A stretch of DNA of 63,120 nt, filler included, from Octopus bimaculoides (GCF_001194135.2; 3 parts of 3 records of this genome joined end to end with filler, not necessarily neighbours in it), one strand, 5' to 3'; shown: positions 1-63,120, numbered from the whole stretch's first letter. Made by a program: numbers and translations. The notes: a model not told the origin generated them from the letters alone.

Positions 1-60
<60 letters not shown>
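1..60. repeat. (TAT)n microsatellite
   Basis: Pure TAT run at the window start. Confidence 0.95.
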
Positions 61-63
<3 letters not shown>

Positions 64-280
64 GGCGGCGAGCTGGCAGAATTGTTAGCGCGCTGGACGA
101 AATGCTTAGCGGTATTTTGTTCGTCGCTGTGATCTGAATTCAAATTCCGCAGAGGTTGACTTTGCCTTTCATCCTTTCGTGATCGACAAAATAAGTACCA
201 GTTGAACACTGGAGTCGATGTAATCGACTCATCCCCACCTACCCCAAGCTGCTCTTGTGGCAAAATTTTGAAATCATTAT
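61..280 (+). mobile_element. SINE family A copy (AAGGCGGCGAGCTGGCAGAA head)
   Basis: The same ~200-bp sequence recurs at about 3705-3901(-), 5043-5250(+), 9830-10021(-), 14815-14944(-), 31184-31365(+), 45575-45781(-), 52478-52682(+) and 54365-54510(-). B-box-like GAGTTCAAATTCC in most copies. Confidence 0.8.
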
Positions 281-329
281 AATTATCATTTTATATCATT
301 ATTATTACTATTATTATTATTATTATTTT

Positions 330-1850
330 CATTAGCATCTTCTTTCAATTCTGTTTTCATTTCTTGGCGTGTGTCCTCCTGACACTTAGGGCAGAGAGAC
401 ATATTGTATACACACCAGATTGTTCATTTACAAAGTCATATCATAGAGAAAAGGAGGAAGACAGAGAGAAAATAAAAAAAAATAAAAAATTAAATAAAGG
501 GGAAAAAGGAAAGAAAATCCACAGCAACGATGCTCTTCTCAATACGTGTGACCAGTTACCAGTTAAGACAATCTTTTGCACTTCCTGCATGGAAGGAAAG
601 CCAGGGATAATTCTTAAATAATTTTCAGTTCCCTTATTGATCATTCCAAGTGCTCCTACAATCACTGGTATTGTAACCGTCTTGAGATGCCACATCTTTT
701 CGATTTCGATTAGCAGATCTTTATATTTTCTGAGCTTATCAAATTCTTTTGCTGAGATATTATGGTCACATGGTATGCTCATGTCGATCAATAAATATAC
801 TTTACTGTTTCGGTCTTTCACAACAATATCTGGTTTATTTGCTTTGATGGTCCGACCTGTACATATTGGGAAGTCCCAAAGAATCGTTACATTTCTCCCT
901 CAGTTACAGCCTCGGGCTGGTGCTTGTACAATTTGTCAGAAGTCTTGATTTTATAACGCTGACACATTATCCAATGTAGATATTGACCAACTCTGTCATG
1001 TCTTGATTTGTACTCTACAGGTGCTAAAACCTTACATCCAGAGATTAGGTGGTCTGCTGGTTCTATCCCAGTATCGGCGCTTTGGGTCTACACCATTTTT
1101 CATCACATTGGCTTCAGAGTTCTGAGTCAATGAGCTCTGATCTTGGGCAGCCAAGATAAAGCCTTCACTCTCCGCCTTTAGCCCTGAGCTCCGTAGCTAC
1201 TGACGGGTGTGCTTCTGGTCTGCATCAGCTTGTTTGCTACGGGTCACATATTTGCTATGCAGAGGTTTTTGTTCCCATCTAACAGTCAATTGTTCAAGCA
1301 CATTTTGCTTTGCCATTGATCTCACCTTCTTTGCAACAACACTTGCCGCACTTCCATCAAACTCACTTGAAAATTTTTGCTCTCCTTCATAACAGAATGA
1401 AGTTTCTTACGTCTTTCATGGTTTTCAGCGAGCTTTAGCTTCCAGTCGTTAGATGTTTCAAGATATTTTGCCAGTCCAGATGTGGTAGTTTTGTAGGAAA
1501 TTTCAAATTGGATCAAGCCTCAACATCCTTGAGCTCTGGGTAGATAAAAACGATCTGCGTCTGCCTTTGGGTGGTGCATCTTATTGCAAGTCAGCATCTT
1601 ACGGATTTTCCTGTCAATCTTCCTTATTTCGCTCATGTTCCAGTTCAACACATTGAAATAACAACCGGAACTGCTAAGGAATTTATGGCAAATACCTTGT
1701 AACGAGCATTTAACTCGGATTCTAGGACTGCTCGACCTCTCCTGTAACATTCCTTCCTCATCTTCTCTTTCATACTTGCATGCTGAATGCCAGGACCCTC
1801 GTTTATTCCACGGTATTTGAAAGTTTGTTCCTGCCCGAGTTCTTCTTCTT
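330..1850 (-). mobile_element. 5'-truncated R4/Dong-like non-LTR retrotransposon (RT thumb, zinc-knuckle region, REL endonuclease), degenerate
   Basis: Minus-strand ORF pieces: IRKIDRKIRKMLTCNKMHHPKADADRFYLPRAQG, HLISGC, KPDIVVKDRNSKVYLLIDMSIP...KYKDL...IPVIVGALG. Stops and frameshifts present. Flanked by TAA repeats on both sides. Confidence 0.8.
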
Positions 1851-2339
1851 CTTATTATTATTATTATCGGAAGTAGTTGTGTCTTATCTATTATTGTGTA
1901 TCACTTTGTGTGCCTTGCTGTTCTTCCTGCATAAAAGGTGAATTATTTAAATATAAAATATTTCTCCGAGTTTGAAATTTCCCCAGTGAGAAAGTCAGAG
2001 AGAGGAGGAGATAGAGAGAAAGCGAGTGAAAGATAGAGATAGAGAGAAAAGATTCTAGGTTAAATTAATGATACTGTCTGCCACTGACGCAACACAATGA
2101 AGTTATTGTAGTGTAACAGCAAAGGGAGAACACCCATCATCAGCGCAGCCTTATCAGAAATATTTCGTCAAGATAATGACCGCGAAGTAATTTCCTTCAT
2201 CTTGAAATATGTTGAATCTATAAATCTATAATGGCCAAGAACTGTGCCTTTCCTAGCCGAGAATATCAACAGTTTATTTAAAGATGTGGTGTTCATATAC
2301 ATATACATACATACACACACTCACACACTTAGATGTACA

Positions 2340-2402
2340 TGTATGTATGTATGTAATTGTATATATGTGTGTGTGTATGTATGTATGTAGTATGCATGTA
2401 TC

Positions 2403-2462
<60 letters not shown>
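2340..2462. repeat. (TG)n/(TATG)n compound microsatellite
   Basis: Direct reading. Confidence 0.9.
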
Positions 2463-2464
<2 letters not shown>

Positions 2465-5400
2465 CAAAAAAATTTTCAGAATTGTAAAACGATAAGAAAA
2501 GATAAGAAGTGAGTTGGAATTAATTTCTTAGTTGTCTTAGTCTACTGCCTCATATGATAGTCGAAGAATTTACTTTGAAATGAAGAAGGAAATAGTTTTT
2601 ACATCGAAAACAAAAAAAAAGGTAAAACCGTTTCCGTAGAAGATATGATTATAATGAAACGAAAATATTTGATAAAGACAGTAAAGTTTCGAGAGTAGGG
2701 CTAGTGAGACTCTAAGAGATATGGTGCTCTAGAACATGCTGAGTCATAGCGGAATTGTGTAAAAAGAAGAAATGAGACCTCGGTGTATATCACATACAAT
2801 TAGATTTTTAATTAACGAAGATCATATGACATTGTCTTCTTAAATGATGGTTTAAACAATTATGTAAATGTGTTAGATTTATTTATCCTTTGTATTCAAA
2901 TAAATGGATACAGCTTCCAATTTTCACCAAGGAGAACACTTTCACTTCTTGATTATCTTTGCAGCGTAACATAGAAACACATACTTTGACAAGCAGAATA
3001 AGATTCTAAATGGTTTCAGCTTGACCATCCGATGACCTGCATTTGTTGCGGTGTAAGGAATGGAATTATTATTAAAGGAGATAAACTAGAAACAATAAAG
3101 TGGCCAGCATCGGGCAGAATATCAGTGTTGTTTCTTACAGACTTGGTATCTACAGAAGTCAATATACACCATGTATGTAAATATTGTAATATAATGATGG
3201 TGATGATGATGATAATAATAATAATTATTATTATGATGATGAATGAAATTCTTGTGTATAGTGCTCAGGTGCACTGCAACTCATCAAAGGTGCATGTACA
3301 GTAGATAGAATTAGGTACAAAAGTCAGGAAAGTGAACAGTGTATGAGTCATGATATACAGGTGTGCATGTGTATGAAGGGTGGGGGGATATCAGGTGTCA
3401 TGTTGGTGAATTTCAGGAAGCATGGAGGTTTTAAAGGATGCAATGTCTTGGCAACTAACAATTGATGCAGGTAGTTTGTTCCATGCTTCAGCAACTCTGA
3501 GTGTGAAAAAATGTTTCCGAAAGTCATGGGAGCTGTGCTGTTTTCTGACTTTGTAGGCATCCTTACATGTGTAAAAATTTGATTTGTATAAGTCTCTGAT
3601 CTTTCTTCAGCTGTACCTGTGTGTGTAGTATGTCTGTCTGTCACTCTCCCTGTCTATCAACACAGACATTTTTCTTTTAATTTTCACAATTATTACTTTC
3701 TACTCTAGGCACAAGGCCCGAGATTTTTGGGGAGGGGACCAGTCGTTTAGATCGACCCCAGTACGCAACTGGTACTTAATTTATCGACCCCGAAAGTATG
3801 AAAGGCAAAGTCGACATCTGTGGAATTTGAACTCAGAACGTAAAGACAGACGAAATACTGCTCAGCATTTCGCCTGATCTGCTAACCACTCTGCCAGCTC
3901 GTCACAATTATTGGTGGCAGACAAACATTCCCAAACATCGGCGTCCCTGAAGCGTTAAAATATGAATGCACAAAGTAGCATTAATGGATTCTGGAGATCA
4001 ATATTTCACTCAAGAGGAAGACGAAATAAATGTTCCCCTCTTGGCCATATTGAAGTCATTTCCTATCTTAAGTAAATTAGGAAGAAATCATCTCTCAGGG
4101 TTCTGGTGGGTTCAGCGAAAGGTATTGGTTTAATAATGGTCTTTTAGAATCGCTCCAACATTAGCAAAAACGCACTTGTACTAGTTCCCGCCACCACCAC
4201 CTACATATATTTCCATAATGGTTAATTCCTCAACCATTGGCATTGGTAAAAAGTGAAATAGCTTCATAACAAAAATCTACATCAGTAGATGGCGATTCTT
4301 GTAGGAAGCCACACTTGATTCTATGAAGAGAAGTGTCTTGTTTCAAGGAATTTGTCATCTTCTGCATATACCCTTTACTCCCATTAATAGCTACTTTACA
4401 GATTAGAAGATGACAGATGAAGGTCACAGCGTCACATTCCCACCGGGCAATGAGAAATATTTGGGTGAATAACACTTGATAAAACTTTGATTTGTTCTAC
4501 AATGTGAATAAATCTGGAATAAAAATAAATCAAATAGATTTGAACCTGTAAAAGTTGTGAGCAGTAAAATAAAGCTGCAATGTTTTTGTATGAAATTCTA
4601 TAACTCTGTCTCAAGCATTTCATCACTCATCAACAGCGAATAAAGACTTGTGTTCATTCACATACACATCGTTATTTTTGCACAAGGCAAATATCTAATG
4701 ATCACATTGCACACACACACACTGATTTATTCCTGTAGGCAGCTGTTTAAACAGTAATTATGAACACTGCTGGCATTCAACTCATGAATCAAACCTCAAA
4801 TATGGTTTAGAGACAATATCAGAAGTGAGTGTGTGTAGAACTGATTGCAGATAACAAAAGGGAATTGGTGACAGAGGAATTTTACTGCACATTTTGTTTG
4901 AAATGGGGTCACTTCAACACCGTGTGCATGTGTGTATATGTGTTAAATAGAATGAAACAACAAAGCCAAGGCTGTGTGGAATTTTCAGGACATTTATAAA
5001 GAGAAAGTTAGTCTTCAGCATACACACACACACAGCATATAAGGTGATGAGCTGGAAGAATCATTAGAATGCCGAGTAGATGCTTAGCGACATTTCGTCT
5101 GTCCCTTACATTCTAAGTTCAAATTCCACCGAGGTCGATTTTGCTTTTCGTCCTTTCAGGGTTGATAAAATAAGCACAAGTTATGAGCACTGAGATTGAT
5201 GCAGTCGAACTGACTCTTCTCCGAAATTGATGGCATTGTGCCAAAATGTAAAACGTATATAAATTGTGGTGGGGTGGGGTGGGGGTCGAGAGAGAGAGAA
5301 TTCCTTACCAAGTCTTTATGAACTAAAAGAATTCACGACGTAAAATTGGTAGACCATTCCTAGTTTAATGACAAATTTAGGGATTATTTAAAACGCCTCA

Positions 5401-5717
5401 ACATAAAAAGTAATGATTAGAAGGTTACTGCAAAAAGCCAAAATGACAGGGGAAGATGGTTCCATAGAGGATGAGTAAAACTTTGAAGCACAAAGAATCC
5501 TTCACCATAACCAGACGCATGAAAACAGAAAGTGAAATTATCAAAAATACGAATAAACTTGCAAACTTTCACTGTCCAATTGTAACTTTGCTGCCAGATC
5601 GAATATTGGCTGAACTGGTCATCCCTGTTGCTCACGCTGCTCAAAGTAACGTAATTCTGATATGCGCAAAGCTCCTTCAATACAAATGCGTAGTCAGGAA
5701 ATTGAACAAAATCCTTT

Positions 5718-6290
5718 ATCATCATCATCGTTTAACGTCCGCTTTCCATGCTGGATTGAGTGGGACGGTTTAACTGAGGACTGGCAAGCCAGAAAACTGA
5801 ACCAGGCTCCAAACTGATCTGTCAATGTTTCTACAGCTGGATGCCCTTTCTAACGCCAACCACTCCGAGTGTAGTGGGTGCTTTTACGCGCCACAGACAC
5901 GAGGGTCAGTCAGGCGGTTCTGGCAACGACCACACTCAAAACGTATTTTTTACGTACCACCTGCACGGGAGTCAGTCCAGCGGTACTGGCAACGATGGTG
6001 CTTTTAATGTTACTGTCATCAGCCACGTCAGCGATTTTGATTTCACTTGCCTCAACAGGTCTTCGCAAGCAAAGTTTATAGTCCAATGAATGAGGGGTAT
6101 TCATAAATGGGCTGGTTATACACCACTGGCATAGGCCACGGGTTATGGCCTCTTGGCTTGTTGGGTCTTCTCAAGTACAACGTATCTCCAAAGGTCTCGG
6201 TCACTACTCATTGCCTCGGTGAGGCCCAATGTTCGAAGGTCTCATCTCAGGTCTTCCTGGGTCTACCTCTTCCACAGGTTCCCTCATACA
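5718..6290 (-). mobile_element. RTE-clade LINE 3' end with (GAT)n tail
   Basis: Minus strand encodes the RTE C-terminal motif EGTCGRGRPRKT, followed by a long 3' UTR ending AAACGATGATGAT. Further copies at about 6610-6900(-), 7355-7570(-), 17045-17270(+), 22460-22762(+), 25640-26025(-), 29339-29505(-), 34010-34545(-), 35650-35815(+), 38960-39270(+), 40160-40295(-), 47445-48365(-) and 49835-50380(+). Confidence 0.8.
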
Positions 6291-7866
6291 TAATAAAAAA
6301 AAATTAACTACAGTACCGTGCAAAAAGTCTTCGGCCACTTTAAACTATTGCGTCTTTTACAGATGAAACATTGGCCCTGTTGGAGTCATTTCCATACCTA
6401 ATCTTTATATTTTGTAGTAGGGGTTCTGAATGAGAGATGTGAGACGACTACCAAAAATGGCCATGCAAAAGTTTTCGCTCACCTCAAATAAACCAATCAA
6501 GATAGTGTTTTAAAACAGAAAAATATCTATAACGAAAATGTATTACATAATGTTCATTTCACGAAGTTTACTGTATACATTGTTAATATTTCGTGTGGCT
6601 TCCCATAGCTTGAATAATTGCTGGCATGTGTTGGACTGTTTGACTGCAAACTGGTAAGCTGTACCAGGCTCCAATCTAATCTGGCAATGTTTCTACAGTG
6701 TAGTGGGTGCCAGTTACGCAGCACCGGTATCGGCCACGACAAAGATCTCACTTGGGTTGACAGGTCTTCTCAAGCACAGTATATCGCCAAAGGTCTCGGC
6801 CACTAGTCATTGCCTCTGAAATTATGCTTCACCACCTCATCCTGTCTCCCTGTCTCCACCTCTTACACAGCTGTCCTCGTCCATATGCACCACATGACCA
6901 TACTGTCATCTTTTTCCAATATTGAGAACATCCAGCCGTAGAAAATCTGCATCAATAAATTCTGTCTGATCCATGTAAGCATGGAAAAGTGGACGTTAAA
7001 ACACTGATGAACACACACACACTACCTCAATGACTTCATCTAGCCACTCTTCAGCCAGCATCATCTGCTCCCATGGACACACAATAAAGATTGGTTGGAA
7101 ATAGATGACCTCATTTAAAAATTGTTGGAGGCAATTATCTGATCTCTTATGACCCAACCTGATTCATGGTCAGCTGATATTGTTTGCTGGTTTCTCACCA
7201 TTGCACACCAATCATGATTACTTTGCAATTATTCTTTCGTCAACATGGGTTAATTTCAAGAAATATAGCAGACATATTTTAACTTTTAGTAAATTTCTTG
7301 GTGAATACAAATTTCTTAGTATTACCTTAGAATAAAGTTGAATGAAATAGCCAGATCATCATCATCATCATCGTCGTTTAACGTCCGCTTTCCATGCTGG
7401 CATGGGTAGGATGGTTTGACTAGGACTGGCAAGCAAGAAGGCTGCACCAGGATCCAATCTGATCTGGCAATGTTTCTACAGCTGGATGCCCTTCCCAACG
7501 CCAACCACTCCAAGAGCATAGTGGGTGCTTTTTATGTCACCGGTATGAGGGCCAGTCTGGCGGAAGTGTTGTTCACATGCCAGTATGGGAACACTGAGTT
7601 TTAAAAAAGAACAAAACAAGAAAATGCCACATTAATTTCATATTATGGAAGTTCACATACACACAGTGTATGTAACATTCCTCTACTCACTTTCTGGCAC
7701 AAAGCCTAATATATGTACTCATCCTGCACCTCAACTTGGTGTCTTTTTTCTACTCTCTTGTGACCAAAGGAATCAATCAACCAACCAACCAACATTCATT
7801 ATATAGACATAAATCTCAATTAGGAACAAGTAATAAAGAACAAAGACATGTCAAGATTTTCCAGTG

Positions 7867-7872
7867 TTTATT
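7867..7872 (-). terminator. RPL29 polyadenylation signal AATAAA
   Basis: TTTATT on plus, 30 nt past the stop codon; short 3' UTR as is typical of ribosomal protein mRNAs. Confidence 0.7.
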
Positions 7873-7902
7873 TCCTACAACACCTCAAAACATTCTTCCT
7901 TC

Positions 7903-8076
7903 CTAAGAAGTAGTAGAAGTGGCTTTTCCTGCAGTTTTGGATTCAACTTTGGCGGCAGCTCGTTTGGCCATTTTAATTTTGTGTCTCTCCTCCCGCAGCT
8001 GTCTCCTATCTTCTTTTGGAATTAATTTGTTGTGTTTTCGAGCAAACCGAAGATTTCTCAGATACTTCCTGTCAAC
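7903..8076 (-). CDS. RPL29: 60S ribosomal protein L29 (eL29), last coding exon
   Basis: TTTGCAG acceptor, then VDRKYLRNLRFARKHNK (eL29 motif VDPKFLRNxRFAKKHN) plus a K/R/A-rich tail and stop; phase 0, matching the preceding exon. Confidence 0.95.
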   Translation of the reverse strand, partial: VDRKYLRNLRFARKHNKLIPKEDRRQLREERHKIKMAKRAAAKVESKTAGKATSTTS

Positions 8077-8407
8077 CTGCAAATGATACAATTAAACATT
8101 TAACAATCAAAACAACACATTTCACCAACCACACATACTTCATCACAGTAAAATATCAGAAATATATTCCTTACAAGATAACCACTGACTCCTAATAAAT
8201 AATGGATAAAACAATGCATAACAGTTGCAGGAGACAAGTGCTATTGCAAATTTATGGGAAGCTCTATGGAGCAATCATCAACCCATTCTTAACAGGTTCC
8301 ACAAGATTTTCTGTTGTATCCGTCCTTCCAAGATACAGTCTAGAACAAAGACTTAACAAATTATGTAAATATTTTTAAAGATTACAACTACTTCTTCATT
8401 GGTGAAA

Positions 8408-8660
8408 GCCCATGGCAATCACGAGGTGGTGAGTTCAATTCCTATCTGTGTATTGTGTCTCCTTGAGCAAGACACTTTATTTCATATTGCTGCAGTCCAC
8501 TCAGCTGGCAAAAATGAGTTGTACCAGTAATTCAAAGAGGCCCAGTCTTGTCACATTCTGTGTCATGCTGGGTCGATATCATGGGTTGTGCATGTCTGTG
8601 GAGTGCTCAGCCACTTGCACAAGCGAGTTATTCTGTTGATCAGATCAACTAGATCACATT
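8408..8660 (+). mobile_element. SINE family D copy (tRNA-like head), partial
   Basis: Shares CAAGTGGCTGAGCACTCCACAGACA and GATCCGATCAAC cores with fuller copies at 33588-33972(-) and 48572-48955(-); another partial copy at about 12225-12505(+). Confidence 0.7.
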
Positions 8661-8770
8661 CATGTGTCATAACCAAAGGAATACCGGTTATACTCTTTAG
8701 ATTCAGAAACATTATTAAAAAAAATAAATTTTTTTCTCTAAATGACAACATAAGTTAAAAGATTACTTAC

Positions 8771-8835
8771 ACCTTTCATTGAAGGACATCTGAATCTCTT
8801 TGGTCTGTAAATACCATTACGGTGAGCTTTGCTGT
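8771..8835 (-). CDS. RPL29: 60S ribosomal protein L29, middle coding exon (65 nt)
   Basis: TTTCAG|ACAGCAAAGCTCACCGTAATGGT...ATGAAAGGT|GTAAGT = (N)SKAHRNGIYRPKRFRCPSMKG; phase 1 in, phase 0 out; joins both flanking exons in frame. Confidence 0.95.
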
Positions 8836-8915
8836 CTGAAAGAATGCAATGTGGACATAGAATAAATAATAATACAAGTCCAGATATAAAGTTGTTAATG
8901 TAAATATTTCACAGG

Positions 8916-9058
8916 TCATGTCCCTGGGGTTCAACGGCACACCACAGTCAATGCATGACTGAGATGCTTCCTATCCAGGATTTGATGTTATCTCCTGTAA
9001 ATGTTTACTGGCAGAGATGTAGTCATTAGAGAGGCTACCCTCCGTGGCTGGAGATGTT
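8916..9058 (-). ncRNA. SNORA65: Box H/ACA snoRNA, SNORA65/snR34-like, copy 1
   Basis: Hairpin-ACAUCA (H box)-hairpin-ACA+3 nt; pockets GCCAC/GCCAGU and GAUAGGAA/GCCG; 3' end 80 nt upstream of the RPL29 exon acceptor. Confidence 0.85.
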
Positions 9059-9605
9059 GCAATAAAATGAATGAAAATAATAATGGTTTCAGATTCTGTT
9101 AGAAGGGGAGCAATCTTGGAGGTGAATCAATTACATCGACCCCCCAGTACTCAACTGGTACTTTCTAAAGATGAAATCTTGCAAACCAGATAACCATTCA
9201 CTAATATTAAATCAGGGCAACATGCTAAAAGTAACAGCCAAAACTCATTCAAATCATACTAAACTGAAAGCTAGTGTATCTAGAACTACAATATCTTGTC
9301 TGAATTATAAGAGATGATCATAGCTGCTATGGTTTTCATTGCAAGTCTTAAGGTTATACAAAGGCTACGAAATTGAAAAACTTGAGGGAATTCATAAATA
9401 CAATTATCTAACAATTATTGTTGAAAATACAAGAATCAATTATTTTAAACATTGGTGTAAACTATGTATAAATAGAGGAAAATGGGAAACAGATCCTTGG
9501 AATATTGCTACTATGTACCCCTAAAGCCCTGCTCAAGCCTATTAAAATTAAATCTAAATTTATTGCCCTAACTAAAATTTATAAGATTTAGCTGAAAGTC
9601 AGCGT

Positions 9606-9794
9606 TAGTGTCCCTGGGGTTAAACGGCACACCACAGTCAATGTATGACTGAAATGCTTCCTATCCAGGATTTGATGTCATCTCCTATAAATGTTACTGG
9701 NNNNNNNNNNTCCAGGATTTGATGTCATCTCCTATAAATGTTACTGGCAGAGATGTAGACATTAGAGAGGCTACCCTCCGTGGCTGGAGATGCT
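9606..9794 (-). ncRNA. SNORA65: H/ACA snoRNA copy 2 (interrupted by a 10-N gap with overlapping read ends)
   Basis: All boxes and guides present; 9665-9700 is repeated at 9711-9746 across the gap (assembly overlap). Confidence 0.8.
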
Positions 9795-11418
9795 GCAATA
9801 AAACGAATCAAAAATAATATTGGTTTCAAATTTGACCAGCAATTTTGGTGGAGCAGATGAGTCAATTACATTGACCCCAGTAGTCAACTGGTACTTATTT
9901 TATCAAAAGGATGAAAGGTAAAGTCGACTTTGGTGGAATTTGAACTCAGAACATAGCAACAGGTGACATACTGCTAAGCATTTCATCCAGCACGCTAACG
10001 ATTCTGCCAACTTGCCACCTTAATAATAATATGTAAGAGGAAGAAGTTGATAAACCTTCAATATTCTAAAGATGAAATCTTGTAAACCAAATAACCATTC
10101 ACTAATACTGAATCAGGGCAACATGCTAGAAATAACAGCCAAAACTCATTCAAATCATATTAAAGTGAAGGATGGTGTATCTAGAACTACATTATCTTGT
10201 CTGAATTATAAGAGATGATCATAGCTGCTATGGTTTCGGTTAATTTTAAACGAAGGTTACTGAANNNNNNNNNNNNNNNNNNNNNNNNNNNNNNNNNNNN
10301 NNNNNNNNNNNNNNNNNNNNNNNNNNNNNNNNNNNNNNNNNNNNNNNNNNNNNNNNNNNNNNNNNNNNNNNNNNNNNNNNNNNNNNNNNNNNNNNNNNNN
10401 NNNNNNNNNNNNNNNNNNNNNNNNNNNNNNNNNNNNNNNNNNNNNNNNNNNNNNNNNNNNNNNNNNNNNNNNNNNNNNNNNNNNNNNNNNNNNNNNNNNN
10501 NNNNNNNNNNNNNNNNNNNNNNNNNNNNNNNNNNNNNNNNNNNNNNNNNNNNNNNNNNNNNNNNNNNNNNNNNNNNNNNNNNNNNNNNNNNNNNNNNNNN
10601 NNNNNNNNNNNNNNNNNNNNNNNNNNNNNNNNNNNNNNNNNNNNNNNNNNNNNNNNNNNNNNNNNNNNNNNNNNNNNNNNNNNNNNNNNNNNNNNNNNNN
10701 NNNNNNNNNNNNNNNNNNNNNNNNNNNNNNNNNNNNNNNNNNNNNNNNNNNNNNNNNNNNNNNNNNNNNNNNNNNNNNNNNNNNNNNNNNNNNNNNNNNN
10801 NNNNNNNNNNNNNNNNNNNNNNNNNNNNNNNNNNNNNNNNNNNNNNNNNNNNNNNNNNNNNNNNNNNNNNNNNNNNNNNNNNNNNNNNNNNNNNNNNNNN
10901 NNNNNNNNNNNNNNNNNNNNNNNNNNNNNNNNNNNNNNNNNNNNNNNNNNNNNNNNNNNNNNNNNNNNNNNNNNNNNNNNNNNNNNNNNNNNNNNNNNNN
11001 NNNNNNNNNNNNNNNNNNNNNNNNNNNNNNNNNNNNNNNNNNNNNNNNNNNNNNNNNNNNNNNNNNNNNNNNGGATTAAGCCAACAGACATGTTACTACA
11101 AAATAGCATCAAGTTAGAAGCTACAATGCTTCATTGACTATTGTATCATTACATCTTTCAACACAGATTTGTCAATACATATCCAAAATTATTGCCTGGT
11201 TAAGCATACGCGCTTTTATCTACAGCCAAACTGGGATTATCAACTGAAATAATCCATTTATTTCTTTGATCCAAACCACTCATTAGACAGTGGCCAAGCC
11301 ACAGCTCCACCATAAAGGTCTTAGACAATTATGTCAGCCTCACTACTTCATCTATTGATTTCTTTTATTGTCTATCAAATTCCAGTGTTAACCTCCAAAG
11401 TCTCAAAGTAGAAGATAC

Positions 11419-11470
11419 CTGCCCTTAACATTGTCTAATAAGAATGGACTTCTTCAGCATGGAACCATTT
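11419..11470 (-). other. Candidate 52-nt non-coding/poison cassette exon (a)
   Basis: CTACAG|AAATGGTTCCATGCTGA...GGGCAG|GTATCT; acceptor 76 nt downstream of snoRNA copy 3. Confidence 0.45.
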
Positions 11471-11546
11471 CTGTAGCAAGTCCTTTAACAGAAAACTAAA
11501 TCACTTCAAATTCCACGAGACATTAGCATCTGAAGACAAAATGATA

Positions 11547-11689
11547 AAATGTCCCTGGGGTTAAACGGCACACCACAGTCAATATATGACTGAAATGCTT
11601 CCTATCCAGGATTTGATGTCATCTCCTATAAATGTTTACTGGCAGAGATGTAGACATTAGAGAGGCTACCCTCCGTGGCTGGAGATGCT
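11547..11689 (-). ncRNA. SNORA65: H/ACA snoRNA copy 3
   Basis: Same fold, boxes and guides; ends GGGACATTT. Confidence 0.85.
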
Positions 11690-12823
11690 GCAATAAAACA
11701 GACTTACTTTGTACAATATACAATGTTTATTTGTTGTGTATCTCATCTAGACAAGTCATAGACCTATGGAGTTGTTGTCCTCCCTACTTTGCTGTACACC
11801 AGTCAGACACTGACAGTTCACAGGCACACATCAAGTTGAATCACATCTGAACTAACAATGCTGGCTGCTGTACTCGACAAACCCCAAAAACATTGAGCCC
11901 ATCCCTGTTGCCCACAGCAACGAGACTTGTCAGGTCACATTTGCCAGAATGATTGAGAAAATAACATTAATTTGGTGGTGTGGATGTTGCAGCACAAATT
12001 CTACAAGGACTTCCCTCAAAGACTGCAGAAAAGATTTTAGCGTTAACCCAGTCATGGGTTCTGCTCCTGAGAGATCAACCAGCTGCTATCAAGAAAGTTA
12101 CACTTGAGCAGAAGAGCCAAGCTAATGATGCCTAAAGCCAGTAGGGGGAGCTGCCAGCCATTAGTCACATCATCAGCATCACCCACATGGATGTAAACAC
12201 AAAGGTTTTTTACACACATACATTTTGTGAAGGCTTAATGGTGAGGGTATCTGACTCACGGTCATGAGTTCAATTCCAAACAGCACTCTATATCCTTGAG
12301 CAAGACGCTTCATTTCACATTGCTCCAGCCCACTCAATTGGCAAAAACGAGTTGTATCAGGAGTTCAAAGGGCCAGCCTCTTCATATTGTGTCATGCTGA
12401 ATCTCCGTTAAAGGTAGTTGTGTCTGTGGAGTGGTCAGTCACAAGCAGGCTGTACAGTTGATCAAATCAACTGGAACATTCGTCATCATAACCAATGGAG
12501 TGTCACTGTAAATCTGACAGCAGAGCCTGACACGATCTGCTGGCTCGCCAGGTCCTGTCAACCTGTCCGACCCATGCCAACATGGAAAATGAATGTTAAA
12601 TGGTGTTATGACGACCCAATGATAGCAATACAAGGAGACTAATGCACATCCATAATGGCATAAGTACCATGCTGCAGGATTGAACAAGAAACCATGTGAT
12701 TGTGAAGGAAACTTAAATACCACACAGCTACAAGTGTGCCTAAGGACAAATATACCTTGGAATCTTCTGTAAAAAATATTGTAATTGAATCAAACTGCAG
12801 CACTTATCACTGCTCAAACTAAA

Positions 12824-12965
12824 CTATGTCCCTGGAGTTCAACGGCACACCACAGTCAATGCATGACTGAGATGCTTCCTATCCAGGATTTGATGTTATC
12901 TCCTATAAATGTTACTGGCAGAGATGTAGTCATTAGAGAGGCTACCCTCCGTGGCTGGAGATGTT
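12824..12965 (-). ncRNA. SNORA65: H/ACA snoRNA copy 4
   Basis: Same fold, boxes and guides; ends GGGACATAG. Confidence 0.85.
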
Positions 12966-13536
12966 GCAATAAAATGAATGAAAATAATAATGGTTTCAGA
13001 TTCTGTCAGAAGGGCAGCAATCTTGGAGGAGGTGCTTCAATTACATCGATCCCAGTACTCAACTGGTACTTTCTAAAGATGAAATCTTGCAAACCAGATA
13101 ACCATTCACTAATATTAAATCAGGGCAACATGCTAAAAGTAACAGCCAAAACTCATTCAAATCATACTAAACTGAAAGCTAGTGTATCTAGAACTACAAT
13201 ATCTTGTCTGAATTATAAGAGATGATCATAGCTGCTATGGTTTTCGTTGTAAGTCTCAAGGTTATACAAAGGCTACGAAATTGAAAAACTTGAGGGAATT
13301 CATAAATACAATTATCTAACAATTATTGTTGAAAATACAGGAATCAATTATTTTAAACAGTGATGTAAACTATGTATACATAGAGAAAAATGGGAAACCG
13401 TTCCCTGGAATATTGCTACTTTGTACCCGTAAAGTCATGCTCAAATCTATTGATCCCTAAAAAAGATTTTTTTAAAAATCAAATCTAAACTTATTGCATT
13501 AACTAAAATTATAGGATTTAGCTGAAAGTCAGCGTT

Positions 13537-13679
13537 AAGTGTCCCTGGGGTTAAACGGCACACCACAGTCAATGTATGACTGAAATGCTTCCTATCCAGG
13601 ATTTGATGTTATCTCCTGTAAATGTTTACTGGCAGAGATGTAGTCATTAGAGAGGCTACCCTCCGTGGCTGGAGATGCT
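13537..13679 (-). ncRNA. SNORA65: H/ACA snoRNA copy 5
   Basis: Same fold, boxes and guides; ends GGGACACTT. Confidence 0.85.
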
Positions 13680-13843
13680 GCAATAAAACAGACAACAGAA
13701 TAGAAGTTACTATAGGACACTCAACAAAGCCTCACTCCTTAACATTCACAGTATCCTGTCACATGTAATGCCTATTTATTTGTATTGTTTTGAATTAACC
13801 ACGCATTATCTGGTAGCATCGATGTGAATGATATGATTGTTGG

Positions 13844-13927
13844 TTTTAGAATGACACTGCAAGGTAGGTGTGAGAGGCCAGACATTGCCGACCTCTCACT
13901 TCTACCCCCAACAATGTTATTCTGAAA
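13844..13927 (-). other. Long imperfect stem-loop (pri-miRNA-like) in the RPL29 intron
   Basis: AGAAT.ACATTG / GGTAG / GTGAGAGG / TCGG pair with CTGG / CCTCTCAC / CTACC / CAGTGT.ATTCT. Confidence 0.55.
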
Positions 13928-14355
13928 CAAGCAGAATGTTTTGGCCAGGTTAAATGCTAAATGGATTAAACGGACAAAAATTGACATCTCTTTGCATGTC
14001 ACATCCTTATCAAGACTGAAACAAGTTAATGTTAGTATAATAAAAATAAAATAAAAAAATGATTCATTTATTGGCCAGAAGGGCTAATCAGCAGCAGCCT
14101 ACAAGAGTTGAAGGATTTCTGTTGATTCAATTCACAGAAGAAAACATTAATGGCTATCTATGAATTTAGCAAGAGCTACGATAAACAGTTCATAGTAACT
14201 GGATTGAAAAGCCAACACTACATTGCCATGAAGGACACCAGCACCTAAAACACACCTTAATAACACTTAAACGTCATTAGGAAAAGTAAATATTTTAAAA
14301 GTAATTTATTCACTACTTCTGAAATGATTCAGAGAAAAGTTAGGGAATTTACAGG

Positions 14356-14497
14356 ATATGTTCCTGGGGTTAAACGGCACACCACAGTCAATGTATGACT
14401 GAAATGCTTCCTATCCAGGATTTGATGTCATCTCCTGTAAATGTTTACTGGCAGAGATGTAGACATTAGAGAGGCTACCCTCCGTGGCTGGAGATCT
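14356..14497 (-). ncRNA. SNORA65: H/ACA snoRNA copy 6
   Basis: Same fold; basal pair of hairpin 2 is U-A instead of U-G (CCAGGAACATAT). Confidence 0.85.
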
Positions 14498-16387
14498 TTC
14501 AGTAAATCAGATGGGAATATAGGAGGAACACAAGACAAAGAAGTTACCATTGGACATTTGGCAAACAGAGGAACTTGTAACCTAACTGTGATCACAGAGT
14601 TCAAGTACTTCATTCTAATTTAAGATTTCAATATTTAATTAGATAATAAACTAAACAACATTTTTACTGAGTAAGGCCAGTAGTTGTTCATTCACACTAA
14701 ATTAAAAGATATTTTTGTATCTAGAATTACATTAATTATCTAGAATTACATCAATCTGGTCTGAAATCACAGACACAAATGCAACAAATACTATTCAATA
14801 GAAAAACACTGGGAAACTCATTTTATCAAAAGGATGAAAGATAAAGTCGACTTTGGTGGAATTTGAACTCAGAACATAGCAACAGGTGACATACTGCTAA
14901 GCATTTCATCCAGCACGCTAATGATTCTGCCAACTTGCCACCTTAATAATAATATGTAAGAGGAAGAAGTTGATAAACCTTCAATATTCTAAAGATGAAA
15001 TCTTGTAAACCAAATAACCATTCAATAATACTGTATCAGGGCAACATGCTAGAAATAACAGCCAAAACTCATTCAAATCATATTAAAGTGAAGGATGGTG
15101 TATCTAGAACTACATTATCTTGTCTGAATTATAAGAGATGATCATAGCTGCTATGGTTTCGGTTAANNNNNNNNNNNNNNNNNNNNNNNNNNNNNNNNNN
15201 NNNNNNNNNNNNNNNNNNNNNNNNNNNNNNNNNNNNNNNNNNNNNNNNNNNNNNNNNNNNNNNNNNNNNNNNNNNNNNNNNNNNNNNNNNNNNNNNNNNN
15301 NNNNNNNNNNNNNNNNNNNNNNNNNNNNNNNNNNNNNNNNNNNNNNNNNNNNNNNNNNNNNNNNNNNNNNNNNNNNNNNNNNNNNNNNNNNNNNNNNNNN
15401 NNNNNNNNNNNNNNNNNNNNNNNNNNNNNNNNNNNNNNNNNNNNNNNNNNNNNNNNNNNNNNNNNNNNNNNNNNNNNNNNNNNNNNNNNNNNNNNNNNNN
15501 NNNNNNNNNNNNNNNNNNNNNNNNNNNNNNNNNNNNNNNNNNNNNNNNNNNNNNNNNNNNNNNNNNNNNNNNNNNNNNNNNNNNNNNNNNNNNNNNNNNN
15601 NNNNNNNNNNNNNNNNNNNNNNNNNNNNNNNNNNNNNNNNNNNNNNNNNNNNNNNNNNNNNNNNNNNNNNNNNNNNNNNNNNNNNNNNNNNNNNNNNNNN
15701 NNNNNNNNNNNNNNNNNNNNNNNNNNNNNNNNNNNNNNNNNNNNNNNNNNNNNNNNNNNNNNNNNNNNNNNNNNNNNNNNNNNNNNNNNNNNNNNNNNNN
15801 NNNNNNNNNNNNNNNNNNNNNNNNNNNNNNNNNNNNNNNNNNNNNNNNNNNNNNNNNNNNNNNNNNNNNNNNNNNNNNNNNNNNNNNNNNNNNNNNNNNN
15901 NNNNNNNNNNNNNNNNNNNNNNNNNNNNNNNNNNNNNNNNNNNNNNNNNNNNNNNNNNNNNNNNNNNNNNNNNNNNNNNNNNNNNNNNNNNNNNNNNNNN
16001 NNNNNNNNNNNNNNNNNNNNNNNNNNNNNNNNNNNNNNNNNNNNNNNNNNNNNNNNNNNNNNNNNNNNNNNNNNNNNNNNNNNNNNNNNNNNNNNNNNNN
16101 NNNTGACTATTGTATCATTACATCTTTCAACACAGATTTGTCAATACATATCCAAAATTATTGCCTGGTTAAGCATACGCGCTTTTATCTACAGCCAAAC
16201 TGGGATTATCAACTGAAATAATCCATTTATTTCTTTGATCCAAACCACTCATTAGACAGTGGCCAAGCTACAGCTCCACCATAAAGGTCTTAGACAATTA
16301 TGTCAGCCTCACTACTTCATCTATTGATTTCTTTTATTGTCTATCAAATTCCAGTGTTAACCTCCAAAGTCTCAAAGTAGAAGATAC

Positions 16388-16439
16388 CTGCCCTTAACAT
16401 TTTCTAATAAGAATGGACTTCTTCAGCATGGAACCATTT
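16388..16439 (-). other. Candidate 52-nt non-coding/poison cassette exon (b)
   Basis: CTGCAG|AAATGGTTCCATGCTGA...GGGCAG|GTATCT; acceptor 76 nt downstream of snoRNA copy 7. Confidence 0.45.
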
Positions 16440-16515
16440 CTGCAGCAAGTCCTTTAATAGAAAACTAAATCACTTCAAATTCCACGAGACATTAGCATCT
16501 GAAGACAAAATGATA

Positions 16516-16657
16516 AAATGTCCCTGGGGTTAAACGGCACACCACAGTCAATGCATGACTGAAATGCTTCCTATCCAGGATTTGATGTCATCTCCTATAA
16601 ATGTTACTGGCAGAGATGTAGTCATTAGAGAGGCTACCCTCCGTGGCTGGAGATGCT
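16516..16657 (-). ncRNA. SNORA65: H/ACA snoRNA copy 7
   Basis: Same fold, boxes and guides. Confidence 0.85.
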
Positions 16658-17616
16658 GCAATAAAACAGACAGGAATAGACATGGCATGGACGAATACAA
16701 GTTACTATAAAAGATTTGATCAACTTTAGCATTTAATCCAACCAAATTATTCTCTGTTTTAAGTTCAACCTAGCCAGATCTTATGTCTCCTACAATGTAA
16801 TTTTGAGATTATACAATCACATCACTGAAATCTCAATGCCACAAGGTGATGATCAGTTGAAAATAATATGAATAAATAAGCATTACATTTGACAGAGTAA
16901 TTTGAATGCGAAGGCATTAAACACAAGCATTTGACATCCCTATGCAGCCCAGCTCAAGTACTCAAGTCTAAGTAAAAAAATAATTTAAAATGTGAATTTT
17001 ATAAATGTAATTACACAATGGTCATTGCTGTTAATATAACCATCTACCGATGCCAGTACTGCCTGACTGGTCCTCATGCCAGCGGCACATAAAAAGCACC
17101 CACTACACTCTCAGAGTGGTTGGCGTTAGGAAGGGCATCCAGCTGTAGAAACATTGCCAGATCGGATTGGAACCTGGTGCAGCCTTCTGGCTTACCAGCC
17201 CTCAGTCAAACCGTCCAACCCATGCCAGCATGGAAAGCGGATGTTAAATGATAGTGATGATGATGATCTACATCAATTTGTTGTGTAAGTAAATATTGTA
17301 ATCCTGTGAAAAGCAACCAAACCTCACTACCCTCCACCTGCTAACCCAACCAGGTTCAAATGAAACTGTTGACACACAAAACCACAAAACATCCTAAAAG
17401 GACAAAATGTCTGAGTCCTGTGATCGTGCAAAGACTCCATCTTTGAGGGATTTCATCAATAATACTGCTTCGAGGACTTTACTGATCTATTTATTTAACT
17501 GCAAAAATTATGAGTTACCAAGGATACCACAGTTAAAACACACACAGATGGACCTCCACAACAGTTGCATTTCCACTTACAAGTCATCCATCAACACAAG
17601 TCTATACAGAAGTTAC

Positions 17617-17668
17617 CTCATCTGAAAACTATCTCGAGGGAATGGACTTCTTCAGCATGGAACCATTC
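17617..17668 (-). other. Candidate 52-nt non-coding/poison cassette exon (c)
   Basis: TTGCAG|GAATGGTTCCATGCTGA...GATGAG|GTAACT; acceptor 54 nt downstream of copy 8; in frame with the first coding exon it reads R-M-V-P-C-stop. Confidence 0.45.
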
Positions 17669-17722
17669 CTGCAACTAGTCCTCAAGTTCCATGAAACATT
17701 AGCATCCGAAGACAAAATGATA

Positions 17723-17864
17723 AAATGTCCCTGGGGTTAAACGGCACACCACAGTCAATGCATGACTGAAATGCTTCCTATCCAGGATTTGATGTCATCT
17801 CCTATAAATGTTTACTGGCAGAGATGTAGTCATTAGAGAGGCTACCCTCCGTGGCTGGAGATAG
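17723..17864 (-). ncRNA. SNORA65: H/ACA snoRNA copy 8
   Basis: Same fold, boxes and guides; homology ends at the 5' basal stem. Confidence 0.85.
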
Positions 17865-18389
17865 GCAAAAGTGGAAAACTCAGAGCAAACCAAATGTTTA
17901 TACAACTAAAGATGGATGTATGGTTGAGAAACTTGTACCCAAACTGTATAGCCATGTGGGTTTGGGATTCTGCCCCTCTGCATGGCACTTGGGCAAGCAT
18001 CTGCTACCACAGCCTTGTGAGAGGATTTGGTGAATGGAAACTGAAAGAAGCCCATCCGTGCATGTGTGTGTACCCTAGTCTAGACATCACGTGACGGTTA
18101 TAAATGTTCCATCATCATCATCATACAAGCTGTGTTTTCTGTTTCCAGAGTTCCATGAAAAACATGCCTGAGCCATGAGGAATATTAGCATACTTTGGAA
18201 CTGGTGAGAATTGGTGACAAGAAGGGCAACTGGGTGCACAAAATCCAAGAAATTCTGTCTGAACCCTGCTTGCATGGGTCAGATGAAATGAACTCATCCA
18301 GACCCAACATTGGGGGAGACAGACAGAGAGAAAATACACCCAAGTCAAATTCTGAACAACAATAGTAAAAATAAAACAATGATTAACAT

Positions 18390-18554
18390 ATAGGTGCAGG
18401 AGTGGCTGTGTGGTAAGTAGCTTGCTTACCAACCACATGGTTCCGGGTTCAGTCCCACTGCATGGCACCTTGGGCAAGTGTCTTCTACTATAGCCTCGGG
18501 CCGACCAAAGCCTTGTGAGTGGATTTGGTAGACGGAAACTGAAAGAAGCCCGTC

Positions 18555-18628
<74 letters not shown>

Positions 18629-18815
18629 GTGTTTGCGTGTCTGTGTTTGTCCCCCCACCATTGCTTGACAACCGATGGTGGTGTGTTTACCTTTCCTTAA
18701 CTTAGCAGTTCGGTAAAAGAGACCGATAGAATAAGTACTAGGCTTCCAAAGAATAAGTCCTGGGGTCGATTTGCTCGACTAAAGGCGGTGCTCCAGCATG
18801 GCCGCAACAAGTAAA
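18390..18815 (+). mobile_element. SINE family B copy (tRNA-like head GGAGTGGCTGTGTGGTAAG...GGTTCAGTCCC, internal TA microsatellite)
   Basis: Further copies or fragments at about 17905-18065, 23120-23280, 25245-25380, 28245-28370(-), 28985-29330, 34935-35325(-), 37500-37725, 39940-40130(-), 46560-46780(-), 46840-47240(-), 47275-47430, 48385-48570 and 62550-62945(-). Confidence 0.8.
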
Positions 18816-18872
18816 AGAAAATAGAGAAAGAGATAGAAAATAGTAAAAATAATTAAATAAAACGAAACTCAC

Positions 18873-18909
18873 TTTGATTATGATTTGTATGATTCTTTGA
18901 CTTGGCCAT
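18873..18909 (-). CDS. RPL29: 60S ribosomal protein L29, first coding exon
   Basis: ATGGCCAAGTCAAAGAATCATACAAATCATAATCAAA|GTGAGT = MAKSKNHTNHNQ, the invariant eL29 N-terminus; upstream acceptor TTTCCAG. Confidence 0.95.
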
Positions 18910-19164
18910 GTTGTGGAACTGGAAGTCTGGAAATAAAAAGTTACGAGAACACCCTGAATAAACACCATAAAATATATAGTTTATTAAACATACATTTTGA
19001 ATATGTGTGAGCCATAGGGCAAACAATAAAACCCTGATGCTGCTGCTAGCTAAGTTCCCTACTCTATACACTTTTTCGCTCGGTTGAGGAAACTGAAAAT
19101 AAGCACCAGTACAGGCCCAGTAGCCTCAATAAATATAGATTTGGATTATTACTAATCAAAATCT

Positions 19165-19190
19165 GGGGAGAGAGGGCGAGGAGGGAACCT
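19165..19190 (-). promoter_or_regulatory. Possible TCT/5'TOP-like pyrimidine tract for RPL29
   Basis: Minus strand GTTCCCTCCTCGCCCTCTCTCCCC contains YCTYTYY, about 260 nt upstream of the ATG; no convincing donor for a 5' UTR exon was identified. Confidence 0.3.
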
Positions 19191-19966
19191 ACTCCACTCC
19201 CACCTACACACGAAAAATCAGAAGCCCAAAAGTAAACCATTTCTAGTTTTAACTAATTCATTTTATAACAAACTCACAACAGGAGTTTATTTAAATATTT
19301 CTCTTCAGATACTGTCCAAGAAAAACATTTTTTTAAAAAAATTACTATCATTGTTATTTTGAAATGTGGGGACCCTGTTCTGGTGAAATATTTCATTACT
19401 TTTGAGAGAAAAAGTAACTGCCATCAGCCCATCCCACCCCCACTGATGAAAGATAGGAATGAAATAGGTTCTCACCAATGCTGCTATAATATGTAGCAGA
19501 TATATAATGCAAGAATGTTAATAGAACCCTAATGAGAAAGATACAATAATATTAACGAGGTTTTCAATAATTAGGTGTCCAGTATAATAATCTGGTGTTT
19601 TTTTTTTATATTCTAAGATTATAGTTGAAAATCAGCCTCACCAGTTTTATTTCTTTAAAATATTTTACCAGCCTCAAAATCCAAACAGAAGCATCTAATT
19701 TACCAACTTGCAGAGAAGCAGCAGTTCTACTAAGAGAGAAAACCAAAAAGGAAGAAAGGAACCATAATGGAATAGGCTGGTCTATCAGTTTAGTCAGCAG
19801 CCAAGTGCGTAGGATAACTCCTACCACCCCCTACAGCAACAGAATGGAATAATCTGCTAAGTCTACAAGAAGAAGCAACAACGGTGAGTGTGCTTCAGAT
19901 ACAAGGAAGCTATTGATTATAAAAGACTAGGACCATGTATGTTACTGTACCAAAGTGAAGACTAAC

Positions 19967-20132
19967 ATGGCACGAAATGATCCACTCACACATCTTCAGT
20001 CGGACACGAAAGACATTGAGAAACAGAATCTGTCCAGTGCTACCAGTTCCTTGCTTCTCAATGAAACGGAATTGGCTCTTACTTATGTCTCGGTTACTCT
20101 TATAGGAATTATCATCATTACAGGCACCACAG
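19967..20132 (+). CDS. Class A GPCR, coding exon 1 (N-terminus with NLS/NET glycosylation sequons, most of TM1)
   Basis: MARND...YVSVTLIGIIIITGTT-G|GTAAGT; the phase-1 junction recreates the TM1 GN motif with the next exon. Confidence 0.8.
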
Positions 20133-20460
20133 GTAAGTCTTCAGTTTTTAATTCCCTTTAACAAAACATGGTCACAATTTATTTTATCTTAGAGTGCTCA
20201 AGTATACAGAAGGCTAACTTTTTAACAATGCTACAAAAGCCAGACCCAGCAATTTCTATTTCGCTGTGCTTCATTAAAATCAGACTCTACTCCTCTCAAT
20301 GCCTCGATCTCTTTTTTTATTTGAAACCCCTTTGATAGTATATTTCTGTTGCATTGCTTTTGCCTCAATTCATTTGGGGAAATGACAAAGAATTTAAACT
20401 GGAGTTGGTTTGGAGCAAAATGGTATCAAGAGGGTTTGAGCAGTTGTCACAGAATATACA

Positions 20461-20688
20461 TTAACCCTTTAGTGTTTAAACCGACTGTATCCGGCCCAGA
20501 TATTCTACACATTTTATGCTCAAACTGGCCAGAACCAGCCTCTCACACATACCCTGCAATGTCATTCTAGAAATAAGCAATTACATCTTTCCTATCTTGA
20601 AGCTACGAAATAATATCAGACAATTCTTTTTAAATGTGAATAAATAAGGACTACTTTTGACAAATTATTCTGAATGCTAAAGGGTTAA
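20461..20688. mobile_element. piggyBac-type MITE (TTAA-CCCTTTAG...CTAAAGGG-TTAA)
   Basis: Perfect terminal inverted repeats with TTAA at both ends; a decayed relative lies at about 16725-16920. Confidence 0.75.
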
Positions 20689-21791
20689 TAGCTTTGATAG
20701 GCTATTAAGCTGTGAACGTCTATTCTTATTCACAAATTGTTACCAAATCTAAGATTGTGTGTGTGTGCGCGCTTGTGCACATGCATGTATGTGTGTATCA
20801 ACTGACTGAAAACAATTAAGCACTTATAGATAGTGATGGTGGAACTATGACATTTAGAGGAATAAAACTCCATCAATATTTATTTGACAGGGATTAGTCT
20901 TTCACTGCCAACAGAATCAAGTTGAATAAACTGCTGAAGGTAAAACATGCAGTCCCAACTTATCCCTCTAAATGAAAGAGAGAGAAACACACACACACAC
21001 ACACAACAGCGATCCTAGATTACTCACATGTTCCTCACCAATGAATGAGATGGTAAAATAATGATAAGCAGGCCAAAACTGATGCTTCCCACACCAACCA
21101 TGGACAATTAATAGGTATTAACCAACATTCATATTTAGAAGAATATTACGGAAATTAGTTAATATTGAGTTGATGGTAGCAAAAAATTATATTAATAGAT
21201 CAAACAGTGGAATATAGTTTATTTTTGTAAGAAGAAATCTGGTCTTCAGAGAGGAAAATGTGTAAAAGGGCACAAAATTGTAAATTTCAAAATAAGAGAG
21301 AGAGAGTGAGAGAGAGAGAGAGAGAAGATGCATGGAAGAAAAGAACAGATACAAGAATTAAAGCAATGCGAGAATCAATACTAGAATATTTTGGTATTTA
21401 TAGTGGCAAACACAGGTGTTTGTTGGTATTATTAAGTTGGGCCCCAAAGCAATAATATGTAAAACTTTTACTGTAATCAAATAACTCAAAATTGAATTTA
21501 TAGAAGGCTATCTTCATTACAATTATGATAGTGAAATAAAATTAAACTTCATTAAAAGGTAGAATTGTAAGGAGGAAGGAATTAGGGAGCCAGAAGGGAA
21601 CAAAAGTTGGGAGTATATGTATATAGAGGAAAGGAGGCATATAAACACAGGTGTTACTTAAAGCAGAGAATAATAGTAGAGTATCAACACACACACACAC
21701 ACATGTATACAACACCTTTCCAGCTGTCATAAAGTCAGATTTGTGATTTTAAAAATATTTTTTTAGGCTTGCATGCCACTGAAACTTTTTT

Positions 21792-21857
<66 letters not shown>

Positions 21858-24626
21858 TCTAAATACATGTGAATGTTTAACACACCAGGGGCAGACCCAA
21901 ATGAAGAATTACTCCAATATTTTGATAAGTGCAGCCATGTCTCGTGTGCCCTGCTTCTTTGGAAAGGCTGGCCATGCCTGATCTTCACCATCGACCCCTG
22001 ATGTAGGGATTATAGAAGGTGCCATTTTCAGAGGCAGAGGCCCTCATTTTCCTGCTGACGGAGCAAGTGGGGAGAACCTCAGTCCAAGACTTGACACCTT
22101 AGTTTACTAAAATGGTTAAAGGCAGAATTGGTCTCAGCAAGATTTCAACCAAGAGCATGGAGTATTAAAACAAATAACACAAAGCATTTTCTATGCAATG
22201 CTATAACTGTATGCTTGTGGGCTTTTCATCCTTCAGGGGTTGCTAAATTAGATCTTAATCAAAATCTGTCCTCAATTCCCCACTTTGAATATGTTGGAGT
22301 ATGAGGAAGGGCTGAACACACAAGACAAACCTTCCTCTAGAAGAGGTCCAGTAATGTATTATAGAAATAGGTTAACTGGAATATGGTCATAAATAATATT
22401 TGTGGATGGTTATTGCTTGTGGTTAAATGAAGTTTTTCACTGCATCTTCTTTATGTATCTCTCATCTCGAGCGAGATCGTTGCCAGTGCCCCTGGACTGG
22501 CTCCTGTGCAGGTGGCACGTAAAATACACCATTTTGAGCGTGGCCGTTGCCAGTTCCGCCTGACTGGCCTTCGTGCCGGTGGCACGTAAAAGCACCCACT
22601 ACACTCTCAGAGTGGTTGGCGTTAGGAAGGGCATCCAGCTGTAGAAACTCTGCCAAATCAGATTGGAGCCTGGTGTAGCCATCTGGTTTCACCAGTCCTC
22701 AGTCAAATCGTCCAACCCATGCTAGCAAGGAAAGCGGACGTTAAACGACGATGACGATGATCCACACTGGTGAAAGGATGGGTGACTGAATTAAAACCCT
22801 AACCCTAACCCTAACTGCTGTTTAAAAATAACAGGTTCCCACACACAAGTAACAGAATTCTTGTACAGAAATATAATCAAAATGTTCAGTGACACAGAAT
22901 TCAGCTTTGGGGTCAAATGTGCTGTTGCAGATGAGGGCATAAGTGTAATGGGAACACTTAGAAAGGGTTGGGTTGTAGAATATAAAAGTTCCAAGACTAC
23001 AAAGGGATAAATAAGGAATAGAAGCTGCAAGACAAAAGGTAATAGAGAATGGCAGTTCTCTGTGAGAACTGCATGAATTCAGTGGGAGTGTGGAGTTGGC
23101 TAATTTCTATTTAGCCAACATGGTTATGTGGTTGGAAAGTTAACTTCCAAACCTTGTGGTATCAAGGTTCAGTCCCACTGCATGGAACTTTGGGCAAATG
23201 TCTTCTACTGTAGACTTGAGCCAGTCAGAGTCTTGTGAGTTGATTTGATAGATGGAAACAGAAGCAGCTTTTCATATATAATGTATGTGCATGTTTGTGT
23301 TTCTCTCAGGTTCTTTTGAAGAAAATTCAAACTAAATATGTCAACTAAAACCCTTCTCATACAATAGTTATATAAACCCGCTATTAATTACATTTACTGA
23401 TAACAGAGATGCTGGTAATGATGAGGAGAAACTCCAGTTGTATGACTGGTCATAGAAATATTTACTTTTATCAATGCTAGGTGAATGAGAAACCTTTAAA
23501 GTGATAATCCCCACTAATCTGAAAAGAGGAGAAAAAAAGAAAAAGAAAAAAACCCCAATTCCTATCTTTACTGACTCCATAGCAACAGCAACCACAGCTT
23601 CTAAATTGAAAGCGCTAAAGAAGAGATAAGTAAATACTTACTGAGATAACCATGGAGAGACCGACTCTGAAATCCCCATAAACCCGAACATCTAAGGAAA
23701 AGTTGGCTTTCATGTTGAGCCTTAACAACAGCTGCCACCTCTAAGTTTTTTTAAGAGCAGGAAGAACTAAAAAGTGCGGAAACTGTTTGAAACAGACGCA
23801 AGAATATTTGCTATAGTGATTAAATATTATTAATGGGGATGGNNNNNNNNNNGGGGGGGGGGGGTAGTTTTCATTGGTTTTAAATAGATAAGACGGAAAT
23901 TATCTAGCCTAAGTTTATAATGCTCAAGAAAGATTTGAAATTAGCAGATTAGGTGATAGATCCAATTTATTTTAAGTAATACTAACATTATTGATGTGTG
24001 ATTATACCTTGAAATGAAGCACAATTTAATTGAAAATAAAGCTACCTGAGATAACAAGATAGATCAAAGAGATTCCTATGAAATTACTCAAGAACAACAA
24101 AATAACTGCAAATCTGCTGTAGAAAGACCTATTTTGGCATTTTCTATTGAAAACAGTCTGTACACACATAGGAAGATGTTGGACTGTGACTAGCATTGAT
24201 TCCAACACCTCGTCATTAGTTTTGATCTGGTGTCACAATGTGCCCTGTACAGTCTGTGAAGCAGTTGATAAATAAGCAGACAAGGGGAACATTTAGTCTC
24301 GTCTTATCGAGGACATGACATCTTCTCTGGTGTTGCTGCCATGGGAAATATAACATGGTATATGGTGAAAACTGGTCGGGGTTAGGGTACTGAATCAAAA
24401 AAAACTAAACCAAAAATATAACAGGATACGATTGTTCCAGTTGGGGTACAAAAACAGTGAGTCCCCAAAAGACTTACTCAAGACTGTGATGATCTGCTTC
24501 ACACAAGACACAATGGAAAACACACATAAAATGAAGTTCTTTACTTTCCAAAATCAAATCAACATACACCATACAGAAGAGAAATATCAACATGGCTATA
24601 ATCATTGTCTTTTTTTATTTTCACAG

Positions 24627-24830
24627 GAAACATACTGGTTATTCTGGCTGTGAGAACCTCCAAGAAATTACAGACTCCTTCCAATATTTTTATTGTCAAC
24701 CTCAGTGTAGTGAACCTGCTGTTTGACTTGGGTGTGTTACCATTCCATGCTTACACCAATATTCACAAAGCAGCTGGAATAAGCCCATTACTATGCAGAC
24801 TTGTGGCACTTGTAGACTATGCATTAACAG
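24627..24830 (+). CDS. Class A GPCR, coding exon 2 (TM1 end, TM2, start of TM3)
   Basis: TTTTCACAG|GAAACATACTG...TTAACAG|GTAAGG; 204 nt, phase 1/1; GNILVILAV...NIFIVNLSVVNLL...LCRLVALVDYALTG. Confidence 0.9.
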
Positions 24831-26759
24831 GTAAGGAATTGGAAATGTAACAATACTTATTTTCATTTCTCAACAAGGAACACAAATTGAATGAGATTCA
24901 CTTTACTACCACAAGGGCCAACTTTCCATTGAATCCTTTGAAAATAGACTGAAACTAAACCATTCCCTAAATGTCAAGAAACCATTACAATCCAAACTAC
25001 CAACTAAATCAGTCAAACCCGTTTCTATCTCATTGAGACGTGGTTTACGAAAGACAGGAAAGAATAATCTTTATTTCCATTAGGTTATTGAAAACATGCA
25101 GCAGCCAATAAGTAGAGATGTTAATTAATGAAATGAAATGTACCCACAACATGTCTGATAAATCAATCAGTTACAACTGTCCCCACCACTGGGGGGCACC
25201 AGATATTTTTCACTGTTCAATTTGACAAAGTTACAGGGGCAGGTAGGATTGTGTGGTTTGCTTCTTAACCCCCAGGGGTTTGGGGTGTGGCCCTACTGTA
25301 GACTGACATCTGTCAAAGCCTCAGGAGTGGTAATGGCAGATGGAAACTATATGGAAGCCCATTGCAAGTGTGTGTATTGTGTGAAAGTCAACTCAGTGTT
25401 CACATGAGCACTGTTTGAGTGGAAAACAGAGACATTGCTTCTCCAGTAAACAAATGATCCTTAAGTATATAAAGCAGGAACAAGACAACCAGTGGAATGA
25501 ATGTCTTTGACCAACAATGGTGAATCTGAACTCTTAATATGTATACCTTGACATCTCTTATTGAAAATGAATTAATCTCATGTCTTAATCTGATTTTAAT
25601 CCTTATGGAACGAATATAGTTGTTAGCCAGTCATTTATAGAATCATCATCATCATCATTTAACGTGTTTTCCATGCTGGCATGGGTTGGACGACTCGACT
25701 GGGGCCTGGGAAGCCAGGAGGCTGCCCCAGGCTCCAATCTGATCTAACAAGGTCTCTACAGCTGGATGCCCTTCCTAATGCCAACTACTCTGAGTAGTGG
25801 GTGCTTTTTATGTACCACCGACACAGGGGCCAGAGGGGGCTGGCAACGACCATGATCAGTTGGTGCTTTATACATGCCACCGGCACGGAAGCCAGTCAAG
25901 GCAGCACTGGCATCAACATTCGGACGGTGCTTTTTAAGTGCCACCGGCACGGAGATCATAACTACAATTTCCATTTGATTTTGATATACTTGACTTGACA
26001 GGCCTCCTCAAGTATGGCATGTCGCCCTAAGAATATAGTCACTTTGATAATTAGTCATAAAATACATAAATACTTTCATTTATTAAATTGAAATAAAAAT
26101 TAATTTACTTGAGTTAATTATAAAAGATAAAACACAAAAATCCATGTAAACTATTGCTATAACCTTCAGAATATTGACAGCACTGAAGAAGTTGGTACCT
26201 GAAAGTATATCTGCAAATATTAAAGGAAAAACTATACAATTACTTCAGAATTGTAGCCCTGACTTGTTTCAGTTGTCCATTTTTGTCTTTGTCCTAATCT
26301 CTGCCAAAACAACCCCCACCAGACTTCAATTTTAATTTTGTATCATTTTGCATTCACATACCAGATCCGATTTTGTGGGGGAAATTACTAAATATAATTT
26401 TTCATACTAATTACAAAAATAACCAGTTTCTTTCGAAATAATATCTTCATAATACTGCAAGTGTAACGACCGTGACTTGCAGCATCAGAAACTGTTATAT
26501 CTGATGAATTTCAAAAACTGTTCCATTTTTATTCGTCTGTAATGCCTTTATCTTTAATTTCTCCAATAAATGGTTATGATTCATGTAATTAACAAATGAA
26601 AAATTCCATGTGTAAAAATTTCCAAAAATTGAATTTGGTAAATGAAACTGGAAAGGTCCACTATGAAAGGGGCTGTCTATAAATTAAGGTTATAAAATGA
26701 TAAATTTGATGCCCCAATTTTACAAGACATGACTAACTGTCAGTTTTATTTCTTTGCAG

Positions 26760-27523
26760 GTACAACCATTATGACAATCATTTTAATTGCTTATAACCGT
26801 TACAAACTTGTGGGAAACTACCACAGATATATCGACCATTTCAACCAAATCAACATTGCAGCAATGTTAAGTGTTGCATGGTTGTTGCCATTGCTGTGTC
26901 TGCTGCCGCCATTATTAGAAGTTTGGGGAAAATTTGGTTACGTGGAGAGACTAGCAACGTGCAATCTATTTGAGGACAAACAGTATTTCAAAGACATTTT
27001 ATTGTTGCTACGCACTCTTGTGCCAAGCATAATAATCATCTACTTTTACATAGGGATCTACCAAGCATCTAAGGCCAGCCACCTAAGAATGCCTTCTTTA
27101 AAGGATTCCATTAATTCACAGCAGCGAGAACGAAATGAGAAACGAATGACCAAGATGATGTTAACGATTATCTCCCTTTTCATTTTATTTTACTTCCCGT
27201 GTACAATCACTGCTATAATAGATCTCTATTATATTCTTTCAAAGCCTCACCACCTATTCTGTAGGTTGTGTATTTATTTTGGAAGTGCTGTAAACCCTGT
27301 CATCTATGGCTTGATGAATTCACAATTCAGTCATGCATACAAAAAACTCATCAGCTGCAGACTTAAAAAAATAAACCCTAACATTCCACCCATCACTGTA
27401 ATCCACTTAAGTACCCTCATAACAAAACCCTCCACACAACTACGAGTCACTTTCCTGTCCACTCTGCCCAAAAACACAGACACAAACCTACCAAATAACG
27501 AATTACATCAAACATTATGCTAA
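26760..27523 (+). CDS. Class A GPCR (moody/Tre1/GPR84/melatonin-receptor-like), coding exon 3
   Basis: TTTGCAG|GT; IAYNRY (TM3), WLLP..LP.LL.VWGKFGY..RLATC (TM4/ECL2), FYFP (TM6), NPVIYG (TM7), helix 8 FSHAYKKLI; spliced total 377 aa. Confidence 0.9.
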
Positions 27524-27581
27524 AACAACCAAATTAGGTGAACAAACTTGAGTCAAAATATCAGCAGATGTACATTATTTT

Positions 27582-27587
27582 AATAAA
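27582..27587 (+). terminator. Candidate GPCR polyadenylation signal AATAAA
   Basis: 59 nt past the stop codon. Confidence 0.4.
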
Positions 27588-29512
27588 TTAATCTAATTAA
27601 ATCATTAGTCTTGGCTTTCACTACTTCATACCAATGATTTCGTTCATTTTTGTTTCCATTTTAAAACCTACATACAATGTATGTAACTGCACTATAAATA
27701 TATTTATTACTCAGACAATATACAACATTCCCATACACCCTCCAAAGGACATTAAAAAAAAAAAAAAAAAAAAAAAAGGCTGCAGTTTCAAGCAATCTGA
27801 CCATGACCACCACAAAATCTAAGGAAACTTCCAGAACGGATTGCTTGTAAACATCACCACTACACAAAATAATTACTGCTACCAGGAAATTATCAAAATG
27901 ACATTACATCAAAGAGTAAAAACAGAATTCGAAGCCCAGTGTCCAGCTTTTACTCAAATTCCACAAATGACTAACACTCACAACTTTTCCATTTACACAC
28001 AATTTCTATTACTAACATCGAAGTCATTGATTAATTTCCATATTTTCAAACCCAAACTATTTTTGTGGCCCCCTGTTTTGTCCCCAGCACGCCTCATCCC
28101 CGTTTACACTTGTCTATGCAACATTTCTGTTGTTGATGTTGATTTCAAGAACTTCTGTTTATCATTAGACTGCAATTTATTGCCTTAATTAAACAAATAT
28201 GTACATTGTGAGGTTCATGTATGCTGTGATATCTGATAACTCTATCGAGTTGACCACAGGTTTGCTTCCCAAGCACATGGCTCTTGATTCAGTTCCACTG
28301 GGCAAGCATCTTCTACCATAGCCCCAGGCTGACCAAAGCCGCCTTATGAGTGGAACTGAAAAAGACCCCCCTCACACAGGTGCGTGTCTCCTTTTCTTTG
28401 ACATCATGTGATAACTGTAAATGAGCATCATCACCCTCGTGCAGGGAATGTCCATATAACCTTCCTTGGAAAAAGGTGAGGGTTAACAACAGGGTCTCCA
28501 GCCAGAGAAAATCTACCTTGACAAATTCTGTCTGACCCATGCAAGCAAGGAAAAGTGGACACACAAGCAGAGAGATCTTCAACAGTGAATCAGTGCGCAG
28601 TTGACTACAGATGAATCCCCCCCAGCACCATAAAGTGTAGGGGGGACATCAGAATCGATCGTCATTTCTCATCATATTCACTGTAAAACATTCACAAAAT
28701 AATGGCAAACGACTAAATGACAAATTGATAAATCAGTTCTTTAATTAAAAATTAAACTATTTAAGATTATATAAAAATATTCACATGAAGGGAGATTATC
28801 TTCCTTAATGTGTCTATGTACTCAAGTGTTTTATTATTATTATTATTTTGAAACAGACGCACCTGTTTGGAACTTTTCTGGAAGTTGTTATTTAGGTATT
28901 TTTTTTCAAACAGAAAGTTTGTGCCACAGAACAAGCAACAACTTCAAGCAAGTTGGTTTATCAAGAGGGGTGAGAAAAGGGGTACTCTACGATTTATGCT
29001 GTGTGGTAAGAAGTTTGCTACTCAACTACATTGTTCTGGGTTCGGTCCCACTGTGCAGCACCATTCTTACAGCCTAGGCCAACCAAAGCCTTCAGAGTGG
29101 ATTTGGCTGAGGGACACTAAAATAAGCCTTGTCATTTATACACGTCCGTCTGCCCCCACTCCCCAACACTTGACAGTATTGGTTTGTTTACGTCCTAGTA
29201 AATTAGCAGCAAGAGAGACTGACAGGAATAAGTACAAAACTTTAAAAAAAGTTGAGTACCGAGGTCGATTTGTCTAAACCCTTCAAGGCGGTGCCCCGGA
29301 ATGGCTGCAGTCCAATGACTGAAACAAGATAACAAACATACATCATCATCATCATCGTTTAACGTCCGCTTTCCATGCTAGCATGGGTTGGACAATTTGA
29401 CTGAGGACTGGTGAAACCGGATGGCAACACCAGGCTCCAATCTAATTTGGCAGAGTTTCTACAGCTGGATGCCCGTCCTAACGCCAACAACTCAGAGAGT
29501 GTAGTAAAGGTG

Positions 29513-29564
29513 TTCCCATGCCGGGAATCGAACCCGGGCCGCCTGGGTGAAAGCCAGGAATCCT
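29513..29564 (-). pseudogene. 5'-truncated tRNA-Glu(UUC) copy
   Basis: AGGATTCCTGGCTTTCACCCAGGCGGCCCGGGTTCGATTCCCGGCATGGGAA: anticodon arm, T arm and 3' acceptor strand; first ~20 nt missing. Confidence 0.85.
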
Positions 29565-31811
29565 TCTCAAATTTCCCGTTCAATTGCAGGACGAGAAAAG
29601 AAAACCCTTCTATGGGTAATGGTCAGAGTCCCTCATAGGGAAGGGGAAATAATTCATTGAAAAGTAATAACCTCTTAAATTTATTGACAAATTTGGATTG
29701 GTCAGGGTTTGAAAGGGAAGGGAGATAACTAGACATGTCTTAGTCTCATTAGACAACATAACCAAGAGTGATGAATGTGTTTATCAGGCTTACATTGGTT
29801 CACCAATATTACTTCTCCAGAGTTCATTTATTAATTGTGCTGAGAGAGACGGAGAATAGTGATGATTGTTTAACCCTTGCAAGGTAGCAGACAAATCCAA
29901 AGTGTTGGTGCCACTATAGAACTCACCCAGTTACACCATGTAAGGAAAAATCTCCAGCCATAGAAATTATGTCAAAAATAAAACGGGAGTGAGGTCCTGT
30001 TCATGCCAGAATGGAAAGTGGACACAAACTGAGGTCCTCTCCATTCTATATAAATAAATGCATCAACATGACTTTTAGAATAAATAAAAAAACGAAAGAC
30101 GAATAATTGATATCGAGGGCAGCTGAGCATAAAATGAAAGCCAACAGAGAAAGGTGGAGTGGATGCACAATCAGTGTTTGAACAGATACACACTAAACTA
30201 GGCATCGTGTCCAAATACACAAATATGTATTTATTGCGTCAAAATTTACACATGGGCACACCAAATATATGCAGTGGAGCATGGCTTGGTGTTCAACTCA
30301 TGATTCATAAGATTGTGGTTTCAATTCCTGGATCAGACGATGCATTTTTCTTGAATTTCGTTTTATGCTGCCCCACTCGACTCAGCTGGTGAAAATGAGT
30401 AATCCCACAACAAACTGGTGTCCCACCCAAGAAGGAGCATATATATACAATGTAGAGTAATGAGGACAAACCATACAAGTAGATACACACAGTTGTATAC
30501 TTGCTTGTGTTCAGGTATATAGTATATACACACATGCACTTGTATTTAAATACATACACATACTCATGTGCTTGCAATTTTTAAATATATCCCAGCACTG
30601 AATGACTAAGAGAGGCTACAATTAGAGATAAGCAATCACAAAATAAATAGCTGCAGCAGCTTGAGGGCTTAATGTATTTCAGTGAAATTACAGGAGTTAA
30701 AAATAAAACCATATCAGAATCAGTGTTGAAAGGAAGATGTGCATGGGCGTGTGTGTGTGTGTGTGTGTGTGGCTAAAGATAAAATGTTGGTATAGCTGAG
30801 TGGTGCTTGGTGCAGCCCTCCGGCTTGCTAAAAGCCCCATCAAACCATGGCAACATGGGAGAATGCATGATGATGAGGATTTAGATATGTTACATTAATT
30901 TTGTATCTACATCCCAGCTAAACTATTAAAGAAAGCTAATGAAAAGAACAGAAAGATTAACTATAAACAGGCAACACCTGAGACAGATGCTGCAAATAAT
31001 GCCATCAAACCCAGCTCTGGGTACCTGAACAGAATTTCCATTCCAGTAATTTAGATCAGTGTTTCTCAACCATTTTTTTTTTTCATCTATGGACCCCTCT
31101 GATTCCTATTTTACTCCAATGCACCCACCTCCATAGCCATTCGATTTTTAAACAATCCTATTATATTCTTAGAATATTACTAGGTGGTGAGCTGACAGAA
31201 TCGTTAACATGCTGGACGAAATGCTTAGCAGCATTTCACCCATCGCTACGTTCTGAGTTCAAATTCCACCTCGGTCGACTTTGCCTTTGATCTTTTCAGG
31301 GTCGATAAAGTAAGTACCAGTTACACACTAGTCTCTCTCCTCAAAATTTCACACCTTGTGCCTTTAACCCTTTCGTTACCATATTTCTAACCAAATTACA
31401 CCCCTTATGTGTTTCAATTAATTTCTAACATAATCATAAATTTAGGCTGGTTTCGTTAAACAACTCTAACTTTTTTATTTATCAACATATTAATGTGATT
31501 TTTGGAAGATAAATTCACGAAAGGTTCTCAAACCAATTCTATACCAAAATTTTTGTCACTAAATTCAACAAAATATAAAATTATTAAAATTTTTGTTCAA
31601 ACATCGCTATAGAAAATGGGTTATTAGCTAATATTCAATTGGGTATACAACAAAATATTATTATAGAAGAGTCGTGCACATTACTGGATTTATTACTGTC
31701 TCTTTTGCCAGNNNNNNNNNNNNNNNNNNNNNNNNNNNNNNNNNNNNNNNNNNNNTTAATTAATTAANNNNNNNNNNNNNNNNNNNNNNNNNNNNNNNNN
31801 NNNNNNNNNNN

Positions 31812-32280
31812 CCCACACACAACATATACACAGGTACATATGCACACACAGGAACACATGCACACACATGAACACATGCACACATACACGCATGTACATG
31901 CAAATAAACACAATGCACAAACACACAAATGCACACACACACATGCAGATGCACACATAACACACACAAACATACACACACATACGCACAAACACACACA
32001 AACACATACACACACAAACATGCACACACAAACATGCATACACATACACAATCACATGTACACAAGCAAACACACAAATATATACATACACACATGTACA
32101 TGCAAATAAACACAATGCACAAACACACAAATGCATACACACACCCACATGCAAACGCACACATAACACACACAAACATGCACATACATACGCACAAACG
32201 CATGCACACACGCACATGCACACACACACATGCATAGACATGCACAATCTCATGTACACAAGCAAACACACACACACATC
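31812..32280. repeat. Degenerate CA-rich minisatellite/microsatellite
   Basis: Recurrent ACACATGCAC / AAACACAATGCAC units. Confidence 0.85.
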
Positions 32281-33089
32281 TTAACAAAAGAAAAAAGAAC
32301 AGCACACATTGGATTACAGAGCTTTTGCTTTCCTTAAGCTTTGGAATCAAGCACCAGAATGGTCAACCACGAGTGACCATGGGCTAAACGACAAGAACAA
32401 CACCATCACCAACAACAGCAACAACAACAACAATTATGTAGGTGGTCCCTCGTTGACTCATCAATATTGATCTCGTTTGACTAATCACAAGACCAATTTT
32501 GGTGCTTGATTGATTGAACGTCTATCAGTTCCTGTGGGATAAAAGGAAGTTAACTTTGGTAAGAATTCAAGATTGGAACTGCACAATAGCAGACAATATA
32601 CAAGAGCTTAATGTTTTAATATCTCAGATATAGCATTGACTGTGCTTTATGTTAGCAATCTAAATACCATTTGCATGTATGTGTGTATGTGTGTATGGAT
32701 GTATGTATATACTTGCGTGTGTATGTGTACGTATGTGTGTGCATAAGTGTTTCTATGTTTATGCATGCATGTTTGTATATGTATATGCACATATGTATGT
32801 GTGTGTGTATATATATAGAGACAGATAGATAGATTGATAGATAGATATGTATATACATGTGTAAATATGTGTGTATGTGTATATATTTATATATAATATA
32901 TATATATATATATACAGATATATATTTGTTTATATATACATATATATATAAACAAATATTTATATATGCATAGAAACATATCTACTTATATATATATTGA
33001 TATATATACATATATGTATACACATAAACACACATAAACACACACATACACACGCAAGGACATGCATAAGTAGCATATATATGTGTGTA

Positions 33090-33120
<31 letters not shown>

Positions 33121-33587
33121 ACATCATTTCAATTGTCCACTTTATAGACCCAGGCAAGCATGGTAAAGTTATGTAAAAACAATGATGGCACTCACACACA
33201 CACATACACACATGTGCGCAGACTCACACACACACTCACACTCATGTCTAAATGTATACAACATGATATTTTTCCTCTATAGAGATTAATCAAATGTTTA
33301 ATTTTGCATACATCACAAGCTATCAGTTTCTAAATCAAAAAATTAAGATCAAAAAGGGAAAGGGAGATAATTTCAGCTTCAAAATCTATAGTACAGTGTA
33401 AAATACTGATTATCGATCATTTGGAACTACGTCACTTTTATTAATAGAAAACTAGAAAGGCTAGACTTGTATAAATTCCAATTCTAATATATTTTTATCA
33501 CAAGACGGTTTTGAAACATCCATGAATATTTCAAGTACATGCTTCAAATACAAATCTTATTCAATCAATACCTTTGATACCTGATTG

Positions 33588-33972
33588 CGTGTGTTGGCAC
33601 TCCGTCACTTACAACGTCGAGGGTTCCAGTTGATCCGATCAGCAGAACAGTCTGTTCATGAAATTAAAGTGCAAGTGGCTGAGCACTCCACAGACACGTG
33701 TACCCTTAACGTAGTTCTCGGGGGATATTCAGCATGACACAGAGTGTGACAAGGCTGACCCTTTGAATCACAGGCATAACAGAAACAGGAAGAAAGAGTG
33801 AGAAAAAGTAGTGGTGAAAGAATACAGCAGGGTTCGCCACCATCCCCTGCCGGAGCCTCGTGGAGCTTTAGGTGTTTTCGCTCAATAAACACTCACAATG
33901 CCCAGTCTAGGAATCGAAACCGCGATCGTATGACTGTGAGTTCGCTGCCCTAACCACTGGGCCATTTCGCTT
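33588..33972 (-). mobile_element. SINE family D, near full length
   Basis: Minus-strand tRNA-like head GGCCCAGTGGTTAGGGCAGCGAACTC...GGTTTCGATTCC; closely similar to 48572-48955. Confidence 0.8.
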
Positions 33973-35121
33973 CCATGATGCCTGATTATACTATTGGAAA
34001 ACATAAAGTCATCATCATTTAACATCTGCTTTTCATGCTGGCATGGGTTGGACGGTTTGACTGGGACTGGTCAGCCAGTGTGCTGCACTAGGTTCCAATC
34101 TGATTTGGCATGGTTTCTTCAGCTGCATACCCATCCTAATGCCAACCACTCAAACAGTGTAATGGATGCTTTTCACGTGCCACTGGCATGACTGCCAGTT
34201 ACGTGGCTTCAACATTGGCTACAACTATGCTTTCTCTTGGCTTGATTAGTCTTCTGAGGCACGGCATGTCGCGAATGGTCTCTGTCACTTTTCACCTCTC
34301 TGAAGCTCAATATTCAAAGGGTGCTTTTTACGCATCACCATCATGGGTGCCTGTTGTGTGACAGCATCATCCACAATTATAGTTTTACTTGGTTTGATGG
34401 GTCTTTTAAATCTTGGCTTATCACCCAAGGTCTAAGTCACTTGTCATTGCTTCCATGAGGCCTAATGTTTGAAGATCATGCTTCAACACCTCGTCTCAAG
34501 TCTTCCTCGGTCTACCTCTTCCACAGGTTCTTTCCACAGCTAGATATAGGCCCATTTTTGGGCCAAAATATTTGCAATGCTACTTTCTATGAATTATAAG
34601 TTTATTCCAGTATCCATCTAATTATGATGATTCCAGCATCTTTTCATATTTGTTGGGTGTTGATGAAGAAAGAGAAAACTGAATAAGAAAACCGATTTTA
34701 ATTTACTTGCGTGAATTGGGAATAACCACAGAAATATATCCCTACATCCACCAGTTTCATTTCTTCATAATTCTGAGGAAAAATGGAGATTTTTAATGAA
34801 ATTTTCTACAGATATCTTTCAAATAATATAAATTATGATTATATTAGAGAAAAATACGGAGGGGAACATTTCATGCCTCATGACTTGTTTTGTTTTTTTC
34901 CATACATTTTGATATTATCATTACAATTACTCTTTTACTTGTTTCAGTCATTTGATTGCGGCCATGCTGGAGCACCGCCTTTAGTCGAGTAAATCAACTC
35001 CAGGACTTATTCTTTGTTAGCCTAGTACTTATTCTATCAGTTTCTTTTGCCGAACTGCTAAGTTACGGGAACGTAAACACACCAGCATCACTTGTCAAAC
35101 GATGTTGGGGGGACAAACACA

Positions 35122-35157
<36 letters not shown>

Positions 35158-37463
35158 TATATACGATGGGCTTCTTTCAGTTTCCGTCTACCAAATCCAC
35201 TCATAAGGCTTTGGTCGGCCCGAGGCTATAGTAGAAGACACTTGCCCAAGGTGCCACGCAGTGGGACTGAACCCGGAACCATGTGGTTTGTAAGCAAGCT
35301 ACTTACCACACAGCCACTCCTGCACCTGTCGGAAAGGAATACCTTTTATGAATGAATCCTCTCTTCCCTGAAATCTTTGGAGAAAAGTAATTAAAATGCT
35401 AGCACGACATTGTGTAACACAATTTTTGTCCCTGGGTAGCAACTGTTATTTTCTATTTGCTTACCTTTTGAAAGTATGAAAAATGGCCAACATTTCCTTC
35501 AAACTTTGCTTTTCCTACATTTATTCAAACCCCAAAGAATCCCTCTCAACACATTGTTATGATGATCCCCCACTACTCTTGCTCATCATTAGAGATGCAC
35601 ACATTGTCAGCAACTAAGGGACATGCTCAACTGGTTAAGGTCAAGCAACTGAGTGGTTGGTGTTAGGAAGGGCATCCAGCTGTAGAAACTTTGCCAGATC
35701 AGATTGGAGCCTGGTGCAGCCTACTGGCTTGTCAGTGCTCAGTCAAACCATCCAACCCATGCCAGCATGGAAAACAGACGCTAAACAATGACAATGATGA
35801 TGATGATGATGACACTGTCTTTGTTTTAATTAATTTTGAAAATAATGAAGAATTTAGTAAAATGATTTTATCATTTTTAATTCTTTTGCTACCACATTTC
35901 TATTGAAATGCGTTGTTTTAATTGTCATTAATTTTGGACAAATTTAGAAAACCAACTTTATCATTATTAAGTTAGTGTTTCAAGCATAAATAAGCATGAA
36001 CTTTTGATAAAATGTTTTAATTTAGATCACTTTAACCTTTTAGTTACCATATTTCTTCCCTAATGCACCACCTTTGTTTCAATTAATTTTGAAAAAGAAT
36101 TTAGTAAAATAACTTTGTTCTTGTTAACATGCAATTTCAGTGGAAAGTTTAAATTTAGATCAATTTAAAACAGGAAATGTGTATCCTGCAGGTATAAATG
36201 GCCTCAAAGTAGGTGGTTATCCAAAGACTTACATCACATTCATATTTCTTCTTAAACTCAGAAAAGTGTTTCTATTTTTTTTGCATTCAGGTGTTTTGCA
36301 TTCGACACTGAAAATCTAAATTTCTCACCAGTAACTTAATGGAAATTTCACATCAAAATTACTTTGAACAAAAAAAAAAAAAATAATAAAATTGTGACAA
36401 CAGATTTCAAAAAAAAAAAAAAAAAACACAAAAAAAACCCCAACAAAAAAAGCAGAATTGTTCTTAAGGAAAGAAATGCATTATTTGTCAAAGATTACTT
36501 AGGCAGAATATTCCATTTTCAGAATGTTATCAATTGAAATAGCTGCTAGCCGTTCTTCAGTTGCAGAAAAAATCTTCCATTGCAAAAGTCAGATGAAACA
36601 GGAAGGAAAGGATTACTTACATGGGTAAGATTGTCTGTTGTCAATAATATATACATATATATACACATATATATATATGTGTGTGTGTGTATGTATGTAT
36701 ATATAAGAAATATTATGTTTATGTAAACATATAATATGTATCTATATATATATATATATATNNNNNNNNNNNNNNNNNNNNNNNNNNNNNNNNNNNNNNN
36801 NNNNNNNNNNNNNNNNNNNNNNNNNNNNNNNNNNNNNNNNNNNNNNNNNNNNNNNNNNNNNNNNNNNNNNNNNNNNNNNNNNNNNNNNNNNNNNNNNNNN
36901 NNNNNNNNNNNNNNNNNNNNNNNNNNNNNNNNNNNNNNNNNNNNNNNNNNNNNNNNNNNNNNNNNNNNNNNNNNNNNNNNNNNNNNNNNNNNNNNNNNNN
37001 NNNNNNNNNNNNNNNNNNNNNNNNNNNNNNNNNNNNNNNNNNNNNNNNNNNNNNNNNNNNNNNNNNNNNNNNNNNNNNNNNNNNNNNNNNNNNNNNNNNN
37101 NNNNNNNNNNNNNNNNNNNNNNNNNNNNNNNNNNNNNNNNNNNNNNNNNNNNNNNNNNNNNNNNNNNNNNNNNNNNNNNNNNNNNNNNNNNNNNNNNNNN
37201 NNNNNNNNNNNNNNNNNNNNNNNNNNNNNNNNNNNNNNNNNNNNNNNNNNNNNNNNNNNNNNNNNNNNNNNNNNNNNNNNNNNNNNNNNNNNNNNNNNNN
37301 NNNNNNNNNNNNNNNNNNNNNNNNNNNNNNNNNNNNNNNNNNNNNNNNNNNNNNNNNNNNNNNNNNNNNNNNNNNNNNNNNNNNNNNNNNNNNNNNNNNN
37401 NNNNNNNNNNNNNNNNNNNNNNNNNNNNNNNNNNNNNNNNNNNNNNNNNNNNNNNNNNNNNNN

Positions 37464-37506
<43 letters not shown>

Positions 37507-38391
37507 ATGTGTGTTTGTGTGTCTGTGTTTGTCCCCCCACCATCGCTTGACAACTGATGCTGGTGTGTTTATGTCCCAGTAACTTAGCTCTTTGGCAAAA
37601 AAGAGACCGATAGAATAAGTACTAGGTTTACAAAGAATAAGTCCTGGGGTCGATTTTCACGACTAAAGGCAGTGCTCCAGCATGGCCGCCGTCAAATGAC
37701 TGAAACAAGTGAAAGAGAGTGAAAGAGTATTCTACCAACTGTATGTCCAAGACAATTCCAATGAATACAGAAATTACTACATCTGCATATTATTTCTACA
37801 GTTAATTATACCATTAATTATACAGCATATTTTATTCAAATTTGTTTGATGCACATTTCTGCTGCGTAGAAAATTAGCAATTATATTTGCATTCTGTTAC
37901 TTTCAACTGTAACTTTATTGAAAGTCCATCCACTGATGTGGTCTCAAGCAAACTGAATGTATGTAGGTGTAGCTAGCATTAGAGAGGAATCGAGAGAAAA
38001 TGCATGGTATGAGCTTGTGTTTATCTGGTCCTTAAATATAAGCACACTAACATTAATATAGAACGGGAAATAATAGGTTTAGCTGAACCTTATGTAATTG
38101 GGGTGGTGGGAAAAGATGCAATCTATACATAGGAGAAATATTCCATATTTTCACAGTTGAACACCAGTTGCTTCAAAGTGGGCAGGAACTGGCCCTAAAA
38201 TGTTCATATTACTACAGAAGGGCACTCAAATACTTCCATGGAAGGGATTTGTTATTAAGTTGGCACTATGTAAACAGGAGATGGCTGGGCTTTGATGGTA
38301 AACGTCAGTTTAATATCTAGTTTGCTTATATGAATAGCTAAAGTAGATATTATATATATATATATAAATACATAGTTTTAGGGAAAAGAAC

Positions 38392-38433
<42 letters not shown>

Positions 38434-38809
38434 CTTTATCTTATGATATTTACTTTGTATTATACTCATTTATTGTGCTTTTAATTATTAATTTTTCTAT
38501 ATGTGACAGTGGATTTTCATCAATGAGTTCATGAACCTTGGTTCTTTTGCCTAAAACGATATATTTATATATATTTTACTCAGTGAAACTTAATTTAATT
38601 TTAATTTTTTATAAATTGATTTTAATTGAGTTTTTACCTGTAATTTTGGATTTTGTCCCTAATATTATTATATATAAATATATACAATTAAACCTTGGGA
38701 GAGGCATTATGCCGGTAATAAACACACGCACTGGTTCAGTCCTTTATTAATTTATATAGTTTTTTGTTAAATTATTTCATTGCACTGTAATTTTGGATTT
38801 TATCCCTAA

Positions 38810-38840
<31 letters not shown>

Positions 38841-40299
38841 ATATATATATATATATATATGTGTGTGTACAAGCGAACTTGTATCATCAAAAAGTTGTAT
38901 AATAAAAGCAGATCTTAAGACACTGATCAATATGAAGGAGATGATAAAGGATTGTGATGTCTGGTGCCTTGCTGTGCTGAAGTAAACTTGTCCACCTCAG
39001 CAGAATTGATACTGGAGCGAGTACCACATGAAAAGCACTCATGCTGGTGCCACATGAAAAGCATAGGTGCTGGTGTCTTGTTAAAAGCACTGATGCTGAT
39101 GCCAACCACTCCGTGGAGTGGTTGGCATTAGGGAAGGGCATCCAGCTGTAGAAATCATGCCAAAACAGACATGGCGCCTTGTGTTGTCCTTAGCCTCATC
39201 AGCTCTGGTCAAACCATCCAACCCATGCCAGCATGGAAAATGGACATTAAACAATGACGGTGATGATGATATACATCCATCTATCTCTCTATACATACAT
39301 TTATATAAATGCGCAGCCATACATATGTATATACAAATACTGGCACTCATACACGAGCTGAGGTGTGAAGAAAAATAGTTTTTAATCTAAATGACTTTTA
39401 TGAAAGAGAGAAACCAAATTTCTTGGAGGCAATTTTCAGAGAATCATTAAAGAGTATTCTAAGAATCTCCAAAACCCATCTTTTGGCTTTGCAAGAATTG
39501 AAATTTCTGATCTAGAATCTCTTTGAGGCATCATCTGCTTTCACATAAAAGCAACAAAATAAGATTTATATTTATTAAGCAACCTTTCAACAGATATTTG
39601 TGTTACTAAAGAATTTTTGATTTTCATCTTTCGCCATGAATTTGGAAAAAAATCAAAGATTCTGAGATAAAGAAAATGGATTAACCTAATAATAAACAGA
39701 TTAATGTAATATATTAATATACATGCTGGCGGACAACTTAAGATTAACTGTTTAATAGATTCAAAGATATTTTTTTATTCATTACACATTTTTTTGTCAT
39801 TTGGTTATTCTTTGATATTTTCAAGACAGAATTTGGTTTCAGGGGTTTCTTGGACTGCAAATTCTTTGTGCTTTGACACAGTTTTGAAATGTTTTGTATG
39901 ACAGTATTTCGTTGTTTTCTTCTTTTTCTATTTATATCCTTTGTTAGTTTCAGTCATGCTGGATCACCACATGGAAGGATTTTAGTCAAACGAATCAATC
40001 CCAGTACTTGCTTTTCTGCTTTTTTCTAAAGTCTGGAATTTATTCTATCAATCTCTTTTTGCTGAACTGCTAAGTTATGGGATATAAATACATCAACACC
40101 AGTCGCCAAACGGAGAACAAACATAGACACAGGTGTACTACCATATATGTGTGTGTGTATCATCATCATCATCATCATCATTTAACGTCTGCTTTCCATG
40201 CTAGCCTGGGTTGGATGATTTGATTGGGAACTGGCGAACTAGATGGCTACACCAGACTCCAATCTGATCTGAAAGAGTTTCTACAGCTGGATGCTTTTA

Positions 40300-41186
40300 C
40301 ACACTGAAATAAGGTGGCTGTCGAGAGGAAAAGTACTTACCTGCGTACGCGAGCTATGACTCAAACTTCTTGCGTTCTTTGAAGAAATGAAACAATCTAA
40401 TTTTTGTGACCTTCTTTGTTCTGAATTTTGGATTGCCAGGTAACAGTTTTTGGCTGATATATTTCAGCAGCTCAATATTTTAAATACTAGGATGTAAGGG
40501 AAAGAAGAAGAAAACATTCTAATGCCCATTGACAAAATGAAAGCTTTCCAAAGAAAACTTAAGATTTCAAAACGCAAAGCTGTCGAACGGAATTTGGAAA
40601 TGTTTCCTTTGTTTAGTCAAAGTGAAACCAGCATAAATGAAAGACTCCCATTAATGGTTGAGCATTTAGCAAGTATAGAAGAAAAACTGTGTTCATATTT
40701 CCCATCACTAAAAACTGAACAATATAACTAGATCAGAAACCCATTCGTGGAAACTTCCAATGATTTCAAATTAACATTGATAGAAGAAGAGGAACTCGCT
40801 GCTATATCCACAGACATGGATTAATGATGAAACACAAGGAATTGTCACTTGACGCTTTCTGAATTTCTGTAAAACAGGAATATGTTTTGATTTCTAAAAA
40901 AGCTTTTACAATTTTGCTTTCTACTATCAAGCACAAAAAGCGAGGAACACCTACATGCATTGATGAAGAAATGCAAGTTTGTCTTTCAAACATAAACCCG
41001 AACATTGAAGAAATTAAGAAATTGCCAAGACACATTGAGCTAATGTTTCCCATAAACTCAAGAATGAAGAATTTTAAGGTATGTGTTATTTTCCGTTATT
41101 TAGCTTAGAAATTTGTATATGGTGCACCCACAATTATTTGTAGGGGTTAAAGTGCACCCTGACCTCAAACGAGTTGAGAACCACTG
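40300..41186 (+). mobile_element. hAT (Charlie/Buster, ZBED5/FAM200-like) transposase relic with 3' TIR
   Basis: HTEIRWLSRGKVL, KMKAFQRKL, YN.IRNPF, ELSLDAF, EEMQVCLS; in-frame stops; ends TTGAGAACCACTG followed by GTCTAGTC. Confidence 0.85.
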
Positions 41187-41187
41187 G

Positions 41188-42480
41188 TCTAGTCAATCAG
41201 GTGATACATGATGGAGTCATACCCAATGGCTGGTGTAGCAGCACCATAGTCAACTGCTACAAAGGTAAAGGTGACGCATTAGATATGAATAATTGCAGAG
41301 GTATCAAGTTATTGGATCAGGTAATGAAAGTCATGGAGAGGGTCATAGCCCAACTAATTAGGGAGAGAGTCAGTCAAGATGAGATGCAGTTTGAGTTTGT
41401 GCCAGGGAAAAGCACCACTGATGCTATATTTCTGGTAAGACAGCTGCAGGAGAAATACCTAGCCAAAGATAAACCTCTATACTTGGCTTCTGTTGACTTG
41501 GAGAAAGCCTTTGACAAGGTCCCCCGATCCATCATCTGGTGGTCAATGAGGAAACTAGGGATAGAAGAATGGTTAGTGAGAGCTGTACAAGCTATGTACA
41601 GGGATACTGTCAGTAAGGTGCAGGTTGGCAACGAGTACAGTGAAGAATTCCAGGTAGGGGTCCACCAAGGATCAGTCCTCAGCCCCTGCTTATTCATCAT
41701 AGTCCTCCAGGCAATAACAGAGGAATTCAAGACAGGATGCCCCTGGGAGCTTCTCTATGCTGATGACCTTGCTCTAATAGCTGAGTCACTATCGGAAATA
41801 GAGAAGGTCTAGAATCAAAGAGCCTTAGAGTCAATCTAGCAAAAACCAAAGTCTTAGTAAGTAAGAAGGCAGACAAACCACAAATCCCTTCAGGTAGATG
41901 GCCTTGCTTGATCTGTAAAAAGGGCAAAGGTAGAAACTCCATAAGATGTACCCAGTGTAAGCTATGGAGACATAAAAGGTGCAGCAATATCAAAGGAAGG
42001 CTAATTGGGAAAGTAGTTTGTTATTTTTGTGTGTGTGGGTGTGGCAAATGCTCAGGAGCAATAAACACTGGATATGTGCAGAAAACAGCTTCCGTCACAT
42101 TCCAGGGGGAAAAACTATAAGTAGTTGATAGCTTCCATTACCTAGGTGACCAAATCAGTAGCAGGGGGTGAATGCTCTGAAAGTGTAGCTGCTAGAATAA
42201 GAATAGCCTGGGCAAAGTTCAGAGAGCTCTTACCTCTGCTGGTGACAAAGGGCCTCTCATTCAGAGTTAAAGGTAGACTGTATGACGCATGTGTACGAAC
42301 AGTTATGCTTCATGGCAGTGAAACATGGACTGTGACTGCTGAGGACATGTGTAAGCTTACAAGGAATGAAGCCTGTATGCTCCGCTGGATGTATAATGTC
42401 AGTGTGCATACACAACAGAGTGTAAGTTACCTTGAGAGAAAAGTTGGACTTAAGAGGCATCAAATGTGGTGTGCAAGAGC
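41188..42480 (+). mobile_element. RTE-clade LINE reverse transcriptase fragment, degenerate
   Basis: YKGKGD...RGIKLL, QF.FVPGKSTTDAIF, VDLEKAFD, GVHQGSVLSP, LYADDL, DSFHYLG, KGRLYDACVRTVMLHGSETW. Confidence 0.95.
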
Positions 42481-42489
42481 TACTCCATT

Positions 42490-42705
42490 TTTATTACATT
42501 TTCTAATAACATTTCAGCCTAAAACAGGCCATGAAACATCGTCCTTTCCAATTCTTGCACTGAAATCTCCCAATATGACCAGCTTGTCAGAAATTGGTAC
42601 TTTCTTCGATAATTGTGCTTGATCATCATAAAAGTGTCCTACAGTTTCATCAGAATGAGACATTGTTGGTGCATAAATACTGATGTGGTTCTTTTTTCCC
42701 ATTTA
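42490..42705 (-). mobile_element. APE-type endonuclease fragment of an RTE-like LINE, inverted
   Basis: ISIYAPT...FYD...LVILGDFSARIG. Confidence 0.8.
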
Positions 42706-43182
42706 CTGAATCTATTTGAGACATTTCAGAGTAAGTTGCAAATGCATTTTAAGATTTCTGCCAACCAACCAATTCAATGATTTTACTAAGATTTGGAGTA
42801 CAGGAAGTACCTGTGGAGATGAATAATTTTCAGTGGGTGTAGCTTGTACTACACTACCACCAAGAAGACTTTCACCAGTGTGACATGAAAATTGACAAAA
42901 CTGGTAACTTCCAAGGCCTCAAGTTTTATATTGGAGATTTCCTTCTCCTGGGTAGATTACCAACCAAGGTTAAAGAGCTTCTACCTGCCCACGAGGTAAG
43001 CTATCCCGTGCCAGACACCAAACCAACATCCAAACACTCCATAGAGTGATTAAATATCATTCTGGTATCTAACACAGAATAGCTGATACATATATAAAAA
43101 GATTAAATAAAATAAAAAAATAAAAAATGTAAAAGATATGTAATTTTAAAAAATCAATAAAATAAGATTTAAATATAAATGA

Positions 43183-43229
<47 letters not shown>

Positions 43230-43359
43230 TATAATATATATACATACAGGCATGCATACATATATGTATATATTGATACATATATGTATGACAGAGTCTT
43301 ATCTGATGTTCTAACAAATCAGGATGGCTTCAGTCAGTTGCCTGGAGCCTGTATAATCA

Positions 43360-44288
43360 GAATGTATTTAGAATATATAAGCTTAAGATACCAGAAATGT
43401 CTGTTAGTCACTGAAATTTAAATTCCTTCCAGTTATATTGTTTGATCTGTTTCGACTAAAATCATACATTTCTTTACACCTTGGGGTATTGAAATTTACT
43501 AATTACTAACACACTTGCAGCCATAAGAGGCAATATTTGTGAGCTGATCTCTGTATCTAGATTTCTACATTGAGTACCATAAACAGTTTAATAGAAATAA
43601 TGTAAAAGACAGTTACAGCTGCATAGAAAATTTAGTCATAAAAATGTGTAAGCATGCAATAATAATAACATTGCACTAAGAATCTTAATAGATATGGAAT
43701 ACAATAATAATGTATTTAGAATATATATGTTTAGGATATCAGAAGTGCCTGTTAGTCACTGAGGTTTAAATTTCTACCAGATATGTTATTCAATCTCCTT
43801 TGATTTATAATTTTATAGTTCTTTATATTTTGGAGTATTGAAATTTACTGACTTCTGATACAGTTGTAGCCATAAGAGGCAATATATGTATATTTGTGAT
43901 CTTTGCATCTGGATTTTATGATTAAGTGTCACTAACAATTTAGCAGAATTAATTTAAAAGATAGTTACAGATGCATGCAAAATATCCGCAGCATTTAATG
44001 TCCATGCTCTATGCTGTCATGGATTGCACAATGGCATGGGTTCGAGAAGATATTAAAATCATATTAAAATATAAACGAAATATAAACATACCATTATAAT
44101 ATTGTACAAAGGAACTTCACAAACACAGAATACAATGACAATATATTTGGAATATATAAGCTTGAGATATCAGAAATGCCTATTCATCACTAGAGTTGAA
44201 ATTCTTTCCAGTACCATGGTTCCATTTGCTTTAACTTATAATGCTATATTTCTTAATTATACATACATACATACATACATACATACAT

Positions 44289-44323
<35 letters not shown>

Positions 44324-45940
44324 NNNNNNNNNNNNNNATATATATATTCATATGTACGTATGTGTGTGTGTGTTTGTGAGCTCATCTCTATATTAGATTT
44401 CTGCATTGAATACGATAAACAATTTAATAGAAATAATTTAAAGAGCAATTACAGTTGCGCACAAAACATCATAATCCTCATTTAATGTCTATGTTCCATG
44501 CTGCCATGAACTGGACTTCTGGTTTGGGTTGGACAAAGAATCATATTTAAATATAAGCATCCCATAATAATAATAATTGTACATAATAATTGTACATAAT
44601 AATTATACATAATAATTGTACATAACAATTTTCAGGCCAGTTTCCCTACATTAAGTGGCATAAACAATTTAGTAGAAATAATGTAAGAGATAGTTATAGC
44701 TGCTTATAGAATAGAAAAGTCATATAAAAAAAATATAGCATCATAAAAATATTGTACTTAGGAACTTTACAACTATGGAATACAATAGCAATATATCTGG
44801 AATATGTAAACTTATGTTATCAGAAATATCTGTTAGTCACTGGAGGTTAAATTCCTTCTAGATATACTAAGACGGCATGGTCTTTTTGACTGATGATGTT
44901 ATACTTCTTTATAGTTTTGATCAGTGAAATGTACTGATTATTGATATAATTGCAACCCTAAGAAGCTGTATATTTATATCTGTGAGCTGATCTTTGTGAC
45001 TGGATTCCAGTATTAAGTATCGTAAACAATTTAATAGAAACAATTTAAAAGGCAATTATAGCTGTTTATAAAATATCATCATCTTCATACAACGTCCATA
45101 TTCAATGGTGGCATGGGTTGGACTGCTTGCATGAGTTGGATAGCTGGCATAGGTTGGACAAAATATATGAATCATAAAAATGTACAGGTCGTATTAAAGT
45201 ATAACACCATAACAATATTGTACTTATAAACTTAACAAATATGGACTACTACGATAATAAATTTGGTATACATGTGCTTAAGATATCAGAAGTGCTTCTT
45301 AATCATTATAGCTTAAATTCCTTCCAGTTACATAGTTCCATCTGCTTTGACATATAATGCTAACATTCTTTATACTTTGAAGTACTGAAATTGACTTATT
45401 ACTAATACAGTCATGACCATAAGAAGATATGTATATATACTTGTGACCTGATCTCAGCATCTGTATTTCTACATTAAGTGTCATAAACAATTTGATAGCA
45501 ATAATGTAAATGACAGTTACAACTGCCTAGAAAATATAGACATAAAAATGTATAACTGTACCATTATAATCCTGTCTTTGGCACAAAGCCAGCAATTTCA
45601 GGAGAGCTGGTAAGTCGATTACATTGACCCCAGTGTTCAACTGGTACTTATTTTAATGACCCCCAAGAGAGTGAAAGGCAAAGTCAACGTCAGCTGCATT
45701 TGAACTCAGAACATAAGGACAGATGAAATGCCACAAAGTAGTTTGCTCAGCATACTAATGATTCTGCCAGCTTACCACCTTATAAAAATGCCATAATAAT
45801 AACATTGCACTTAGAATTTTAACAACTGTGGAGCACAATAACAATTTTTAAGCCAATTTCCTGCATTAAGTGTCACAAAACATTTAATAGAAATAATGTA
45901 ATATCAGGTTTTAGTTGCTTATGAAGTATGTGAGGCATAA
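43360..45940. repeat. Diverged tandem array, ~350-bp core unit, about 5.5 copies
   Basis: GAATATATAAGCTTAAGATATCAGAAATG(T/C)CTGTTAGTCACTG-like motif recurs at about 43370, 43718, 44148, 44800 and 45268, with shared downstream motifs (GTGAGCTGATCT, AAACAATTTAATAGAAATAAT). Confidence 0.8.
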
Positions 45941-46754
45941 ACAAGAGCAAAACTAAACAGTGTAATTCAGTATTTAGAAACTCAAGAATTGTCATGGTAA
46001 AATCTCAGTGCTGTCCATTTAACAGCAAGAAGTTGAGAGAGAGAAGGAGTATTATCAATGGCATCATAATAAAAGCAAGCATGAAAGGACATATAAGAAC
46101 TCACTGATAATATATTTAAAAGCCATTGTATGTAGAATAACAGCTTTTTGTGAAACATGTGTGAGAAAAAAAGACAATGATGATTTGACATTGTCATAAC
46201 ATATTTGGTTATAAAAAGAAGAGAAAAAGTAAATAACTAAGTAATTTTGTCCCCCATTGAGCCCAGTAAAATATTATTTTGTAGATGCCTAAAGACGTGA
46301 ATGTTGCTTTTACAGATTAATATACTATGTTAAGGCAAAATTAGAAACCACCCAACAAAAAGAAGAGCTGAACTAACCTTGAGATGCAATCACAAGAAGA
46401 AAGAGAACTATGTCAAGAATTTCATGGAGATGCAGTCAGAGTGACCATGTTATGAATCAATCAAAACATGTGCAAGTATCATGTGATGAATAAGTTCACC
46501 AAGGTTTATCGTGACACCTACATGTAATCAATTCACGTGTGATGGAAATAGTCTTTTATTGTTCTTTTTCCTTTTACTTGTTTCAGTCAGTTGACTGCAG
46601 CCATGCTGGAGCACCGCCTTTAGTCGAACAAACTGACCCCGGGACTTATTCTTTGTAAGCCTAGTATTTATTCTATCGGCTCTTTTGCTGAACTGCTAAG
46701 TTATGGGGACTTAAACACACCAACATCACGTGTTAAGTGATGGTGGAGGGACAA

Positions 46755-46787
<33 letters not shown>

Positions 46788-47769
46788 ATAGTTTCTGACA
46801 CAGGGTACATATATGTACCTGTGTGTATGTGTATCTTCTTTTATTCTCTACTTTTTGAGTCATGAGAATGCGGCCATGCTGGGGCACTGTGTCAAAGGGG
46901 TTTTAGTCGAATGAATTGACTCAGCACTTATAATGCTTCTTTTTCTTTAAGCCTGGTCTTTATTCTATTAGTCTTTTTGTCAAGCCACTGAATTACAGGG
47001 ATGTAAACACACCAACACCAGTTATCAAGCAGTTGTGGGGGACAAACATAGATATACACACACACATACGCATATTATATGATGGGCTACTTTCAATTTC
47101 CATCTACCAAATCCACTCACAAGGCTTTGGTTGGCTCAAAACTATAGTAAAAAACACTTGGCCAAGGTGCCACACAGTGGGAGTGAACCCAGAACAATGT
47201 TGTTGGGAAGCAAATTTTCTTACCACACAGCCATGCTTGTATGTATGTATATAAGAACACACATAGATACAGGAAAGGCTGTGAGGTAAGTAGCTTGCTT
47301 ACCAACCATATGGTTCTGAGTTCAGACCCACTGCGTGACACCTTGGGCAAGTGTCTTCTACAGTAGCATTGGGCTGGCAAAATCCTTGTGAGTGGATTTG
47401 ATAGGTGGAACCTGAAAGAAGTCTTTCATGTATGTATATATTATCATCATCATCATCATTTAACGTCTGCTTTCCATGCTGGCATGGGTTGGATGGTTTG
47501 ACCGGGGACTGGCGAGCCAGATGGCTGCACCAGGCTCCAATCTGATTTGACCAAGTTTCTACAGCTGGATGCTTTTCCTAACGCCAACCACTCTGAGAGT
47601 GTAGTGGGTGCTTTTATGTGCCACTGGCATGAGGGCAAGTCAGGCGCTACTGGCAACGGCCACATTCAAATGATGCTTTTTACATGTCACCTGCACAGGA
47701 GCCAGTCCAGCGGCACCTACGCTGAAATGCTGTTTTTCACATACCACCGGCACAAGTGCTAGTATGGCA

Positions 47770-47990
47770 ATGCTGGTAACGATCACACTCGAATGGTGCT
47801 TTTTATGTACCACCAGCATGGGGCCAGTCAGTGGCCCTGGCAACGATCACACTCGAATGGTGCTTTTTATGTACCACCAGCATGGGGCCAGTCAGTGGCC
47901 CTGGTAACGATCACGCTCGAATGGTTCTCTTTACGTGCCACCAGCACAGGGCCAGTCAGCGGTCCTTGCAATGATCACACTCGGATGGTG
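47770..47990. repeat. ~62-bp tandem repeat x4 inside an RTE 3' UTR
   Basis: AACGATCACACTCGAATGGTGCTTTTTATGTACCACCAGCATGGGGCCAGTCAGTGGCCCTGG units. Confidence 0.85.
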
Positions 47991-49597
47991 CTCTTAGTGC
48001 TCCACTAGCATGGATGCCAGTCATACGGTGCTGTCATCGAATTTGATTTCAATTTCACTTGCCTCAAAAGGTCACCGCAAGCAGAGTTTAGTGTCCAATG
48101 AAAGAAAGGTATGCATAAGTGGGCTGGTTACACCACTGGCATAAACCATGGGCTATGGTCTCACTTGGCTTGGCAGGTTTTCTCAAACACAACATATTTC
48201 CAAAGGTCTCGGTCACAAGTCATTGCCTTGGTGAGGCCTAATGTTCGAAGGTCGTGCTTCACCACTTCATCTCAGGTCTTCTTGGGTCTACCTCTTCCAC
48301 AGTTTCCCTCAACAGCTAGGGTGTGACACTTTTTCACACAGCTATCCTCATCCATTCGCACCTGATGACCATGTATATATGTATGTATGTATATGCTTGT
48401 GTGTCTGTGTTTGTCCCACACCATCGCTTGTCAACCGAAGGTAGTGTACCTACATCCCCATAACTTAGCAGTTCCGCAAAAGAGACCATTAGAATAAGTC
48501 CTAGGCTTACAAAGAATAAGTTCTGAGGTTGGTTTGTTTGACTAAAGGGGGTGCTCCAGCATAGCCACAGTCATTGGTTGCTTGGCACTCCGTCGGTTAC
48601 GATGACGAGGGTTCCAGTTGATCCGATCAACAGAACAGCCTGCTAGTGAAATTAACATGCAAGTGGCTGTGCACTCCACAGACACGTGTACCCTTTACAT
48701 AGTTCTTGGGGGATAATCACCGTGACACAGTGTGACAAGGCTGACCCTTTGAGTTACAGGCACAACAGAAACAGGAAGAAAGAGTGAGAGAAAATTGTGG
48801 TGAAAGAGTACAGCAGGGTTCGCCAACCCTACTGCCGGAGCCTCGTGGAGCTTTGTGTGTTTTCACTCAATAAACAGTTACAATGCCCGGTCTGCGAATC
48901 GAAACTGCGATCCTACGACCGCGAGTCTGCTGCCCTAATCACTGGGCCACTGGGCCGCAGTCATATGACTGAAACAAATAAATGAATAAAAGAATATATA
49001 TAGGCATATGTATATATATGTATATATATGTATATACAGGCTGACATATATACATACATACATGGTCACACACACACAGAGACACACATGCACAAACATA
49101 TATATACTTATAGAGAGAGAGAGAGATGTAAATTCAATAGATTTCAATATATATCTATATGTGTGTGCTATCATTCCTGTATCAGTACCTGACATCTAAC
49201 TAGATGATAGCGATAAAAGTTTCTCAGATATGTCTGTATCATATATCTTTCCATTATTTTCCGACATGTGTCTACTTCCGTCTGCGAGTTTACGTTTTAA
49301 GAGGAAAAACAACAACAACAACAGCATCAGCTGCAACACCAATATAAACAACAACACAACTAACAATAAACAGCAACAACAAAAAAATTCCTTCAGCACA
49401 GTATCAACTTTGATAAATTACTAAGCATGTACGCTGTGTTTCCATTTGCAAATACTGACTTTCCAATACACGATAACTTTTCTAACTTATATATTGTAAT
49501 TGTACTCTCTAATCCAGGGATTCGTAACTAGTGGTTGTTATTGTCCAGTTTTGATTTCTTTATGCATTACATTCGTCCAAAGTGATATATATATGTA

Positions 49598-49646
<49 letters not shown>

Positions 49647-50681
49647 NNNNNNNNNNNNNNNNNNNNNNNNNNNNNNNNNNNNNNNNNNNNNNNNNNNNNN
49701 NNNNNNNNNNNNNNNNNNNNNNNNNNNNNNNNNNNNNNNNNNNNNNNNNNNNNNNNNNNNNNNNNNNNNNNNNNNNNNNNNNNNNNNNNNNNNNNNNNNN
49801 NNNNNNNNNNNNNNNNNNNNNNNNNNNNNNNTTATGGAACACTGGGCCTCACCGAGGCCATGACTTCTGACTGAGATCTTTGGAAATATGCTGTGCGTGA
49901 GAAGGCCTGGCAAGCCAAGTGAGACCTAAATCCAAGGCCTCTGCCAGGATGCATACCTTCCTACGTTGGACACTAAACTCCGCTTGCGAAGACCTGTTGA
50001 GGCAAGCGAAAGCGAAATCGGGATGGCGCCTGTGCCCTGGCACTTGTGCCAGTGGCACATGTAAGGACATTCGAGCGAGATCATTGCCAGTGCCGCTGGA
50101 CTGGATCCTGTGCAGGTGGCACGTAAAATACACCATTTTGAGCGTGGCCGTTGCCAGTACCGCCTGACTGGCCTTCGTGCAGGTGACACGTAAAAGCACC
50201 CACTACACTCCCGGAGTGGTTGGCGTTAGGAAGGGCATCCAGCTGTAGAAACTCTGCGAAATCAGATTGGAGCTTGGTGTAGCCACCTGGTCCACCAGTC
50301 CTCAGTCAAATCATCCAACCCATGCTAGCATGGAAAGCGGACGTTAAACGATGATGATGATGATGATGATGATGATGATNNNNNNNNNNNNNNNNNNNNN
50401 NNNNNNNNNNNNNNNNNNNNNNNTTAATTAATTAANNNNNNNNNNNNNNNNNNNNNNNNNNNNNNNNNNNNNNNNNNNNATATATATATATATATACACA
50501 TATAATACATATAAGTACGCCCATATACGTTCATATATTTATTTACATACATTTCTGCACTCACAAATACACACACGTACAGATATAGTACATATAAATA
50601 CACCCATATACATCTACACACGTTCGTTTACATATCTGTGCCTACGCACATATGTATTTATTTGCGTGCATATATGCATGC

Positions 50682-50734
<53 letters not shown>

Positions 50735-50879
50735 TGTGTCAGTGTGTGTGTATATTAATTTAAGTTTGCACTGTTAATGTATTCCTAGTTAAAGAGGAGG
50801 AAGTAAGCCGCAGCATCATCATCGTCATCATCAACGGTAATAACACGAAAATCTACTGTTTCCTAATTAATAAACAGTA

Positions 50880-51010
50880 ACAACAACAAGATGAAGATAA
50901 ATGTATTAGAGATTATTAATAACAATAATATTTATAATATTAACGACATCAACCAGGGCAACAAAACTACTGCTGGCACAACTATTTTGAACAACAACAA
51001 CAGCAACGAA

Positions 51011-51051
<41 letters not shown>

Positions 51052-51080
51052 TAATAATAATAATGATAATAATAATAATG

Positions 51081-51114
<34 letters not shown>

Positions 51115-51134
51115 ATGCTGCAAAAGTAATTACG

Positions 51135-51180
<46 letters not shown>

Positions 51181-51462
51181 ACGCAAACATAAAAGTAAAG
51201 ATAAATTTCAAATAACATTAATGGATATTTAATGTGAAAGTAAGTTGAAAGTAATGCAGCACTTAACTTCATCGTCATCATCATCATCATCATCATCATC
51301 AACATTTACATTCTTATCATCATTATCATCATAATCATCATTAACAGTCTCATTATCATCAAGATCATTATAATCGTCAATCATTACCATCATCAACAAC
51401 AATAATAATTATGATAATAATAATAATAATGATAATAATAATAATAATAATAATAATAATGT

Positions 51463-51493
<31 letters not shown>

Positions 51494-51520
51494 AATAATG
51501 TTGATGATAATGATAATGAT
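50880..51520. repeat. Compound (AAT)n/(CA)n/(CAT)n/(GAT)n microsatellite cluster
   Basis: Direct reading. Confidence 0.9.
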
Positions 51521-52706
51521 GTTTATTACGGCATTGTAGCATTGTATTTATGTATTGTGCTTGTCGTTGCAGTGGTGGTGGTCATAAATGTACAGATATT
51601 GGTTCTAGTTACATTAAGTGTAGTGGTAGTTGTACCGGTTTTAATTCTGGTGTTTGTGGTATTTCTTTAGGCTGAAGTAGTGGTGGTAGTGTTAATGTTG
51701 GCGATAGTATCGGCTATAGTAGCAGCGGTTATAGTGACAGTATCTTCTCAAGCACTAGAAAAAGAAAAGCAATCAACACAAAGTGGGATTCTGCTTCTTG
51801 AATTAAAGGGTCGGCCCTATTATGGTTGTACTTCCACAACGGAACCTTTTTGGGTGAGGAACGATTGTTTGGCGTTTTTATTTTTGTAACCACTTTTGGA
51901 CTTTGTAGATGTAAGTAACAAAATTCACAGAATGTAAGACAGATTCTTATAATGAAAAATTATGAGAACATAATTTTCAGGAAGAGTGGATTCTTATACT
52001 GTAATCAGTTACCATTTTTAGTCTCTCGAACGAATATTATGGTTTCAAGTATTTTCGGGAGGGTAGAGCATGGAACCAAACTCCTTGTTGAAGCACATAT
52101 CATGCCAGAAATATTTTGTTAGGGAGGAGGTTCTTCAAATTGTGTAGACATTTCCAGGGGAAACGAAGAGAGAAAATAACACGCAGATTGAAGGAGTGGC
52201 AGTTGGTGAGGAAATCTGATGATAAACAAGGGACTTTTAACCGAAATCAGGGACACTCATGGTCTACTACCAATAGATATTTATTACTTGCAGACAAAAT
52301 TAACAGATATATGAAATTTCCTTCTTGAATTTTCATATTTCTATCCTACATATTTGCTGCCCTCTTTTTACTCGATGTAAATCCCATTATTGTGTGTTCG
52401 TATTCCGTCCTTGTAATGTCCCCAATGTGTTTGAACCCTTGTGGCCAATGAAAAAATCATCATTATCATTATTATTGAAGGCGGTGAGCGGGCAGAGTCG
52501 TTAGCATGCTGGGAAAAATGCTTAGCGGTATTTCGTCTGTCTTCACATTCCGAGTTCAAATTCCGCCGAGGTCGATTTTGCCTTTCATCCTTTCGGGGTC
52601 GATAAATTAAGTACCAGTGAAATACTGGTGTTGGTGTCGTCTACTAGTCCCCTCCCCACAGTTTCAAGCCTTGTGCCTTCAGCAGAAAAGATTATTATTA
52701 TTATTA

Positions 52707-52767
<61 letters not shown>

Positions 52768-53370
52768 CATTATTATTATTATTGCATTGTGTTGCAATTT
52801 CCGTTTCGAAAGAGATTTGAAAAAACCAGAAGGAATGCCAACTACAGGAGGAACAAAAACCAAACACTGAATACAAAAGAAGATCTCACCCTCACCAACA
52901 GATGGCGGTGTTGGTATTGGTCGTTGTGAAGATGGTGTTGATGATAGTAATTATTATCATCATCATCCTCATCATCATAAATGATTTGAATGATTTTTAA
53001 CATCCGTTACTTATTCAATGTTTTATTCTTCTGTGATGCCAATATATTTTTTTGTATAGACAAGCGGAACGCATTATAAACATACACACACTGGACTATA
53101 TATATACACACACCATAAACAGTATGATGTACAGCCATACACATACCCACACAATGACATATAGGCAGACGCGAATACACAACACAACCACATACATACA
53201 GACACAAATACACTGATATACATTTGGGCACAACACATCACAACATAACCGCCAGACACGTGGACAAGGAGAAACACACATACATATACATATATATACA
53301 CAAATGCATACTCGTATCTATATACTCAGATATAGGTAATCACACACACACACCCACAACACACACACAC

Positions 53371-53437
<67 letters not shown>

Positions 53438-53759
53438 TTATCATATACAAACACACACGCTAAGATACAACATATTACTATCCTCACCCCCATACACATA
53501 CACAGAAACACACACATACGCAGATATACGTCCACACTGACACCTACACACGTCGGTATAGAAAGGTTTCAATCGATAGTTAGATATAGCCAATGGACAG
53601 ATGTGATAATGTGACGTGACTAAAGTGGAGATCGGAAAACTAGAGTATTATTAGGCGATAAATCAGGAAATGAGACATAACTGAAAGATCGGCGAAAGAA
53701 AAGACATGTCTAATGGCTAGTTGGGAAAATAAAACACGACTAATGTGAAAGGGAGAGAG

Positions 53760-53890
53760 AAACAAACCATAACGAGGAGAGAGAAAGAGAGAAGCAAACC
53801 ATAACGAGGAGAGAGAGAGAGAGTGAGAGAAACAAACCATAACGAGAGTGAGAGAGAAAGCGAAAGAAACTGAGAGAGAACGAACGAAAG
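53760..53890. repeat. GA-rich minisatellite (CAAACCATAACGAG core x3)
   Basis: Direct reading. Confidence 0.8.
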
Positions 53891-54567
53891 AGAGGGTGGT
53901 TACAAACACGAATCACCTCCACTTTACCTAATAAAAAATGGTAGATTTGCAGCGAGGCAAGTTAGTTTATAGAACTTATCCATCCTTAGCAATAATATTG
54001 ATTTTGTTTTTCTGTAGCAGAGGCACAAGGATTCCCAATTTAGGGGAGGACTAGAGTATAATCGGTTAAATCGACTCCGATATTTGATTGATATTTTATT
54101 TTTTCCGACAACGGATGGGTGATTGTCAAAATTGGCTTCAGTCGGATTTGAACTGGAATAATAAAAATAATCCTGTCTTAGTAAAATAATGATTCCTCAC
54201 AGAGACACAGGACCAGATATTTGATTTGTGTGTGTGTGTATGTGTGTGTGTGTGTGTCGGTTATTGATTACGATCGATGCTATATCGGCCCTTGGAAGGA
54301 TAAAAGTAAATGTCTAGCTTGTCGGGATTAGAGATCAGAAACATGGAATCGTGCATCCAAATATTGGTTTCAAATTTTGGCACAAGGCCAGTAATTTTTG
54401 GAGAGGCAGTGCTCTCCTGGTACTTATTTTGTCGATCCCGAAAATTCCCGTCGGAATTTGAACTTAGAAGGTAAAGGCGGACCAAATGCCGCTAAGTATT
54501 TTGTCCGGCGTGCTAGTGTATCTAAGTATTGCCTTACTGTATCTAGGCTGCCTTAGTGTATCTAAAT

Positions 54568-54756
54568 CAGTGGTTCTCAGACTTTTTCAGGCTGTCGCCC
54601 CCTTGGCACCTGGGACACATTTCTAAAGTAAAAATAGTGAAGAGTAATTAACCCTTTATTTTATTTTTTTACACCCAACGCCGCTTTTTAGCCACCCCAT
54701 TATCATTTCACTTTTCTTCACTAAGGGGTCAGTCGCACTCACCTTGGGAACCACGG
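54568..54756. mobile_element. hAT-type MITE with 8-bp target site duplication
   Basis: CAGTGGTTCTCA...TGGGAACCACGG flanked by identical ATCTAAAT (54560-54567 and 54757-54764). Confidence 0.85.
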
Positions 54757-55957
54757 ATCTAAATATTGCAAACCGTTTTACATGACGTTCTCACAATTCA
54801 ATGTTGTTATGTTCAACATCCTACCAGAAATAGCAGCCAAATCCACCTTAAATCACAGCCTATTTCGTTAAAATGAAATGACGTTGAATATTATAGTACC
54901 AGGTGCATTATACCTGAAAAGTAAAAAACGGGATGGTCACGGCTGGTACGATTAATATCACAGCTCTGTCCAATCAGTGCTGTTCTGGGGTAAGCAACAG
55001 TTCCGAACGGAGCCTCAACATAGTATCGTAACCTGTTAGAAATTTCAACGAAGTCATCTTTACCATTAAAAAAAATTGAAGGACACATGAAATAGTAGAA
55101 TCTCTGTGCTAGAAATAACAGCTAAAAGTCATTCACACTACATCCTACCATACTGAGAAGAAAAGAAAAGAAAAAGTAAGTACATATTTAATAATGTAGT
55201 CCGAGACATACTTTGTTACGAAAAGCAACGAACAGCAACTGAATGGTTGAGACTGGAACGGTTTAGCTGCTATATCTGTTGTGCTAAATTTTGACCAAAG
55301 TTATTTCCCAAACCTTCTTTCTACACTAACAACCCCTCGATAATACCACAGAAATCTTCAGCTTTCATTAGTTTAGTAAATTTGTGAACTGGTAGTTTTT
55401 TAAATATTAGATTTCTTGTTAGTTCCTTCTAATGTGTTATTTTGTTTGCTAAACTCTATAATTTCTGGTAATTTATTATTTAAGTGTCGGCAAAAGTAAT
55501 TAGATTTTTTTTTCTTGTGAAATTCAATAAGGACTTGAGACGAAATCTTTGTATACTTTCGTCAATTTATATTCATTATCTCAGTCTTTCAAGTTGAAAC
55601 TTTGCTGGCAGCATTGACAATTTCATCTCCAGCAAATTTCTCTTCAAGAAAATAGATCAGTTTTATGCTCTTTAAGTTCCGTGTCATTACTTTCTTTCGA
55701 TTTATAACCAATTCGCTGGTTCTGGCCACATATTTTCTTATTAGAGTGTGCGTTTACACACGTACGTACGTACACACATACATACATGCATACATACATA
55801 AACACAAACAAATGCATAAATATATACATGCATAAACATACACATATGCATACATATACATACAGAAACACACACACACATATATACAGACAGAAACACA
55901 CACACACACATATATATACATACAGAAACACACACACACACATATATATACATACAG

Positions 55958-56012
<55 letters not shown>

Positions 56013-56270
56013 CAGAAACACACACACATGACATGGCATTCAAACATACATACATTTTTATTTTCGTCGAGTCAGCCTCTGCTGCTCTGAGTTTTGCGTG
56101 TGGGTGTGCTGGGTCTGCAGGCAACTTATTAATATCTACTATGGTATTGGGTACTCTCTTCTTCAACATGTGCAAGTGTGTGTGTATGTCTGTATATATG
56201 TGCTTGTATGTATGTGTTCTGTCAGAAGGCGGCCTCTTCAAGTCTCGGTAACCCGACGGAAGATATCAGG

Positions 56271-56325
56271 AGGTCTCCCTTCCCTAGTCGAGGTCTCCCT
56301 TCCCTAGTCGAGGTCTCCCTTCCTT
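56271..56325 (+). repeat. 20-bp tandem repeat AGGTCTCCCTTCCCTAGTCG (about 2.7 copies)
   Basis: Direct reading. Confidence 0.9.
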
Positions 56326-57003
56326 AAGCGATTAACCACCCCCACCAATCTTTGTTCTAAACACAAATGAATAATCCGCTTCTAATTGCTATGGATCAGA
56401 AGGTATCACAATTGCATAAACATTAGAAAAAGAAAATTGATCAACTTACTTCGACACCAGCCCTTTTCGACATCCGCCGCCACCATAATCTTGTAAATAA
56501 ACCATTTAAACGGAAAACAAATCGATCTCAGTGCCCCTGGTTCAATTTCACTTTGAGGTATTTAATAAATTGCATCGTAGTTTCGTTGAAACGGTTTAAT
56601 AATATTTTGGTGAGGAGTATTCATCTTTATTTGTCTCTAATGTTTTTCTATTCTTGTTACGTCCTTATTGTTATCATTGTTTTTATATTTCCAACTTTCT
56701 ATGTTCAAATTTTAGAGAAAGAAAATAATTTGCATACACACTATGGAAAACAATTACACACGAATCTTCCTAATGCGGGAACATACAGACATACATGCTT
56801 AAATTACGCCTACAAAACTACATTATTCACACACACATACAATCTTATATTGATCTCTGTTTCTATATTTATTTATATACATACGTACATACAGTTATAT
56901 GTGTGTGTGAATAAATATACGAATCTATGTGCGTATATGCACGTATATATGTGTATTTGTATGTATGTATGTATGTATGTATGTATGTACGTATGTATGT
57001 ATG

Positions 57004-57045
<42 letters not shown>

Positions 57046-57105
57046 TGTATATGTATATATATACATACAATTATATTGATCTTTCTCTCTGAATGTATAC
57101 ATCTA

Positions 57106-57141
<36 letters not shown>

Positions 57142-57465
57142 GGAGAGCAAGCGATTTTATACTAATTAAATGAGTCTTCAAATGTCTATGTATTAAGACA
57201 GAAGAGTAGATAATTAGTTTTCCGGGATAAATAATTTATAATTATATAAATGTGTCTCCGATTAGTTGAATCCGAACAAAGGAATTATTTAAAAAATTGC
57301 TTGTCAAAATAATTAGGAATTCAACAAAAATATTACAAATTTAATTGGGAATTATTAATTGGTAATGAAACAAACAATACGAACATTTATGAGTGTGTAT
57401 GCTTGTATGTATATATATAGATATATATACACATATGTACATATATATATATATGTGTGTGTGTG

Positions 57466-57514
<49 letters not shown>

Positions 57515-58415
57515 CGTGTGTGTAATACTATTAGGGACAAGATGTTTTCGCAACCGGAGTTAATTATATTTTATTCTAACGCATTTTTTGTTTTTCTTTC
57601 TTAATACTTAAAAAAAAATAATAAACGAAAATTAAATACTATTTTACTTATTAAGTTATAAAATTACATGAATCACTGAAGTTCTTATTTCAAATGTTAC
57701 TTCTAGTTGAATTAGTAAGTGTTTTGCGGTATATATTAATTCTATGCATACAGAAAATGCTAACTACTTTTGGAGCAGTGCGTTGTAGTTTGGTTCGGGT
57801 TTAGTTGATATATAATAGTTTATGTTGCGTCCTTGATTATTTAACAAGGCCTTTATAGTACCGGGAACCATGGGGGTAAAAAAGTGGAAATGATACGGGA
57901 TTGATAAGGAACAACAATATATCTTGTGTTGCTGTATAGGAACTAACAAATTTAGATATCAAGATATGATCTAAATTGAAACGTGGTCAATGTGGTCGTT
58001 ATAACCTCAGCCTCATCATTGAACTCTTCTAAAGTCCCTGAAGGACCAGAGTTGTATATTTTTTATTTGACTTTATTTCTATTTGTCTTTGAAACCGTAA
58101 ACGGATTAAATCTACAGACGACAGAGATAATATAGTCCATTAGAAGCACTTTCACAATATTTGTCAGTTTATTCCCGTGAGAAGTCTTCGGTCAACTCAG
58201 AACAACATGTAGAGAAAACCATACTTGCCCCATATACGATTCAGGGATAGGATCGAACCCGTAAAAGAGTGATTGCCAATGTCTTTGTGACACTCCATGA
58301 TTTTGTTCTTTGGTTCGATATATTTTCAACGGAGACCAGTAAATGTTCTAGGTCCTTTCTATTATTTCACCCTATCCTCCTGGTAGGGTGACATAGGGTA
58401 ACGAAATCTCCCCAA

Positions 58416-58461
58416 GACACCTGATGAAGGCTGGAGGATGTATCAGCCGAATTGTTGTGTT
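58416..58461 (+). ncRNA. Degenerate minimal type I hammerhead ribozyme of a Penelope-like element terminus
   Basis: GACAC-CTGATGA-A-GGCTG/CAGCC-GAAtt-GTT-GTGTT: stems I and II intact, GAAAC core altered to GAATT. Confidence 0.6.
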
Positions 58462-59620
58462 AACAACAAACAAGGTGAGGACAAATATCCATCAAATGTA
58501 AATAATGTAAATAATGAATTTTGTCACTGTTTGGCTTTGAATCCTCAATTCATAATGAAATCGGTTGCGAGTCTGTCGTTATGGTCAGGTCATCAGCGGT
58601 CTTGGCTATTTAAACCTGGTGTATTCCATCATTTTTCATATCCAACTCCATCCAACTTCTCCCTGGGAAAGGAATCGCCGACAATGCAGGATTGGCACTG
58701 TATTTATCAATCTCGAAAGAATAAAAAGCTCAGATTATCTTGGTGAGATTATTTAACATAGCGTTCAAAGAATCGAGACGAATTTTACAAGACATTCTAA
58801 CAGACAGCCCAAGAATTTAAACGATATGTAACACTCACAAGAAATGTGCGTCGTTTCTGAAACGATATACGATCTAAATATAATAGCATTTTGGCTTTAC
58901 TACTACAAAAATCTCCCTTGGGTGGACTAGCTAGACGTGTAGCTAGGTAGACAGGTAGGTAGTTAGAGAGGTATGCGGTTAATATAGATAAGTAGGCAAC
59001 ATGATGGGGATACTTCGTGTGTGATAAAAACAAAAGGATAGTTTTTGATAAACCCCAGGAGGAACTTGATAAAGAAAGAGATAAAACAATGAACAATCGA
59101 TCTTTAGAAATTCGAAAAACAAGATGGCTTTCTCCAGATGTGACGTTACTTGGGACTTGTTTAAACAAATGCCATTTTTCAGCAGTGGTTATGTTCTAAT
59201 TTTTTTTTGTTCTGTATACGAGTTAGCCGTATATGTACTTGTATGCATACTCATGTGTGAGTGTATGTGCGTGTGTGTTGTGTGTGTGTGTGAACACATG
59301 TTTGTATAGTTGTGTTTTTTGTGAGGGTAGGTGTATGTCTGTAGGCGTAAGTGTATGTGCAAGTGAGTCTTATGTGTTTATGTGCATGTATGCATGTATG
59401 CATGTATGCATGTATGCATGTATGCGTATATGTGTGCGTATTTTATGCATATGTTGTTGTGTAGGTTTATAGTTCACGTATAATTCTGTTAATTCTTGGT
59501 TATATGTGAATTGCTAACAGCTTTTCTCACAATCATCATCACAGTCACCCATCCATACGACCGTCATCATCAACATCATTATCATAACCATTACCAATTT
59601 CTTCACCAGAATAGGCCTCG

Positions 59621-59663
<43 letters not shown>

Positions 59664-60889
59664 CACCACTAATAAACCACTAACAGTAAACGTAGTAGCC
59701 CTACACCTACCTCACAATCTGCTACAGTTTTTCAAAAGTTAGAACACATAGGAATGTTATATCTGTGAACACACACACACATGGTTTCATTGCTGAGGTA
59801 TGTTTTTAAAACAGTAGGATGTGGTTGTAACTCAAATAGATTGAGGAATTTTTGAAAGAATAAAGCTTAAAATCAATCATACACAATATGACGTCATAGC
59901 TTAGTGATTTAGAGGAGCAGTACTCTATAGCTAAGAAACAGTATTAATTTATATAAATTTTTATATAATGAAGTGAACCACGTTACTGCGTCTCAAAATA
60001 TGCTTGGGTTTCTGATATCTGAGGACTGACTCAGATAGAAAATCAGGACGAAGGAAACACATATCGTGAATTATGAATTCGATTTGTAATTCTGGAAGAC
60101 AAGGTGTATGGTCACATCCTGTGGTATCTAAGTACATTTTATACGGTGGATTGAACCACCTAATCTAATATTTATTACAAGGTGGATTGAAGCAATCCAC
60201 AAACCCGTCAGGAGAAAAACAGTAGTTCCCTGAAGTGCTTTAAACCGATTATCAAAGGAACCTTACCGCCTACGTAAGAGGTTATTCGCTGTACTGGAAA
60301 AAGGAATCATGAATAATTTGCTTGGTGAGGATGTGGATAGGTAGGAAACATTTCTGAGAACAGAAATAAAAAAAAAATGAAAACAAACAATTTACAAAAA
60401 TCAAAAAGCAAAAAAAACAAAAAAAAAAAACAAAAACAAAACTAAAAAAAAAAAAAGAAAACTTAGAAGAAATAACGATTGTATAGGAATGTGACAGTAA
60501 GAAATCCCCACGGAAAAATATTAAACAATTTCATCTGAGTGAAAACTTATAATTAACTTTGTAGTGATGTTGAGGGGAAAAAATTGTGACTGTCTCGTAA
60601 AGTATTCTGTGACAATATACATACATACACACACACACACATATATGTATACATACATACACATATATACATACACACACACACACATATATATATATAC
60701 ACATATATACATATATAAATGCACACAAACATATGTATATATATACATATATGTATATGTATACACACATATACATACACATGTATACAAAATATACAAA
60801 TTCGTATATATATATAAATTTATATATATATACATATATGCACACATATATACATAAATTTATATATATGCATATATATCAATTGATAC

Positions 60890-60956
<67 letters not shown>

Positions 60957-61848
60957 NNNNNNNNNNNNNNNNNNNNNNNNNNNNNNNNNNNNNNNNNNNN
61001 NNNNNNNNNNNNNNNNNNNNNNNNNNNNNNNNNNNNNNNNNNNNNNNNNNNNNNNNNNNNNNNNNNNNNNNNNNNNNNNNNNNNNNNNNNNNNNNNNNNN
61101 NNNNNNNNNNNNNNNNNNNNNNNNNNNNNNNNNNNNNNNNNNNNNNNNNNNNNNNNNNNNNNNNNNNNNNNNNNNNNNNNNNNNNNNNNNNNNNNNNNNN
61201 NNNNNNNNNNNNNNNNNNNNNNNNNNNNNNNNNNNNNNNNNNNNNNNNNNNNNNNNNNNNNNNNNNNNNNNNNNNNNNNNNNNNNNNNNNNNNNNNNNNN
61301 NNNNNNNNNNNNNNNNNNNNNNNNNNNNNNNNNNNNNNNNNNNNNNNNNNNNNNNNNNNNNNNNNNNNNNNNNNNNNNNNNNNNNNNNNNNNNNNNNNNN
61401 NNNNNNNNNNNNNNNNNNNNNNNNNNNNNNNNNNNNNNNNNNNNNNNNNNNNNNNNNNNNNNNNNNNNNNNNNNNNNNNNNNNNNNNNNNNNNNNNNNNN
61501 NNNNNNNNNNNNNNNNNNNNNNNNNNNNNNNNNNNNNNNNNNNNNNNNNNNNNNNNNNNNNNNNNNNNNNNNNNNNNNNNNNNNNNNNNNNNNNNNNNNN
61601 NNNNNNNNNNNNNNNNNNNNNNNNNNNNNNNNNNNNNNNNNNNNNNNNNNNNNNNNNNNNNNNNNNNNNNNNNNNNNNNNNNNNNNNNNNNNNNNNNNNN
61701 NNNNNNNNNNNNNNNNNNNNNNNNNNNNNNNNNNNNNNNNNNNNNNNNNNNNNNNNNNNNNNNNNNNNNNNNNNNNNNNNNNNNNNNNNNNNNNNNNNNN
61801 NNNNNNNNNNNNNNNNNNNNNNNNNNNNNNNNNNNNNNNNNNNNNNNN

Positions 61849-61879
<31 letters not shown>

Positions 61880-62953
61880 TTATTTATTTATTCAATCTAT
61901 GTATGGGTGCACATAAAACATATATACACACACAAACACAAATATATTAAATCTCAAACTAATCAGCTGAAACCTCTTAGAAAAATACACAAAATAGATT
62001 GAACAGAAAAGTGAAGCGCATGCTTGCCGGCCGCACGCACGCGCACACACACACACACGCGCACGCGCACACGCACACACTCATAAATATGCAACGAATG
62101 TATCATTTATGTATTTTTTCCGAGTTTACTTCAGGAAGAAGAGTGTGTGCCAAAACATTGTTGTACTTGTGGGGGCGATTTACTTTCAATGTATACATAC
62201 CCTTGTATGTATACATTGTTTTCGATGTTTCTGAGTTAACATTGTATGCGCTGTTTTCGAGTTAACTAATTAATTAATTAATTAATTAGTTAACTTGATG
62301 GGTCAAAGTTTTTTCCAGCACACGAGTGTTGCTTTGAATGATTTCACCTGAGAGCAATTTGTATCTCGTGTCTGTTATTTATACGCACTGAAACATGTAT
62401 ATGTAAGATACCGTCCCAATGTGTGTCTCATTAATTCTTCTGTGCGTGTTCGAGTAATTGTAATTGCGATAATTGGGTGATGTCAGTTCAATTCTCCACA
62501 TGCGCGTCCATTGACTTATTCTGTTCTCATTTCGTTAATTTCCATAATTTATCTTTATTTGTCTCAGTCACTGGACTACGGCCAAGCTGGAGGACCTTGA
62601 AGTGATCAATTGAACAAACCAACACCCGTAGTTATTTTATAAGGGGTGGGGTACTTATTCTGCTGCTCTCTTTTATTTACGGAGACACAAACACACCATC
62701 ACCGGTTGTCAAGTGGTGTGGTGGTGGAAGCACACACACACACACACACATACAGATATCGCACACGCACACACACATACACGCACACACGTTCATCTTC
62801 CAGTTTCCGTCTATCATATCTATTCAAAAGAGTTTGCTCGGTCCGGGGCTAGAGTGGAAGACATTCACCCAATGAGTCACGCAGTTTGAACGAACGTACA
62901 GCCACGTGACTGGTAAACAAACTATAACAGAGCCATGCCTGCGCACACACACA

Positions 62954-62990
<37 letters not shown>

Positions 62991-63120
62991 TTATATATAT
63001 ATCTTTATATATATGTATATATATGTATATATATATATGTATGTATATATATGTATATATATATATGTATGTATATATATATGTATATATATATATGTAT
63101 GTATATATATGTATATATAT

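What the first reader, a model, noticed from the sequence alone, without database searches (positions are those of the whole stretch)
8916..17864. At least eight copies of one H/ACA snoRNA amplified inside a single RPL29 intron
Seen: a ~142-nt unit repeated 8 times (8916, 9606, 11547, 12824, 13537, 14356, 16516, 17723), all in host-sense orientation and separated by 0.5-2 kb spacers. Each folds as hairpin (CAUCUCC/GGAGAUG)-ACAUCA-hairpin (UCCUGG/CCAGGG)-ACA+3 nt. Established: vertebrate intronic snoRNAs are usually released one per intron by debranching and exonucleolytic trimming, and human U65 is hosted by RPL12, not RPL29. Inference: a lineage-specific dosage amplification that needs extra splice events or endonucleolytic cuts to release each copy. 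Two N gaps in the intron could hide more copies.
Basis: partly seen in the sequence, partly recalled or inferred. Interest (0 to 1): 0.9.

Follow-up and report, generated by a model that had tools for sequence, protein, structure and literature searches.

The report
Repeated snoRNA genes in octopus RPL29
One intron of the octopus ribosomal-protein gene RPL29 holds at least eight (13-15 in related species) near-identical genes for a small RNA that guides two conserved modifications in the ribosome's catalytic centre; this many-in-one-intron layout is rare in animals but already known from flies and rice.

Summary
Eight copies of a ~140-145-nt unit lie on the minus strand, all in sense, inside the 10,037-nt intron between the first two coding exons of eL29/RPL29. 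The window is Octopus bimaculoides. Each unit has a hairpin, H box (ACAUCA), hairpin and ACA. Its two guide pockets match, uniquely and 54 nt apart, the two large-subunit rRNA sites targeted by yeast snR34 and human U65/SNORA65. Rfam's SNORA65 model scores only 19-26 bits against a threshold of 70.

The array is not an assembly artefact. Gap-free assemblies of O. sinensis, O. vulgaris and Argonauta hians carry 14, 15 and 13 sense copies in the same intron. The last copy always ends 80-82 nt before the 3' splice site. Two gastropod RPL29 loci have none.

Units are more conserved than their spacers (95.8% vs 89.7%), and only the units align between Octopus and Argonauta.

How the internal copies are released is unresolved. 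Splice-like motifs flank only some copies and are not conserved. Cleavage and trimming of unprotected spacer is the best guess.

Intronic snoRNA clusters are already described in rice and Drosophila, so this is a new member of a known kind, of moderate interest.

The parts
18873..18926 (-). RPL29 exon carrying the start codon (ATG 18909-18907). It ends ...CAAA| before the 5' splice site GTGAGT (GT at 18872-18871). The upstream boundary at 18926 (after ccAG) is inferred.
   Evidence: tblastn MAKSKNHTNHNQS; sequence read
8836..18872 (-). Host intron of 10,037 nt (including estimated gap lengths) that contains all snoRNA copies.
   Evidence: The public gene models of O. bimaculoides, O. sinensis, O. 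vulgaris and A. hians span it as one gene whose product reads straight from exon 1 into exon 2.
   Evidence: R1 168.9 bits; fold
16516..16659 (-). snoRNA copy 7.
   Evidence: R1 175.4 bits. Its downstream flank is 98.6% identical to that of copy 3.
14356..14500 (-). snoRNA copy 6.
   Evidence: R1 171.0 bits; best Rfam SNORA65 hit, 25.9 bits
13537..13681 (-). snoRNA copy 5.
   Evidence: R1 170.4 bits
12824..12967 (-). snoRNA copy 4.
   Evidence: R1 172.0 bits
11547..11691 (-). snoRNA copy 3.
   Evidence: R1 169.8 bits
9606..9796 (-). snoRNA copy 2, interrupted by the 10-N gap at 9701-9710. The same 37 nt flank the gap on both sides. Collapsing that overlap gives one intact 144-nt unit.
   Evidence: 121.7 bits across the gap
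8916..9060 (-). snoRNA copy 1; 3'-most in the transcript. H box ACAUCA at 8988-8983, ACA at 8921-8919. The unit ends 80 nt before the 3' splice site.
   Evidence: The same 80-82 nt distance holds in O. sinensis, O. vulgaris and A. hians.
8771..8835 (-). RPL29 exon 2 (..NSKAHRNGIYRPKRFRCPSMKG).
7903..8076 (-). RPL29 exon 3, coding part up to the stop TAG at 7905-7903.
10265..11072 (.). Assembly gap inside the array. Its flanks are 98.6% identical to the flanks of the gap at 15167-16103.
15167..16103 (.). Assembly gap inside the array.

Best explanation
This is a tandemly amplified array of genes for one box H/ACA snoRNA inside the first coding-region intron of Octopus bimaculoides RPL29. The snoRNA is the octopod counterpart of yeast snR34 and human U65/SNORA65.

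Shown:
- Each unit has the hairpin-H-hairpin-ACA layout.
- Its 5' pocket (GCCAC / GCCAGU) and 3' pocket (AUAGGAA / GCCG) can pair around the two uridines of LSU rRNA domain V that correspond to yeast psi2826 and psi2880 (E. coli 2457 and 2511), next to the peptidyl-transferase centre.

Inferred history:
- The 3'-most copy sits 80-82 nt upstream of the 3' splice site in four species. It is probably the ancestral intronic gene.
- The others arose upstream of it by repeated unequal crossing-over of 0.4-2 kb blocks, and the array is still turning over.
- The units are kept alike by selection, gene conversion or both.

Inferred mechanism:
- H/ACA proteins assemble on every unit of the nascent RPL29 pre-mRNA.
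- The intron is spliced out in one piece and debranched.
- The unprotected spacers are removed by endonucleolytic entry plus 5'-3' and 3'-5' exonucleases that stop at each snoRNP.
- One host transcript would then yield many guide RNAs.

My confidence in the identity and reality of the array is about 0.9. My confidence in this route of release is about 0.45.
For: Anatomy:
- Eight copies with R1 E about 1e-49.
- The single-sequence minimum-free-energy folds give two hairpins with internal pockets.
- 93.8% of cells are paired in the proposed structure, against 40-53% when partners are slid. There is one compensatory pair and several one-sided compatible changes.
- Invariant columns coincide with the lower stems, the guide strands, the A positions of the H box and the ACA. 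Variation falls in the loops, the 5' leader, the linker and the 3' tail.

Function:
- SNORA65 is the only Rfam family hit by all eight copies.
- The bipartite motifs ACUGGC-UN-GUGGC and CGGC-UN-UUCCUAU each occur exactly once in a eukaryotic LSU rRNA (L015, Rfam RF02543, 2672 bits). They lie 54 nt apart, which is 2880 minus 2826. Each motif turned up once in 2000 shuffles.
- snR34 guides psi2826 and psi2880 and is the homologue of U65 (PMC5778458). psi2826 corresponds to E. coli 2457 (PMC11121408).

Reality and age:
- 14, 15 and 13 sense copies lie in the same intron in N-free assemblies of O. sinensis, O. vulgaris and A. hians.
- Flank classes are shared and collinear between O. bimaculoides and O. 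sinensis.

Constraint:
- Orthologous units are 95.8% identical against 89.7% for their flanks (Fisher p = 2e-8).
- Between Octopus and Argonauta introns, 195 of 203 alignable segments are the units.

Single intron:
- All four public gene models join exon 1 directly to exon 2.

No universal cis signal:
- The downstream flanks fall into five unrelated classes. Splice-like motifs flank only a subset of copies and are absent in Argonauta.

Precedent:
- Intronic snoRNA gene clusters are known in rice and Drosophila (PMC2780460).
Against: - No RNA data. Neither expression of any copy nor its ends are shown.
- The Rfam SNORA65 score is far below threshold (19-26 bits against 70).
- Target-to-box distances fall outside the usual 14-16 nt. 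The 3' pocket has 17 nt. The 5' pocket has 23-24 nt, unless the variable 10-11-nt linker is looped out.
- RNAalifold's own consensus reproduces the 3' hairpin but folds the 5' half differently.
- Fold energies are not exceptional (z from -0.7 to -2.0).
- Covariation is thin because the sequences are so alike.
- Higher unit conservation could come from gene conversion by one functional copy rather than from selection on every copy.
- A few copies in the other species carry changes in a guide strand or lower stem.
- The endonuclease step has no sequence evidence.
Confidence: 0.7

Rival explanations
1. Nested or alternative splicing. Cryptic splice sites in the spacers place each unit, or many of them, in its own small intron. 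Each snoRNA is then released by the ordinary route of one lariat, debranching and trimming. The spacer 'exons' are removed afterwards or end up in non-productive transcripts.
For: - In the Octopus species a subset of copies has GTAACT or GTAAGT 10-47 nt upstream.
- A subset also has a branch-point-like CTGAC/CTAAC followed by TTTCAG 3-40 nt downstream.
- Both occur together around copies 5 and 6 in the window (13537-13681 and 14356-14500) and around five or six copies each in O. sinensis and O. vulgaris.
- A 52-nt AG...GT-bounded segment lies downstream of window copies 3 and 7.
Against: - About half of the copies have no 5'-splice-site-like motif within 100 nt.
- The GT of the candidate mini-exon is CT in O. 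sinensis.
- None of these motifs, and no spacer sequence at all, is conserved in Argonauta.
- The GTAACT sits in a generally conserved paralogous flank, so it is not specifically preserved.
- The public gene models show one intron.
Confidence: 0.2
2. Only the terminal copies, or only the 3'-most canonical copy, mature. The array then accumulates as snoRNA-capped long non-coding RNA (sno-lncRNA-like), or the internal copies are degraded with the intron.
For: - In mammals, two snoRNAs in one intron protect the sequence between them and give sno-lncRNAs (PMC4234469).
- Exonucleases alone cannot separate internal units.
- Only the last copy has the conserved position 80-82 nt from the 3' splice site.
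Against: - Internal copies keep intact boxes, stems and guide strands in four species, while the spacers decay beyond alignment.
- Gene conversion from the last copy could mimic this pattern, so the argument is not decisive.
Confidence: 0.15
3. Artefact or mobile element. The repeats would be an assembly duplication of one or two real copies, or copies of a snoRNA-derived retroposon or SINE that happened to land in this intron.
For: - The window is a short-read assembly with three gaps in the array.
- It contains 98.6-99% identical blocks beside those gaps.
- SINE fragments lie 45-60 nt upstream of several copies.
Against: - Three independent N-free assemblies show 13-15 copies.
- All eight window copies have different upstream flanks and different core sequences.
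- All 50 copies are in sense and confined to one intron.
- None lies in the flanking 8-10 kb of any locus or in the other ~21 kb of the window.
- There are no poly(A) tails next to the units.
Confidence: 0.03

Closest known systems
Intronic snoRNA gene clusters of Drosophila melanogaster (box H/ACA) and rice
   Same: Several snoRNA genes lie in sense within a single intron of a host gene, contrary to the one-snoRNA-per-intron habit of vertebrates and yeast (PMC2780460; PMC2656528; Huang et al. 2004 J Mol Biol 341:669, cited in PMC2246290). From my own knowledge, the fly clusters also consist largely of isoforms of the same H/ACA snoRNA.
   Different: - Different phylum (Mollusca, Octopoda).
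- A single snoRNA species amplified to 8-15 copies.
- Long spacers (0.25-2 kb) full of SINE debris.
- Presence in two octopod families.
- The primary fly and rice papers were not readable here, so copy numbers there could not be compared.
Human U65/SNORA65 and yeast snR34
   Same: Two-hairpin H/ACA guide whose 5' and 3' pockets address the two LSU domain V uridines 54 nt apart (yeast psi2826 and psi2880) (PMC5778458). The 3'-pocket strands UAGGAA...UGUGCCG match the Rfam consensus.
   Different: - Scores only 19-26 bits against RF00302 (threshold 70).
- The 5' hairpin carries a 10-11-nt extra linker between the guide strand and the lower stem.
- The 3' pocket is 2 nt longer than the Rfam consensus.
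- Human U65 is a single gene hosted by RPL12 (my own knowledge), not a multi-copy gene in RPL29.
SNORD116/SNORD115 arrays of the human Prader-Willi region and their sno-lncRNAs
   Same: Tens of tandem, near-identical snoRNA copies within one host transcription unit. When two copies share an intron, the stretch between them is stabilised as a sno-lncRNA (PMC4234469).
   Different: Those are box C/D orphan snoRNAs in a non-coding host, normally one per intron. Here an rRNA-guide H/ACA snoRNA sits in one intron of a ribosomal-protein gene.
Polycistronic snoRNA clusters of yeast, plants and trypanosomatids
   Same: Many snoRNAs are cut out of one precursor by endonuclease plus exonucleases (reference list and text of PMC2780460).
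   Different: Those precursors are independently transcribed and often mix different snoRNAs. No RNase III-type signal was recognisable in the octopus spacers.

Membership tests
Box H/ACA snoRNA | Hairpin-hinge-hairpin-tail secondary structure with an internal loop (pocket) in each hairpin | tested here: met
   RNAfold gives this structure for all seven uninterrupted copies. 93.8% of cells are paired across 35 copies from three species, against 40-53% for slid controls. Caveat: RNAalifold proposes a different 5' half, and all 5' stem pairs are invariant, so covariation cannot decide between the two.
Box H/ACA snoRNA | H box ANANNA in the hinge | tested here: met
   ACAUCA (Octopus) or ACAUUA (Argonauta) directly follows the 5' hairpin, with A1, A3 and A6 invariant in 50 copies.
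Box H/ACA snoRNA | ACA box three nucleotides from the mature 3' end | tested here: inconclusive
   An ACA follows the 3' hairpin directly in all eight window copies and in 34 of the 35 aligned copies; the exception is Ah07 (L002 14021-14163), where a one-base deletion leaves GAACA. The mature 3' end cannot be known without RNA data.
Box H/ACA snoRNA | Bipartite complementarity of each pocket to a target RNA around an unpaired U-N | tested here: met
   The 5' pocket gives 6+5 bp and the 3' pocket 4+7 bp with unique sites in a eukaryotic LSU rRNA.
Box H/ACA snoRNA | Target uridine about 14-16 nt upstream of the H or ACA box (the box acts as a ruler, PMC5778458) | tested here: inconclusive
   Counted on the alignment: 17 nt for the 3' pocket and 23-24 nt for the 5' pocket. 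The excess in the 5' hairpin is a 10-11-nt linker, which is the most variable part of the unit. If it is looped out, the stacked length is about 13-15. Whether the 5' pocket is active cannot be decided from sequence.
SNORA65 / U65 / snR34 | Rfam RF00302 gathering score (70 bits) | tested here: not met
   No match at gathering threshold. All eight copies score 19.3-25.9 bits, with E from 0.25 to 7.9. I therefore file it as a functional counterpart and probable distant orthologue, not as a certified Rfam family member.
SNORA65 / U65 / snR34 | The two pockets guide the LSU uridines equivalent to yeast psi2826 and psi2880 | tested here: met
   The predicted target uridines are 54 nt apart in ...AACUGGC-U-UGUGGC... 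and ...GUCGGC-U-CUUCCUAUC.... snR34 targets are given in PMC5778458 and PMC11121408. This is an in-silico result only.
Intronic snoRNA gene cluster (rice / Drosophila type) | Two or more snoRNA genes, in sense, within one intron of a host gene | tested here: met
   8 copies in the window and 13-15 in the relatives lie between the exon 1 donor and the exon 2 acceptor of RPL29. Unannotated internal exons cannot be excluded.
Intronic snoRNA gene cluster (rice / Drosophila type) | All members are matured from the host pre-mRNA intron | not testable with these tools
   No transcript data are available.
snoRNA-derived retroposon / SINE | Dispersed copies in both orientations, with A-rich tails and target-site duplications | tested here: not met
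   All 50 copies are in sense and confined to one intron. None occurs elsewhere in the window or in the locus flanks. No A-tails are present. The whole genome was not searched.

The most novel reading that the evidence does not exclude
The array is more than redundant copies. Because eight to fifteen snoRNPs assemble on a single excised intron, octopods might release them by a dedicated route, such as nested or recursive splicing or a specific endonuclease. Alternatively they might accumulate stable multi-snoRNP long RNAs from a ribosomal-protein intron. The amplification, present in both Octopus and Argonauta, might also be selected to keep two pseudouridines at the peptidyl-transferase centre fully modified. 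That would make the locus a natural system for asking how animal cells resolve many snoRNAs from one intron.
Probability: 0.15. Interest if true: 0.6.

Novelty: new member of a known kind. Interest (0 to 1): 0.4.

Why it matters
- It shows that the 'one snoRNA per intron' habit of animals is broken on a large scale in octopods, for a guide RNA that targets the ribosome's catalytic centre.
- The arrangement has persisted, with rapid turnover of copy number (8+, 14, 15 and 13), in two octopod families.
- It gives a concrete locus for studying release of internal snoRNAs from an intron. Nearly every copy is distinguishable by SNPs.
- It offers a case of concerted evolution of a small-RNA gene array.
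- It warns annotators that Rfam thresholds miss this snoRNA in molluscs.
- It does not reveal a new kind of element.

Tried and rejected
- Rfam at gathering threshold found nothing in the window or in the cephalopod loci. Only sub-threshold SNORA65 hits appeared.
- A mini-exon downstream of copies 3, 7 and 8 (minus strand of 11410-11484, 16379-16453 and 17608-17682) looked like cag|...|gtatct. Its donor GT is CT in O. sinensis and the segment is absent in Argonauta, so I dropped it.
- I tested whether unit flanks are duplicated copies of the real exon 1 donor or exon 2 acceptor regions. Local alignments were no better than shuffles, except one marginal case: 1 of 500 shuffles for O. bimaculoides, not reproduced in O. 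sinensis or O. vulgaris. Rejected.
- AUAGGA as an alternative H box would sit at the canonical 14-nt distance. It is not conserved (ACCGGA, AUCGGA and GUCGGA in O. sinensis) and it overlaps the lower stem, so I rejected it.
- I searched gastropod RPL29 loci for a SNORA65-type snoRNA with R1, with Rfam at E up to 5 and with a guide-motif descriptor. None was found.
- Squid, cuttlefish and Nautilus could not be tested. No decapodiform or nautiloid eL29 appeared among the 120 listed protein hits, and no eukaryotic genome collection is searchable by DNA.
I solved this through its cluster member P0121.
- Huang et al. 2005 (PMC1370813) is not held.
- Tandem Repeats Finder sees only the ~400-nt period blocks in Argonauta. 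Its period limit of 500 hides the 640-nt Octopus blocks.
- No paper describing a cephalopod snoRNA array was found.

Full report
**The observation**

The eight aligned copies share a ~145-nt core whose flanks diverge. The RNA-like strand is the minus strand.

A covariance model built from 35 copies (R1) places the copies at:
- 17723-17867
- 16516-16659
- 14356-14500
- 13537-13681
- 12824-12967
- 11547-11691
- 9606-9796
- 8916-9060

Scores are 168-175 bits. The copy split by Ns scores 122 bits. Nothing else in the piece matches.

**The gaps**

The 10-N gap at 9701-9710 lies inside copy 2. It has the same 37 nt on both sides. This is the signature of two overlapping contig ends. Collapsing the overlap gives one intact unit, although two separate copies cannot be excluded.

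The two large gaps (10265-11072 and 15167-16103) have flanks that are 98.6% identical to each other. A further 300-nt block is 99% duplicated. Copy order and number in this short-read assembly are therefore uncertain, and eight is a lower bound.

**The host gene**

tblastn and direct reading give eL29/RPL29 on the minus strand:
- ATG at 18909.
- Donor CAAA|GTGAGT, with GT at 18872-18871.
- Acceptor tttcag| before 8835.
- Exon 2 at 8835-8771.
- Exon 3 from 8076 to TAG at 7905-7903.

The spliced product is identical to O. bimaculoides XP_014784768.1. The public locus L007 is the same sequence with the same gaps. All copies are in sense within the 10,037-nt intron. The last copy ends 80 nt before the acceptor.

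**What the unit is**

RNAfold gives, for every uninterrupted copy:
- a 5' hairpin with lower stem AUCUCC/GGAGAU, an internal loop and an upper stem;
- the hinge ACAUCA;
- a 3' hairpin with lower stem UCCUGG/CCAGGG, an internal loop and an upper stem;
- ACA.

Across 35 copies from three species, 93.8% of the proposed pairs are standard, against 40-53% when partners are slid. There is one compensatory pair (C-G to U-A) and several one-sided compatible changes. Covariation is thin because the copies are so similar.

In 50 copies from four species the invariant columns are the lower stems, the four guide strands, the A positions of the H box and the ACA. Changes fall in the loops, leader, linker and tail.

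RNAalifold's own consensus keeps the 3' hairpin but folds the 5' half differently. Fold energies are unremarkable, with z from -0.7 to -2.0. The structure therefore rests mainly on the conservation pattern and the guide logic.

**Which snoRNA it is**

Rfam finds nothing at gathering threshold. At relaxed threshold, all eight copies hit SNORA65 and no other family recurrently. The scores are only 19-26 bits against 70. The match lies mostly in the 3' pocket (UAGGAA...UGUGCCG).

To test function rather than resemblance, I fetched eukaryotic rDNA from metagenomes. I confirmed one locus, L015, as LSU rRNA (RF02543, 2672 bits) and read its domain V sequence.

The motifs implied by the pockets each occur exactly once in that rRNA, 54 nt apart. 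They are ACUGGC-UN-GUGGC for the 5' pocket and CGGC-UN-UUCCUAU for the 3' pocket. Each turned up once in 2000 shuffles.

Yeast snR34 is the homologue of human U65 and guides psi2826 and psi2880, which are also 54 nt apart (PMC5778458). psi2826 corresponds to E. coli 2457 (PMC11121408). The octopus RNA is thus a functional counterpart, and probably a diverged orthologue, of snR34/U65/SNORA65.

Two departures from the norm:
- The distance from pocket to box is 17 nt in the 3' hairpin.
- It is 23-24 nt in the 5' hairpin, against the usual 14-16. The excess is a 10-11-nt linker that is the most variable part of the unit. Whether the 5' pocket works cannot be told from sequence.

**Is the array real, and how old is it?**

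The closest eL29 proteins led to three further loci. These assemblies have no Ns at the locus.

| Species | Locus | Sense copies in the exon 1-exon 2 intron |
|---|---|---|
| O. bimaculoides (window) | L007 | 8, lower bound |
| O. sinensis | L001 | 14 |
| O. vulgaris | L006 | 15 |
| Argonauta hians | L002 | 13, plus two decayed copies |

Counts are from R1. The last copy ends 80-82 nt before the acceptor in all four species. For box C/D snoRNAs, about 70 nt upstream of the acceptor is reported as the optimal position (PMC1821038).

The flank classes of the window copies recur in O. sinensis in collinear order. O. sinensis has extra copies in positions that may correspond to the window's gaps.

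Copy number and block structure differ even between O. sinensis and O. vulgaris. For example, O. vulgaris has a run with a 642-644-nt period at L006 18884-20812. Argonauta has ~400-nt period blocks. The array is therefore still turning over by tandem duplication.

Copies within a species share substitutions that copies of other species lack. This points either to concerted evolution or to independent expansions.

Two gastropod RPL29 loci (Bradybaena and Lymnaea) have no such snoRNA by three methods. The Babylonia locus is intronless. Squids and Nautilus could not be tested.

**Constraint**

Between orthologous copies of O. bimaculoides and O. sinensis, the units are 95.8% identical and the 200-nt flanks 89.7% (83% if indels are counted). 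Fisher p = 2e-8.

Between Octopus and Argonauta introns, 195 of 203 alignable segments are the units. The rest are short repeat fragments.

**How the copies could be released**

Established knowledge says that exonucleases trimming a debranched intron stop at the first and last snoRNP. Two snoRNAs in one intron then yield a sno-lncRNA in mammals (PMC4234469).

I looked for signals:
- Some Octopus copies have GTAACT or GTAAGT 10-47 nt upstream.
- Some have CTGAC/CTAAC followed by TTTCAG shortly downstream.
- Only about a third of the copies have both.
- About half have no donor-like motif.
- A candidate mini-exon loses its GT in O. sinensis.
- The flanks are not detectably derived from the real splice junctions.
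- Nothing in the spacers is conserved in Argonauta.
- The immediate downstream flanks fall into five unrelated classes, so there is no common cis signal outside the unit.
- The public gene models join exon 1 directly to exon 2.

I therefore favour snoRNP-defined protection, with non-specific endonucleolytic entry and exonucleolytic trimming of the naked spacer (about 0.45). Nested splicing gets about 0.2. Maturation of terminal copies only, or long snoRNA-capped RNAs, gets about 0.15. None of these was tested with RNA.

**Comparison with what is known, and verdict**

[quoted passage not shown] The title of Huang et al. 2004 states that the fly clusters are of box H/ACA snoRNAs (reference list of PMC2246290). 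Animals otherwise mostly follow one gene per intron (PMC1821038, PMC2656528).

No paper in the held library describes a cephalopod snoRNA array.

The finding is real and well read by the first stage. It is a new member of a known kind: an octopod-wide, 8-15-copy array of the snR34/U65-type guide in RPL29. I rate its interest as moderate.

Noticed in passing
window about 19967-27523, + strand (ORF 26729-27523): A rhodopsin-type 7TM receptor gene (Pfam 7tm_1) lies head-to-head upstream of RPL29. The same neighbour is present in O. sinensis, A. hians, Lymnaea and Babylonia, so the RPL29-GPCR pairing is conserved across molluscs.
   Followed up: partly
L005 2184-2252, 3490-3558, 3951-4017; L004 2571-2653, 4339-4415, 5192-5267: Both gastropod RPL29 loci carry three sense copies of a SNORD57-like box C/D snoRNA within 4 kb upstream of the RPL29 start codon. 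Two of them reach Rfam's gathering score. No counterpart was found upstream of the octopus gene. Multi-copy snoRNAs around RPL29 may be a wider molluscan habit.
   Followed up: partly
L002 11784-11911 and 15446-15565: Two weak matches to the snoRNA model (26 and 22 bits) lie inside the Argonauta array. They look like decayed copies, so the array also loses members.
   Followed up: no
L004 9056-9104, minus strand (antisense to RPL29 intron 1 of Bradybaena similaris): A stretch GCCAC-GGGAGAAGGUAG...CUAUAAAUCU-GCCAGU resembles the octopus 5' hairpin together with both of its guide strands. No recognisable 3' hairpin follows (R1 6.2 bits, E 3.5). It may be chance or a relic.
   Followed up: partly
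L003 6001-6180: The Babylonia areolata eL29 gene found here is intronless (180 nt, translates directly), yet it sits next to a 7tm_1 gene as in the other molluscs.
   Followed up: no
window 3723-3871, 9842-9984, 13017-13079, 14829-14907; also 128-204, 5107-5183, 31247-31323: Families of SINE-like dispersed repeats occur both inside the array's spacers and outside the gene. One fragment (…CCAGTTGAGTACTGGGGTCGATGTAATTGA…) lies 45-60 nt upstream of many snoRNA copies and may have promoted unequal crossing-over.
   Followed up: partly
window 441-821, minus strand: A 126-aa ORF has the look of a transposon-derived protein tail (…IPVIVGALGMINKG…). It was not searched.
   Followed up: no
window 18549-18650: An (AT)n/(GTAT)n microsatellite lies in the intron between the donor site and the first snoRNA copy.
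   Followed up: no
window 29518-29569, minus strand: A sub-threshold Rfam tmRNA hit (19.7 bits against 47). It is probably a tRNA-like part of a SINE.
   Followed up: no
L006 8001-35768: The O. vulgaris gene model for eL29 (CAI9721862.1, 220 aa) fuses an upstream reading frame through the 5' UTR and adds a foreign C-terminus. It looks like an annotation error.
   Followed up: no

What the first reader, a model, noticed from the sequence alone, without database searches (positions are those of the whole stretch)
16516..16657. Both pockets point at peptidyl-transferase-centre uridines of 28S rRNA (snR34/U65 sites)
Hairpin 1 pocket strands GCCAG-U and GCCAC are complementary to the conserved 28S sequence ACUGGC-[U]U-GUGGC (6+5 bp). 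Hairpin 2 strands GCCG and GAUAGGAA are complementary to CGGC-[U]C-UUCCUAUC (4+8 bp). These correspond to yeast 25S psi2826 and psi2880 (E. coli 2457 and 2511 equivalents), both guided by snR34 / human U65. The rRNA sequences are recalled from conserved eukaryotic 28S, not from this species. A large-subunit protein gene would thus carry an amplified guide for large-subunit catalytic-centre modifications.
Basis: partly seen in the sequence, partly recalled or inferred. Interest (0 to 1): 0.7.

Follow-up and report, generated by a model that had tools for sequence, protein, structure and literature searches.

The report
Octopus U65/snR34-type pseudouridine guide array
The interval is one of eight near-identical copies of a small nucleolar guide RNA packed into one intron of the octopus ribosomal protein eL29 gene. 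Its two guide pockets match the two ribosomal RNA uridines, in and beside the catalytic centre, that yeast snR34 is known to convert to pseudouridine; the RNA itself is an ordinary kind, but its multi-copy arrangement and pocket spacing are unusual.

Summary

**What it is.** Window 16654-16516 (minus strand) folds as a box H/ACA snoRNA: two hairpins, H box ACAUCA, and ACA at 16521-16519.

**Targets.**
- The 5' pocket (GCCAC / GCCAGU) pairs 5+6 with ACUGGC-[U]U-GUGGC.
- The 3' pocket (AUAGGAA / GCCG) pairs 7-8+4 with CGGC-[U]C-UUCCUAUC.
- In two complete eukaryotic rDNA units these were the only sites each pocket could pair with. They lie 54 nt apart and align to E. coli U2457 and U2511, the yeast snR34 (human U65 homologue) sites Psi2826/Psi2880.
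- The best, though sub-threshold, Rfam match is SNORA65.

**Context.** The host gene is eL29 (RPL29). Eight copies sit in its first coding intron. Octopus sinensis has 14 and Argonauta hians has 13 in the same intron. Similarity between copies starts at the first stem and stops at ACA. Guide strands are the least variable class of positions.

**Caveats.**
- Pocket-to-box spacing is 17 nt (3' hairpin) and 22-24 nt (5' hairpin), against the canonical 14-16.
- No copy reaches Rfam's SNORA65 cut-off.
- Octopus 28S, RNA expression and the pseudouridines themselves were not checked.

**Verdict.** A known kind of guide, in a variant form and an unusual tandem intronic array.

The parts
16516..16654 (-). 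The H/ACA snoRNA copy of the finding (copy 2 of 8): from lower stem AUCUCC to ACA plus 3 nt
   Evidence: Similarity among the 34 copies from three species begins at AUCUCC and ends at ACA.
16643..16647 (-). 5' hairpin, 5' pocket strand GCCAC. It pairs with GUGGC, 3' of the target U.
   Evidence: 5-7 bp. 32 of 34 copies are identical; the other two carry a C-to-U change that gives a G-U wobble.
16606..16611 (-). 5' hairpin, 3' pocket strand GCCAGU. It pairs with ACUGGC, 5' of the target U.
   Evidence: 6 bp. Identical in 32 of 34 copies.
16596..16605 (-). Extra unpaired spacer (AACAUUUAUA) between the 3' guide strand and the lower stem. It makes the pocket-to-H-box distance 23 nt.
   Evidence: The distance is 22-24 nt across copies (20 in one). 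AACA is invariant; the rest varies.
16583..16588 (-). H box ACAUCA (fits ANANNA)
   Evidence: ACAUCA in Octopus copies and ACAUUA in most Argonauta copies.
16568..16574 (-). 3' hairpin, 5' pocket strand AUAGGAA. It pairs with UUCCUAU, 3' of the target U.
   Evidence: The same UAGGAA is present in the SNORA65 consensus. Most Argonauta copies have ACAGGAA.
16535..16538 (-). 3' hairpin, 3' pocket strand GCCG. It pairs with CGGC, 5' of the target U.
   Evidence: UGUGCCG is shared with the SNORA65 consensus. Identical in 33 of 34 copies.
16519..16521 (-). ACA box, 17 nt after the top of the 3' pocket
   Evidence: Similarity between copies stops here.
17726..17862 (-). snoRNA copy 1 (the one nearest the 5' end of the intron)
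14359..14495 (-). snoRNA copy 3
   Evidence: Its G-to-A change in the lower stem of hairpin 2 turns a U-G pair into U-A.
13540..13676 (-). snoRNA copy 4
   Evidence: (SNORA65, 23.1 bits)
12827..12962 (-). snoRNA copy 5
11550..11686 (-). snoRNA copy 6
9609..9791 (-). snoRNA copy 7. It is interrupted by a 10-N assembly gap (9701-9710) with the same sequence repeated on both sides of the gap.
8919..9055 (-). snoRNA copy 8. Its ACA lies 81 nt upstream of the intron's acceptor AG.
   Evidence: The last copy sits at a similar distance, about 80 nt from the acceptor, in O. sinensis and Argonauta.
8836..18872 (-). Intron 1 of the eL29 gene, about 10 kb including two N gaps. It holds all eight copies.
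   Evidence: Donor CAA A|gt at 18873/18872; acceptor ag|AC at 8836/8835.
18873..18909 (-). eL29 coding exon 1 (MAKSKNHTNHNQ plus 1 base)
8771..8835 (-). eL29 coding exon 2 (NSKAHRNGIYRPKRFRCPSMKG)
7903..8076 (-). eL29 coding exon 3, through the stop codon

Best explanation
The interval is one gene copy of a box H/ACA small nucleolar RNA of about 139 nt, on the minus strand. It is the octopod counterpart of yeast snR34 and human U65 (SNORA65).

**Shown here:**
- The RNA has the two-hairpin, H-box, ACA architecture.
- Its two internal loops are complementary, in the bipartite H/ACA manner, to the two 28S rRNA sites that align with E. coli U2457 and U2511 (yeast Psi2826 and Psi2880).
- Eight copies lie in sense orientation in the first coding intron of eL29/RPL29.
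- Arrays of 14 and 13 copies occupy the same intron in Octopus sinensis and Argonauta hians.

**Inferred:**
- The RNA is transcribed as part of the eL29 pre-mRNA and bound co-transcriptionally by the dyskerin/Cbf5-Nop10-Nhp2 proteins.
- It is released from the spliced intron by trimming. For the internal copies this would also need cleavage between units.
- In the nucleolus each hairpin clamps its 28S site, leaving the target U and the next base unpaired at the top of the pocket, where dyskerin isomerises the U.
- The long unpaired 3' pocket strands (7 nt in hairpin 2, about 10 nt in hairpin 1) are assumed to loop out or stretch so that the target still reaches the active site.
For: **Architecture**
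- MFE folds give the same two-hairpin fold in three species.
- 95.5% of pair cells form standard pairs, against 41-52% when the partners are slid by 1-3 columns.
- One fully compensatory pair (C-G to U-A) and several wobble-to-Watson-Crick changes occur. In Argonauta a G-to-U plus C-to-A double change shifts a bulge and keeps the helix.

**Boundaries**
- Similarity among 34 copies starts at AUCUCC and stops at ACA. Flanks differ.
- Only the core can be aligned between Octopus and Argonauta.

**Constraint by class of position** (share of sequences departing from the commonest base, per column)
- guides 0.025
- lower stems 0.029
- boxes 0.065
- upper stems 0.076
- loops and spacers 0.15
- flanks 0.39-0.52

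**Targets**
- Each pocket has a unique site in whole rDNA.
- Both sites are conserved in the Rfam eukaryotic LSU consensus.
- They align to E. coli U2457 and U2511.
- snR34 guides Psi2826 (= E. coli Psi2457), and Psi2880 is listed as lost in a strain lacking snR34 with two other snoRNAs; snR34 is the homologue of U65.

**Family**
- The best Rfam match is SNORA65. It shares UAGGAA...UGUGCCG...ACA in the 3' hairpin.

**Host**
- eL29.
- The last copy lies about 80 nt from the 3' splice site in all three species.
Against: - Pocket-to-box spacing is 17 nt for the 3' hairpin in 31 of 34 copies and 22-24 nt for the 5' hairpin. The literature gives 14-16 nt as needed to place the uridine in Cbf5's active site (PMC6800473; about 14 nt in PMC5778458).
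- SNORA65 scores are 19-23 bits against a 70-bit cut-off, and nothing in the window passes any Rfam gathering score.
- RNAalifold on the 34-copy alignment prefers a strand-swapped fold of the 5' domain that closes the pocket.
- Only 4 bp form on the 3' side of pocket 2, where yeast snR34 has 5. In yeast, trimming that side slows the reaction 10- to 100-fold.
- Several snoRNAs in one intron do not fit the usual animal route of release by exonuclease trimming alone (own knowledge).
- No expression data, no octopus 28S sequence and no pseudouridine map were available.
Confidence: 0.8

Rival explanations
1. It is a genuine H/ACA snoRNA, but only the 3' hairpin guides pseudouridylation. The 5' hairpin serves RNP assembly and stability only, because its 22-24 nt pocket-to-H-box distance cannot place U2457(Ec) in the active site.
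For: - Spacing is 22-24 nt against the 14-16 nt rule.
- Spacer length varies from 20 to 24 nt between copies and species, as if it were not a ruler.
- An alternative fold can close the 5' pocket.
Against: - GCCAC and GCCAGU are nearly invariant across 34 copies in three species, while the adjacent spacer varies. This is hard to explain unless they pair with rRNA.
- They match exactly the site that the homologous 5' hairpin of snR34 serves.
- If the roughly 10-nt spacer bulges out, lower stem plus guide helix makes about 13-14 stacked pairs, close to the canonical length (inference).
Confidence: 0.25
2. Only the 3'-most copy, about 80 nt from the splice acceptor, is a working snoRNA gene. The upstream copies are unprocessed duplicates carried along by tandem duplication and kept similar by gene conversion.
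For: - Only the last copy has the canonical position about 80 nt upstream of the 3' splice site, and it does so in all three species.
- Animal intronic snoRNAs are normally one per intron (own knowledge).
- Species-specific shared substitutions suggest homogenisation or separate expansions.
Against: - About 30 of 34 copies keep both boxes, all four guide strands and the stems. Clearly damaged copies are few: Ah14026, Ah16092 and Os20278.
- Variation within the copies follows structural class.
- The flanks have diverged far more than the cores.
Confidence: 0.15
3. It is an interspersed or satellite repeat with no snoRNA function, and the rRNA complementarity is coincidental.
For: - It is a multi-copy element of about 140 nt.
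- The single-sequence fold is not more stable than shuffles (z = -0.69).
- No Rfam gathering hit.
Against: - Copies occur only in the eL29 intron, all in sense orientation, and nowhere else in the 31.7 kb.
- The element is kept in Argonauta, where the surrounding intron cannot be aligned.
- Both pockets hit the two sites attributed to a single known snoRNA, snR34.
- The boxes are at the right places.
Confidence: 0.02

Closest known systems
Human U65 / SNORA65 (Rfam RF00302)
   Same: - Box H/ACA, two hairpins.
- The 3' hairpin shares UAGGAA...UGUGCCG...ACA with the family consensus.
- SNORA65 is the best-scoring Rfam family for three copies.
- Hosted in an intron of a large-subunit ribosomal protein gene.
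   Different: - Scores are 19-23 bits against the 70-bit gathering cut-off.
- The 3' pocket strand is 2 nt longer (17 against 15 nt to ACA, by my count on the consensus).
- The 5' hairpin does not align to the model.
- The host is eL29, not RPL12. That human SNORA65 lies in RPL12 is from my own knowledge and was not verified here.
- 8-14 tandem copies rather than one.
Yeast snR34
   Same: - Same pair of target uridines: Psi2826 (= E. coli 2457) and Psi2880 (PMC11121408).
- Stated to be the homologue of U65 (PMC5778458).
- The 3' hairpin pairs asymmetrically, with few pairs on the 3' side and many on the 5' side: 5+10 in yeast, 4+7-8 here.
   Different: - From my own knowledge, not verified here: snR34 is an independently transcribed, single-copy, longer RNA.
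- The octopod RNA is intronic, in an array, and has out-of-range spacing.
- No sequence comparison with snR34 was possible with these tools.
Multi-snoRNA gene organisations: Drosophila intronic snoRNA clusters, plant and yeast polycistronic snoRNAs, mammalian SNORD115/116 arrays (own knowledge)
   Same: Many copies, or several snoRNAs, produced from one transcription unit.
   Different: - SNORD115/116 copies each sit in their own intron of a non-coding host.
- Plant and yeast clusters are mostly not inside a protein-coding intron.
- Here 8-14 copies of one conserved rRNA guide share a single intron of a ribosomal protein gene.
- I found no description of this in the papers searched.
snoRNA-ended long non-coding RNAs (sno-lncRNAs, SLERT; own knowledge)
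   Same: They arise when one intron holds two snoRNAs, so the stretch between them is shielded from exonucleases. This intron holds 8-14.
   Different: There is no evidence here that such RNAs accumulate. This is a lead, not a finding.

Membership tests
Box H/ACA guide snoRNA (class) | Hairpin - H box (ANANNA) - hairpin - ACA architecture | tested here: met
   - MFE folds in three species.
- 95.5% of cells paired on 34 copies, against 41-52% for slid controls.
- ACAUCA/ACAUUA and ACA conserved.
Box H/ACA guide snoRNA (class) | ACA three nucleotides from the mature 3' end | not testable with these tools
   RNA ends were not measured. Similarity between copies stops at or 1 nt after ACA, which is compatible.
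Box H/ACA guide snoRNA (class) | Bipartite pocket complementarity that leaves the target U and the next base unpaired | tested here: met
   6+5 (up to 6+7) and 4+8 contiguous pairs around U-N. Each is the only such site in whole rDNA units.
Box H/ACA guide snoRNA (class) | 14-16 nt between the top of the pocket (target U) and the H or ACA box | tested here: not met
   17 nt (3' hairpin) in 31 of 34 copies; 22-24 nt (5' hairpin), 20 nt in one copy. The rule is as stated in PMC6800473.
Box H/ACA guide snoRNA (class) | Association with dyskerin/Cbf5, Nop10, Nhp2 and Gar1; nucleolar RNA of about 130-150 nt | not testable with these tools
   No expression or protein-binding data were available.
SNORA65 / U65 (Rfam RF00302) | Score at or above the family's gathering cut-off (70 bits) | tested here: not met
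   20.5, 23.1 and 19.3 bits (E = 0.95, 0.12, 0.88). Still the best-scoring family for each copy tested. No gathering hit in the window.
U65 / snR34 functional group | 3' hairpin aimed at the uridine equivalent to yeast 25S U2880 (E. coli U2511) | tested here: met
   The attribution of Psi2880 to snR34 rests on a table of a triple snoRNA deletion in PMC11121408.
U65 / snR34 functional group | 5' hairpin aimed at the uridine equivalent to yeast 25S U2826 (E. coli U2457) | tested here: met
   PMC11121408 states that snR34 directs Psi2826 (= E. coli Psi2457).
U65 / snR34 functional group | Target sequences present in the organism's own 28S, and the uridines modified | not tested
   No cephalopod rDNA was within reach. 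The argument rests on the Rfam eukaryotic LSU consensus, where both sites are in capitals apart from the first target U, and on more than 120 metagenome contigs that carry both motifs 43 nt apart.

The most novel reading that the evidence does not exclude
The eL29 intron is more than a container for one guide. It is a conserved, or repeatedly re-expanded, tandem array of 8-14 H/ACA units, and its transcripts cannot be resolved by exonuclease trimming alone. It may therefore yield either a dosage-amplified supply of the guide for these two uridines, through a so far undescribed cleavage between units in an animal intron, or long H/ACA-capped RNAs (sno-lncRNA-like) carrying several snoRNPs. In addition, the extended 3' pocket strands (17 and 22-24 nt) would show that the 14-16 nt ruler of H/ACA RNPs can be bypassed by looping out a spacer.
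Probability: 0.15. Interest if true: 0.7.

Novelty: new variant of a known kind. Interest (0 to 1): 0.5.

Why it matters
The RNA's specificity is old and well known. Psi2457(Ec) is described as one of the few universally conserved rRNA modifications (PMC11121408). Finding its guide in an octopus is therefore expected, and it fills an annotation gap, because Rfam's model misses it.

Two things are of wider interest:

1. **The gene arrangement.** Eight to fourteen copies of one rRNA guide lie in a single intron of a ribosomal protein gene, and the arrangement is present in two octopod families. This departs from the one-snoRNA-per-intron habit of animals. It raises a testable question: how are the internal copies released, and are snoRNA-capped long RNAs made?
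2. **The spacing.** Both pockets lie outside the 14-16 nt ruler, yet their guide strands are under the strongest constraint in the molecule. This offers a natural test case for how strict that ruler is.

Tried and rejected
- **Rfam at gathering thresholds** over the whole piece gave nothing. Only E-value mode showed the SNORA65 resemblance.
- **Alternative H box AUAGGA** (13 nt from the pocket) was rejected. It is not conserved (ACCGGA, AUCGGA, AUGGGA in other copies) and would leave no lower stem.
- **Alternative small hairpin GGAGG/CCUCU** in the 5' domain was rejected. U-to-C, G-to-A and G-to-U substitutions in other copies break it, while they fit the long-range upper stem.
- **The strand-swapped fold from RNAalifold** was noted but not preferred. 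Single-sequence MFE in all three species gives the pocket fold, and the consensus is disturbed by the bulge shift in Argonauta.
- **Extending the 5'-pocket pairing into the conserved AACA** gave no further complementarity to GGGAUA upstream of the target (by inspection).
- **A second repeated element of 173-210 nt** between copies (for example 13050-13260) was tested as a possible second snoRNA. It gave only a weak ceN108 hit (20 bits), is present in O. sinensis but not in Argonauta, and was treated as duplicated spacer.
- **Gastropod RPL29 loci** (Lymnaea, Bradybaena; Babylonia is an intronless copy) have no U65-like motif or hit.
- **Literature search** on cephalopod snoRNAs found nothing on this array.
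- **tRNA scan** found nothing.
- **Fetching octopus 28S through spurious antisense ORFs of rDNA** was considered. I dropped it because the site is almost certainly conserved and the search is costly.

Full report
**1. What is in the sequence**

The feature lies on the minus strand. Read that way, window 16654-16516 runs as follows:
- AUCUCC, A, GCCAC;
- a 10-bp upper stem with one bulge and a 12-nt loop;
- GCCAGU, a 10-nt spacer, GGAGAU, one base, ACAUCA, AA;
- UCCUGG, AUAGGAA;
- an upper stem of 11 pairs plus one U-U mismatch, with a 5-nt loop;
- GCCG, UUUAACC, CCAGGG, ACA, UUU.

This is the hairpin - H box - hairpin - ACA plan of a box H/ACA snoRNA.

ViennaRNA gives this fold as the minimum-energy structure of the window copy. 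The energy is not better than shuffles (z = -0.69), so thermodynamics alone proves nothing.

**2. It is one of many copies, and the copies define the unit**

blastn of the unit against the piece finds eight copies, all on the minus strand. From AUCUCC to ACA their coordinates are:
- 17862-17726
- 16654-16519
- 14495-14359
- 13676-13540
- 12962-12827
- 11686-11550
- 9791-9609
- 9055-8919

The copy at 9791-9609 is interrupted by a 10-N gap with the same sequence repeated on each side, which is an assembly artefact.

In the alignment of copies, near-identity begins at AUCUCC and ends at ACA. The sequence outside differs between copies, apart from some larger, more recent block duplications.

**3. 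Host gene**

Stop-to-stop frames and splice sites on the minus strand give a three-exon coding sequence: 18909-18873, 8835-8771 and 8076-7903. It encodes a 91-aa protein.

- The protein matches Pfam Ribosomal_L29e (E = 6e-21).
- It is 90% identical to Octopus sinensis RPL29 and 80% identical to that of Argonauta hians.

So the organism is an octopod, but not O. sinensis itself.

All eight copies lie in sense orientation in the single intron 18872-8836. The last copy's ACA is 81 nt before the acceptor AG. Two N gaps in the intron (10265-11072 and 15167-16103) may hide more copies.

**4. Relatives**

The RPL29 loci of O. sinensis (L001) and Argonauta hians (L002) were fetched.

| Species | Copies in the same intron | Identity to the window copy |
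|---|---|---|
| O. sinensis | 14 | 93-98% |
| A. hians | 13 | about 84-86% (one partial copy 90%) |

All copies are sense, and the last one again lies about 80 nt from the acceptor.

Between the window and O. sinensis the intron spacers are mostly about 80-90% identical. Between Octopus and Argonauta, blastn with the snoRNA core matched from AUCUCC to ACA and no further in nearly every copy, and a repeated spacer element found no match.

In the 34-copy alignment, the share of sequences departing from the commonest base, per column, is:

| Class of position | Variability |
|---|---|
| Guide strands | 0.025 |
| Lower stems | 0.029 |
| Boxes | 0.065 |
| Upper stems | 0.076 |
| Loops and spacers | 0.15 |
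| Flanks | 0.39-0.52 |

That ranking is what a working guide RNA predicts.

For the structure I named:
- 95.5% of cells form standard pairs, against 41-52% when partners are slid by 1-3 columns.
- There is one fully compensatory pair (C-G to U-A in 12 Argonauta copies).
- There are several one-sided compatible changes: U-G to C-G, U-G to U-A, G-U to G-C or A-U.

In Argonauta a G-to-U change in one strand of upper stem 1 is accompanied by C-to-A in the other. The bulge moves by two positions and the helix is kept.

Divergence is shallow, so covariation support is modest. The shuffle control does not account for relatedness.

**5. Targets**

No rDNA is in the window, so I fetched eukaryotic rDNA by the two motifs. 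More than 120 metagenome contigs carry both motifs exactly 43 nt apart. Two of these contigs are complete SSU-5.8S-LSU units by Rfam.

I scanned all uridines of these rRNAs for contiguous pairing on both sides of U-N. Each pocket has exactly one site with at least 3+3 pairs:
- ACUGGC[U]UGUGGC, with 6+5 to 6+7 pairs;
- CGGC[U]CUUCCUAUC, with 4+8 pairs, 54 nt downstream.

The presence of the sites in these contigs follows from how the contigs were selected. Their uniqueness within the rRNA does not.

Further checks:
- The Rfam eukaryotic LSU consensus shows both stretches in capitals, apart from the first target U itself, which is lower case.
- An ungapped alignment with E. coli rrlH puts the two uridines at 2457 and 2511.
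- PMC11121408 states that snR34 directs Psi2826 (= E. coli Psi2457) and lists Psi2880 among the modifications lost in a strain lacking snR34, snR52 and snR67.
- PMC5778458 calls snR34 the homologue of human U65.
- Independently, the top Rfam family for three copies is SNORA65. Its alignment rests on UAGGAA...UGUGCCG...ACA of the 3' hairpin.

**6. What does not fit**

(a) **Spacing.** I counted from the first base of the 3' guide strand to the base before the box.
- The 3' hairpin has 17 nt in 31 of 34 copies.
- The 5' hairpin has 22-24 nt, and 20 nt in one copy.
- The same count on the SNORA65 consensus gives 15 nt.
- The literature gives 14-16 nt as required to position the uridine.

The surplus is unpaired: 7 nt in hairpin 2 and about 10 nt in hairpin 1. 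In hairpin 1, apart from an invariant AACA, the surplus varies in sequence and length. If it loops out, lower stem plus guide helix would stack to about 13-14 pairs. That is inference only.

(b) **Rfam score.** Scores of 19-23 bits are far below the 70-bit cut-off.

(c) **Alternative fold.** RNAalifold on the alignment proposes a different 5' domain, in which AUCUCC pairs with GGAG and UCUCU pairs with GGAGA. The four strands are similar enough to swap partners. Single sequences from all three species still fold into the pocket form.

(d) **Weaker pairing in Argonauta.** The 5' guide of hairpin 2 in most Argonauta copies reads ACAGGAA, which leaves 5 contiguous pairs on that side, or 9 in total.

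(e) **Several snoRNAs in one intron.** These need something beyond exonuclease trimming to be separated (own knowledge).

**7. Mechanism**

Shown:
- the architecture;
- the conservation pattern;
- the target complementarity;
- the host gene and the array.

Inferred:
- co-transcription with the eL29 pre-mRNA;
- assembly with dyskerin/Cbf5, Nop10 and Nhp2;
- release from the intron;
- pairing with 28S so that the U2457(Ec)- and U2511(Ec)-equivalent uridines are isomerised.

I put about 0.8 on this overall. Within it, I put about 0.75 on the 3' hairpin being active and about 0.6 on the 5' hairpin.

**8. Comparison and novelty**

By function the RNA belongs with U65/snR34. Two membership features fail: the Rfam cut-off and the 14-16 nt spacing. 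I therefore file it as a variant, not a plain member.

RPL29 introns of two gastropods hold no such RNA. Residence in eL29 may thus be specific to octopods or cephalopods.

All 13 Argonauta copies share about 15 differences from all 21 Octopus copies examined. This means either separate expansions or concerted evolution. The data do not decide between them.

I found no paper describing snoRNA arrays in cephalopods.

**9. Verdict**

Interest is moderate. It rests on the tandem array within a single intron and on the off-rule pocket geometry, not on the specificity.

Noticed in passing
window 9701-9710 (within copy 9609-9791): A 10-N gap with the same roughly 37-nt snoRNA segment repeated on both sides. 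It looks like a scaffolding artefact, not a real insertion.
   Followed up: partly
window 10265-11072 and 15167-16103: Two long N gaps inside the eL29 intron. The gap-free O. sinensis intron has 14 copies against 8 here, so copies may be hidden.
   Followed up: partly
window 9143-9352, 10064-10236, 13050-13260, 14987-15159 (minus strand): A second repeated element of 173-210 nt lies between snoRNA copies. O. sinensis has 5 copies at 81-92% identity; none was detected in Argonauta. It gives a weak C/D snoRNA hit (ceN108, 20 bits against a 50-bit cut-off). Probably duplicated spacer.
   Followed up: partly
window 16654-16590 (5' domain of each copy): The four strands AUCUCC, GGAGGG, AUCUCU and GGAGAU can pair in two ways: the pocket fold, or two small hairpins that bury the guides. 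RNAalifold prefers the second on the alignment. This may be a conformational alternative.
   Followed up: partly
window 26696-27520 (+): A 275-aa open frame matches rhodopsin-family 7TM receptors (Pfam 7tm_1, E = 5e-22). A 7TM receptor gene also lies next to RPL29 in O. sinensis and Argonauta, so gene order is conserved.
   Followed up: partly
window about 5778-6086, 6618-6803, 7410-7601, 22465-22698, 25589-25744, 29405-29635 (both strands): An interspersed repeat shows up as recurring translated strings such as LQSDLAEFLQLDALPNANHSE. It is likely a SINE or another transposon family. ARAGORN finds no tRNA-like head.
   Followed up: no
L124 490-558 and 951-1017; L125 1339-1415 and 2192-2267: In the gastropods Lymnaea stagnalis and Bradybaena similaris, two SNORD57-like C/D snoRNAs (33-50 bits, cut-off 47) lie within 3 kb upstream of the RPL29 coding start on the same strand. 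No U65-like RNA is found there.
   Followed up: no
L123 3001-3180: The Babylonia areolata 'eL29-like' gene is an uninterrupted 180-nt reading frame, which suggests a retrocopy.
   Followed up: no
L002 12039-13374 and 15693-17028: In Argonauta, four copies spaced about 400 nt apart recur as a block about 3.65 kb downstream. This points to a recent higher-order duplication within the array.
   Followed up: no
window 444-899 (-): A 152-aa open frame with a transposon-like look (…DIVVKDRNSKVYLLIDMSIPCDHNI…) has no Pfam match at E <= 0.01.
   Followed up: partly
window 2277-2519 and 18430-18700: Dinucleotide microsatellites. The first translates as runs of CV/TH and the second as runs of IY.
   Followed up: no
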